Notes: a model not told the origin generated them from the letters alone. Shown: positions 1 through 64,000, counted from the stretch's first letter. The stretch: DNA of 64,000 bases from Selaginella moellendorffii (GCF_000143415.4 NW_003314366.1:384997-448996), one strand, 5' to 3'. Made by a program: numbers and translations.

Positions 1-750
1 CCCGAGATGGACCTGAGATGGAGTCCGAGATGGAGTTTGAGATGGACCGCGATGAAATCCAAGATGGAGTTCGAGATGGAGTTTGAGATGGAGTCCGAGA
101 TGGAGTTCGAGATGGAGTCCGAGATAGGACCCGAGATGTACCTAAGATGGAGTCTGAGATGGAGTTCGAGATGGACCCGAGATGGACCTGAGATGGAGTC
201 CGAGATGGAGTTTGAGATGGACTGAGATGGAATTCAAGATGGAGTTTGAGCTGGACCCGAGATGGAGTCCGAAATGGACCNNNNNNNNNNNNNNNNNNNN
301 NNNNNNNNNNNNNNNNNNNNNNNNNNNNNNNNNNNNNNNNNNNNNNNNNNNNNNNNNNNNNNNNNNNNNNNNNNNNNNNNAGATGGAGTTTGAGATGGAC
401 CCGAGATGGAGTTCGAGATGGACCGAGATGGAGTCCGAGATGGATCCGAGATGGAGTCCGAGATGGACCGAGATGGAGTCTGAGATGGAGTCCGAGATGG
501 ACCCAAGATGAAGTCTGAGATAGACCCAAGATAGAGTCCGAGTTGGAGTCCAAGATGGACCGAGATGGAGTCCGAGATGGAGTCCAAGATGGGCCCGAGA
601 TGGAGTTCGAGAAGGACCTAAGATGGAGTCCAAGGTCAAGACCGAGACCGAGACCAAGACCGAGACCGAGATTGGGACCGGGACTGAGACCGAGACCGAG
701 GCCGAGGCCGAGACTGAGCCTGAGTTCAAGTCCAAGTCCGAGTTCGAGTC
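1..750. repeat. Degenerate 12-bp (GAGATGGAGTCC) and 6-bp (CCGAGA) tandem arrays inside the LTR; assembly gap at 281-380
   Basis: Visible periodicity; a 100-N gap lies within the array. Confidence 0.95.
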
Positions 751-1565
751 CGAGGGTGAAAGCCTAAAGTGTTTGTCTCCCAGACCCTAGTGAGCTCCAA
801 AAGTATAGTAGGGAGAGGACTACAATAGAGCCAGTTTGGCCAGGAATGGGTGGCACTACCTACTTCGATACCTGGCGTGGCTCAACGAAACCTTGCTCTA
901 AGCCCATGACTAAAGCACCCAAAGGTGGAAGTTAGGGAGAGTACCTATGAGGTTCTCGTAGGGCCACGGTCTTTCGAAATATTGTCCCAAAGTCCTAGAC
1001 TGTGGAAAGGAAGAGGAGTAACCCTTTAGTGTGGTGTCCAAGGATACAGTCACATGGTGAGGAAGTCCTAGATGACAGTGGGACTCGGTGGTCTGGCCTG
1101 TAGGGCTTGATCTAGTGGTAGTGTTGACGAACACGGCCATGTATAGAAAGGGACTTGGTAGGGATCGAAAAGGGATATTGGGGAAGGCTATTCCCCATGT
1201 CTGCAGGTATCCTAAGGATGCTAGGGAGTGGATCTGGGATGACTACTCATGAATGGATGGCCTAGTGTTTGAGAGACAGAACTATGATGTAGGTGATGTT
1301 ATATCATTGGTATGACAAAGGTGAATATACATGGCCTTAGCGTAACAGGCTGATATGTCAGTGTTACCTTTTGGTGTCAGTTATGGGACCGGACACGTGG
1401 AGCACTTGGACTAAATGCAAGGGTTGAGTGGCAAGGATGCCATTCTCGGGGCTAGCCAGACCCAAGTCCAGAATAGGACTTATGGAGGTTGTGAGTAAGA
1501 CTCCTCCAAGTGGTCTAAGGTGTGGTTAAGTGACTAAAGTAGAATGGAAAATTTAGTCGCTTACA
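1..1565 (+). mobile_element. Partial LTR (3' or solo LTR) of gypsy-related family A, inserted in the RNase H region of an older element
   Basis: Reverse-complement similarity to the LTRs at 2774-4493 and 9154-10840. Ends ...AATTTAGTCGCTTACA at 1565. Followed directly by RNase H coding remnants, not a PBS. Confidence 0.85.
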
Positions 1566-1569
1566 ACAA

Positions 1570-2773
1570 CCATCTAATAGCGTTCTTCTCGAAAACGTTT
1601 GACAAGGCTTAGCAAAAATGGCCTACCCACGAGAAGAAATTATTTGTGGTGGTCAACGTGCTCAAGGAGTGGTGACACTACCTTGGAACGCACTTCAAAG
1701 TTTACATGCATAATCTGGCAATGAAACACTTCTTATCGCAGCCTGACCTAAGAGGGAAACAAGGTCGGTGGGCTAATGCATTGGCTGAGTTTGATTGTGA
1801 GATTCTGTATAAGTCTGGGAAGAGTAACATCGTGGCAAATAAGTCGAAAGGCAAATTTGAAATTGACGATATCTAACACAATAGCAACCTTTTGGGATGA
1901 TGTGCAGACAACATATAAGAATGATGGTCTAGCACAAGAAGTATTGCTAAGGAATCAAGAGGCGCAAGATGCTCACCAGATAGGTGAGCTACCAATGGAA
2001 GAGAAAATAAGTTATGCAAAATGCAATAGACTCGAATATTATAAACAGATGAGGGTGTATACTCCAGAAGGGGAACTAAGGAAGGTAGCCTTAAAAGAGT
2101 GTTATGATGGACCTCTTGCAGGACACGGCGGAGTGCCCAAGTTAATGGGTTTACTCAAAAGGAAGTATCACTGGCTAGATATGGCTAAAGACGTTTAAGA
2201 CTATATAAAGACACGTCCAACATGTCAGTAGGTCAAAGCCGTGACTAAAGCTAGTGGAGGCTTGTTACAAAGCATTTCAATTCCAGATCAACCGTGGAAA
2301 TGTCTTACGATGGACTTCATCACGGGACTCTTCCAAAGTGAGGGGTTTGATGTGATATTCATGGTGGTGGACCAGTTTTTGAAGATGGCACATTTCATAC
2401 CCACTACAATAGAAGTGCATGCAGAAGGCATGGCAAAGCTGTTCTTTAAACAAGTGGTTCAAGTGCGGGGAAGGCCAGAAAAGATTATCTCAGATCAAGA
2501 TATAATCTTCACTAATAGATTCTGGAGAGCTCTCCTGGAACAGTATTGCACCAAGTTGAAATTTAGTATAGCCTATCACCCACAAACAGGTATTGGGTAT
2601 TAAGTCAAGTTTGATGGTAATAGCACTTCTTGATAGATGGATAAACGGAAAGGGTGAATAGGTAGCTGAAGGATTATCTGCGATGCTATGTCTCGGGAGA
2701 CCAGACCAATTGGGTAAGTCATTTAGGACTTACAAAAATGTGCTATAACAACTCACCACATTCAAGTATTGGG
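1570..2773 (+). pseudogene. pol remnant: RNase H and integrase (zinc-binding and core regions)
   Basis: Reads HLIAFFSKT..WPTHEKKL..RWANALAEFDCEILYKSGKSNIVA, then YDGPLAGHGG, PWKCLTMDFITGL, PEKIISDQD, AYHPQT, YNNSPHSSIG. Contains stops and frameshifts. Confidence 0.9.
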
Positions 2774-4493
2774 TGTAAGCAACTAAATTTTCCATTCTAC
2801 TTTAGTCACATAACCACACCTCCGACCACTTGGAGGAGTCTCATTCACAACCTCCATAAGTCCAATTCAGGACTTGGGACTTGCTGGCCCCAAAAATGGC
2901 ATCCATGCCACTCAACATTTGCACTTGGTCCAAGTGCTCCATGTGTCCGATCCCATGACCGACACTCAAAGGTACCACCGACATGGCAGCTTGTCACGCT
3001 AAGGCCATGCCCAATCACCTTTGCCACACTGGTAGTCCAATACCACATGCATCCCAATCTTGGCTCTCCAAGACTAGGCAAACCATCCGTGAGTGGTCAT
3101 CTCAGATCCACTCCTTAGCATCCTTAGGATGCCCACCGACAAGGGGAATAGCCTTCCCCAATATCCCTCTATCAGTCCCCACTAAGTCCCTTTCTGCCCC
3201 TAGCCGTGTTTGCCAACACTACCACTGGATCGAGGCCCACATGCCCGACCACTAAGTCCCACGGTCCTCTGGGACTTCCTCACCATACGATTGTGTCTTT
3301 AGTCACAACCCCAAAGGACTGCTCCTCTTCCTTTCCACAGTCTGGGCCTTTGGGGACAACATTTCGGAACACCATGGTCTTACGCGAGCCACCTGGGTAC
3401 TCTCCCCGCCTTCCACCCTTGGGTGCTCTAGCCATGGGCTTAGAGCGAGGTTCCGTTGAGCCACGCCTGGTATCTAAGTAGGTAGTGCCACCCACACTTG
3501 GACTGGGAGCATCGGCCAGTTGATCTCCCGGGGGAACTAGAGTCGGCTCTTGAACACTTCACCAAGCTACCCCGCTTGTTGGTCTGTGTTCACTCTAGTA
3601 TTGGACTTCCCAGTGGTCAGTTCATCACCCAACACTGGGTCTGGCCTTCCTGGGCCAAACTGGCCTTTCCTGGCCAAACTGGCTCCACTGCAGTCCTCCC
3701 CCCTACTATACTTTTGGAGCTCACCAAACCCCCTGAGTCTGGGAGACGAACACTTTGGGCTTTCACCCTCTCATACTCGAACTCGGACTCGGACTCGGAC
3801 TCAGGCTCAGTCTCGGCCTCTGCCTCGGTCTCGGTCTCGGTCTCGGTCCCGGTCCTGGTCTCGGTCTCGGTCTTGGTCCCGGTCCCGGTCTCGGTCTCGG
3901 TCTCGGTCCCGGTCCCGGTCCCGGTCTCGGTCTCGGTCTCGGTCCCGGTCTCGGTCTCGATCTCGGACTCCATCTCGGGTCCTTCTTGGACTCCATCTCG
4001 GATTCCATCCCGGGTCCATCTCGGACTCCATCTCGGACTCCGTCTCGGTCCATCTCGGACTCCATCTCGGACTCCACTTCAGGCTCCACTTCAGACTCCA
4101 CCTCGGACTCCACCTCGGAGTCCACCTCGGAGTCCACCTCGGACTCCACCTCGGACTCCACCTCGGACTCCACCTCGGACTCCAGCTCAGACTCCACCTC
4201 AGACTCCACCTCGGACTCCATCTCGGACTTCATCTTGGTCCATCTCGAACTCCATCTCAGACACTTCCACGTGTCATGTGTTGGTCCTTTTGGGTCCCTT
4301 TTTGGAGCCTCGCTTATTGCTCGCTTCATGCTCATTCCTTGAGCACTCCATTGGGAGTTCCACTCTTGCTCTCGACCTTTTAAGTCGGAGCCTTTTAGTC
4401 CAAATGTGTTACGCTCGTTTGGCTTTTGCTTCGGCCACTACCACGTGGCACCCTTTTGGCTCCACTTTGGGGCTTAGGGGTTTGTGTCTCACA
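2774..4493 (-). repeat. 3' LTR (1720 bp) of the nested element
   Basis: Near-identical to 9154-10840 apart from repeat-array length. Confidence 0.92.
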
Positions 4494-5010
4494 ACTCCAC
4501 CACCCATAGACGAAGTTCAATGTCCTCATTGAACGGTAAACCCGTTTATAAAGTAACACCCACAAGTATTACCATTTCCTTCCTTGGCACCTAGCCAATA
4601 TTTGTCTATGGTTTGACCCCAAAGGCTCACCATGCCTTGTCCATCCTCTAAGGGGCATAGTCTCTCCAACATAGAGACTCATTCGGACACCTAGGGTGGT
4701 TTGCTCCCTTTTATAGGTTTAGTTCTCGCTAAACCCGTTTGAGATACTTTCTCTAACTCAATTCCACTACTCATTCTCGAGTAGTCCCAACTTCTATTGA
4801 CATAACCAATTCACCTTGGAACTTTTAATTTTGACTTCTCGAAGTCAATTTCTTTGGTGTCTTTGACACCTTTCACTGCACATATTATGCAACTTCACTT
4901 CCCATCCTAGGAAGCTCCCCACTTGAGGGCGCCATCGTCCTCCTTTCTATTTTATGCCACTTTTGGCACCAAGTTCTAGCCATTGTAATTTGTGCTAGAG
5001 CTACCCACAG

Positions 5011-5603
5011 TGTAAGCAACCAAAGGGAACGACTTGAGAGACGATCCATGGGGTTCAAATATAGAGGGAAAGGGCCCATGAATAAGAGTGCACCCCCTTT
5101 TCCAATCAGTTAAGGGTCTTGGGATATTTGGGGTTAAGCGTCCTTGGGTTTGAATAGTACTGGGCCCGGTGACCTCCCGGGAAGTCCAAACTTAGGAGTT
5201 TACATTTGGTATCAGAGCGGTCTCGGGTCCGACTCTGTTGGTTGGCTAAGGGAATCACACCACATGTTGATTGACATCTGGCTGGTCCAGTTTGTTCCCG
5301 CTGGGCTCGACCCGAGGGGTAGGGTGTCAAGAGAGCGGGGCTCTCGGGAGAGCTGCGGCTCTCAGCTTCCGTTCACAAGGGCGTGAACTTGCAGGGAAGC
5401 GTGGTGGATTGTAAGCAACCAAAGGGAATGACTTGAGAGACGATCCATAGGGTTCAAATATAGAAGGAAAGGGCCCATGAATAAGAGTGCATCCCCTTTT
5501 CCAATCGGTTAAGGGTCTTGGGATATTTGGGGTTAAGCGTCCTTGGGTTTGAATAGTACTGGGCTGGGTGACCTCCCGGGAAGTCCAAACTTAGGAGTTT
5601 ACA
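5011..5603 (+). mobile_element. Cassandra TRIM (5S-containing LTRs), 593 bp
   Basis: 194-bp LTRs at 5011-5204 and 5410-5603 (TGTAAGC..TTACA). PBS TGGTATCAGAGC at 5207-5218. PPT at ~5391-5409. TSD CACAG/CACGG. Each LTR has a 5S-like GTTAAGCGT..TAGTACT..GGTGACCTCCCGGGAAGTCC segment. About 7 LTR mismatches by eye. Confidence 0.93.
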
Positions 5604-8600
5604 CACGGCCCTATCCTTTGGCTACTTCGCCATTCCCTCCCTTGGAGCTTTCACCTTTGCCAACTTGGAGCATTTGGGAATCTTTCCTTGGAAGTCCACT
5701 TCCTTTCCCGCAATCCGTTAGCATAAAACACATTTGTGTTCCTTGGCTAACTTTGCCATTTGGATTCCTTCCCATGATTCCCATGGCTCTTTTCTTGGCC
5801 ACTAGTCTTTTGCTCCTATCCTTGATTGTTGCACCCAGCAACATAGGATCGCTACCTCCATTTTTTAGGTTTCCTTTCGGTTCCATAGCAAACACTTTGC
5901 TTTGCCAAGTCCAGAGGGTGTTCACCCCTAGTACGTCTCTTTAACATTTTCTATCGTGGGCTCTATCCACGGCCCAACTTTTTGAGGCCCTCCCTTGGAT
6001 CTCTTATAGAGACTACTTTCCTTGGACTTACTATGCCATAGCATTGATATAGCTCATTTCCCTTAGGTGTTCTTCTCACTTGGTCACCTCAACCAAGCCA
6101 CACCTTTATGAATAATTCAAATCAACACTTTGAACTAGGAATCATATTCCTTAACCCAAACAAAGACTTTGTCCTTGTTTAGCCACAAGATCACCTAGTG
6201 ATCTCATAATAGGCTTATCAATAGGAACTAAGTCTTCCAGACCCTTCTAAGTTGTTGACTATGACCCCAGGGGCATCCCCCACACTTGGCGGTGCGCCCA
6301 AGCCAGCCCTTCCGGCCAAGGATCCATAGCAACTGAGACTTGGGTGTCCCCATCTCATTCACCACGTCCTTGGTGCCCTTTGCACCAAAGTGTTTAAGTT
6401 AGATATGCTGAGCTTTCACTCTAAGAAATCTAACCGTGCATCACGACTCCGAGGCATCCCTCGCTTGGCGGTGTGCCCAAACTAGTCTCCTCACTGAGAG
6501 TCCATGACCACCGAAATATGAGTGTCCTCATATTCCAAACCATCACCACGCCCTAGTGATTTGGGACTCGAACCCAAGCACTAGAGGGTTGGGACTCGAA
6601 CCCAACCTCCGTATATGCATCTACGGACGGCATCACCCAGGATGCCTGGCATGACTCCCCACGCCGGTGCACCAACTTATACTTAAAGCGTGGTATAGAT
6701 CATAGCTTAGGAACCTAGTTCCCCCACACTGCCAAGTCCTCTCACTTGACAAGTCCATGATCATGCATGGACTCTTCCATGCTTGGCCCCATGGCCCACC
6801 TTTTTGAAGTAATCACATTCAACTAGGGTATTTGTTCCCCCGACTTGCCAATCTCGCTTGGCAAGTCCTCCGACCACTGTAACATGGTTCCTGCATAAGC
6901 GTGAAAGTCCTTGACCATTGACTTTCGTTCAAAGCCCTCTCTTTGAACACTCGGGAACTACTTCCCTAACCTTGATAGTGTTGCCTCATGGCAAGCTTCA
7001 AGACCACGCTTCTGCTGCGCCACTCTGATTTCGCGTGTTCCATGAACCATTTACACTTGGTTTTTCTAGGTACTAAGCTACCTAAAATCATCTTTGGGAA
7101 CCTTGAAGGAACTCTGTCCCTTAGCTTGCTAAGGCCTCTCTTTTCGCAAGCTTTATAGTTGCCATATAGTCTAACATGGACAATTCCATATTTTAGACTC
7201 TCCATGGCATCACAGTTGCTAACAACAACATCCTCGAGCACCCTCTTGATTCTCCACTCCCAACTTGCATAACCACCGTTGGATATGCCCTTCGATTTCT
7301 ATGGTTCAGTTCCATCCCAATACTACTTGCCTTTTGGCCCCATATGTTTCCTTTGGTTATTCTCCTCCAAACTAGGCGGATAGCTTTGCACATTTTGCTA
7401 TGCCTTAGCAAGTATGCTTAGGGATGAACCTGCTCGATAGCCTAGGGAGTGGTTCCTTAATCTTGGGCATGCTCACTTTATAATCCCACACACCAGGGTT
7501 AACGTTGCTGCTTATGGGCCTTTACATGCCCATCATTAGCTTTGCCAAAATTCCATTTTTAGCTTTATCCAATTTGGGTTGACAGTTTTCTCCTGTCTCC
7601 GCAACCTTGGATATTTGGATAGCACATTTTATCCATCATTCACTAGGGACTTAGTCCCTTGGGCTTTATCTATTGCCCTCGCGACATCAAACACCACCTC
7701 CCGGTGTCCTAGAGTGTTTTGGTATCCCAAATGATGGCTTATTTGACAATGAACATTCCCTTTTATGACATTGACTTACTATATCGCAACATAAGCAATT
7801 TATCCCTCGTAAGGGTATATCTAACTTCTTTATGCCATTAAGAAGTCTTGGGTAGCTACCTTCTACTAGTTTGACCAATTATCTTGCACTTTTTGCTTAG
7901 TTGCCTCATAGCTGTCAAGTCCTACAACTCATTGCTTGGTGCTTCCACACCTCCATCATTATCTGGGTCACCACACTCCAACCACATGCCTTCCAGCTTA
8001 GGCTATGCCATTCCCGTTTTTATTGGGATTCCCTTGGCAAGGGGTTCTTAAGAACCCACCAACATAACCTCAAGGTATCACACTTTGGCACATTTGGTGT
8101 CTCCACACCATCGGCCCCACGAGCCTATCCTTATGACACTACTTACTAGTATCTAGGTCTTTGCCTAGGACAATATAGTTGTTCCTCATGCTAACTATCC
8201 ATTAGCACCACACCATAGAGTTTGCACCCAACTCTAGGTCAAAGTTGCTTTCTTCTGGGAATATCTTTCCCACAACTTTAGTATTGCACATTCTGCCCTC
8301 AATGAGATATCTCTTGTTCTCATACTTGGATCTTATGATCCTCCCCATACCTCATGGGGCAGCATACACCTCAGTCTAAATGCTTCAACCAATCCCTTAT
8401 GACCATTCCTTGACCCCACTTGAGTCATCCAGCATTTTTGGACCTTGCTAATCCAACAACCTACGAGGTCTCAATCTTAGAGGTGCCAACTCACTGGAAT
8501 ACAACTTCTTGTATTCATGTCCTACTCATAAGGACAATCTTTGCAAGTGTTACTCTAACACTTGATGATTTTCTTGGGGCTAACATTTGCCCCTTAGGAC

Positions 8601-9153
8601 CACTTGTCCATGTGATGAGAATACCAACTCATCCTCTAAGTACACCCCCACCTCCTTGGGTTGTTCTAGCATTTAGAAGAGGTAGCTTCGGCTACCATTT
8701 CAAGGACTTGTGTCCTTTTCTGTATTTGACCTCCCGCGGTCATTACTTCTAGTCTCACATTTATGAGCACCCACCTCAACTATATGAGGATAATCTTGTG
8801 ACTCCTTTATTGTTTTGGAGTCTTTATCTTTCCCGTGATCCTAACTATAGTTGTTTACCACAACTACATTAGCCAGTTTGCAAAGTCAAATGCTCATCTG
8901 GATCACATCCTCAACTCTATGAGGAAAACTTTATACTGTTCCCAAGATCCCAAAGTCGTTCCCTTACTGGCCCCTTTTTTATCCACCACATCGCGCCCAA
9001 GTTCACGCATGAACTTGAGTGGAGAGCCATGTCCTCTCGACATGCTACTTCTCAACGATAGGCCCACTCCTAGGACCTTCCGATGCTAATATCAATGGTG
9101 ATATACTTGAGCACCAATAAAAGTCAGACTAAGGAACAACTCCGATACCAAAT

Positions 9154-10840
9154 TGTAAGCGACTAAATTTTCCATTCTACTTTAGTCACTTAACCACACC
9201 TCCGACCACTTGGAGGAGTCTCATTCACAACCTCCATAAGTCCAATTCAGGACTTGGGACTTGCTAGCCCCGAGAATGGCATCCATGCCATTCAACATTT
9301 GCACTTGGTCCAAGTGCTCCACGTGTCCAATCCCATGACCGACACTCAAAGGTACCACCGACATGGTAGCTTGTCACGCTAAGGCCATGCCCAATCACCT
9401 TTGCCACACTGGTAGTCCAATACCACATGCATCCCAGTCTTGGCTCTCCAAGACTAGGCAAACCATCCGTGAGTGGTCATCTCAAATCCACTCCTTAGCA
9501 TCCTTAGGATGCCCACCGACAAGGGGAATAGCCTTCCCCAATATCCCTCTGTCAGTCCCCACTAAGTCCCTTTCTGCCCCTGGCCATGTTTGCCAACACT
9601 ACCACTGGATCGAGGCCCACAGGCCCGACCACTAAGTCCCACGGTCCTCTGGGACTTCCTCACCATACGATTGTGTCTTTGGTCACTACCCCAAAGGACT
9701 GCTCCTCTTCCTTTCCACAGTCTGGGCCTTTGGGACAACATTTCGGAACACCGTGGCCTTATGCGAGCCACCTGGGTACTCTCCCTGCCTTCCGCCCTTG
9801 GGTGCTCTAGCCATGGGCTTAGAGCGAGGTTCCGTTGAGCCACGCCTGGTATCCAAGTAGGTAGTGCCACCCACACTTGGACTAGGAGCATCAGCCAGTC
9901 GATCTCCTGGGGGAACTAGAGCCGGCTCTTGAACACTTCACCAAGCTACCCCGCTTGTCGGTCTGTATTCACTCTAGTCTTGGACTTCCCAGTGGTCAGT
10001 TCATCACCCAACACTGGGTCTGGCCTTCCTGGGCCAAACTGGCCTTTCCTGGCCAAACTGGCTCCACTGCAGTCCTCCCCCCTACTATACTTTTGGAGCT
10101 CACCAAACCCCCCAGGGTCTGGGAGACGAACGCTTTGGGCTTTCACCCTCTCAGACTCGAACTCGGACTCGGACTTGGACTCGGGCTCAGTCTCGGCCTC
10201 CGCCTCGGTCTCGGTCCCGGTCCCGGTCTCGGTCTCGGTCTCGGTCCCAGTCTCGGTCTCGGTCTCGGTCTCGATCCCGGTCTCGGTCTTGACCTTGGAC
10301 TCCATCTCGGGTCCTCCATCTCGGATTCCATCCCGGGTCCATCTCGGACTCCATCTCGGACTCCATCTCGGACTCCATCTCGGTCCATCTCGGACTCTAT
10401 CTCAGACTCCACTTTGGACTCCATCTCGGACTCCAGCTCAGATTCCAGCTCGGACTCCATCTCGGACTCCATCTCGGACTCCACCTCGGACTCCACCTCG
10501 GACTCCATCTCGGACTCCACCTCGAACTCCATCTCGGACTCCACCTCAGACTCCACCTCGGACTCCATCTCGGACTTCATCTTGGTCCATCTCGGACTCC
10601 ATCTCGGACACTTCCACGTGTCATGTGTTGGTCCTTTTGGGTCCCTTTTTGGAGCTTCGCTTATTACTCGCTTCATGCTCATTCCTTGAGCACTCCATTG
10701 GGAGTTCCACTCTTGCTCTCGACCTTTCAAGTCGGAGCCTTTTAATCCAAACGTGTTACGCTCATTTGGCTTTTGCTTCGGCCACTACCACGTGGCACCC
10801 TTGTGGCTCCACTTTGGGGCTTAGGGATTTGTGTCTGACA
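9154..10840 (-). repeat. 5' LTR (1687 bp) of the nested element
   Basis: Adjacent to the PBS; matches 2774-4493. Confidence 0.92.
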
Positions 10841-10845
10841 TCGGG

Positions 10846-11520
10846 GTGAGTCTATGGGAAGTCATCAATGGGTGAGTTATTGAAGGTCCTATGGAACTCG
10901 GCATGGCCGAGTATCATGAAGAGTTACCTACTGTAGAAGCATTCACGACAGAAAGACTCAACATTTAGAATCTAGTGAGGGATTCCTTGGAATAGACTCA
11001 ATAAAGGCAAACTAAGTACACAAACTAGAAGCGCCAGGATGTAGAGTTCTAACTTGGGGAGAAAGTGTGGTTGAACACCAAGAACCTAAGGCTACCAAGT
11101 GGGATCAACCATAAGTTGACCCAAAGGTAAAAATGCATGTATTCCTAGAAATGAATTGATCATGAGTTCCTTAAGCAGGTTTGCAGGGCCTTACGAGATT
11201 GAGGCACGAATCAGTAAAGTGGCTTACTGCCTTGGACTTCCTCGAGAGATGGGGAAGATGCACCCAGTGTTTTATATGAATTTACTCAAGTTGTATTTTG
11301 AGGATCTACTTCACAAGGACCAAATAAAACCTTTACCTGAGGTTATCCAAGGGAAAGAGGAATACGAAGTCAAGGCCATCTTCAATGTGTGCAAGAGCAA
11401 ACAACAAGGATGCAAAGTGAGGGAGTTCCATGTAAAGTGAAAAGAATTTCCACACTGCAAAGCAACATGGGAACCGGAAGAGAACCTAACAAACGTGGGA
11501 CCTAGTGGAGGAATTTTTGC
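10846..11520 (+). pseudogene. Integrase C-terminus (GPY/F region) and chromodomain remnant
   Basis: Reads RFAGPYEIEARISKVAYCLGLP..MHPVFYMNLLK and EEYEVKAIFN..REFHVK*KEFPHCKATWEPEENL. Confidence 0.88.
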
Positions 11521-12259
11521 AAGGAAGAACTCTATGTACTTATGTAAAGTTCAATTAAAGTATCAAATTGTGAAGTTGAGTAATGGCATATGTTGGGACC
11601 TGAAGGTGCACCGAATGTAAACTAATTAGCATGAGTTAACTAGGTTGACCAGGCGTAGGGAACTACTCCTGATTCCCCGTGGGGATATTGAATTCGTAAA
11701 CATATTCTACGGAGGTTGGGTTTGAGTCCCAACCCCTAGTAAAGCAAGGCTAGGTTCAAGTCCCAACCCCATACTAGGGCATGGTAAGGTGAGGGGTATA
11801 GGGACACATATATTCTGTTGCCATGGGCTCTTGGTTGGGGAGGCTAACTTAGGCACACCACTAAGTGGAGGAATGCCCTCGGAAACATAAGCAACAAGTC
11901 ATAGGATTAGAAAGAAACATTTGATGTGGGCATTGAACTTCTTCTATGGGTGGTGGAGTTGTAAAAAACCAATTCCCCAAGGTGTCGTAGGCTAAAAGAT
12001 CCCTGAAAGCATGACCAAAATGATAAAGAGTTCATTGGATGGGACCAAGTCTGAGATCGAGTCCAAAACTGACTCTGAGACCGAGTTCAAGACAAAGTCC
12101 AGGATCGAGTCCAAGGCCGACTTCGAAACCAAGTTTGAGACTGAGTTCGAGACAGAATCTGAGATTTGAGATTGGGTCCGAGATCGAGTCTGAGGTCAAG
12201 TTGGAAATTAGGTCCGAGGTTGAGTCCAAGATCGAGTCCGAGACCGAGTCCAAGGTCGG

Positions 12260-13054
12260 TGTAAGCAACCAAAGGGAACGACTCGAGAGACGATCCATGG
12301 GGTTCAAATATAGAGGGAAAGGGCCCATGAACAAGAGTGCACCCCCTTTTCCAATCGGTTAAGGGTCTTGGGATAGTTGGAGTTAAGCGTCCTTGGGTTT
12401 GAATAGTACTGGGCTGGGTGACCTCCCAGGAAGTCCAAACTCAGGAGCTTACATTTGGTATCAGAGGGGTCTCGGGTCCGACTCTGTTGGTTGGCTAGGG
12501 GAATCACACCACATGTTGATTGACATCTGGCTGGTCCAGTTTGCTCCCACTGGGCTCGACCCAAGGGGTAGGGTGTCAGGAGAGCGAGGCTCTCGGGAGA
12601 GTTGCGGCTCTCAGCTTCCGTTCACGAGGGCGTGAACTTGCAGGGAAGCGTGGTGGATGGTATCAGAGGGGTCTCGGGTCCGACTCTGTTGGTTGGCTAG
12701 GGGAATCACACCACATGTTGATTGACATCTGGCTGGTCTAGTTTGCTCCCACTGGGCTCGACCCAAGGGGTAGGGTGTCAGGAGAGCAAGGCTCTCGGGA
12801 GAGTTGCGGCTCTCAGCTTCCGTTCACGAGGGCGTGAACTTGCAGGGAAGCGTGGTGGATTGTAAGCAACCAAAGGGAACGACTCGAGAGACGATCCATG
12901 GGGTTCAAATATAGAGGGAAAGGGCCCATGAACAAGAGTGCACCCCCTTTTCCAATCGGTTAAGGGTCTTGGGATAGTTGGAGTTAAGCGTCTTTGGGTT
13001 TGAATAGTACTGGGCTGGGTGACCTCCCAGGAAGTCTAAACTCAGGAGCTTACA
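12260..13054 (+). mobile_element. Cassandra TRIM with duplicated internal domain (LTR-I-I-LTR), 795 bp
   Basis: LTRs at 12260-12453 and 12861-13054 (2 mismatches). Perfect TSD GTCGG. Internal domain present twice: 12454-12657 and 12658-12860. Confidence 0.94.
12381..12436 (+). promoter_or_regulatory. 5S rRNA-derived Pol III type-1 internal promoter (box A / IE / box C) in a Cassandra LTR; equivalents in the other three intact LTRs
   Basis: AGTTAAGCGTCCTTGGGTTTGAATAGTACTGGGCTGGGTGACCTCCCAGGAAGTCC matches the 3' half of plant 5S rRNA as recalled, at about 47/56 by eye. Confidence 0.85.
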
Positions 13055-13685
13055 GTCGGGTCTGAAATCGAGTCTGAGATCAAGTCTAAGACCAAGTCTG
13101 AGTACTAATACAGGTCAAGGGGTGAAAGCCCAAAGCATGCGTCTCCCAGAGGGGGGCTGTAAGGGTTCCAAAAGTATAATAGGGATAGATGAGATTCAGG
13201 AACTAATCTTGAACGAACTCTCCAATGGTGCTTTCAAATTGACTTGAGGTTGAAATTGGGACTAAGGGGCCTTGGGTGGGAGTGAGTATCGACTCAGGTG
13301 GTGCCAAATGGGCCACCCAAGGAAGTGCTCAAAAGCAACTCCCTTGTTCGTTTCAAATATTGTACTCAAGCATTTGTAAATTTTGATTTTGACAATCCCA
13401 AACATTTTTATGTAAATTTTAATTAACTAAGTTTTACAATTCTTTTACACCTACTTTTTTCCTCACCAAGAGATGTTGCATAGAGCACATGACTATAATG
13501 TCCATTGCTTTGATTATAACTTATAGTCAACCACTAGAAATAAAGCATCCCTGAGCAATTATGTCAAATAATTTTTGTTTATTTGCTCAGACATTATCCA
13601 AGTCCCGCAGAAGCGTTTTACTCGACTAGCATGTCTTTATCTTGAGAACTGATAGGAAGTTTTTATCAAAGAATGCATCGTTCAC

Positions 13686-15292
13686 TCACTTGCGATCCAG
13701 CTTCATAGCTTTGAGATCTTCCAGCCATCCCTGGAGGCCACAAAACGACTTCCCATTCTCTTTGTCCATAGCTTTCCTCGCAAGGATCTTCAGGTTCTGC
13801 ACTCTCTTCTTGATCTTCTTCCCCTCCTCGCTATCCATCACCTTTTTTATGCCGGCCTCGATCTCTCCTCGCTCGATCAATCCCTGCACCACTGTCTTGG
13901 AGAATCTAACCCCGATCTTCCAGTCCTCCACTATAAACTTACAGTTGGTGTTTTGCTCGCCCCCGTAAGGCCACCCCAGCATTGGAATGCCATTAGCGAT
14001 GCTCTCCTGGACGGAATTCCATCCGCAGTGCGTGAGAAACGCTCCCATGGAGGGATGGGCGAGAACTCTCAGCTGTGGCGCCCAGGAAACGATGAATCCC
14101 TGGTTCTTGGTCCTCTCGCAAAACCCATTGTAAGATTCGTTCGAGTGACCACCCACCACCAGCTCAGGTCGAATCACCCACAAGAATGGCTTCTTCGATG
14201 CCTCGAGAGCTCCCGCGAGCTCCTCGAACTGCTCCACGCTCAGCACCGCGATGCTGCCAAACGAGATGTAGAGCACTGATCCAGGCTCCTGCACATCCAT
14301 CCAGTGAAGGCAATCCTCGTTCTCGGGTCGAAGCACGACATTCTTCCTGGAATCGTCGAACAAGAACAGTGGCCCCGCGGGGATGAATCGAGGCCCGAGC
14401 TCGCTGGCCATGAAATCGAAGGTGGGCGCCTCGAGGTCGTAGAAGGAATTGACGAGGACCCAGCGCGCGCGCTTCACGACGGGGGAGCGCTTGATGCAAA
14501 TCTCCTTCAACACCTCCTGGCCCTCCGAGGCCAGCAGGCAATCGGGCACATCGGCCAGGCGGAGGGGCTTGACTCCTCGGACGTAATCGATGATCACGGC
14601 ATTGGCCTCGTCGGGGGAAGCTTTCCCTGCGTCAACAGAGGAGGTTAATTCCAAAGGGAAGAACAGGGGAAATTTGATGGTCCAAGGGAAGAACAGGGTA
14701 AATACAAGGGAAGAATAGGGGAAACGCTTAATTCCAAGGGAAGAACAGGGGAAGAACGGAGATTCGCACCTCTGCTAGGAAAGATGTGATCTTTCTCCAG
14801 AAGCTCTGGAATGTGGTACTCAAAGCTCGTCCATGCCGCGTTTCCCGACCAAAGAATGATCCTGGGGATTCCAAACACAGCCGCCACATCCTGGGTCCAA
14901 TCGCAGATGTAATCCGAGACGATACAGCTGACCGGATCGCCCTCCTCGCCGAGCTTGCGGATCAAATCCTCGAGGCCGCCGGGGAGCTCTCGCGCGGCTG
15001 CCGTGAACCAGTCCCCCACATTTCCTGCGACGTTGGCGTCGACTCCTCGCGGGAGCTTCCACGAGAATGGGATGGAATGGAGGCGCAGAGCTTCCAGCCC
15101 CGCCGGCGCCACCCAGTGCTTGACGAACTCGTCGTGGAGGCTGTCGATATTGACCCAGGAGATTGTGAAGCTTGGATCTTGGGCGATGAACTTACAGAGA
15201 TGGATCATTGGGGAGATATGGCCTTGCGCGGGCGCTGGAAACGCCAAGACATGGACCTTGCGAGAAGCCATGGTTTCCTTGGCAGGGTTCAT
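13686..15292 (-). CDS. Family-1 UDP-glycosyltransferase (UGT copy 1), 2 exons: 15292-14770 and 14626-13686
   Basis: N-terminal PAQGHISP and PSPG box WAPQLRVLAHPSMGAFLTHCGWNSVQESIANGIPMLGWPYGGEQ. A 143-bp GT-AG intron restores the frame. Confidence 0.95.
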
Positions 15293-16100
15293 CGGTATTT
15301 ATTAGAATGGTTTTCTTGGCGGGGAAGGCAACGGATGTTTACACAAGTTGATTTCTCGACAAAGAGAGATTAGCATAAGCGTTGTGAGAGGCAATTCTGC
15401 TCTAGAACGAGACTCACATTGACCCAAGTTGCAATTCATTACAGCTCCTGAATTTGAACAAGCAATGATCCTATGGATAGCTGCCGCATGAATCTTGAGA
15501 AGGTGGCAAAAATCTGTCCCTACACCTGGCGGCTGGGAAGCTTCCGGCCTTTGAGAATATGGTAAGAGCATTTAACATTGGAGCAATCAGATTCATGAGT
15601 GCTGCTCTTGTCCACAAAATGGCCGTGGCTAAGTCCAGCCTAAAATAAGTGCATGATTATCGATCAAGAGAACGCTCGTTGTCTTCTCTTTGGCTGGAAA
15701 TGATGCCTGGTCTGGGCAAATGCAAGTTAGCAAAGATTCCGAGCAACAATACTGTACTCAAGCATTTGTAGAGTTTTTTTTTGTAAACATCGAAAATCCC
15801 AAACGTTTTCATGTAAGTTTTAATTAACTAAGTCTTACAGTTCTTTTGCATCTGCTTTTTTCCTCACCGAGAAATGTTACATAGAGCACATAACTAATGT
15901 CCATTTGCTTTGATTGTAACTTATGGTCGGTCACTAGCAATAGAGCATTCTTGAACAATTTTGTCAAGTAATCTTTGTTTGTTTGCTCAGCCATTTCCAA
16001 CATTATCCAAATCCCACGCACAAGCGTTTTACTTGACTAGCATGTGTTTATCTTCAGAACTGATAGATAGAAAGTTCTTATCAAAGAATGCATCGTTCAC

Positions 16101-17760
16101 TCACTTGCGATCCAGCTTCATAGCTTTGAGATCTTCCAGCCATCCCTGGAGGCCACAAAACGACTTCCCATTCTCTTTGTCCATAGCTTTCCTCGCAAGG
16201 ATCTTCAAGTTCTCCACTCTCTCCTTCATCTTCTTCCCCTCCTCGCTATCCATCACCTTTCTTATGCCGTCCTCGATCTCTCCTCGCTCGATCAATCCCT
16301 GCACCACTGTCTTGGAGAATCTAACCCCGATCTTCCAGTCCTCCACTATAAACTTACAGTTGGTGTTTTGCTCACCCCCGTAAGGCCACCCCAGCATTGG
16401 AATGCCATTTGCGATGCTCTCCTGGATGGAATTCCATCCGCAGTGCGTGAGAAACGCTCCCATGGAGGGATGGGCGAGAACTCGAAGCTGTGGCGCCCAG
16501 GAAACGATGAATCCCTGGTTCTTGGTCCTCTCGCAAAACCGATTGTAAGATTCGTTCGAGTGACCACCCACCACCAGCTCAGGTCGAATCACCCACAAGA
16601 ATGGCTTCTTCGATGCCTCGAGAGCTCCCGCGAGCTCCTCGAATTGCTCCTCGCTCAGCACCGCGATGCTGCCAAATGAGATGTAGAGAACAGATCCACG
16701 CTCCTGCGCATCCATCCAGTGAAGGCAATCCTCGTTCTCGGGTCGAAGCACCACATTCTTCCTGGAATCGTCGAGCAAGAACAGTGGCCCCGCGGGGATG
16801 AATCGAGGCCCGAGCTCGCTGGCCATGAAATCAAAACTGGGCGCCTCTAGGTCGTAGAAGGAATTGACGAGGACCCAGCGCGCGCGCTTCACGACGAAGG
16901 AGCGCTTGATAGAAATCTCCTTCCACACCTCGTCGCCCTGAAGGTACGTGGGCACATCGGCCAGGCGGAGCGGCTTGACTCCTCGGACGTAATCGATGAT
17001 CACAGAATTTGCCTCGTCCGCAGAAGCTCTTCCTGCGCACGAATCGATCAGTCCAAGGGAAGAACAGGGGATGTTAATTCCAAAGAGAAGAGGGCCAAAG
17101 GGAAGAACAGGGGAAATGTGATGGTATTCCAAGGAAAGAACAGGGTAATTCCAGGGAAAACAATGGAAGAACAGGGGAAACTTTTAATTCCAAGGGAAGA
17201 ATAGGGAAAACGTTTAATTCCAAGGGAAGAACAGGGAAAGTTCATGATCAAAATAGGCGATTCGTACCTCTGCTAGGAAATATGTGATCCTTCTCCAGAA
17301 GCTCTGGAATGTGGTACTCCAAGCTCGTCCATGCCGCGGTGCCCGGCCAAAGAATGACCCTGGGGATGCCAAACACATCCGCCACATCCTGGGTCCAATC
17401 GCAGAAGTAATCCGAGACGATACAGCTGACCGGATCGCCCTCCTCGCCGAGCTTGCGGATCAAATCCTCGAGGCCGCCGGGGAGCTCTCGCGCAGCTGCC
17501 GCGAACCAGTCCCCCAGATTTCGCACGACGTGGGCGTCGACTCCTCGCGGGACCTTCCACGAGAATGGGATGGAATGGAGGCGTATCTCTTCCAGCGCCG
17601 CCCAGTGCTTGATGAATTCGTCGTGGAGGCTGTCGATATTGACCACGGAGATTGTGAAGCTTGGATCTTGAGCGATGAACTTGCAGAGATGGATCATTGG
17701 GGAGATATGGCCTTGGGCGGCCACTGGAACCGCCAAGACATGGACCTTGGTAGAAGCCAT
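16101..17760 (-). CDS. UDP-glycosyltransferase (UGT copy 2), exons 17760-17268 and 17032-16101
   Basis: Same motifs as copy 1; 235-bp GT-AG intron at the same position. Confidence 0.95.
17050..17240. repeat. Intronic minisatellite (~22-30-bp unit, core CCAAGGGAAGAACAGGG); shorter array at 14648-14760
   Basis: About 7 degenerate units in the UGT2 intron, about 4 in UGT1 and traces in UGT3. Confidence 0.85.
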
Positions 17761-18675
17761 GATTTTTTTTTGGCAAGGAAAGATTTGTGCGTAAACTGTT
17801 TAGACTACTAGCCGTCTCTGGAAAAGATTCCTTGGTAGTTTAGTGTTTTGGCCAATTTCTGGAGATTAAGATCCTGATGGTGGTTCCAAGGATTATTATC
17901 CCCTCGCTGGGATTAAGTTTCACAATTCCAAAAGCTAAGGGACTGTAGAGTTTGGATCGATATTTGGGGCAATGATCCCTTGCATGCATGGACAACTGCC
18001 ACATGAATCTTGATCTCTATTAAGTTGGGAAAAATCTAGATATTTCCGTGCATGGCGGCTGGGACGAGCAAAAGAGAGAAGAAAAACATGGTAAGAGCAT
18101 GTAACATTAAGTAAGTGCTCTAAGACATCTCTCTAATCCCGGATTCTTAAAGAAATGCATGACTACAGCGCGCTAATGGTGTCTTCCCTTCGGCCGCAAA
18201 TGATGCCTCGTCTGGGCAAATGCAACTTCGCAAAGATTCCGAGCAACAATGTTGCGCTGAAGTTTGTAAGCATCGACTTTAATATTGGTTCCAAACGTTT
18301 CATGTAGGTTCTAACGAAGCTCTTTCGCATCTAGTCAACTACCCCTATCTGGCAAATGCTAAGAGTCTATCAGAGGGCATTGTGGTGATCCCAGGGGTTC
18401 CGCTAAAGATATCCCCAGTTGGTAGCGGCCATTCGCGAGGAATTCCATCTCCTCGCGGTAATCCCTGCGGATTTCTCAACTCGGAGTCGGATCGAGCAGC
18501 CAGGATCGCCGCAGGGATGTTGGCACCTCCTGCGCTCTGCGTCTGGCTTTCCAATGCTCATGCGACATCTCTCAGTGAGGAAGAAACCGGCATGGATCAA
18601 AGAAGTTGGCACATTAATTATCTTGAGAACTGGTACAAAGTTCTTAAAGTTCTCTTCAAAGAATAGATCTTTCAC

Positions 18676-20218
18676 TCACTCGCGATGGATCTTCAAACCT
18701 TTGAGATCTTCCAAGAATGCTTGGACGCCACGAAACGATTTCCCATGCTCTTTGTCCATGGCTTTCCTGGCAAGGATCTTCAAGTTCTCCACTCTCTCCT
18801 TCATTTCCTTCCCCTCTTCGCTATCCATCACCTTTCTTATGCCGTCCTCGATCTCTCCTCGCTCGATCAATCCCTGCATCGCGGTCTTGGAGAATCTAAC
18901 CCCGATCTTCCAGTCCTCCACTATAAACTTACAGTTGGTGTTTTGCTCGACCCCGTAAGGCCACCCCAGCATTGGAATCCCGTGTGTGATGCTCTCCTGG
19001 ATGGAATTCCATCCGCAGTGCGTAAGAAACGCTCCCATGGAGGGATGGGCGAGGACTCGCAGCTGTGGCGCCCAAGAAACGATGAATCCCTGGTTCTTGG
19101 TCCTCTCGCAAAACCCATCGTAAGATTCGGTGGACTGTCCGCCGACCACGAGCTCGGATCGAATCACCCACAAGAATGGCTTCTTCGATGCCTCGAGAGC
19201 TCCCGCGAGCTCCTCGAATTGCTCCACGCTCAGCACCGCGATGCTGCCAAACGAGATGTAGAGCACCGATCCAGGCTCCTGCTCATCCATCCAGCCAAGG
19301 CAATCCTCGTTCTCGGGGCGAAGCACCACATTCTTCCTGGAATCGTCGAGCAAAAACTGTGGCCCCGCGGGGATAAATCTAGGTCCGAGCTCGCTGGCCA
19401 TGAAATCGAAGGTGGGCGCCTCGAGGTCGTAGAAGGAATTGACGAGGACCCATCGCGCGCGCTTCACGACGGGGGAGCGTTTGATGCAAATCTCCTTCCA
19501 CACCTTCTCGCCCTGCATGTAATCGGGCACATCGGCCAGGCGGAGGGGCTTCACTCCTCGGACGTAGTCAATGATCACGGAATTGGCCTCCTCCGGGGAA
19601 GCTCTCCCTGGGTACGAATCGGGGAAGAACAGGCGAAATTTGAATAAGGGGAGGAGGGAAAGAACTAATGTTCATGGTCGTACCTCTGCTATGAAAGATG
19701 TGATTCTTCTCCAGAAGATCTAGAATGTGGTACTCAAAGCTCGACCATCCCGCGGTTCCCGACCAGAGAATGATCCTGGGGATACCAAACACGTCCGCCA
19801 CATCCTGGGTCCAATCGCAGAAGTAATCCGAGATGATGCAGTTGACCGGATCACCCTCCTCGCCGAGCTTGCGGATCAAATCCTCGAGGCCGCCCGGGAG
19901 CTCTCGCGCGGATGCCGTGAACCAGTCCCCCACATTTCCCAGCGCGTGGGCATCGGCTCCTAGCGGGAGCTGCCACGAGTATGGGATGGAATGGAGGCGC
20001 AGATCTTCCAGCCCCGCCGGCGCCACCCAGTGCTTGACGAACTCGTCGTGGAGGCTGTCGACATTGACCAAGGAGATCGTGAAGCTTGGATCTCGAGCGA
20101 TGAGCTTGCAGAGATGGATCATTGGGGACATATGGCCTTGCGCGGGCAGGGGAACGACCACGACATGGATCTTGCTACTGGGGGAGGAAGAATCGCTAGA
20201 ACTTTGCAAGGATCTCAT
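18676..20218 (-). CDS. UDP-glycosyltransferase (UGT copy 3), exons 20218-19684 and 19607-18676
   Basis: PAQGHMSP and PSPG box ending PYGVEQ; 76-bp intron. Confidence 0.95.
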
Positions 20219-20680
20219 GATTTCTTAGGTCTCTTCCCACTCTGAGAATTGATCCATGCGGATCTTATAACCATAGAACCATCACTTTATCCACGAGAAT
20301 CTTGCCCAGCCAGTTGGTTGTTTTCCATTTGATCGTACACATCGACCAGCTTTTGCAGAAGTTGTGTTTATTATGAAACCTTTAAATGCCTTTCCCGGGC
20401 AAGTGTGACTTTTCATTGTTCCAGTTGTCCTCTTAAGTTTTAGTTTAGCATCTATGAAGCTTTCTTTCAATCATCTATTTTAAATTGTTTCTTTATGTTT
20501 TTCAAGTTAGTTCTAACGACGTAACACTGCTCGTTTGGATCTAGTCAAGTAAAACGCTTGCTCGTCCAAAATGCCCAACTCTGGCAAATTATATGAGAGG
20601 GCCAAATCCCTAAAACTAGGGTTGTTGGGAGGAGCAATGCCGCCATCGCCATCGCGGTAAGTCTCCTCTCTCTCGATCGA

Positions 20681-23293
20681 ATGCCGGTCTTCCGGCCGTC
20701 GCCGATCCTAGCGACGCAGCGCCTGTCACAGCTCGCGCCGCTCAAATGGTTCAAGGCGCCGTCCCGGACAGCCGACAAGCCCGTGTACGTGACCAAGCGG
20801 CTGCTCGAGGGGGAGAAGGCGCGGGATACCTATGGAAGAATGCGCCAGTGTGGGATCCGGCCGTGCGTGCCAGTGATCGTGCTCGCGATCAAGGCTTGCA
20901 GCGAGAGATGGGATCTCATGAGCCTCCACAGCGATCTCGTCGCCACCAAGAACGATCGAGACGTGTCGGTGGCCAACACTCTGATCGACAGCTACGCGCA
21001 CTTTGGCCTCGTCGCGGATGCTCGCAAGGTCTTCGATGGGATCCAGTGCCGCGACGCCATCTCGTGGAACACCATGATCAAAGGTTACGTCCAGAACGGC
21101 GATGGCAAGGGAGCTCTCGAGCTCTTCTCGCGGATCCAGGAAGATGGTCTTCTCCCAAACGCGAGAACTTATCTGGCAGCTCTCCAGGCCTGCTCCATGG
21201 TCGCAGCTCGAGAGAAAGGGACAGTGCTCGAAGGTGGCAGGCTTGTCAAGGTGGCTACTTTGGAAAGAGGAGCAGCGATCCATGCCGAGATCGTCAAGAA
21301 CCAGTACTCCGGGGACGTGTTCGTCTCCAGCGGTCTCGTGGATATGTACTCCAAGTGTGGAAGCCTGGAGAATGCCAAGCTCGTCTTCGACAAAATGGAG
21401 TTCCACGACGTGGTTTCCTGGACTGCGATCATCATGGGCCACTGTAACTGCGGCGAGGCCGAGCTCGCTCTCGCCTTGTTCTCGCGGATGAAGGAGGAAG
21501 GCTTCATTCCCGATGGCACAACTTTCGTGGCGGTTCTCAAGGCTTGCGCGAGCTTGGCAGTGAAGGAGACGAGTGGAAGTCATGGAGAAGTGGCTCTGGC
21601 GAGCCTGGAGAAAGGGAGAGCGCTCCACACCGAGCTCAAGAAGCTGGGGATCAAGTCGGACATGGTCTTGGAGAGCTCGCTCGTGGATATGTACGTCAAA
21701 TGTGGGAGCTTGGAAGATGCAAGGCTGGTGTTTGAGAGGATGCATCGTCGCGACGCACTCGCGTGGACGAGTATGATATCCGGAACTGCTCAAGCTGGGA
21801 ATGGCGAGCTCGCTCTCCAGATGTTTGCTCGCATGCAAGAGGAAGGGATCAGGCCAGACGCTCCAGCTTTCGTCGCCGCTCTTGGTGCTTGCAGTAGCCT
21901 CGCGGCGAGAGAAGGCAAGCGTGTGGAAGGGAAGTTCAAGAAGAGCCTCGTCTTGCAGAAAGGCACGGCAATTCACTCTAAGCTCGCAAAGATAGTGAAG
22001 CTCCCGAATGCTTTTGTGGAGAATGCTCTCGTGGATATGTACGCGAAGTGTGGCAACATCCAGCGAGCTCGGGAAGTGTTTGACGCGATGCTGGAGCGAG
22101 ATCTAGTCTCCTGGAACTCCATGATACTGGGACTTGCACAAAACGACGAGTGTGAACCGGCTCTCAAGTACTTCTCGGTCATGCAGCACGAAGGCTTCAA
22201 GCCAGGCACCAGGACGATTGTCGGGGTGTTCAAAGCCTGTGCGGCGATGGTGGCTTTGGAAACCGGTCGAAAGTTTCACGTCGAGGCTCGCATCTCCGGA
22301 CTTGACAATGATCCCACGGTGGCATCCTCGATCGTGGACTTCTACGCCAAGTGCGGTAGTATGAGCGATGCACAAGAGGTGTTTGATTCGCTGGAGACGA
22401 GGGACTTGGTAACTTGGAACGCCTTGATCGCGGGATACAGCTGCTGCGGAGACAATGAACGAGTCCTGGAACTTTTGGTCAGCGCAGAGAAAGAAGTTGG
22501 CTCAGTGAACGGCATCACTCTCCTCTGTGTTCTCGCGTCCTACAGCCATGCTGGCCTGGTGGAGGAAGGCAAGAGCTTCTTTGAGACAATGAACTCTAGA
22601 TATGGTGTCCAACCCGGCGTGGAGCACTGCACCAGCATGGTGGATCTTCTGAGCCGAGCGAATCGTCTGGAAGAGGCAGCGAGCATGGCCAAGAGAATCT
22701 CTCGCGATTCAAGCAAAGTCGCGTGGATTACAGTGCTGGGGGCTTGTTTCAAGTGGAAGAACGTAGAAGTTGGCAAGCTTGCGTTTGACTCGGTACCGAA
22801 GGAGGATGGCGATCCATCGCCTTTCGTGCTCATGTCGAATATCTACGCCGGGGCTGGGATGTGGGAGCAGCGAGCAGCAGTCCGAAAGGCGATGGCGACG
22901 AAGTCTTTGAGCCGAGCACAGGGACAGAGCTCGTCATGGGTCGATGCCGCTGGAACGGTTCACAGATTTTCTTGGGAGAAAGAGAAGAAGATGGAGCATC
23001 CTCAAATGGAAGAGATTGTCGCGAAGTTGAGCCTTTTCCTGGGTGACAAGACGAGGAACGATGATCAAGTTTGCGAGCACAGCGAGAGATTTGCTGCTGG
23101 TTGTGCTCTGGTAAACACAGCGGCTGGAACAGACATCCGGATCTCCAAGAGTGGAAGAGTTTGCGGCGATTGTCACGACGTTTTAGCCGCCATCTCCAGA
23201 CAAGGAGGAGGAGGCCGTTTGGTCGTCTGCAAGGACATAAGTTGTGTCCACGCTTTTCGAGACGGGCACTGCTCCTGTGGAGATTTCTGGTGA
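20681..23293 (+). CDS. PLS-class PPR protein with DYW-type deaminase domain (organellar C-to-U editing factor), 870 aa, intronless
   Basis: Repeated LVDMYxKCG / DVVSW motifs, E domains, HSE..CGDCH and terminal CSCGDFW. Basic, Ser/Pro-rich N-terminus resembles a transit peptide. Confidence 0.95.
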   Translation: MPVFRPSPILATQRLSQLAPLKWFKAPSRTADKPVYVTKRLLEGEKARDTYGRMRQCGIRPCVPVIVLAIKACSERWDLMSLHSDLVATKNDRDVSVANTLIDSYAHFGLVADARKVFDGIQCRDAISWNTMIKGYVQNGDGKGALELFSRIQEDGLLPNARTYLAALQACSMVAAREKGTVLEGGRLVKVATLERGAAIHAEIVKNQYSGDVFVSSGLVDMYSKCGSLENAKLVFDKMEFHDVVSWTAIIMGHCNCGEAELALALFSRMKEEGFIPDGTTFVAVLKACASLAVKETSGSHGEVALASLEKGRALHTELKKLGIKSDMVLESSLVDMYVKCGSLEDARLVFERMHRRDALAWTSMISGTAQAGNGELALQMFARMQEEGIRPDAPAFVAALGACSSLAAREGKRVEGKFKKSLVLQKGTAIHSKLAKIVKLPNAFVENALVDMYAKCGNIQRAREVFDAMLERDLVSWNSMILGLAQNDECEPALKYFSVMQHEGFKPGTRTIVGVFKACAAMVALETGRKFHVEARISGLDNDPTVASSIVDFYAKCGSMSDAQEVFDSLETRDLVTWNALIAGYSCCGDNERVLELLVSAEKEVGSVNGITLLCVLASYSHAGLVEEGKSFFETMNSRYGVQPGVEHCTSMVDLLSRANRLEEAASMAKRISRDSSKVAWITVLGACFKWKNVEVGKLAFDSVPKEDGDPSPFVLMSNIYAGAGMWEQRAAVRKAMATKSLSRAQGQSSSWVDAAGTVHRFSWEKEKKMEHPQMEEIVAKLSLFLGDKTRNDDQVCEHSERFAAGCALVNTAAGTDIRISKSGRVCGDCHDVLAAISRQGGGGRLVVCKDISCVHAFRDGHCSCGDFW

Positions 23294-23322
23294 CTTTGCT
23301 GCTTTTCTCCTAGGGCTTTTTC

Positions 23323-24886
23323 ATGGATCCGGCTTCAGTCCAAGGTATGCTTGATGCTTCGTTCTCTGATGTGAGACTGACTCTTTGTTTTGTTTTGGGT
23401 GGTGGTGTAGCTAACAGAGCAGCTCAAGCTGAAGAATTGGAAGCTCTCCGCTACATTTATGGAGAGGATATCGTTGTTCACGAGCACGAACACTTCTGTG
23501 AGGTATTTGGTTACGTGGTGAGCGGTTTTGAGCCAGCCAATTTGGTATCCTTTGGCAGATTTCTGTCTACCCGAGTGAAGAAGAGTCGGGAGGTTTGGCT
23601 GTGAAGCTTGGCGTTTATTTCCCGGACGAATATCCGTCACACAGTGAACCGACTTTTGAAGCTGAAGCCGCGTGGCTGTCGGAACAGGACCGCGACAAAG
23701 TTGTCAGTGGATTTCACGAGTTGTACTCGAGCAGTGACGGAGAAGTGATTGTTTTCAAATGGATAGAGTGGATGAAGGTAGGTAGAAGAATCTATGTCGT
23801 AGCTTACGTCTTCCTCTCTGGTTGTAGGAACAACACTGGCTATGGAATTGCGAGAAACGGACGGCACTTGCTGCAAGTACTAAAGAGACAGGTACGCTAT
23901 TTTTCCAGCCAAAGCAAGCTTTTGTCTTGAGTTTTGTCTCTCTTTTTTTCTTCCTTGCCAGTAAACGATTCGGGGGAATCAGCCACTGCAGCAGCTCAGT
24001 TATTCCAGCCGTAAATCTCGTTTTTCGTTTCCTGCGGAATCTCTTTTAATTTTCTGTAGTGTGCTGCGCGCGCAGGTTTGAAAAGCCCGAGGATGTTCCG
24101 GCTGAGCTCAACGTGGAGGAACTGGACAAACTCCATGGCATTATTCACGGGTGTCCCTTCACAGAGAAGAAGAGTACGTGATTATAAAATATACGAGCGT
24201 CGTTGTTGTTTCGTTGATTGCGTTGCTGAGATAGTTGTCGTGACTATCAGGTACTTTCCAAGCGCACCTGGCACCCGTCCACTCGGCCGATGAGGTGGAG
24301 ACGGTAATGGAAGCACTTCTGCGAAACAGGAAGATTTCAGGGGCAACTCACAACATAATGGCCTTTCGCATCGTTCTTCCCGACAAAAACACTGTAAAGT
24401 CGACGTGACCCTTGGCGATAACTGCGATAACTGCGGTGTTTGTCAAGGGATTGCTAACTTCTTTCTCTCGCCTTGCCGTGTCAGGTACTTCAAGACTATG
24501 ACGACGATGGAGAAACCGCTGCTGGAAACCGGCTATTGCATCTCCTCCAGATCGTAGGCGCCATTGACGTGGTAAGCTATAACTGCAGCTTTTGTTTTCC
24601 TTGTTCCCCACGGAGATTCCAATCCAACAAAGCTTCCACTGATTGATTTTATGCAAGGTGGTGGTGGTCTCGAGGTGGTTTGGAGGGATCCTACTCGGTC
24701 CGGACAGATTCAAGCACATCAACAATGCCGCACGGTCTCTCCTCGAGAGTGGTGGATACATAAGAGATTCCCGGAAGAACAGCAACACCTGTTCGTCCAG
24801 CAAAAAAGGTGGGACTTCTTTTTCTCGGCCACTGTTCCGCGAGTGCTGACTCCTCCATTTTTGTTCTCGTAGGGAAAGCTCGATAG
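23323..24886 (+). CDS. IMPACT: IMPACT-family protein (RWD + UPF0029 domains), multi-exon
   Basis: Spliced reading MDPASVQANRAAQAEELEALRYIYG, FPDEYPS, KSTFQAH, ATHNIMAFRI, DYDDDGETAAG, VVVVSRWFGGILLGPDRFKHINNAAR. Confidence 0.9.
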
Positions 24887-25472
24887 TTACTATCGGGGAG
24901 ACACGAATACAAGGCTTTGCTGGTCCAACAGTCAGTCATCGAGATCCCAACAACAATGTCTCTCTACACGTAGAGAAGTACGATTTTTTCGGACAAACTA
25001 GTGCGTCACATTTTGATTTGATAACGTCTAACAAGATCCGTGAAAGCTTTTGACACCTATTTATCATTACTTTACAGGCAGGTCCATCTCTCTCCATCCA
25101 TCTTAACAATTATAATATTCTTCCATGAACCATCGTCCTCCTCTGGGAACTCTACGGAAGATTTGATATTGTCTCTCTTTTCTCGGGTCGTCTCACACTC
25201 TTTTTTTTTCCAGCGATTCTGCTCAGGATTTATTCTCGAGCTGCTTCCGGGGTGGGGAGGCCATACCACTGCAAAAGATCTGGGAACAGGAGAAAAAGGA
25301 AAAGGAGGAGAGAAGGAAATCAGCAGTTCTGTGAAGAGGACGATCTTTCCGCAGTGGAATCAGTGCAGTGAACAAGTTGGTGATGAAAGCAGCGGTTTTT
25401 TTCGACGAGCTCTCCTCCCTCGCTGCTGTTTCTCGAGAGATGCCGACTAGAGAAAGAAAGCTCGGGCCAAGA

Positions 25473-26228
25473 TCAGGTTCTCCTCCGGCTGGCTGGCTCC
25501 TTCTGCGCATTGTAGTAGACTGCGCCGACTGGAAGTCCCAGGAAGTACTCCTGCGCGAACCAACGGGTGCTGAAGTTGTTCCTCATGAGCGGTGGAAGCA
25601 TGAGAACTGGTCCCATTTGCCGGAAGACCACGAAGATGTACCTATGGATTCCAGTCGGGGGCTTGGGGCCGATGTACTGGAGGATCTCTCTCCCTGGAGA
25701 TGGAGTAGCGAACAAGAGAGAAAACCAAGCTGGAACTCACGTGACAATGCAAGGAGTGATCATACCTTGGCTAGCGTCGGCTCCACCGGGGATGTCCGCG
25801 ACGATCCTGGGTAGGAAACTCCAGATTCATATCGAAGGAGAAGCAAAAATGGAAGCTTTGGAACTAACCAGTGCACCCATTCTCGCATTGATGGCTCGCT
25901 GGGACTCGGAGCATCCGGGTCGACCATCACCTGTTTAAGAACAAAGGGTGGTAGCATCAAGTCCTCTAGCTCTGGAGAAGAGATCGAAAGAAGAGAAGGC
26001 GGTAGCTATGGAGGTGAGATTGATTACGAGAGTGTAGAGCGCGCCTTCCTCGTGAGGAGATCCAACTTGGACAATGGGGCGAGCTTGAGTGGCTGAAGGC
26101 TTGAGCTCGCAGCCATTGTTGACTTGTTTGCTACCATAGCAAACGCTCATATCCACGGCCGGAACGAACATATCCAGCACGTCGCCGATCACTCGCCCTA
26201 GCACCAGCGGATCCATTGATCTCCCCAT
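25473..26228 (-). CDS. MFT: MOTHER OF FT AND TFL1-like PEBP protein, 4 exons
   Basis: [30 protein letters not shown] (MFT-type Trp), GIHRY and NAQKEP (MFT-type Pro). Confidence 0.95.
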
Positions 26229-26447
26229 CTCTCTTCTTCCCCAAGAACAATCGAGCTACCAAAACAATTCCTAGCTTGAACCCAACGCCACCGAAACCTT
26301 ACAAGAGAAATCGCTAGAGCTAAAAAAAATTCCTTCTCCCGGCGAGGTGAGCTTGTGAAACGTAGAGAGAGCGCGGCCAAAAAGACTGGTTATTTTTTAA
26401 GCCGCCGTGTATGTGTGCGTGAAACCTCGCTCCGGAGCAACCAGGGC

Positions 26448-26575
26448 CTGCCACGTGTGATCCCGGACCAAGCCCATTGGGGCCACTTGTCCCCGTCTGC
26501 ATGCGTGCATGTGGGCCCTTGCAAGACCGACGCGTGGCAGTGCATTGAAGCTTGGGATGGTGGACACGTGGGCGG
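26448..26575 (-). promoter_or_regulatory. ABRE/G-box, RY and CE3-like cluster upstream of MFT
   Basis: CACGTG at 26452 and 26565, TGCATG at 26498 and 26506, ACGCGTGGC at 26530. Confidence 0.65.
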
Positions 26576-26839
26576 TAGGTGAGATCCTTTCTATTAGGGC
26601 TACTTGGCTTGATTAGATAATTTTAAAAAATCTATAAATGGAGAATTTCAAAAGTAATAATTATTGAGTTTAAAAATATCTCATCAGAATTTATTTAGAA
26701 TAATGCTATTTGGTATATACATCAATAATTGAAAAACTACACTCATATTAAACTTAAATTTAGACCTTAATAAAGTGAAATTCACTCCCATATTTATTAT
26801 GAAAATCTGAGGCCTAAACCCACATTATATGTTATGGGT

Positions 26840-28500
26840 GTAAATTCATAAATGGATATTAAATTAATAAGTATAAAAACTAATTAAATACATAATGATT
26901 TGTGTTTATATTTTAGTTTTAAACCACATTAAAATATTTTTTAATTACTAATATTTTATATAATATTATATATATTAGTTAATTTTAATTATAATTTACA
27001 TATATATATATAAGTTTTACTTAGAGATATAACACTTAGTATGACATTGATATGATTTAAAAGATTAAATGTGCACATTAAATATTACTCAGATATACCC
27101 AGCAAGGAACTTTTTGACTTGAAAATTCATAACTGTAGCAAATGAAAATGTATGTAAATTAAATATAAAATGAAGGATGTGCAACTTGATCTTAGAAAAT
27201 AAATTAAAAAATTATAATTATGAGAAAATATCAAATTTTGGTTTGTTTTAGCATATATCTAAGTATATTCTATGATATTCTTTAATCTATCTTTCTGTTA
27301 AATGCTAATATTCTTATTTATGACTAATACACACTCATGATCACTCTTCCTCTTCCATTTTCTACAGACAAAATCTTAATCAAGTGCATATCCAAATCAT
27401 GAGTTTTACACATTCTTTATGCTCATCACATTCATTTAAGAACTTGTCTATAGACAGCATATTCCATAATAGAGCTCTTGATCTAATGAGCATCATGGAT
27501 AAGTCATAATTAAGCCAAACCTTGAGAACACAATCTATCCTTCATGGGATTCAAGCTTTGATATGCTCCTTGAGCATCATGTAGTACTAGAGGATCTTTG
27601 TGAAGATCTGAGATTTAGTACAACAAGGCAATCATGGGGTGGAGGTGGTCTTCTGTTGTGGCTGACTTTTAGGCAAGCTGAAATCATCAAAAGGACTCCT
27701 GAAAATGATCAATTTTGACAGGGAACAAGATAAGATAGTATGTCTTGAAGCTTAGTAATACTCTAATTGACTTGAGATTCACATATTTCTTAGCTATGAA
27801 ATATAGGAAATAAGTATTTTTATTATTTTTATCAATGTTCATGGCTTTGAGGTTATAACAACATGCTAGAGTGTTTGCCAAATGCCTTAACTTATTTAGT
27901 TTTTATCTAAAAGTGTTGACTTTTACAAGTCATTGGATTAAGCCCTCTATGATCTTGCGTGGATCAGTCTCCCTCAGGCAAAAATACCATTACAAAAAAA
28001 ATTTCAGCCTCCTATTCTTGAGCTAGGTATAAGAAGTATCATATTACATCTCCTGTTCCTTGGGAAATTTGAGTTCAAATATCATATTCCTCCCTTGCCA
28101 AGAACTTCATTGATGATCTAGTATTGCCCACCAAGGCTGGAGCTAAGTGCGAAGCTTAGCATATTTAGACCAATTTTCTGATTTTTTTGCATTATGTTAA
28201 CTATGTTCTAAGGAGGCATATAAATTGCTATTAGATTTGCTTACTTTTAGGAAAGAAAATGTTATCTAAGCCAAATGCTGATTTAATACTATATTGCTTA
28301 ATCAAGAGGTTATAATTTATTATAAGCAATCAAATAGAATGGCTTGAAAAACCTTTTATTAAAGTTTAAGATAAAGGAAAAAGGCTCATGAATAAGAGTG
28401 TATCTTTCTTTTTTCAATTGGTGATTATTCTTGATATTTGTTAGATACCAATCAAATTTAGTTTAGTCCATTGAGAGGATAATCTCAACTTTTAAAAACT
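26840..28500. repeat. AT-rich segment duplicated (diverged) at ~29310-30675; both copies end in an eroded Cassandra-LTR fragment (28370-28440 and 30560-30630)
   Basis: Shared blocks such as AAGGAACTT.TTGACTTGAAA.TTCATAACTGTAGCAAATGAA and ATGAATAAGAGTG. Confidence 0.85.
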
Positions 28501-29041
28501 TTTCTGTGCATTGCATAGAGTAATGCCTGGTTTTCTTAATAGTAATGTTATTCTTATTTATTAATCCAATTGACCAAATGGAATTTATAATTATAAACAT
28601 GTATATAATTTATAAACATAAGATTAATCTTATTGCATATCAACCATTACATGGTAGAATAAAAAAATATCCCAGAAAGTGTTTAGGAAATTTTATAAAA
28701 ATATAAACATGTTTATAAAGTATAAATGCAAGATTAATCTAAATGAATAACCACCGTTAGATAGTAGAATATTCTAGAATATCTAAGTATATTCTAGATA
28801 TATCTCAGTCCCTTATTATCTCATTTTTACTTATAATTTTTTAAATATAATGCTTAAGAGTAAAAGTTAACAATATTAGTGTCTTTTGTTATTTCAAAAT
28901 ATTTTAAATTTTTATATTACAATTAACCTTTATATGTTTAATTTTTTTATTTGCTTAAGAAAACCTGCAGCTTTATATTTAGGGTTAAGATAGTTTAACC
29001 TAAATATAAAAAAGAAAAAACGACCTTTCATATATAGTTCA

Positions 29042-29270
29042 GGTAATGGAAGCACTTCTGCAAAACAGGAAGATTGTAGAGGCAACTCACAACGTAATGG
29101 CCTTTTGCATCGTTCTTCCCAACAAAAACACTGTAAAGTTGACATGACCCTTGGTGATAACTGTGATAACTGTGGTGCTTGTCAAGGGATTGCTAGCTTC
29201 TTTCTCTCACCTTGCCTTGTCAAGTACTTCGACTATGATGATGATGGAGAAACCACTACTGGAAACTGCC
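29042..29270 (+). pseudogene. Captured exon-intron-exon fragment of IMPACT (source 24303-24532)
   Basis: Colinear with the source including the intron. CpG-depleted, with a mutated acceptor and a frameshift. Confidence 0.92.
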
Positions 29271-29409
29271 ACTGGAAGTCATGTGGATAAAATCATCAGA
29301 ATCTATCTTTATGTTTTACATATAAAATTCATAATTGAATATTAAATTATTAAGTATAAAACTAATAAAAATTTAATGATGGACCTGGGTAAGGTTTTAT
29401 TTTGCCTTG

Positions 29410-29555
<146 letters not shown>

Positions 29556-30949
29556 AGGAACTTCTTGACTTGAAAATTCATAACTGTAGCAAATGAAGCT
29601 ATATATAAACTAAATATAAAATGAATGCAACTTGATCTTTATTACAAAAGAAATTTTCTAAATGAGAAAATATAAAATTTGGTTTGCTTTAGCATATATC
29701 TAAGAATATTCTAGGATATTCCTTGATCTATCTGTTAAATTGCTAATATTCTTACTTTATTCCAGTCAAAAATTAATGGCACTTCCTCTTCCATTTTCCA
29801 CACACATAAAATCTTAATCAATTCCATATCCAAACCATGAGTTTTACACATTCCTTATACTCATCACATGTTGATAATGGATTCATCCAAGAACTTGTCT
29901 ATAGACAGCATATTCCACAAGGAAGCTCTTGATCTGATAAGTATCATGGCTGTATCATGGACAGTGAACAAGATAAGTTGGTATGGCCTTTGAAGCTTAG
30001 CAATACTTCAATCGACTTGAGATTCACTTTTTTTTTTAACTAAGCAATATAGAAAATAAATATTTTATTATTATTTTCAAACTTAGCAATATAGGAAATA
30101 AATATTGTATTATTATTTTCAATGTTCATGGCTTTGAGGTTATAATAACACGCTAGAGTGCTTGCCAATGCCTTAACTTATTTAGCTTTTTTATCTAACA
30201 GTGTCAACTTTTACAAATCATTGGATTAATCCCTTTATAAACTTAGCTAAATAAGTCTACCTCAAGCAAAAATACCAACCATTACAAACGAATCTTTGGC
30301 CTCCTATTCTTGAGCTAGGTCGTGACTATGGCATTACATAAGAAGTGTTCTCTTACATCTGTTCTTTGAGGAATTTGAGTTCAAATGATATATTCCTTCT
30401 TTGCCAACCATTTTGAGAACTTCATGGATGATCTAGTGTTGCCCACCAAGCCTGGAATTAGCCTAGCATATTAAGACCAATTTTCTGTAATTTTTTAACC
30501 ATGTTCTTAAGGAGGTATATAAATTGTTGAATGGCTTGAAAAAACTTTATTAAAGTTCAAAGATAAAGGAAAAGGCTAATGAATAAGAGTGCATCTTTCT
30601 TTTTCAATTGGTGATTATTCTTGATATTTGTTAAATACCACTCAAATTTAACTTAGACAATCTCAAAATTTTAAAAAAATTTAACATATGAATCCCAATT
30701 TTAATATAAAATTTTAAAATATTTTGAATAATACAAGAAAATAATATTGTTATCTTTTCATGTTTATATTTAAAAAATTTATAAGTAAAAATGAGATAAT
30801 ATCTTTATATTTGTATGCAAACAAAACTAAATTTATAATAATAAATATCAATTAAGTGAAGATTCTGTCATTCCATATACTAATAGTGTACAGAGCTTTT
30901 CTCTCAATAACAGCGTATTTCACTTTGTACCACCAACAAAGAAACTGAA

Positions 30950-31560
30950 AAGCAATGTTCCCATAACTTTGGACTGGCTGACAAGGTTTTCACTGCCACT
31001 GGTGGTGACGAACAAACGCAAAGGCAGGAACATTGATGGGAACACAAGAAGTAATGAGAGCTGAAGCAGCCAAATGCCATGAAAGATTATATAATTGACG
31101 TTGAAAACTTTATCATCACGGCATTGTGATTCTGTGGCACAAACACTTCCATGAGGCTTGAGAACATACAGGCAGTCACCATGAGCCGTAGAAGCATATG
31201 ATAATGTCCTTTCATGCCAACAATCCGTGGAATGCCAATGAAAGAGGAAGAGTTCTTGGGCGAACGCTGCTGCTCCCATGAGACTTACAAAAGCACTTGG
31301 CAAGTGTAGCTTGTAACGTCGTGCATAGATAATGAAGGGATTAGCCAAGGAGATGTGCTCCAGGTCAGGATATCTTCGTGTTGGCTGCACAATGCAGTGG
31401 AAAGTGATGACTCCTGCACTCTTAAGGAAGAGAATGTAAGACTCAGCTGGCTTTGTAATGAGGGGGAGTCGCCCAGATTTCCGGTGGCCTTGAAAACGGG
31501 ATGCTGCATTCGTGAGAAAGAGCAAGATGAACGCAATTGTTGGAATTTTGCCATCTTTGC
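30950..31560 (-). pseudogene. DUF716/TMEM45-like pseudogene
   Basis: LEHISL..FIIYA and AAAFAQELFLFHWHSTD resemble plant DUF716 motifs; the frame degenerates on both sides. Confidence 0.7.
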
Positions 31561-31913
31561 GTCACATGTTTCCCTGACAAGGCTTGAAATTTAAGGTGAT
31601 GTATCACCAGGTCAAGGACGGTATTCTCACACTCATATCAAAGTCGGTCTTGGTTGGTTGGTTATTCTCATTGATTGACCAGTATCCGAAGATCCTAGAC
31701 TTTGATCAAAGTAAAGTACGGAAAGTTCTGTATCCACCTTGACCACGACTTCATGGAGTTCAATTGCCTGTGTCTGGGTTTGCTTTTGTAACGCACTATT
31801 GCTTGACTAACGTTTGTCAGTTTTTTTTCTCGTTTTTTATTCACATTTGTCATGAGTTCTAAATCCACCACGACCTAATCAGCTTTTTTTTGAGTTCTGG
31901 CCACATGAATTTT

Positions 31914-34264
31914 TTAAGAACTGTCAAGACGAGGAAGAAATGATGGAGGAAAAGTAATGCTGAGGCTAATAGATGTGTTCTCATGTTCCTTTGCTCGAAG
32001 CTTATACCTCCAAATTTGAAGGCTGTCCCACGTGATACCTAAAAATGTGACCCAAAAGCCAATAAACACACCGCAGCCAAATGCCCACACTGAAGCTTCA
32101 TGGAAGAGGAAGTCTTTCTCCCAACTTTTGTGACTTGCAGGGTGCTCTTGATCCTTTGTTGCATGGCCACAAGGAGACAATGGAAACCCACAAAGGTTCT
32201 TATTGCCTTGGAATGCAAGTGGAAATCGAGTGTTGATATTGTAAGCAGTTGGGACCAATCCGCTTAAGTTGTTGAATGAAACATTAAAGGCAGACAAAGG
32301 CAATTCCCCAAACTCGTTTGGGATCCTGCCTTGGAGCATGTTCCACGACAAGTCAAGCGACTGAAGCTTTTTCAAGCTGGAAAGATTGAGAGGTATGGCA
32401 CCGGTGAACTGGTTGTGCGAGAGGTTGAGATGCATTAGTCCAACCAGTTGCCCAATTTCTTCTGGGATGACGCCCTCGAGAGAGTTGCTTGAGATGTCTA
32501 ATGAAGTCATGTTGTTTGAAACAACGATGGTTGTCCGATCAAACTGTAACCTTGCGCCATTGACCGTGATAACCAGGTTCAACTGAACCCCTGTATAAAT
32601 GCCAAGATTCAAATCCCCACTAGTGTTGCCCTTGAAACCTTGAAACTTCCAAAGCTTGCCTGGCAGCTGCCCTATGAGCTTATTGTTTGACAAATCTAAA
32701 ATTTGGAGCCAAATGAGATTGGTGATGCAAGCTGGAATCTGGCCAAACAGCTTGTTGTATGCAAAAGACAATATCATAATTCCAGACCAGCTGCAAGTCT
32801 CTTGAGGGATCTCGCCTGTGAAATGGTTCCTACTATAGTCCACGACTCTGAGGTAAGTGGAATTCAAGCTTTTGACTGAAATGGTGCCACTCAACATGTT
32901 GTTGCAAATGACAAAGAAGACCAAACTTGTTAAGTTACTCAAGTCAAGCCGCACCTCACCCGTGAAATTGTTCTGCGCAAAGTTGACAACCTTGAGCTTG
33001 GAGCAATTCCCTAGCCTTGAGCTAATCTCTCCCTGGAACTCGTTCGTTGAGAGATCCAAGTAAACCAGGTTAGTGCATGCACCAAACGTTGGCATTTTGC
33101 TCCGTATCGAGTTTCCGTGGAGGTCGAGATAGCCAAGATTGGTGCATTTGTCGAGTGGAGGAACTTCATTTCTGAGATAGTTGTCACTCAAGTCAAGTGT
33201 CTCAAGACGATCCAGCTGGCTAATGCCTTTTGGAATGCTTCCATCTAGATAGTTTTTGTTGAGGTGCAATTGCTGGAGAGCCTTGATCTCTGTGATTGAA
33301 TGCGGAATGCTTCCTGTCAGGCTGTTAACGTCCAAGCGAAGTAGCACGACAGGAGAAGACGCATTAAACATGGGAATGTTTCCTGTAAAGTTGTTGTAAT
33401 GGAGCTCTAGGTGCGTTAGAGATGGCATGCCCACCATAACATCAGAAGGAATCGATCCGTTGAGAAAATAGTTTCGCGATAGTCCCAACCACTTTAGCCT
33501 ACGAAGACCAGCAAAAGAGCCAGGTAATGGGCCATATAGAAGGTTGTCAGACATGTCTAGAAATGTGAGGCGCGAAAGGTTTCCAAGAGTGATTGGTATA
33601 AGCCCCTCCAAATTGTTCTTAAGAAGTGATAACCTTTCCAATTTCTTGAGCTTACCCAGCGATGGAGATATAGAGCCTGTTAAGGTGTTGTTTTCCAGAT
33701 TGAGGAACTGCAGCTTGGAGCAGTTCCCAACACTCGATGGAATAGACCCGCTCAAGAAATTATCAGATAGCCAGAGCTCAGTGAGATTCTGGAGCTGCCC
33801 TAATGTTGCTGGAATATGGCCAGTCAATTGGTTCCCTCTCAAGTTGAGCTCTGTGAGTGAGGAGCAATTTCCGAGGGTGGTAGGAATTTGCCCCGTTATT
33901 TTGTTAAACGATAGATCGAGCTCTGAAAGATATGAAAGCTGCCCAAGCCTTGGCGTGAGAGTTCCCACCAAGGCGTCATCGAGATCCACAGAGGATAGAT
34001 GTATGGACACTACTTGGCGTTTAGAATTGCAACTAATGCCTCTCCAGCTGCAAATCCCACCCTTGTTTCCTTCATGCCAGTTAGAAAAGGTAGAATTGCT
34101 TTGCAACATGCCTTGCTTGAACTCCAGTAGAATTTCCATGTCCATGATCTTATACAAAAGAAAGAACACCTTAGGAGTTTCATTTCAGAATCATGTAATC
34201 ATACCTCAGCAGAAAGATTCATGCCAAGTGCGAAGAGAAGTACGATGCCCCAGTGAGAAAACAT
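31914..34264 (-). CDS. LRR receptor-like protein (no kinase); exon 1 34264-34205 (signal peptide), exon 2 34148-31914
   Basis: MFSHWGIVLLFALGMNLSAE joined in frame by a 56-bp GT-AG intron. LRRNT (CSWRGISC), many plant eLRRs, island domain, GNKNLCGFPL cap, GxxxG TM helix and a short tail. Confidence 0.92.
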
Positions 34265-34660
34265 TTTCTTCTTGTGACAGGATAGAGTTTGCACTAGAAA
34301 TTTAAAGATCACCAGACTTTATATCTTGAATGCGACATCAAAGAGTCCAATATTTTTCGCTGCTGGTCCAACAAAAGTCACATATTTGTTCTAGGTCATG
34401 TGACGAATTGTCTGCTGGTCAAACTCATGCAATTTAAATGTGCAAGCATGCCGTGCTAGTAGTCCATGCCGTGCGAGTCCAAGCATATGCTTTAGTTTAT
34501 CATGCCGTGCTTGACTAGTAGTTGAAGCACGGTGTGTTTGCCAGTCAACATTAGAATTTGTTGTTTGTTGGTTATTGTCATTCACAATGTTCATGGAACA
34601 TATCTCCACTATATAAGAACCATGCACAACATCTAAGGCATTGAAGAATGGTAGTGATAT

Positions 34661-34776
34661 TGTTAGGCACCAAGTTAAGATAATAGGATAATGAAAGTGC
34701 CCTGCAATCAAGTGATTACCCCTTTAGTCAGTTGGCTTAGGGTGTAAGGGATAAGATCCTAACATTGGTATCAGAG
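34661..34776 (+). mobile_element. 104-bp mini-LTR (TGTTAGG..CCTAACA) plus tRNA-iMet PBS
   Basis: 7-bp terminal inverted repeat at 34661-34764, then T + TGGTATCAGAG. No partner LTR seen. Confidence 0.7.
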
Positions 34777-34780
34777 TAAA

Positions 34781-35078
34781 ATATTTGTATTGTTGCTTGT
34801 AACAACTGCTTCCTTCTTTAGCTTCTGTGAAGCTGATGCAACATGTGAGACCAACATCAATGGAATTCTCAGCAATTGCAAGAGCACAAATCCCTCTGCA
34901 ACATGTTGTAAATTTGTGAGGAAGATGTCACAAAGTATGTCAGCTTGAGTTCAATTCTAACCATTACTAGAAAATGCCATCGAACTCTTCCCCATCACTA
35001 TCAGTGTGGAAGTAAGGCAATTTTTAAATTTGCTTTTTCAAATTCATTATTGTCTCTTCAGGTTATCTTCTTCCCTGA
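34781..35078 (+). pseudogene. nsLTP/DIR1-like Cys-rich secreted protein remnant lacking a start codon
   Basis: Reads IFVLLLVTTASFFSFCEADATCETNINGILSNCKSTNPSATCCKF, then YQCG, an intron and a GYLLP*-like end. Confidence 0.6.
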
Positions 35079-35887
35079 TTCATGGTCATGGAATGGTTAA
35101 AAATAAAATTTATTCTTAAAAAAAAAAAAACTTTCTGGTAGCCCTTTGCTTGTGTCGCGTGTGGGATCAAGGCCGCAGAGGTAGAGATCTTCATCGCCAG
35201 AGTCGAGGTGATCGATGACTATTATGCCATCCATAGCCCCTATGGTGGCATCACTTGCTCTGGCGCGGACGACAGGGATGAGAAAACGCGCCGAGATCTT
35301 GAAAGCGGTACGCGCTAAAGTCAAGCGGGACGTCAAGCGGCAGATGCAAATGCCCAAGTTTAGCAGTTCGCTGGCCGAGATCATCCGGAGATCATCGTAG
35401 AAACCCAAGTTCACACCGTCCAATGTGGTTTTCAAATCCACTCCAGGTGCTAGAGAGTCTTAAGGACCGGGTGGCATGTTGGGCGGAGCAGGATTTATTC
35501 AGATGCGCAAGCGCCATTGATAGGACGAGGGAAGTGATGCTTTTGTTTGCAGTTTCGAGCACACGCCATGCACCAGGCCAGAAGCTATAAAGTTCTCGCC
35601 GTGAGGTAAAGAAGTACACAAGTAGTGTGTTCCTCCATGCTTGGGAGGGACTGTCATTTGAAATAATATTCTAGGTGCTTGTGGTAGCGACGTTGTTATA
35701 TGAATTGAGCTTGGATTCTGACCTCAAGAATTCATTGCTAATGTGGTGCATGATCACTCCGTCTGGGCCATCGTAAACAATGACCCATGTCCATTTGAGA
35801 AACGTGTCTTGCTGATCCTCTTTCTGGATTTTGCAAATGGAGCAAGAAAAGACACTATACCTGCTGCAGATCAAGCTCAATGCAGAT

Positions 35888-36161
35888 CAAGCTGACAGTT
35901 GACCTTCTCAACAGCGGTGGCTCCAACACTGTCTCTGTTGCCGAGAAGGTAAGCCCGAGCAAGCCATGCGAACGGCGAAGCACTCAAAGGCGAAGAGCCA
36001 ATTGCCCAACAATTTCTCGAGCCTTTCATCATCGACAGCTCGCGTTTAGAGGTCGAAGTCGATCGTTAGCATACGCGCTTCTGGATCTTCGAGAGCTCGG
36101 CCTCTTGCGCCACTATGGAAGCTAGAGAGGTGACGCAGTTCATGAAAGACTGCGCGAACAA
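35888..36161 (+). pseudogene. Deletion-riddled copy of a CABIN1 exon segment (source 42807-43196)
   Basis: Colinear blocks, including ~50 identical bp (TTCTCGAGCCTTTCATCATCGACAGCTCGCGTTTAGAGGTCGAAGTCGATC). Confidence 0.9.
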
Positions 36162-37440
36162 AGCGGGTTCCAGCAGGCCAATCTTCTCGAGCTAGGGCTC
36201 TTTTTTTTCTTTTTTCTGCTGCAAGAAAAGCCATTACACAGCCACCGCTTCGTCTCACTCCTCCTTGTGCTAAAACGCTTCCCTTGTTTTTTAGAAAACG
36301 ACCGTTAAATGATCCCATGAGTGATTGAAAGTCCATAGCCAAGAATATGATAGCTCTGGACGACACTGATAACAAGGGTTCTAGTAGCTACTTCCCAAAA
36401 ATTTGGGATGATGTTTTCTTTGAATGGTCATGCTACATGACACTTTGGGAGGACGAGAGCACGTGTGGAGAAACAATGAGGAGCGGGGGCACGAGCTGTC
36501 ACTGTGTTGACAAAACTGAGTCGATAAGCATCACTTATGGAGAGTGATCCCTACTCCTCAAGTCTCTACCATGAATGTAAGTGTATACATGCTGTTTGCG
36601 TACCTGGGTTCGTTGGGTTCGTTAATTTTTCATTCATTTCATCTTAAGTAGTGTGTGCAGCACGGAATTGGTGGTTTGCTCTGCTTGCGATTCCATCTTA
36701 AGTGGCTGAAGTGCCCTGGCAACTAGCTTTCTAGCCACGGATTGCATTCTAGTGAACAAGATATTAAGTTACGATAGTGCATGCTAAAGATAAGGTTTTT
36801 TCCTTCGCAAGCTGCTCATTCAGTTTCAATCTCGACATTTATAACAGCATGAATCCGGTGATACAATGCTTACACCGAATCATCGTCCAATCTCCGAGGT
36901 CACTGCTTTGAGCTCCAAGATTCTTTGAGCCATGATCAGCAGCAGTTATAGTGTCTTCTCTTGCTCCATTCTGTTTCGATTTCCTATCTGCAAAATCCAG
37001 AAGCAGGATCAGCAGGACACATTTCTCAACGGAGATTGGTCATCGCACCGATTTCTCAGGTAAGCTGAACAGAAATCTCCTTGTAAAAAATTTTGCTTCA
37101 TAAGATGATTATAATTGCCGCGTAGTTGTGCTCCTTACGGATGGCAATACCAACCGGATTTTCCCATCTGTTGATTGGAGATGCTACAAGGTTAACCCCA
37201 AGACCTCGTCTTGATTGCGGCTAGTCGACTTATGCCTTGGGTTTGTTGATTTCGCGGTTTTGAAAACCCCACGCAGAATTGTATCTAGAAAACAGACGTG
37301 CTGAAGCTACCAGCAGTGACAGCGACGGAAACCCATCTGATTTATGGACAGAAACGTGTCACAGTCTAGTCAAACAAAATGACAAGGCTCTCTTGTTTCG
37401 ATCCGTATTTTGATATTTCAGCAGAGCTAGAAGCAGCGGC

Positions 37441-39080
37441 ATGGAAGATCATCTGAAACAGGTAATGGGGATTAGTTCACATGGACAAACTCGTGATTTT
37501 TCAGGGAAAACAGTCTGCTGTGAGCTATGTAATCTGTATGCTTCTTGGGCTTGGCCTCTTGTTCCCCTGGAACAGCATGGTTACTGTCATGGACTACTAT
37601 TTGGTTGTGTTTGCGGTGAGTCTGAAAAACATTCTTCAGCATACCAATTGACAAGTTTTTTTCCAGGCATACCATCCCTCTCGAGTCCTGACACTGATAT
37701 ACCAAGCCTCTGCTTTCTTCACTGTAGCGGTTCTAGCGTACCACGAAGCCAGGGTGGATACCCGCTTCCGAGTTCTCCTGGGCTTCTCACTGTATTTTGT
37801 CTCTTCCTTGATGGTTCCCATTGTGAGTAGATTCTTTCTGCTGATCGACTAATTCACAATGAAGTTTGCAGATAGATTTGGCTAGTCATGGCGGAGGAGG
37901 CCTCGCACCTTACACAGGTCTCTGTGTCTTATGCATGTTATTCGGTCTATGCGATGGCCTCGTGCAAGGTGGACTTGTTGGAGATCTTTCTTACATGCAC
38001 CCTCATCTTCTTCAGGTACTGAGACTTTATATTGTTCATGCTAATCGGCATCTCATGCAGTCATTTTCTGCTGGAGCTGGTGCCTCTGGTGCTGCCACTT
38101 CTGGTTTGAGGCTTGTAACGAAGGCATGCTTTGCCAGCACCAAGGGCGGGCTTCGTAAAGGAGCACGTAAGTTTTCAACGCTTGTCCTGCAAATCAACTA
38201 GTGTGATCGTTTCTACAGTTGTTTTCTTCTTCCTTTCTACGTCTTTCCAGCTCTTGTGCCTACTACTGTATGCCGTAGTTTTTCCAAAGCTGGAAACCAT
38301 CAAGAACTATAGAAAAGCTGCTGCATTGGAGGGTGCAACCACAGTTGGTGCTGATCTCGCAGCCGCAGGCATTCACATAGACAAGGTAGTCGGATTAAAA
38401 GATAATTATCCAACTTACAACTTACAATTGGTGGCTGGTGCTGCATGCAGGATGCAGAAGAATGTCCAACTACTAGGCTGTCCAATTTTCAGCTGCTTAC
38501 GCAGAACTTGGACTATGCATTTGATGCTGCTGCAATTTTTGTGCTCACGTTGTCAATCTTTCCAGGATTTCTGGCCGAGGATACTGGGAAGCACAGCTTA
38601 GGATCCTGGTAAGCAGTTGCTTCTTGGCGGTTTTCATATAGTTTTCTTTTTTCCTAGGTATGTGGTGGTTCTTATCGCCATGTACAACTTTGGAGATCTC
38701 ACTGGACGATATTTGCCCCTCGTACCAGCTCTCAAGCTCAAGTCGAGAACCCAAATGTTGGTAGCAGTGATTGCCAGATACTTATTCCTCCCTGCGTTCT
38801 ATTTGACAGCCAAGTTTGGCGATCAAGGCTGGATGGTCATGTTGTGCATCCTTCTGGGCTTGAGCAACGGGCATTTGACCACGTCTGTTCTCGTCGCCGC
38901 GCCAAATGGTTACAAGGTGTGTGTGTGTTTGCTTGTGCGATTTTTCTCTATGACCTCTGATATTATGTACAGAAGCCGGAGCAAAATGCATTGGGCAACA
39001 TCTTGGTGGTCTTCATACTTGCGGGCGTCACTGTAGGAGTGACACTGGATTGGTTGTGGCTTATCGGTAAAGGCTGGTAG
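37441..39080 (+). CDS. Equilibrative nucleoside transporter (ENT3-like), multi-exon
   Basis: Spliced reading LLGLGLLFPWNS, YHPSRVLTLIYQ, VQGGLVGDLS, LTLSIFPGFL, LGLSNGHLT, EQNALGNILV and WLWLIGKGW*. Confidence 0.93.
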
Positions 39081-40082
39081 CGCTACCATGAATGACAAGC
39101 AGATTTAGAGGCCCATTCTCGTGGTTTCCTAAACATGGTGCACAAAGAAGTTGTTCGAATGATGACTGGAAGGACTTTAGTCTCATCGAATATAATTCTT
39201 GTTGCAAACACCCAGAATGGAAGAAACAATGGAATTGTTCAACAAGATGCCTATGCATGACGTTGTGTCACCTTGTCATTTTCAATAATATGGGTTGCTC
39301 TTCAGGTGCATTTAGGTGCATTCAAGGGACATGTACAGCATGTGTAAATGGGATGGGGAACTTCCTCTTCAATGGCTTGTGTTATCAAGCTAATTTAATG
39401 GTAATGTGTTCACACCACCATATTATTATATTAGATTTTATAGAGTTGATAGTTTAATTTAATAATTTATTCACACCAGAAATTGGCAGCTAATGTAAAT
39501 ATTAATGAAAATACTATAACATTAGTGTTGCCAGTGGAACTCTTGTTCCCAGAGCTGGCTCAAGTTCTCACAGTGTTGTGTTGGTAGAAGTGAAAGTAGT
39601 GCTAATGGTCTTGGCTCAGGATCTAATTGATGGAACTCTTGTTCCTGGTTTTAGAGCTACCGTGAAAGATCTCAGAATGTTATTATTAGTGTCATTGGTA
39701 GAGCTATCATGGGTCTTGGTGGTCCAAAGTGTTTGATTACCATAGGAGCCTCAGACCAACTTGAGTTGCATATAATTAAGTATTTTTATATATACTGTAT
39801 CATTTTCTATACATAGTTTATATATCTTATAAAAGTTAAAAGACAAAAACTATACTTCAAAACTATCATTAGTTGATACTAGAAAAAATTATATAAATAT
39901 TATATAATAAAATAGCTGAGACAAGATAGGCTGCTCTAATGACTCCACAAAACTTGCCCAATGTTGGTTCTTCACTGATTGCGTCTACTTGTCTTGGGTG
40001 TTGGACTCATCCTCATATATAAGTTTAGATGGAGAGCATCAAAATTGGAGTAAAAAGAAAGTAAACAAGGAAGAGAAAGTTA

Positions 40083-40215
40083 AGGTTTAAATATAAAGAA
40101 GAAAAATATTTCTAACTGATTATTAGGATATTTAGAGTTAAGTATTTTTTGGGTTTGGGGAAAGCTTAATATAAAAAGGGTGTTAAAAAAGCGTGAACTT
40201 ATAGGTACCTTGTAA
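40083..40215 (+). mobile_element. Highly eroded Cassandra-like fragment
   Basis: GGTTTAAATATA..GGATATTTAGAGTTAAG..TTGGGTTTG and GCGTGAACTT resemble the Cassandra LTR and internal end. Confidence 0.45.
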
Positions 40216-41576
40216 ACAACTAAAGATTAAAGAGTTTATAATTCTCAGCAAGCTAGAATGACCAATACACCATGAGGCAAACTCAAGATTTGCCCTTGTT
40301 AGAACTCCGATATGCACAAAGGTGAGAAAAATCATATTGTTCAGAAGAGCAATGCAAAGGAAGGCTTGTAAGTATCTTGAAGTCTGATGCCTTCTTCTTG
40401 CCTAACTCCTCCTCATCCTCACTTTAGTTTATCAACGCACACTTTTGCTAGGTGATTAGTTTTTCCACACTTAAAGCACTGCCATTGATAACAGCATGAA
40501 AATTTTTGCTTTCATTTCTATAGAGTTTTAAGGAGTTAAGTTGGTTGCAATGCCTTCCATCGTGAGAAAATTTGCTGCATGGCTTTGGAGTCTGTTTAGG
40601 ATTGTCAAAGTTATAGCACATCACTTGTGACACCTCCATATCTTCCAAATCATCAAAGTAAGGTACACAAAGCTTATAAGCAAAGAAAATGAAGAATAAA
40701 CAAAAACCAAGATCTTCTAGAATGCCCAGCCAAATTCTTGGCTGCAAGTAGGAATGTGATACTGTGCAAAACCATCAAAACAAAGCCTTTAAAAAAACAA
40801 ATGTGCTCTCCTATCATTCTGCCCGAGAGGTCATGGCTGGGAATAGCTGTGGGCTAGCTGCCATGGATATGATGACCATGGTTTTGGCTGCACATTGCTA
40901 TCTCTGGCCAGGAAAATACCTTTCACCAGTGATGCAATTGCCACTTTGGCCATAGTAAGATCTAATCCTCTAAAGAGCATCCCCAACAAGAAAATAAAGG
41001 ATCAATCACGGCCGACTATTTGGGATTCAATAATGACCACCGATCAGGCATGTCGGCGTCTATGCGCTTTGCATTCCATGAAAAGATCTCCAGTCTTCTC
41101 GAGGGCTATCACTTTACAAGAGAAGTGATGGGGTGTGGTTGACGATCTCCTTAGCCCTAGATCCATCGTGAATATACTTGCAAGGAGAGAACATTTGGGT
41201 GTCTTGGCATGTATGTTCGGTCGCGAAAATGTCCCATTTATTTCTTTTGAACGATTGAAACATGCTCTATTCTCGGAATGTCGTAAGCAATCAAACATGG
41301 TGGTTTGTAAGCTCGATAGAAGATTGCCCAGTTCTTGCAGGAGCTTATCTAGAATATTTTTCCAGGAACTCGATATTTTTGGTTGCCCATTCTCGGCATA
41401 TGTTGTAGTTATTCACTTCCATGTCAGGAAGGCACATCTCCTGAAACAAAGTATAGCATTCTTTTTCTTTGCATTCTCTCCTTTGATCCATCCTTGGCCC
41501 TCTGCGACTGCGAACAAAAGAGCCTTTCCCCTTCTTCATTCTCTCTTCATTTTGTTAGGGTTTCTAGGACTCCGTG

Positions 41577-44500
41577 ATGGTAAGTCGAGCAAGCCTCCAT
41601 CTTGTTCTTCTTGTTCTTCTTCTTTAACGCGGTCGCCTTGCCAGTACGCGATCTCAGCTATCAACGAGAGTGAGAATTCCAAAAGCCGATTGGAGCCTTT
41701 GGCCCCCACAAAAGAAGCGCAGGTTAGAATCTCAGGTTAGAAAGAATGTAGCTAGTTGTTTTAAACTTAGTTTTTGTGACATAGGAGTCTCATCTCACGA
41801 AGCTCTACCAAGATGCTTTGTCAAGTCTGCAAAGCGGGGACCTGGCAAATGCTCGGAGTCTCTTCCAGGCGATCATCCAAGATCCTTTGTCCATCAAGTC
41901 ACAGGTAACTTCAAACACTTTAGGCTTTTCTTTCCAAATTTGTTCTTTGAGTCCTTATGATTGTTTCTTCGCTGTGTTTCTCCATCTAGCGAGGAAAATC
42001 CGATGCAATGCTCCACTTGAGGTGAGTGAAAAAAGAAAAAGCTTGGACCTTGATCATCTTTTCTCGTGCAGGTTCTTAACTTACAGAAACTTAGCCGAGA
42101 CTTACGTGAAGCAAGGGCCAGAGTTTTCCGCTGAAGGTCTTCACTATTACTTGCAAGCTGTGGCGATCGACGATAAGGATGTCGTCCTTTGGAATCGTCT
42201 GGGAACACTCGCCTGCTCGCTTGGAAAGCTCAATATCGCACGCAAAGCGTTTGAGCAGGGTCTTCATTGCAGTCCACGACACTGTAAGAATATATTCATA
42301 TCTTTCGTGTGGAAGATCTTACCAGCAGTTCTATTCCGACCAGGGAGTTGCATGGAGAAACTTGTCGAAGTTTTGATCGCCATTGGAGACGAGACAGGCT
42401 GCATCTCAGTCGTGAAACGTCTGCTTAAGTTCCATCCTTCGCACCCTCGCGCGCTTCATATCAAGAGCGTTATTGAAGGCAAGCACCATGGCACTGGCAT
42501 TGCGGGGATGGACGGTTTGGAACCGACGCATACCAACCTTTCGTTTCAACGGAAGAGGAAGCTCGACGTTGTCCCGGACACATCCAAGAGGAAAAAAAGG
42601 AAGCAGTACTCGGTCCAGTTAACGCTACAGGAGCCGTCTTGGCTTCTCCTTGTCAAGGCTACTCTGGAGTCACTGCAAAATAGGCAGCATGGGAAGGTTT
42701 TGAAGAGCGAAGAGCTCAAAGAGAAGAACGGCTGCTATCTTGCCAATTCTCGCGTTTTCTTCTCGGTGCAAGGTCCCGATGGTGGTAGCAGCGGCCAGAC
42801 TTCTGCCAAGCTGACAGATGATCTTCTTCTCAACAATAGTGGCTGCGACACGGTCTCTCTTGCCGAGAAGATAAGCCCGAGCAAGCTCTCAGAAGTCGAA
42901 GACAGCCATGCACACGAACGTCGAAGCACTCGGCTACGGAGCCGGATCAAAGGTGAGGAGGCGGTGGCCGATTGTCCCAAGAGCTTGACACAACTTCTCG
43001 AGCCTTTCATCATCGACAGCTCGCGTTTAGAGGTCGAAGTCGATCCTGAGGCTTCAGTTATCACGCACTGCGAGCGAGTAGACGGCTCCTTGGCATACGC
43101 GGCTTCTGCTTCGTCGTCTTCACCCGAGGGCTCGGCCTCTTGCGTCACTGTGGAAGCTAGAGAGGTGACGCAGTTCATGCAAGACTATGCGAACAACAGT
43201 GGACTATATCACGTTGGACACGCTATTCTCGAGCGCGTTTCTAGCAGTGGTATAGACTGGAAGGAGCAAAGCGAGCTTCTTCTCGAGCTGGAAAAGTATA
43301 CCAGGCACTGGGGGAACGGCAGGAGTTCTAGGTGCAATCTCTTCCTGGCCGAGTTATACTTGGATGCTGCGTCTTCTTCTGCCGAGCCAGGCAAGCTCCT
43401 CGACCACTGCAACTACAACATATGCCGGGTTATCGAGTGGTCGGCTCTGGAAGTTGATTGGGACCAGGAAAATAATGCTCTACGAAGCAGCAGCATCGAA
43501 AGGGATGCCGGGTGGATTTTCTGGGCTCGGTTTCATTGGGTCTACGGGCGTTACTGCATGCTCGCTGGTAATCCAAAGAAAGGATTCAGCGAGTTTCGAA
43601 AGTGCCTTTGCTTGCTCCAAGCACAACGCGAGCGCTACACGGCGATAGTTTTGCCTCACTGCAAGATGGACAAAAGGATATCGTTGGAAATGGCCGAGCA
43701 GAAACTATACGAGTTTGAAGTTGGAGATTTGCTGAAAAACACGGTGGCCAAGCTGGACAAGGAAGAGAAGTATTTGGAGCTCATTAAGGTTCTTGAGCCG
43801 GCACTCTTCTCAGACAGAGCATCCAAAACGTTCAGCGGCAAGTGCACCGATGCTATGCAATCGCAGGAGTTCAAGGCGCTCGGCATGCTTATATCTGCGT
43901 GTCAACGAGTGAAGCCCGCCAACTTTGTGATCCAGCTGAAGTGCCACCTCAAAAGGCTGGAGATCTTCTGTCACTGTGCTGGAGTTTTCGTCAAACCCGA
44001 CGACGATCTGTCGCTCTCGCCAGGGAGCGCTGCAAGCGGTGAGATGGACGACGACAGGGCCAAGGAGCTTAGAACTTGGAGCAAGAAAATCGCCGAGGAA
44101 GTCAGGCTGCTTTCACGGTGTGCCGCTGCTCTCAAGAAGGCGGACTCCTCTAGACATGTCGACTTACCACTGGGACGTCTCCAGAATGCTCTCCTGGCGG
44201 TTCTGATCCATTTTGGATCGGGATTCTCCTGCAGAAAGCACTCCAACTCGAGTCTCAGCGAGAACCTGGAGACGAGCTTCTTCGTGGACGCGGCCATTGC
44301 ATTTTGCAGGGTTCAGCAGCTTCATCCAGCATTGCCCGTGGAGCAACAGGTACACACATTTTTTCTTACATTCATATCACTCACGATCCTTCCTCTAGGT
44401 GGGTCTTCTTGTAACAGTGCATGACATACTGGCTGATCGGGGAGTTTGCGCGGCCGGAGCTTCGTGTGACGAAGGAGAAGGCTCGTTTCTAAAGATGGCT

Positions 44501-47500
44501 ATCAAGCATCTCTTGTCGCTGGAGGTGATGCTGAAGCAGCGGGATGCTGAGAGCGAGAACGCACGTACACAAGAAAGCACAGCGACGAGTGGCTCCGTGA
44601 GAAGGTCCGAGTCACTCACTGATTTATCCGAGAAGAAGATTTGCGAGAGCGAGGACCTCGAAAGAAGGAAGGCTGGCGGCCTGGACAAGGCGCTGGATCA
44701 GTGCTTCTTCTGCTTGTATGGTCTCAACCTCAAGTCGGACCTCGAGTCAGGAGCTTCCAGCGATCTGGCCTTCCACAAGACACCGAGTGGTGGCGACTTT
44801 CAGTCGAAAGAGCAATGTGCCGCCGTGCTTCAGTATGTTCTTCCCTACGCTAAAGCGTGCTCGGTAAGTCTTTGGCTGTTTCTACTCTTGTGCTCGACTG
44901 ATGGATTCGATTCCACCTGCAGAAAACCGGCCTGGGAAAGCTGCGAAAGGTTTTGCAAGCCGTTCGTAAGCAGTTTCCTCAGCCACCTTCAAACATCCTG
45001 GTGGGAAATGCCGTGGACGCCTTTATGGACGACTTGTCTTTTGACGAGGACAAGTTCTCGGAGATGGTGATCAACAGAACCAACGTCGACGAGCTTGTCA
45101 GCTTTGCTTTTCCCAAGCAAGAGGAGAATCCCGCTACTGCCGTGGTAATCTATTCCACTCCTACAGAGGAACCAAAGAGTGAAGAGGCTGAAGCAAACAC
45201 CCAGTCTTACGTGGAGGTGTACCAGAATCTCTATTTCCTGCTAAGTCAGGTGGAGGAGACGTCGCCGACCGATAGATCGCCTGGTTTCGTGTTCACGAAG
45301 GAAGGGGAGGAGTTTTTTGAGCATGTCTCGAGCCTCTTCAAATACGATCTTCTTTACAACATGCTGCGGTTCGAGAGCTGGCACAAACTCGCAGGCATTT
45401 ACGACGAGGTATTCTTCTTTGTTTAAGACTGATGATCTGATCTCTGTGTGATCTTTTTGGTTGTAGGAAGTTGATCTCCTGCTTAACGACGGTAGCAAGA
45501 ATGTAAATGTTCTCGAGTGGCGAAAGAACGCGAGGCTAACGTCCAGAGTGGAAACTAGCCGGAGACGAAGTCGACGCTGCCTTTTGATGAGTTTGGCACT
45601 AGCTCCTCAAGCAAAGCACGAGGTGAGTACTTGTTTCAAGTCCAAATTTGCTGTGATGCTTGATGATGTAGTTCCAGATTCACGAGCTTCTGGCGTTGGT
45701 CTATTACGAGACTCTTCAGAATACAGTTCCTTCGTATGATCAACGCTCTCACGTTCAAAAGAAAGACGCTCTTTGGACTTCGAGGTGCCTAAATGCGATC
45801 AAGCACTGCGAGATAGCATATTCACTGAGGTATTTCCTTCTTTATATCTCTCTAGATCTCGTTTTTGAGCTTGTGGTATGCAGACCGGATTGGACGCATT
45901 TGCTTTATCTTGGCAAGCTCTCTGAGAAACTCGAAAAGCCCAGCGAAGAATCCTTTAGCTTGTACAAGAGGGCCATTGAGCTGAATCCTTCAGCTGTTGA
46001 CTCTTTATACCGTCTGCATCGCTCACGGCTGAAGCTGCTTTGCAAAGGGCGTTATCACGACATGCAAATCATCGAGGTACTTTGTTTTCCATGTAGCGAG
46101 ACTATAGAAGTTTTTATGATTTCCTTCCCCAGACTGTGGCCAAGTTTTGTTATTCAAGTTCTACAGAAGAGCTCGTCAACAGTAAGCTCAAGCAACCAGA
46201 CGAGCAAGTTGGCAACGAGGAAGCTTATCAGAGTGACATAGCGACGGCATGGAGAGCTCTTTTCAAGGACTGTATTTCCGCCATGCAGGCGTGCACTGAT
46301 GGAGAATTAAAGCACTTTCACAAGGCTCGTTTCTGCATTGCCCAAGGACTCTACTGCCGAGCGGAAGAACAGGACTGGGAGAGAGCCAAGGAAGAGCTCG
46401 CCTTTTGTTTCCGATCGAGTCGATCGCTCTTCACGATAAATATGTGGGAACTCGACGGCGTTATCAAGAAGAACAAGTAAGTTTTGTTGCAAGGAAAACA
46501 ACCATTTCACAGGTCTTTGTTTTTGCAGGCGCAAGGCAACCGGCCACACTTATGCCAAGAAGACTTTGGAGCTCGGGCTCCCAGAAAGCTCCCGAAAGTT
46601 TATCACATGCGTTCGCAAGTACCTGTTACTCTACTTCGTTCTCTGCGAGAAGGCTGGAGATTATGTCACATTGGAGCGTGCATATTCCACACTCCGCATA
46701 GACAAGAGGGTAAGAGAGTAGAGAAAAAAATTCGCGTTTTACGTGATCTTCCGATGTCTTGGTCTCGGTTCTTTCAGTTCTCCATTTGCCTCGAAGATAT
46801 AGCAAGCGCAGCGCTTTCATCCTACGTGCATGCTTTGGGCGCAACCATCACTCAGGCCGAAAGCTCTTCGTCTTCGTCCTTTAGTTCCTTGCAAGGCCTT
46901 CTCGAAAGAATGTTTAATCTCTTCATGGATCACGGGATATGGTGGGCGGAGACGTCCGAGTCAGAGGGACAAGAAGTGGCTGTCTACTGGTAAGAAAGAT
47001 CCATTGTTTGTTTTTTTTTTCCAAAGATCTAAGCTCTTTTCCTTCAGCTACATCCATCGCTACCTCCATTACCTGGAGAACGACTGTCGCGTGGACGCAC
47101 TGGAGCTCGTGAACGAGAGGATACGGAAGCGTTTCAAGCATCAAAAGCTAAGCAATCCTCACTTCTCACAGATTTGCCGGCACGCCACCGTCGCCTGGTG
47201 CCGGGCTCTCTGCTCGGCCCTCGCGTCCGTCACCCCGCTCGAGAGGTTGCCGGACCACACCCCGCAGCTCATCGTCGACTTGCAATACGACGTGCTCCTC
47301 TTCAGCCCCTACGACGCCGACACCACGAGCAAGATCTCCCAAGTCTCTCCATCTCCAGCAGCAGCCAGAGCGGAAGAAAGCGCTGCTCCTCCGGCCTCCG
47401 CAGCCTACATCTCCCGCATCAAAGCCGTGCCGATCGTCCAAGTCTCTCCGGACAACGCCGAGAAAGCTCACAGCTACCTCCGTGCCACCTTCGTGTTCTA

Positions 47501-47913
47501 CCGGGAAGTCACGTCGGGGCCATTCCCGAGCGGTATAAACCTCTTCATGGCATCACCCCTGGGAGCAGCGTCCACCGAGCCAGCGGCAGGCATCCAAGCG
47601 ATCCCGGGGTTTGATCCTCTCGACCTCAGCACTCCAAGGAAGCTGCTGCTATGGGCTTTTGCGCTGGTTCACGGCCGAGCAGCGAGCATAGCCGACGTTG
47701 TCAAGTACTGCGAGGAGCAAGCCAAGGTAAACCAAAGTTCTGCCAGCTTTTTCGCTCACTCTCGAGGGTTTGTTCTTCCAGACGAGGCTCAAGAAATGGC
47801 CTACTGCCGCGGCTACCGCGGCCTCTCACGTACCATCGCCGGAAAAGCTGGCGTGCTCCATAGCAAAGTGTGCCGAGCAGGCTGTCGAGATGGAGCAAGA
47901 AACCATGGTTTAA
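41577..47913 (+). CDS. CABIN1: Calcineurin-binding protein 1 (HIRA histone chaperone complex subunit), many exons
   Basis: M|[19 protein letters not shown]-terminus, TPRs ([28 protein letters not shown]), QCFFCLYG and HFHKARF. Confidence 0.9.
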
Positions 47914-47976
47914 AGTGACTATAGCTCAAGATCACTCCTGGGAACAATGGACTCAATGGTCTCGTGGTTTTGATTG

Positions 47977-49221
47977 TCAACAGGAAGAAAAGGTGAAAGA
48001 AGGCCAGAGCGTGGCCGTGGGGGAATTGGAGGAGGCCTCGGCGATTTGCGGCGTGAAGATGGGCGCCACCATCGCAGTTGGGCTCCACATTGGCTGCGAG
48101 ATGAGTTGCTCCAGTGCTGTGGATGATGATACAACTGATGCCTCCATGATCGACAAGGACGACGACGACGCCACTTGCGGAGATTCCAGCAGTTGATCGA
48201 CCCAAAACGACGAGGACGATGGCATTGACGCGCGATTGACCACCAGCGGCGGGGGAGATGGGAAGCTCCTCCTCTCCGGGAGTGGCTGATTGATTTGATG
48301 CGCTTCTGGGGCCACCATGGCCACTGGCGAGCTCAAGTCGCTGAAGAGAAGATCCGAGAGCTTGTTGATGCACCGCGCGGCGTCGATCGAGAGTGGGAAT
48401 TGCTGCTGCTGGGCCGAAACCTTGGTGGAATCCGTGGGCGCGATGCAAATCCCCTGTGTGGGCATTTTTGACATTAGCTGCTTATGCTCTGTTTGGGGCG
48501 GTAGCATGGAAGCGCTAGCGCTGCCGCTGGATGCCTGCGCGATCGCAGCGTCCGATCGCTTGGGCTGGTAGGGAAACATCTCGTAGGCGTTCCTGGGATC
48601 GTCCGGGAAGTTGAGCTTGGCGCGAATGCCCCGGAATCGAATGGCGGCCTCGTCGTAGGCTCGCGCGGCGTCCTCGGCGCTGTCGTAGGTCCCCAGCCAC
48701 ACTCTGGCCTGCTTCACTGGATCGCGAATCTCGGCAGCCCATTTCCCCCAGGGACGCTGCCTCACCCCACGAAACTTGGTCCGGCGATGGCGCCTGGTGG
48801 ATCCATCGCTGGGCTTCTTGGGTTTGAGCGCTCTAGCAGAGCTCGTCTCTGCGAGGCGAATGATAGAATGTAAGATCGTCTGCTAGTCGAGAATTCCCAA
48901 GGGAGAAGAGATCATACCAGAGATGGGCGCCTTGTTGGTTTGATCCGAGTCGGAGCTGGAAGAGGAATCGTGGCTCTTGGCCCGCTTGGATCGCCAATTG
49001 GACTGCGCGGCCCAGCTCAAATCCTCCTGAGCGAGCGCGGGAAGGACACTAGGCTCGTGATTTTGCTGCTGCTCTTGTTGATCATGCCCGGCGTGGGCGA
49101 GCGCATCCACCATGATCGCCTGCTCTGTTCCAGCCACATCGTAGAACATCCCCTGCATTAGCTCCTCATCGAAGAACGCATCGAATCCACTGCTCTGCGA
49201 GCTCCATTCCTTGTCCTCCAT
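47977..49221 (-). CDS. AP2/ERF transcription factor, group X-like, 2 exons (alternative ATG at 49266)
   Basis: [31 protein letters not shown], an N-terminal AIMVDALAH motif and an intron upstream of the AP2 domain. Confidence 0.9.
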
Positions 49222-50055
49222 CGATCCCAGGCAGCACGAATTGTAGCGCGCCGGAGAGAAGATCATGGATCGAGGGGAAATTTCCTGGAGTGGAGTGGTT
49301 CTTCTTTGTCTTGACCCTGTTCTTTGGGGATTGGTGTTTCTTCTCACTCCTTCGAAGCCTCCCCCACTGGTTCTTATGTCCCCAATCGTTGCGCGTTGGA
49401 TCGTACGGATGCCCTCCACGTTGCGACACGTGTCAGCGCGGGGACGTCATCCGTGCCACCTGGCTACCTGGCAAGGCCAAATCTTCACGTGCGCATTCGA
49501 TAATGTGCACGTTTGTTGGATAGGAGCGTGTGGTACCGCGTGCGTGGTATCCTGCGGTGGGATATTCTGGGAAGAATCACGGGTGAGTCTAAGGTCTCTG
49601 AATTAAAGGGTGGTCTTCCTTCTAGTTTCTTGGGTCCTTCGAATTTTCGATGGACTTTCAAAGTTCAAAAGAGAAAATTCCCATCGTCTTAAAGTTTGGG
49701 GATCTGGACCAACATTTTTGCCACCCTTGATCAATCTATCACACTCATGGTTTAAGTACTGTGCGTCATAATGGAAGGATTGTGTGTGTTTGCATGACAA
49801 ACACGTGAAATATTTCCATAAACCAACAAAAAGTCGAGTAGATATTGGACAAAAATAAATTAATAAAAAAAAGGAAAGAGAGGAGAAATAAATCTTGTAT
49901 AAAAAATAATCACCACATTTTACTCATGCTACGTCCAGCATCGCGTAAACGTTTCTTCCAGAAGGAAACTTCACAAGTTCTCCGCACCCTTCCCTCCCAG
50001 CAACTCCTTATCACTTATTCTTCCCCCCGTACACTTAGAAAACATATGTACGACG

Positions 50056-51225
50056 CTAGTTACGGCGGTCATCTCGATTCTCCGGCTGGTCGCTGGCCGA
50101 GGAGCTTCCATGCTGCTGCTGCGACGAAGACGACGATGGAGGAGCAGGAGCTGGGGCTGGTGGCGGAGACGAAGACGAGCGAAATGGCCATGGAAACTGG
50201 AACGAGACTCGCCTGTTACTCCGGGGCTCCTCCGCCGGTCTCGAGCTCCCGCTGTCCTGGTGGTGCTGGTGACCATCCAGATTTAAGTTCGCTCCAGATC
50301 CCCAGAGAGTGAAACCACGACCAGGGCCGCCGCCGCCACCGCTAGCAGCAGCACCACCGATCTCGGCATTCGCAGCCCGGCTGGCTTGAGCCCCGCCTCG
50401 CCCCGGTGCAGTGTTGTTATACTCTGGATCGTCGGTCGGCATCTCGTGCCTGCAAACCGGGCAGGAGTTGTGCTGCGCCAACCATGGTAGGATACAGTCG
50501 CCGTGGTAGAGGTGCTTGCACGGCATCTGTCTCACCTCCGACCCCAGCTCAAACTCGTCCTTGCACACCGCGCACTGCCCACCGTCACCGCTCATGTGTT
50601 CGCTGGTGATGCTCACCACTGGCATGGCTTCGATCGCTGTCTTGGACGCCGGTGGAGTGCCATACCTGTTGGGATCATTCTCTGCGAGTTGCTGGATCAG
50701 CTGGTCCAGGCCCGGCCCGAAGAAGTAGTCTCCAAAGTTTGCCGGCAAGCGTCGAGCTCCAGTGCCCGTGTCGAAGAACACCTCCACGTTTCCACCTCTG
50801 CCTCCAAACATGTTCTGGACGAGGATCATGGGATCAAGTGGATCCGCGTGGTCGGCGCCGTCTCTTTGATTCGCACCAGCGCTGTTGTTGTTGTTGTTGT
50901 TGTTGTCTCGACTTTGCTGGAGAATCGCGGACATGGCCTGGAGAACCTGGAAAATTGGAGGATGACGAACACCTTGGTTACCAGCGGGAGGAGTATCGCC
51001 ATCAGCAGAGATACCTCTGGTTTCCCTCCCAGATCCCGGCTCACCACCAAAGATGACGGTTGGTCTCTGGCGATGCGGCGGGAAAACGATCCCTGGCGAG
51101 TTCTCGATCTCCTCGATGAAGCCGCCATTGCAGAACGGACAAAGGATGTCATTCCCGGCGTTGGGCCTCACGGACGTGTGGCACTGATGGCACCAGTAAG
51201 TGGCAGGTTCCAGCGCCGTGGCCAT
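50056..51225 (-). CDS. RING-H2 E3 ubiquitin ligase with N-terminal zinc ribbon (BTL/RNF126-like)
   Basis: YWCHQC..CPFCNGGFIEE, GDYFFGPGLDQLIQQL and CAVCKDEF..CKHLYHGDCILPWL..CPVCR. Confidence 0.95.
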   Translation of the reverse strand: MATALEPATYWCHQCHTSVRPNAGNDILCPFCNGGFIEEIENSPGIVFPPHRQRPTVIFGGEPGSGRETRGISADGDTPPAGNQGVRHPPIFQVLQAMSAILQQSRDNNNNNNNSAGANQRDGADHADPLDPMILVQNMFGGRGGNVEVFFDTGTGARRLPANFGDYFFGPGLDQLIQQLAENDPNRYGTPPASKTAIEAMPVVSITSEHMSGDGGQCAVCKDEFELGSEVRQMPCKHLYHGDCILPWLAQHNSCPVCRHEMPTDDPEYNNTAPGRGGAQASRAANAEIGGAAASGGGGGPGRGFTLWGSGANLNLDGHQHHQDSGSSRPAEEPRSNRRVSFQFPWPFRSSSSPPPAPAPAPPSSSSSQQQHGSSSASDQPENRDDRRN

Positions 51226-51768
51226 TCTTCCAATCCGATCCAATCCAACGCAATTCCCCTCAACTCGATCCACTAGCGCCGACGCATCGATCGAGTGCTC
51301 TACACCCTAAGCCCGGATTCCTTCCTCGGCCCTCACTCAATCCGCGCTGGAAAAAAACGCAACGAATTCAGTGCTAGGGAAATCAGCGCCACGCGCGCCA
51401 GCGCCGAGGAGCTGCCTTGTCACTCGCTAGGCGAGAAAGGAGGAGCGCTTACCCGGAGTGCGTCGAATGGATCCAGGCGCGTGCCATGCCCTAGAAGCAA
51501 ACCCTAGAACCCCTTTCTCCATTGCTATTGCCGTTTCCTTAGCATCATGTGGCATGGCCATGATAGTTTAATGGCACGAATCACAAATGGGTGGGTCCAT
51601 GCCCAGCGTTTTGTGGTGGCAAGCATGGTGGTGTCATGCCCCCATCGCACGGACACATGGCTATAGAGGTGGAGAGTAGTAAAAAAAGTTTTTTAACTAT
51701 CCTGTGAATTTCCTTTGAATTTTCCTGTGTATGCGAATTTTTACACTGGCCCAGTGAAAGTGTTCTTG

Positions 51769-52552
51769 TCAATAGCTCGCGGCTGCTCTAAGGCCAATGG
51801 TTTTTAGCTTATATCTGTATTGGGGCTGTTCTTCGATCTCTTCCTCCTCGTCGTCGCTTAGATCGGCGCCAATCTTGTCCCAGCGCGAATAATCCAGCTT
51901 CGAATGCCCCTTGGGCTTTGGAACGGCCTCCCAATTCGTGCCCGGTTCCTTGGAATTCGCGGGAGTTGGCGTTCTCGCCGCTGCCAGCACCGTGTTGGGG
52001 GATTTGGAGACTCTGGGGGAATTGGGAGTGGATTCGGGCATGAATTCGTTCTCGGCCTCCGGGATGGGATCTAGTGCCTGGATTGCGACGAGTTAGAGCG
52101 GCCGAATTCTCGCTAGAACTACTGACTTACGAGCTGGGTCTTGACTCGGGCTTGCAGATTCTTGTAGGCTGGAGACGATGGATCGATCTCCAGCAGCCTG
52201 TTGACATCGAACAGCGCCGAGTGATAGTCCTTCATGATGACAAGCGTTTGTGCGCGGAGCATTAGAGCGCCGGCTTGCTTGTCATCCAATTCGAGCACAG
52301 CTCCACATTCTTCCGCGGCCTGGATGGAGGATTTCTCGACATTAGACCGCGAGAATTTCTAGCTCTAGTTCTCACCTCCTTGTATTTGCGGAGCTTGAGG
52401 TAGCACGCAGCGCGATTGCTGTGGAGAGCTATGCGATGCGAATCCAGCGTCGCGGCAGCCAATGCGTCCCAGTAGAGCTCCAGCGCCTCCTCGTACTTGC
52501 CCTCCCGGAATCTCTCATGGCCGCGCTCGGTCTGGGAGACTGTGCTCGACAT
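51769..52552 (-). CDS. TPR-repeat protein, 3 exons
   Basis: GHERFREGKYEEAL..LHSNRAACYLKL and C-terminal KPKGHSKLDYSRWD. Confidence 0.88.
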
Positions 52553-52677
52553 CGCGCCCAAATTTCTCGCGAGGAAGAACACGACCTAAAATCCATGGAA
52601 GATCCAAGAAACGAATATTCACTCCCTCTCACTCTCTCCATCTTACATCCAGAGAGAGTTTTTAGGGCTGGAAAGAA

Positions 52678-55179
52678 ATGGCGCTACTCGCCGCGCGCCT
52701 CAGGCGTAGGCCGCTGCTGACAAGCGCCTCGATCGTTGTCGCCGCCGCTGGATTGGTAGCATACGAGAGCTTCGATGGAGCTGCGCCAGCGCTCGGAATT
52801 TTTCGATCGACTCGTGCTGTTTACACTGTAAGTACAGAATTTCTTCGCTCTTGCTCTTCAGATCGATTTGCAGATCGATCATAGGCTCACTCGGCTCTGA
52901 AAATATCCAGTTCGCGCTCAACAGTGTAGACTACAAATTTAGTTTGCGCGACCATGACAAGAAAACCGAGGAGTATTACGAGGTTCTTTCACAGGTATTC
53001 TCTCACTCGTGTTTGCGAGGATCAAACAGCTCAATGAATTTTTATTTTTGTAGGTCCATCTCAGAGCTGCTAAACGCATTCTAAGACTTTGTGAAGCTAA
53101 CAGAGGATTTTACACAAAGGCTGGACAGTTTATAGCATCCCTCGGGCAGTTCCCGAAGGAGTATGTCGAGACTCTACGAGTTTTGCAAGATCAGGTGCGT
53201 TGTGAGAAAGCTTGTTTCTGCCTGATTTCGTGTTTTCTTTTGATTTTCTAGGCACAGGCTTGGCCTTACAGAGCAATAAAACAAGTTTTCTTAGAAGAGT
53301 TTGGAAGGACTCCAGGAGACATGTATGAAGAAGTACTTGGTAGCATATCTTTCATTGTCTTGGTTGTTCTTTCAGGTTTCACGAGTTCGATGAAAAGCCT
53401 CTTGCTGCAGCGTCACTTGCTCAAGTGCATCATGCTTGGCTCTCTGAAAACGAAGAAGTTGCTGTCAAAGTAAGTCACTTCATCATAAAGATTTTTTTTT
53501 CTGTTGCTTAAGTTTTTTGTAAGCAGGTCCAATATCCAGGATTGCAACGACAATTCGAGATCGATATTTCTACGATGGCCTTTCTTTCCAAATGCGTTGC
53601 TTGGGTATTTTCTATTCCTGTTGCTTGAATCATTGTCAGCGTGTTGTTTTTCCTTGAATCATGGGAAACGTGACGTTCTTTTTGCAGCTTTTTCCAGACT
53701 ATCAATTTGAATGGCTAGTGCCGGAGTTTGAAAAGAATCTTCTCAGTGAACTAGGCAAGTAGCCGCAATCGATATTTTTTATTTCGAATCTGAACTTTTT
53801 GTGTTTTTAGATTTCGCACGGGAGGCAAGAAGAGCGGAAAGAGCAACAGCAAACTTTGCAAACAAAAAGGAAGTGAAAATTCCTTCAATTTTTTGGGTAC
53901 GGAAAGCTTTGTGAGCTTTTCTATTCGCAGCTCATTTAAGTTTTCAGGCTAACAACATGATTCATCCTAGGATTACACCACAAATCGAGTTTTGACGATG
54001 CAGTTTATGCACGGTAGCAAGGTGCCATATCCAGCTTTAATTTGATTGGCAGTTTGACTTATTGTGTTCTTCAGGTTGACGATGTAGAGAGCATGGAGAA
54101 AGCGGGAATAGATTCTAAACAGGTAGATGGAAGCTTTTCTAGCTGTTCGTTGTCTGATCCTTCTTTCTAGGTGTCTCGAGTGTTGCTAGAGATTTTTGCC
54201 GAGATGATGTTTTGTCACGGTGTTGTACATGGGGATCCTCATCCTGGAAACATTCTTGTGAGCCATAATCCGGCTCGAGGGAGCAAGCACAACTTTCATA
54301 TCGGTATGCGCTCCATGTTTCTTTTTCCTTCTTCTCCATACATTATTTCGTAGTTATTCTGGATCACGGTCTCTATCGCGAGCTCGATGAAAATTTCAGG
54401 CGCAACTTTTGCAACTTGTGGAAAGCGATGATAACCTCCGACCCTGCTGAGATGGAAAAGTCAGGCTTGCAACTCGGTGCCGGCGAATACTCCCGATTTT
54501 TGCCTGTTATATTGACCGGTCGGACGCTGGACAGGTTTTGGTTATTGTTTTTCCTTTTTCTTTCACTGAAGTTATTGGTTCTATTGATTTGCAGCAAATC
54601 CGGTCTCGGAAAAGGCATGTCTCCCGAAGAACGAACGCGATTAAGGGACGAAGTAAGAAAGTTTTCCATGGGCGACATATCTTATTTCATGGAAGGGCTC
54701 TCTCGCGACTTTCTGATCGTCCTTCGTACAGAGTAAGCACCTCTCTAGTCTCCTATTCTTATAATCAACGCTGTGAGAACAGTGGATTGCTGAGATCTAT
54801 CGTCCACAAACTAGGAGCTCCACGAAGGCTGCGACTTGAAACGTACGCTCGTTACGCCTTGCTTGGCCGTGCAATGCACAAGCGTGGAAAACCAGGTTAA
54901 ATCTTAAACATTCTAGATCTAGAATCGCTCTCAAAGTTTATCATTTTCCAGGCTTTCGGGAACAGGGAATTGTTTTCTACTCGAGATCTTTGGTGGAGTA
55001 CGCATACCTTCGCTTCCGTCTTGGTGAGATCCACGTTTCTAGAGAAAACTTTGTTTAGATCTTTCCGTGCTTGTTTCTTTGCAGTCGTGTTGGAATATTT
55101 CCTCAAAGCCGACACATTGTATAGTTTAATACTGGGCTACCTCAATCGCTTTCTTCCCATGTCCAAAGTTCCAACTTAA
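52678..55179 (+). CDS. ABC1/ADCK (aarF-domain) atypical kinase, many short introns
   Basis: Spliced reading NRGFYTKAGQ, AAASLAQVH, VAVKVQYP, ELDF and HGDPHPGN. Confidence 0.92.
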
Positions 55180-55199
55180 TAATAGAAGCCGTGGCAATT

Positions 55200-55280
55200 T
55201 TTTGCTAGAAACTGGATTCGAACCTAAGACCTTGTGAGAAACTTTTTACTAGAAACTGGATTCGAACCTGAGACCCTGTC
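55200..55280 (-). repeat. Two direct ~35-bp repeats, each with a perfect Pol III B-box (GGTTCGAATCC)
   Basis: CTAGAAACTGGATTCGAACCTRAGACC occurs twice, with B-boxes at 55214-55224 and 55258-55268. Confidence 0.75.
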
Positions 55281-55318
55281 AATCTCTTCTCCCGCGCGAT
55301 TGCCCTAGCTCTTCTTTA

Positions 55319-57298
55319 ATGGCGGGGCGATTGAGCGATCTCATCCTCGCGGCCACGAATTCCCCGGGCAAGGAGCTGGAGGAGCCGCTGCTCAAGGCGA
55401 TCAAGGCGCTGGTGCGCGCCTCGGATGACAATGTCAAGGCGGCGGCAGACCTTCTCATGGACCGGCTAGGGAAGAATCACTCCCAGGTAGGTCTAGTATT
55501 TTGATCGATCGGCCGAGGGATTCTCACTCCGGCGGATCAACAGGTCAGGCTTCTCGCTCTGCTGCTCATCGATCAGCTCTTTACGCGATCGAAGCTGTTT
55601 CGCGGCCAGATCGTGGCGGTGCTCGAGAAATTTATGGTTCTCTGCCTCGGGCACCGCACCGACCAGCCGCTCCCAGCTCCCGCGGATCGAGCGGCGCTGC
55701 TCAAGGCTAAGGCGCTGGAAATCGTGGAGAGATGGAACGAGACGTTTGGGCCTCACTACAAGGAGCTCCAGCTTGGCTACGAATACTTGAAGTTCACGCT
55801 ACGTCTCGACTTTCCGGGTGTTCGAGAGGCCGCGAATCGAGCCGAGGAAGAAAAGAATGCCAGGGACAGGCGCACGCAAGATCTTCTCCGGTGCCGGCTG
55901 CTCCAACTCACGGAGAATTTCCCTGGCTTGAGGAGAGATCTCGAGTCGACGATGAGTCAGCTGGAAGAATGCTTTGCCATCTTGAGCGAGGAGGAGGAGG
56001 TGGTCCAGGACGAGGATGGATTTTTGGAGGTGGACAAAGATGAAGAGGACAGTAGTGAGGTGTTTGGGATCCAAAGCTTGCGGTCCATGCGTGATCAAGA
56101 GGAATTGATGGTCACGGAATCTCGCGACAACGAGGCCATTTTCGACATGGCCCGGGATTTGCTCAAGTTGGTGACAACAAGACATCTTCCAGCAGCGCAG
56201 GAATGGCTGTCGGTTTTGATGCGAGTCGACCCGGAAGATCGACAAAGCCGGGATGCTCTCATGAAGGAGGTGATCGACTTGAGGAACCGCCTGGTGGTCT
56301 TAAAGGATAAGTGTCAGGAGCTCGGGATTGTCGAGGTGGCCAAATCCAAAACCACCACTGACGACGATGTGGAATGGGAAGAAGAAGAGATATTTGACAG
56401 GAGCAAGCTGGATGGTCCACGACACAAACTAGAGCAAGAACGAGAACGAGAACGAGAACGAGAACGGGAACAAGGTGGCGAAATCAGAAAGAGTTCCTCA
56501 CCTCAGGCTACAGCAACAGGAACGGCTTCGTCATCTAACGCAACCATGTCCGAGCTTAAGCAGAAGCTGTTTGAGGAGGCTCCCGTGCTGCCGTGGGGAT
56601 CGTTTCTCGACGCCTGGGGCTCCGACGCTGCTGTTCCTGCAAACAACAGGGGACTGGTTCTCGACAACCACTGGGGAAGAGTGGATCCGGACGCTCTCAT
56701 CTCTACCGAGAAGATGGCGGAGATGCAAGTGAGAGCATCGTACTACCAGCCTTTAAAGTCGGAGTTACGTCCTTGCTCGGCACCGCTGAGGAATGGAGGC
56801 CTTTGCCAGAGACGAGACCTCCGAAAGTGCCCGCTTCATGGCACAATAATTCCGCGGGACGATAGAGGCAATCCTCTCGAGGAGAAAAGGGCTGTCGAAG
56901 CCAAGGGGAAGGAGAAGGCGGCGGTCAGTCCGGCAGCTTTGGCTGCTCAAGCCGTGAGGAACGTGAGAGGCAGGGATGAAGCCAAAAGGAAACAGAATAA
57001 ACTTTTGCGACAGTCTCAAGCCAGGACAGACAGACAACACAACGAGGCGGTGCTGAGAACTGCCGCGCTTGCTCACGACACGCAGACGATTGAAGCAGGC
57101 CTAGAGAGGAAAAGCCTGGATGAAGAAACGCCAAAGAAACGAAAAGGTGGTCTCAGCGCTATGCTCCGTAAGAAGGAGACTCCAAAAGACAGAATTGCCA
57201 GGAGACTACTGCGCGGCCGGGCAGTGGACGCTATGGTCGCCAACATAGCTCGAGACGAGGATGCCAAGTACAGGGAGTCTTTCCCAAATCAGTGGTGA
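55319..57298 (+). CDS. UVSSA: UV-stimulated scaffold protein A, 2 exons
   Basis: VHS-like N-terminus (HSQ|VRLLALLLIDQLFTRSKLFR, PLPAP) and DUF2043 CSAPLRNGGLCQRRDLRKCPLHGTIIPRD. Confidence 0.93.
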
Positions 57299-57602
57299 TT
57301 CCACTCGGAAGCTGGCGCCGCTGATTCCCGCTTTGAACAGTCCTGCTGGAAGACTTTTGCTGGCAGTCTGGGACGAGCTTTACAACTGGACATCATCAAA
57401 GCAAAGCTGAGCAAAGGAAAAGAAAAGAAAAGAACGAGTCATCCGCAGCTCGAAAAGAGAGTTAAATTGTTCGAAGGAAGAAGACGAAAATCGAAGCAGC
57501 CTGTCTTTATAGATACATTTCTCGACGATCGGCGCTTTTAAAGTTCTTACGAGTGCGCCGAAAACTCTGCTGCAGTAAGAATGTGAAGATGGCTGGATTC
57601 AT

Positions 57603-58142
57603 TCAGGCGCCAGGGATGTGTCCATCGATCTGGCTGCGGATGGAGTTGGCCCTCTCGAAGTTGTACTTCCGGCTGGTGTAGATATAGGCGCTGCCGATGA
57701 AGAAGAGGAAGGCGAAGATGCAGGAGAAGACCACTCCCGCGATGATGCCCTCTTTCCTTCCTCCGCCATGCCGCTTCGCAGCGATGGCTTCCATGTAGCT
57801 GGGACTTCTCGGGGGATAGGAGCTGCTTCGAGTACTCGAAGAAGAACTCGACGAAGAAGTCCTGGATGGAGGACTGGGGGATGAAGAATTCAAGCTCGTG
57901 GATTCTCGCGGTGGTGACGGTGGTGGCGGCGTTGGAAGAGGTATAGGTGGTATGGAAGGAGGAGGAGGAGAAGGAGGAGGAGGAGGAGGCTGATGTGAGC
58001 TCCAGTAAGTGTTGTTTGGATCGGCAGCAGCAGCAGCAGTGGCAGCGAGCAAGACGATTGATGTGGAGAACAGCAAGTAAATGCGGGCGATTCCAGCGGA
58101 ATTGCAGCCTTGGATTTGAGAGTGGTGGATCGTCATCGTCAT
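57603..58142 (-). CDS. Pro/Ser-rich single-pass membrane protein of unknown function
   Basis: Hydrophobic signal-like segment, poly-Pro ectodomain, TM helix GIIAGVVFSCIFAFLFFIGSAYIY and a basic stop-transfer sequence. Confidence 0.7.
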   Translation of the reverse strand: MTMTIHHSQIQGCNSAGIARIYLLFSTSIVLLAATAAAAADPNNTYWSSHQPPPPPPSPPPPSIPPIPLPTPPPPSPPRESTSLNSSSPSPPSRTSSSSSSSSTRSSSYPPRSPSYMEAIAAKRHGGGRKEGIIAGVVFSCIFAFLFFIGSAYIYTSRKYNFERANSIRSQIDGHIPGA

Positions 58143-58725
58143 TGCCAGATCTGGAGCTCGAAAAACCTTTCTTGAGAGCTTGGGCGCTTGCTCTACAATT
58201 CAAAGAGGATCCAAACTCTTTTTTTCTTGGCGCGAGCAACGCTACGTTACAAAGAGTATTTAGCTGCGCATATGCCGCTAAGGAAGAAACATCGAGGCTT
58301 CGAGGCTGTTTTTATCACGAGGATAGCTCTTTCTCTCCTTTTCGTTTCGTGGTTGAGAAAGAGAAATTCGTCGAGAACAAAGTCCCACCGATCGTGTATT
58401 AACTTGCGAAAGAGTTCATGGGTCGTCCTCATGCGACCGCTTGGAGGACCCCAAAAGGAAGAGGAAAGCTTGGAGCCTCTCCAGCAAGGGGATTTTCACG
58501 TCACCACAGGTTCACGAGAGAATTCCATCTTGTCGTCGCCGATAGACGTTTATAAGTCCAAATCCATAGCAAAAGGTGGCCGACTTAATGCGCAAGAGCC
58601 TGTTGCTGGGCCATTGCAAAGCGCTAGGCGCAAAGATGAAAGAGTTGGAGTGTTGTCCTCGACCATTAACTCCCCACTTGGTTGGGATAGATAGAGCACC
58701 AAACTTGTGGAGAGAGGAGCTTAGC

Positions 58726-58727
<2 letters not shown>

Positions 58728-58780
<53 letters not shown>
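58728..58780. repeat. (GA)n microsatellite
   Basis: Direct reading. Confidence 0.98.
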
Positions 58781-58784
<4 letters not shown>

Positions 58785-61337
58785 CAAACACTTCTGACGA
58801 GTGATGCTAAAATTTGCCATGACGATGAATCCACGTCTGGCTTGCGTTAGCATCTGCAAACAAACAGTTGTTTGAGGATTGCAGCTAGTGAGTTACCTCT
58901 TTTTTCCTAGAAGTCTTCATTTTGACAATGTCTTTAATTCAACATCAGTTTCAAGGCATTGCTGACCCCCTTTATGGCTGACAATTTGGCTGTCCTTTTT
59001 ATCTTGTTGTGTTCCCCTCTTTCACTTTGTTTCATCTGAGTATTGAAGTTAATTAAATACTTGGTATAACCATTAATAATTTCAAATCCAAATGTAATAT
59101 AATATATAATCTTTTTGTTTAGATCTGGCTTTTATATTGTTTAGACTTCTTTTGTTCTTATACCTTTTTCATTTCTTTTTTTTTTTTTTTTCTTTTCATT
59201 TATCTTTATGTCATACCATTATTGTAGTAGCTTTTTTGTCCTTTTTTGACTCAGGAGTAGAAATTAATGTAGTTGTTCAATATTATATGGTTGTAGTTAT
59301 AGTTGATGGTGGCATTTATGGCACATAATGTAGCTTTTCCTACTCTTGCTACCAATCCTTGTGTCCAGCCGAATTTATTGCATGGGAATCTTGAGGATGA
59401 TAAGTACTATTGATTCATCATTTTACAGTGATTGACATTTATCATTTTTGGGATGATGCTTAGTATATGTGTAAGTTTCTTACATGTCTCAAAGGATAGC
59501 ATTATAGTGGTATAATGATTTCACTTGTGCATATTGAAATTTTCTCCTATATGTTTTCAAATGTGCATTTGGAGATGTTGATAATTGTGATGATGCTTTC
59601 TAATAATTGTCTTTGCCATCTAAGTTAGTTATGGAATTTAATGTTTGCTTCCGAAATTTTTTTCTTCATGCGAAGCCAAATATATCAAAATAGATTAAGC
59701 TGGATATTTGTAACTAACATTTTGTCAAGATCTTGTGGGACTTATATATATATACTTACCCATCCACCCTTGACTATGCTAAACTAGTACAATACTATAA
59801 TACATTATGTCTCTCACTTGTAACTACGTGTGTTTCAACACCACTTCTTATGAGAGATGATCTTAATCTAATGAAGGTGAATGATACTATTGCCTATGTT
59901 CAAAGACAAAGATGAGGATATGGTCATAAGTGTGATATTTGCTATTGAGTGTATGATAAGCTTATCTATACATATTGACATTATTAGCATTTCCCGGATT
60001 GGCATTTTCCATTTCCTAGATGGAGGCCTTTGGGTTTTAACATTCTATTAATGCTATTACAATGGAAGGTCTTGACACTAAAATTATTTTAAGGAACAAA
60101 GAGTCACATAAGTAGTAGAGGGATTTTAAAGTAGTGAAGGAATCTTACATGAATAAGTCAATAACCTTTTTTTGAGGGATCTTTCAAAAATACCATCAAG
60201 GGGATCATTCAACTCTAGTTTATGTAGTGTACACTTTTCAATCTTGGTTTTATAATAAGAAGTCCTTTGCTATCCTCTTTAGATTGGTTGATATAGGTTT
60301 AAGTTTATATTTTATTACTCAACTTATTAACTGTGAACTTATAGGGAAGCATGGTGGATTATAAGGATTCTCAACTATTAGCACTTACTAATACTTAAAA
60401 GCAAGATCCAACTTGGTGAATTAATGATTTCTCCCTTAATACTTTAGAAGATTAATAGTGTGAGGAATGGGGTACACATTTAAGATAGTTATATTATTTT
60501 ATTAATGATAGTTGATAGATGAAGTTCAAATGCCTAGAGACTCTAACACTTTTAGATAACATCTTTTTCCAACATCTTTTAGATATTTTCTTATAAGATC
60601 TTGATCCTCTTTGATGACTGATGCCAAATATAAACTTTGCTTGGACGAGCATCTTCAATTAGAATAGGATGACACATTACAAACTTAGCCTTTCAAAGTC
60701 AAAGAGATCAAATAATTCTTCTTATACTAATCAATTACTGCAACACAAAGATTGTCTGAGACATTTGGAAAAGGAATAGAAGAAAAAGAAGGAAACACTA
60801 TAGATCATCGTTTTCATATATTATTCATACATCATCCTAGAAGGTTGTTATTGCACTAGATACCACCAACTTTAAACTCACTTTCTGACTTAGAGCATCT
60901 ACCACGACATTGCTTTTCCACCAACTTTAAACTCACTTATTGACTTAGAGCATCTACCACAACACTACTTATATAATATTTTATAATCAAACTCACCCAA
61001 AGCATTGGCCCACCAATCTTAATAAAAGCAAAAGTAGAAACAAAGGGATGAAGTGGAACAAAATTGAGTATGAAACAAGAGGGAAAAGCCTTAAAGTCAT
61101 ATTTGATATGATTGCAATGCAATTAATTTATACTAAATATGAGGTTGAAAGTTTGACTCAACACTATCTATAATTATTAGAGCTCAAGCTCAAGCTCAAG
61201 ATCACCTATATATACAATTAAGTTCACCTTATTCCATATATATGCATATGTATAACCATTACTATAGAGAATGAAAATTAATTCTACTACATGACGATAA
61301 ATGGCAACATGTGGTAATAGATTGAGTTATAGAAGAT

Positions 61338-61685
61338 AAAAGTTAAGAGGCATAGCTCTCTCTCGAGCCTTACTTTCTTGACACTCTACCCCTCAAATTG
61401 AGTCTAACTAGAGGCAAATTGGACCTATTAGATATTAATCTCATATAGTGTGATTCCCTTAGTCAATTTATAGAGTTGGATCTGAAACCCTTCTGATATC
61501 AAATGGAATTTGGACTTTTTAGGAAGTTATTCAACTTAATACTACTCAAACTCAATAATGCTTAACCCTAAGTATCCCAAGACCCTTTCCAGATTAAATG
61601 AGAGCACACTCTTATTCATGGGCCTTTTTCTTTAATAATTAAACCCCATGGATAATCTTTTAGATCATTTTTTTGGTTACTTACA
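61338..61685 (-). mobile_element. Eroded Cassandra (LTR, PBS and internal domain)
   Basis: Reverse complement reads TGTAAGTAACC..GGCCCATGAATAAGAGTG..GGGTCTTGGGATACTTAGGGTTAAGC..TTTGATATCAGA..AAGGGAATCACAC. Confidence 0.85.
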
Positions 61686-62011
61686 GAAATATTGTTATAT
61701 GATTGAGAAGTTGTATAGGTTTTTTTATTAATTGAAGATACAAAATGATGTAATTTGTATATGCATAATTGCATTTGGTGCCAAGCTTGTAATATTTTCC
61801 TTCATCTTGCAAAAGAATAGTTGGAGTCAATTGCAATTTTTCATCTATTTAAGATGGTAGCATTTTATCTTATAAAGCTTTTTCCACAATTGATTATTGG
61901 CAAGGATTACATCATTATTACTTTTAACTATTTGACTCGTTAGGTGGAAGTTAGTATTCTTGCTAGTGCATCTTCAACTATTGTTAGATACTTACTCTTC
62001 AATTAAATGGT

Positions 62012-62172
62012 TGTAAATAATCAAAGAGAATCACTCAAGAAACAATTTATAATGGTTCAAATATAAAGAGAAAGGGCTTATACCTTTTAGAATTGGTTAA
62101 AAATCTTAAGATACTTAGGGTTAAATATATGGGCTAAATGGCCTCCTAAGAAATTCAAATTCAAGAATTTAT
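62012..62172 (+). mobile_element. Eroded Cassandra solo LTR
   Basis: TGTAAATAATCAAAG..GGTTCAAATATA..AAAGGGC..GATACTTAGGGTTAA..CCTCCTAAGAAATTCAAA. Confidence 0.7.
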
Positions 62173-64000
62173 TATGGTGTTTTAACATTCTTGTTCAAAA
62201 CAAATTTTCTTAGATAATGATCTTGTGTTTATAGTCGAGGCATTTCACATCTTGATATTTTTAATTGGGGATATACCACACTTTCATAAATGATTATCAT
62301 TAACAAACAAATGGTTTGGTGGAATGGCTCATTTGAACATTCAAAGGGATGATCATAAAGTATATGACCTAGATTGGGATGATTATTTGCCATTTTTTAG
62401 TATGCATATATTATGAGGGTATAAAATTCTATTGGTGCTTCACCATATAAACTCTTATATAATCATGATTCAATATTATTAATAGATTTGAATTTACCTT
62501 CATGATTGCCACAAACTACTGATGCTAGATCTTGGGATTAATATTTGACAAGCATTAGTTCAAGCAAAACAAGTGGGACAATAACAACATTATAACTCTC
62601 ATTATCATCTATTTACAAAGTATAAAGTGAATGATTTAATATTAGTTTGTTTTCCTAATTTTATAGTATATAGTTTATTTAAGGGGTTTATTGACCATAT
62701 GAAGTGTTATAGCAAGTTGGACAACAAGTTTATAAGGTTTGACATGACATTTAATAGATTGATCTTTTATAAATTATACATATGCAACAGCTGAAGTGTT
62801 TCGTATAAATGCTATTAAAGTGCTATTATTAAATACACAATGCATCCATTTCTTTTTCCTCCTCTTTAATTTTGTCTAGATTTTTATTTTCTCTTCTTTT
62901 GATGACATAAAAAATAAATTCATAATAAAATTTTATACTTGCATTATAAAGTATATAGAAGTTCATCTTATCACCTCAAGCTCTATAGAGCATAATGATC
63001 TAAGTTTTGTTAAAAAACTTTGGGCAAGGTCTTAGGGTGTTGCTAGTGAATGAACCATTCAATCAAGTACATATGATAGCAATTATATAGTTTTTACCTC
63101 CTAGTTAGCTGGTTACTGCAGCAAGGAAGTGGTTCAAATATTTTGAAACATATAACTTCACACCAGGTTTTAGAGGAGAAAAGAGTAATCTGAAGGTCAT
63201 TTATTAATGTTTGGAGTGATTTGCAGGGCAGTCAAGTTTACAAAACTTTACCACATTGTTTTCTTTTAATTTCTCACTGTATTTTTGAAACCAAGAACAC
63301 AAAGCATTTCATTGCTAAAGCTTACATATAGTGTTCTATAGTTATCATTAATATCATGATGAATCATCATCTTATAGAAATAATTTATATTGTTAGTATC
63401 ATCTCATAGAAATACTGTTATTTTAGTAGATCAGGTTTTTCTTAAGACTTTATTCACATCCAAATCACACTTATCATTCTGATTATTCTATTTTAATATG
63501 GACACCCATTTCTAATCTTGTTTTTTGGTATTATTATTGTGGATATTGTTATGAAATTAAAATTGTAGCCAAAATATCTTATTTCTCTACTTATCAACTC
63601 CTTAAGCTTGTTGATTCTTCCATTCTACCTTCCATTCTTCAAACATTGATTTTGATTTAAGTTTTTCACCACCATCAAAACTTTCTTTCAGACTTGTGCT
63701 ATTTTAAATTCTTATGCATTATAATTACCATTATATTTTCTTTTTCACACATTAAAATAAAATGACATGTCTTATTTTTACTACCTTTTTAAACTTTAAT
63801 ATTTTTATTTTCAAAAAATTGTGTTAATATATTTCTTAAACATTCATAATCATAATAATATTCTTCCTTGTTTCCCTTGACACAATTATACTTGTAGATG
63901 CTTTATATATAATATTGTGAGTGCTTGGAATATGGAAAGGGAATACAGAAAATGTTCATATCAATTAGCCCAAAAACCCTAGCTTATATACAGGAGCGAG

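Follow-up and report, generated by a model that had tools for sequence, protein, structure and literature searches.

Contiguous RNA across adjacent PPR-DYW and IMPACT reading frames, with flanking splice-like signals not detectably used, in Selaginella moellendorffii

How does the conserved protein IMPACT come to be translated when an 870-codon reading frame lies just 29 nt ahead of its start codon? The question is raised by a locus on scaffold GL377670.1 of Selaginella moellendorffii, which we analysed in a window of 64,000 nt. Here, a PPR-E-DYW reading frame and the unrelated IMPACT gene are arranged head-to-tail on the same strand, the PPR stop codon (TGA) ending at 23293 and the IMPACT ATG beginning at 23323, which is the gap given in the first-pass annotation. 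The second haplotype has the same arrangement with identical 29-bp spacing, and both haplotypes therefore carry two complete same-strand frames at the short distance characteristic of dicistronic mRNAs.

The two genes and their surroundings

The upstream reading frame (20681-23293, plus strand) is intronless and encodes 870 amino acids. Pfam identifies tandem P/L/S-type PPR repeats (PF01535, 1.2e-68; PF13041, 1.7e-65), a C-terminal E motif (PF20431) and a DYW deaminase domain (PF14432, 5e-19); in the translation, the zinc ligands of the HxE and CxDCH type (HSE and CGDCH) and the terminal DFW are intact. Judged by its sequence, the product is a PLS-class PPR-E-DYW protein of the organellar C-to-U editing-factor type. 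It shares the PPR array, the E motif and the DYW deaminase with other land-plant factors of this class; what is unusual is the position of the gene, immediately next to IMPACT. By eye, the N-terminus looks like a transit peptide, with many R, S, P and K residues and few acidic ones. The reading frame is intact in both haplotypes, which differ by seven synonymous and five non-synonymous changes. Its closest non-allelic relative is just 45% identical, which leaves no orthologue usable for a synteny comparison. A retroposed origin of the editing factor, as suggested by the first-pass annotation, found no support, given that the stop codon is followed by no poly(A) remnant and that a close paralogue is missing.

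The IMPACT coding region (23323-24886, plus strand) comprises ten exons at 23323-23344, 23411-23502, 23559-23777, 23828-23891, 23962-24010, 24076-24173, 24251-24393, 24485-24571, 24658-24808 and 24873-24886, all defined by GT..AG joints in RNA contigs. The nine RNA-confirmed introns measure 50-91 nt, in agreement with the short local introns that had been noted before. The 312-aa product, whose assembled coding sequence has the length of RefSeq isoform X4 (P0287), contains an RWD domain (PF05773) and an Impact_N domain (PF01205, UPF0029) and belongs to the IMPACT/YIH1 family, the members of which bind GCN1 and restrain GCN2. Orthologues from moss, fern and Klebsormidium are 51-61% identical to it and align over its full length, start methionine included, and on this alignment ATG 23323 is the orthologous IMPACT start. 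In RefSeq, the PPR protein is listed as isoform X1 (XP_024521940) and IMPACT as isoforms X2 and X3 (XP_024521941, XP_024521942), while IMPACT of the other haplotype is labelled X2, X3 and X4. Because accessions and isoform numbers run consecutively, these records suggest that NCBI models PPR and IMPACT as one Gnomon gene.

Upstream of the pair lies a UDP-glycosyltransferase (UGT) gene on the minus strand (18676-20218; called gene L001:3996-5538, PF00201 UDPGT), which has its start codon at 20218, is transcribed away from the PPR gene and is covered by an RNA contig at 19981-20191. The two genes are separated by an AT-rich divergent intergenic and promoter region (20219-20563; GC ~0.38-0.43). 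Downstream, the IMPACT 3' UTR (24887-25200, plus strand; end approximate, with contig ends at 25084, 25127 and 25200) is convergent with the 3' end of a PEBP-family gene on the minus strand (25473-26228; called gene L001:10793-11548, PF01161). Between 20000 and 25500, a search for a processing signal between the cistrons returned neither an Rfam match (E up to 0.1) nor a tRNA-like element.

RNA across both reading frames

RNA data came from four RNA-type assemblies (runs X1, X2, X5 and X8) of four independent studies, as contigs rather than reads. The 5'-most contig ends lie at 20564 (run X2), 20610 (run X1), 20663 (run X5) and 20699 (run X8), which places a transcribed leader of the PPR gene at 20564-20680 on the plus strand. 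No contig of any of the four runs covers 20361-20547, and this gap argues against DNA contamination. The PPR frame is tiled in its entirety by end-to-end overlapping contigs in runs X2 and X8, and the listed pieces cover all but 20564-20609 in run X1 and all but 21364-21471 in run X5. In every one of the four assemblies, a single contig starting at 21334, 21855, 22031 or 22048 runs from the PPR frame through 23293, 23313 and 23323 to 23342 without interruption, and is then joined 23342^23409, 23500^23557, 23775^23826 and at further IMPACT joints. The data thus support that PPR and IMPACT are present on contiguous RNA beginning in the leader upstream of PPR, and to this extent the earlier proposal is supported. 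Several candidate joints inside the PPR frame (20990/21113, 21364-21367/22025-22034 and 21553/22334) were taken as paralogous PPR contigs and not as splices, since they are not GT-AG and extend only 20-24 nt on one side.

We consider that a read-through, or dicistronic, PPR-IMPACT RNA produced from the promoter region upstream of PPR, with IMPACT made from a shorter RNA not seen here, has about an even chance of being correct. The two genes would then form one head-to-tail transcription unit driven by the AT-rich divergent region at ~20219-20563, and the main RNA would contain a leader with upstream open reading frames (uORFs), the whole PPR frame as an exon, the 29-nt spacer (23294-23322, plus strand) and the ten IMPACT exons without their nine introns. 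The k-mer depths of PPR-only and PPR+IMPACT contigs are close to one another in three runs (13.5 versus 13.1; 11.8 and 10.1 versus 9.9; 17.2, 15.3 and 9.1 versus 14.2), which favours a joint RNA but is suggestive only, contig depth reflecting abundance poorly. The presence of both frames on one and the same molecule is what we infer from contigs, which cannot prove that one molecule covers the two.

The same contigs could also arise from overlapping, independent single-gene mRNAs that were merged by de Bruijn assembly, with the PPR poly(A) site located in early IMPACT and IMPACT starting from a compact promoter in the 3' end of the DYW-coding region or in the pyrimidine-rich spacer. We regard this explanation, the main rival, as plausible in so compact a genome, although less probable than the joint RNA. 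That a contig across two genes does not demonstrate a single transcript is illustrated by run X2, in which the PPR+IMPACT contig (record 10) continues into the convergent PEBP gene. The claim that 29 bp leave no room for a promoter is a weak argument in this genome, given that very short spacing is normal here and that merely 46 bp separate the divergent coding regions at another PPR locus (L007); a genome so tightly packed must often have promoters lying within adjacent genes, which counts against the joint RNA. Separate mRNAs would moreover allow IMPACT translation without a special mechanism. They would also avoid a second problem of the joint RNA: a stop codon far upstream of exon junctions makes a transcript a target of nonsense-mediated decay, and the PPR stop followed by nine exon junctions should attract it. 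Lastly, the spacer is CT-rich in the manner of a plant Y-patch or 5' leader, and the moss IMPACT leader is similarly CT-rich just 5' of the ATG.

Against overlapping mRNAs, the near-equal depth in three runs would have to be a coincidence between independent genes, although this is weak evidence, and neither a contig break nor a form retaining intron 1 is listed near 23293-23410. An AT-rich or TATA-like stretch is absent from the last 200 nt of PPR. From the PPR stop to the end of IMPACT, an intronic TATAAA is the only canonical poly(A) signal, an observation that weighs little since plant poly(A) signals are degenerate.

Splice-like signals flanking the PPR frame

The contigs also bear on the other part of the earlier proposal, namely that splicing selects between the two proteins. 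According to this model, PPR resides in a 2657-nt leader intron of IMPACT (20657-23313); intron retention would give rise to PPR, and splicing of 20656^23314 to IMPACT. The signals underlying this model are real features of the sequence. A perfect consensus donor, G|GTAAGT (20656-20662, plus strand; G at 20656, GT at 20657-58), is positioned 24 nt 5' of the PPR ATG, and the spacer contains the pyrimidine tract CTTTGCTGCTTTTCTCCTAG, with 13 of 15 pyrimidines and an acceptor-like TAG ending at 23313, 20 nt past the PPR stop. The stop codon itself (TGA 23291-93) sits in tgGTGAC, a branch-like motif, and the region therefore has the GT..AG ends, donor, pyrimidine tract and branch-like element of an intron. 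The uORF described previously is present as well: ATG 20637 encodes MPPSPSR and terminates at TAA 20658-20660, inside the donor. It forms the in-frame tail of a 29-codon uORF starting at ATG 20571 (20571-20660, plus strand).

Chance occurrence of the donor and acceptor pair at a single locus is unlikely. GGTAAGT is found seven times in 128 kb on both strands, which gives P ~0.006 for the 117-nt leader; for a YAG behind 15 nt with 13 or more pyrimidines, P is ~0.012 in a 29-nt spacer. These values refer to a pair chosen after the fact by the earlier reader. CT-rich plant leaders also increase the number of acceptor look-alikes. The second haplotype has both signals unchanged, its spacer differing by one SNP, at 23297. 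Signals of this quality are improbably good for unused sequence and count against the joint RNA. The leader-intron model is further consistent with RNA starting upstream of the donor, would supply a translatable IMPACT mRNA and is compatible with the one-gene modelling in RefSeq.

However, the defining joint, 20656^23314, is absent from all four RNA assemblies, in which contigs are continuous across both candidate splice sites; at the donor, contigs of run X1 (20610-21363) and run X2 (20564-21363) pass through 20656 unspliced. Contigs may lose rare variants, which leaves room for low-level splicing, but a minor isoform retaining the intron at 24394-24484 (~30%; depth 6 versus 15.5) was kept and broke contigs in run X1. 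The IMPACT 5' exons are no deeper than PPR. Splicing would carry both uORFs (ATG 20571 and ATG 20637) across the IMPACT ATG out of frame, as had been pointed out for the latter, and this would repress IMPACT. The intron would also be ~30-50 times the local size. In moss IMPACT mRNA contigs (L004-L006), the leader measures at least 162 nt and contains no PPR; genomic leader structure is not visible in mRNA, and these leaders neither show nor exclude an ancestral leader intron. One of these moss contigs (L005) retains intron 1, and its upstream part is a divergent gene rich in Pro, Gly and Tyr; the moss proteins P0170 and P0173 resemble a Ceratodon protein. Taken together, we judge the leader-intron model unlikely, though it may persist as a minor route: the consensus donor and acceptor bracket PPR but are not detectably used, and the splicing choice of the original proposal found no support in the four assemblies.

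Two other uses of these sites were considered. Short introns from the donor at 20657 to AG at 20711, 20719 or 20731 would have the usual local length (55-75 nt) but would place the uORF out of frame with PPR and are absent from the RNA. A PPR-IMPACT fusion from a donor in the DYW region to the acceptor at 23313 would be out of frame, and no such joint was found.

Translation of IMPACT and relation to known two-gene transcripts

On the joint RNA, the PPR-DYW protein would be the product of the 5' cistron, translated via leaky scanning or reinitiation beyond the short uORFs. For IMPACT, leaky scanning would call for a short first frame and few AUGs, and neither is found: 58 ATGs lie between 20548 and the IMPACT ATG, the latter included. 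With 57 AUGs and a frame of 870 codons ahead of it, IMPACT is out of reach for scanning ribosomes. IMPACT would therefore most likely be translated from a shorter RNA that starts in or just before the spacer and requires no new junction; a start of an IMPACT-only RNA was not seen among the RNA contigs.

Similar constellations have been described. In Arabidopsis, read-through RNAs that join neighbouring genes on one strand are minor species, kept down by nonsense-mediated decay and found alongside normal single-gene mRNAs (Kurihara et al. 2022, PMC9768141). As in Arabidopsis, the Selaginella locus is a land-plant nuclear locus with RNA across two unrelated same-strand genes, the introns of the downstream gene are spliced, the upstream frame is expected to be the translated one and the first stop lies far 5' of the exon junctions. 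In contrast, the joint form was recovered by the assemblers in all four Selaginella data sets, together with neither an IMPACT-only form nor an intergenic splice. Polycistronic nuclear mRNAs of green algae carry small upstream frames that are bypassed via leaky scanning (Gallaher et al. 2021, PMC7896298; Dueñas et al. 2025, PMC11892635). They likewise combine two unrelated same-strand frames, a very short gap (29 nt here) and apparently one capped, spliced RNA, but the length of the first Selaginella frame and the number of AUGs mean that leaky scanning cannot serve IMPACT. A third comparison is with same-strand genes nested in a host intron, given that, in the leader of the downstream gene, a consensus donor precedes PPR and a good acceptor follows it; unlike such nested genes, PPR is an exon in the observed RNA. 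In the literature searched, no paper describes intron-nested PPR genes or their co-transcription with IMPACT. Two further PPR loci carrying the RefSeq isoform X1 label were sampled, one with a same-strand abhydrolase gene 313 bp downstream (L007) and one with a 679-aa gene overlapping PPR (L008), and neither has a layout like that of PPR and IMPACT.

A more far-reaching idea is that, in Selaginella, PPR editing-factor genes as a rule occupy housekeeping-gene leaders. A single promoter would then give rise either to an organellar editing factor or to a cytosolic protein unrelated to it, in this case the translation regulator IMPACT, through regulated excision or retention of a PPR-sized leader intron or through unconventional translation of the second cistron. 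We hold this to be improbable; if true, the unused-looking consensus splice sites would constitute a condition-specific switch.

If the RNAs merely overlap, the locus would be an ordinary product of genome compaction and mainly a caution to annotators, RefSeq having seemingly merged both genes. Stable nuclear mRNAs that carry two genes seem to be a rarity among land plants, where nonsense-mediated decay usually removes them. Should the joint PPR-IMPACT RNA prove to be a real and abundant single molecule, it would represent such a stable two-gene mRNA and would point to one route by which the huge PPR family of Selaginella gains expression in a genome that leaves hardly any room between genes.

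A compact PPR-IMPACT locus

The window belongs to Selaginella moellendorffii scaffold GL377670.1. Its PPR ORF (20681-23293, plus strand) comprises 870 codons without an intron. The product is a full-length PLS-type PPR protein that carries both an E motif and a DYW deaminase; in the translation, the HSE and CGDCH residues and the terminal DFW are all intact. IMPACT starts at the ATG at 23323, 29 bases past the PPR TGA, and is followed by a convergent PEBP gene. On the other side, a called UDP-glycosyltransferase gene lies on the minus strand with its ATG at 20218, which makes the AT-rich interval at 20219-20680 a divergent intergenic region. Every coordinate of the first-pass annotation proved correct in the sequence, and a further ATG at 20571 is in frame with the upstream ORF it described, lengthening this ORF to 29 codons; from position 20548 to the IMPACT start inclusive, there are 58 ATGs. 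No RNA family or tRNA-like element was found in 20000-25500. The second haplotype (scaffold GL377701.1) is ~99% identical and has the same order of PPR, 29-bp spacer, and IMPACT. Comparative tests are limited, and the PPR has no close orthologue.

Directly past the PEBP gene, the sequence turns sharply AT-rich (26600-27400; GC 0.18-0.23 vs ~0.5 nearby). The window further contains genes for an LRR receptor-like ectodomain (31914-34169, minus strand), a RING-H2 zinc-finger protein (50056-51273, minus strand), and a UVSSA/DUF2043-like protein (55613-57298, plus strand), as well as an open frame of 868 codons (41818-44424, plus strand) that has no Pfam hit up to an E-value of 1e-5 and an ORF of 362 aa (46830-47918), also without a Pfam match.

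The RNA-supported exons of IMPACT encode a 312-aa protein, equal in length to RefSeq isoform X4 (P0287), which aligns end to end, start methionine included, with IMPACT from moss, fern, and Klebsormidium. This alignment shows 23323 to be the true orthologous start, with no coding exon missing upstream. IMPACT is alternatively spliced; RefSeq isoforms measure 376, 368, 312, 309, and 294 aa, and the joint 23888^23959 (intron region 23892-23961) is absent in two of the RNA assemblies considered below (X5 and X8). The reachable IMPACT transcripts of other plants are moss-like only and have leaders of their own of at least 162 nt, without a PPR. In one moss-like RNA contig (L005; 32-634 on the minus strand and 774-1018), IMPACT is preceded by a divergent gene for a small Pro/Gly/Tyr-rich protein, and the first IMPACT intron, which has the same position as intron 1 of Selaginella, is retained. 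The best 120 IMPACT homologues come from mosses, ferns, a conifer, green algae, one fungus, and many animals, with no flowering plant among them, and IMPACT may be missing or divergent in angiosperms.

Contiguous RNA from PPR to IMPACT

A search found the stretch in 20 sequencing runs, and contigs of four of these (X1, X2, X5, and X8), each from a different study, were placed on 19800-25400 (5601 letters). That these runs are RNA was a guess at the outset; it is borne out by the absence of all nine IMPACT introns, removed at GT..AG borders, by the lack of any contig over the intergenic interval 20361-20547 in the four runs, and by assembly totals of just 25-37 Mb each.

Each of the four runs has one contig that begins within the PPR ORF (at 21334, 21855, 22031, or 22048) and continues unbroken up to 23342, past the stop codon of the PPR, the proposed acceptor, and the start codon of IMPACT; it is then joined at 23342^23409, 23500^23557, 23775^23826, and further positions. 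The remaining PPR ORF is tiled by other contigs, which reach 20564 in X2 and 20610 in X1 and, in both, run unspliced through the proposed donor. In X2 and X8, the listed pieces overlap one another without a gap; no piece is listed over 20564-20609 in X1 and 21364-21471 in X5. Odd joints within the PPR were rejected as splices, being non-GT-AG with sides of 20-24 nt, and were attributed to paralogous PPR contigs. Given that contig mismatches to the window sequence match second-haplotype alleles, both alleles are expressed in the joint form. PPR and IMPACT are a head-to-tail pair on contiguous RNA.

RefSeq labels XP_024521940 of the second haplotype as PPR At2g13600 isoform X1 and gives XP_024521941 and XP_024521942 as isoforms X2 and X3 of IMPACT; on the window haplotype, the IMPACT labels are X2, X3, and X4. 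The consecutive accessions and complementary isoform numbers suggest that NCBI Gnomon treats PPR and IMPACT as one gene, a model that would not be independent of the RNA continuity because Gnomon draws on the same kind of data.

Splice-like signals around the PPR

The first-pass annotation had proposed that the PPR fills a leader intron of IMPACT (20657-23313), removal of which would yield the IMPACT mRNA. Its observation is confirmed and its interpretation partly supported: there is one RNA stretch with two unrelated ORFs that starts upstream of the PPR, but in the recovered RNA the PPR is an exon rather than a removable intron. The corresponding joint 20656^23314 is not listed among the assembled contigs of any of the four runs. 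A minor isoform is visible in X1, where retention of intron 24394-24484 (depth 6, vs 15.5 for the spliced form) interrupts the main contig. By analogy, we infer that a 20656^23314 isoform would have been visible had it reached at least one quarter of the level of the unspliced RNA.

The signals themselves are uncommon. GGTAAGT occurs 7 times in the two strands taken together (128 kb; P ~0.006 for the 117-nt leader), and a YAG with 13 or more pyrimidines among the 15 positions before it has P ~0.012 for the 29-nt spacer, which makes both at a single locus improbable by chance, although the pair was picked after the fact. CT-rich leaders are normal in plants, and the moss IMPACT leader is likewise CT-rich immediately 5' of the ATG. 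Both signals are the same in the two haplotypes, an agreement that adds little weight given how similar these are. The consensus signals flanking the PPR are apparently unused, and we regard their use in a minor or condition-specific route as improbable.

Readings of the joint RNA

The reading we favour, at even odds, is that the main product is a dicistronic or read-through RNA, of a kind already known, from a genome that is very compact. The depths of PPR-only and PPR-plus-IMPACT contigs are near-equal in three runs, which fits this reading and is suggestive only, contig depth being a poor measure of abundance. The closest known kind is the read-through polycistronic transcripts of Arabidopsis, which arise at 271 loci, are degraded by nonsense-mediated decay, and have a rarely translated second ORF (PMC9768141). 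The polycistrons of green algae likewise have a short inter-ORF distance. They depend on leaky scanning past upstream ORFs of small size (PMC7896298; PMC11892635), a route that cannot apply to PPR-IMPACT. In the literature searched, we found no PPR gene described as lying within an intron or as being transcribed together with IMPACT.

The main alternative, which we hold to be less probable than read-through, is that no molecule holds both ORFs and that the assembler fused two overlapping mRNAs. The spanning contig of X2 extends even into the convergent PEBP gene, and a true dicistron, in which the PPR stop precedes nine exon junctions, should undergo nonsense-mediated decay (cf. PMC9768141). 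Extreme genome compactness favours overlap as well: at another PPR-DYW locus (L007, 4954-5001), just 46 bp separate the PPR start from that of a divergent Gaa1 gene, leaving little promoter space. Elsewhere in this genome (L008, 2864-7799), a 679-aa gene without a Pfam match overlaps a 914-aa PPR gene (RefSeq label 'At4g04370-like isoform X1') by ~2 kb on the same strand, and may be a further locus yielding two unlike proteins.

For the joint PPR-IMPACT RNA, scanning over an 870-codon ORF would not deliver ribosomes to IMPACT, which would thus have to be translated from some shorter RNA. Such an RNA might start within or shortly before the spacer; being junction-free, it would leave no trace in contigs. 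Given that a splice would leave a junction and none is seen in the contigs, an internal start is, by elimination, the likelier candidate route to IMPACT.
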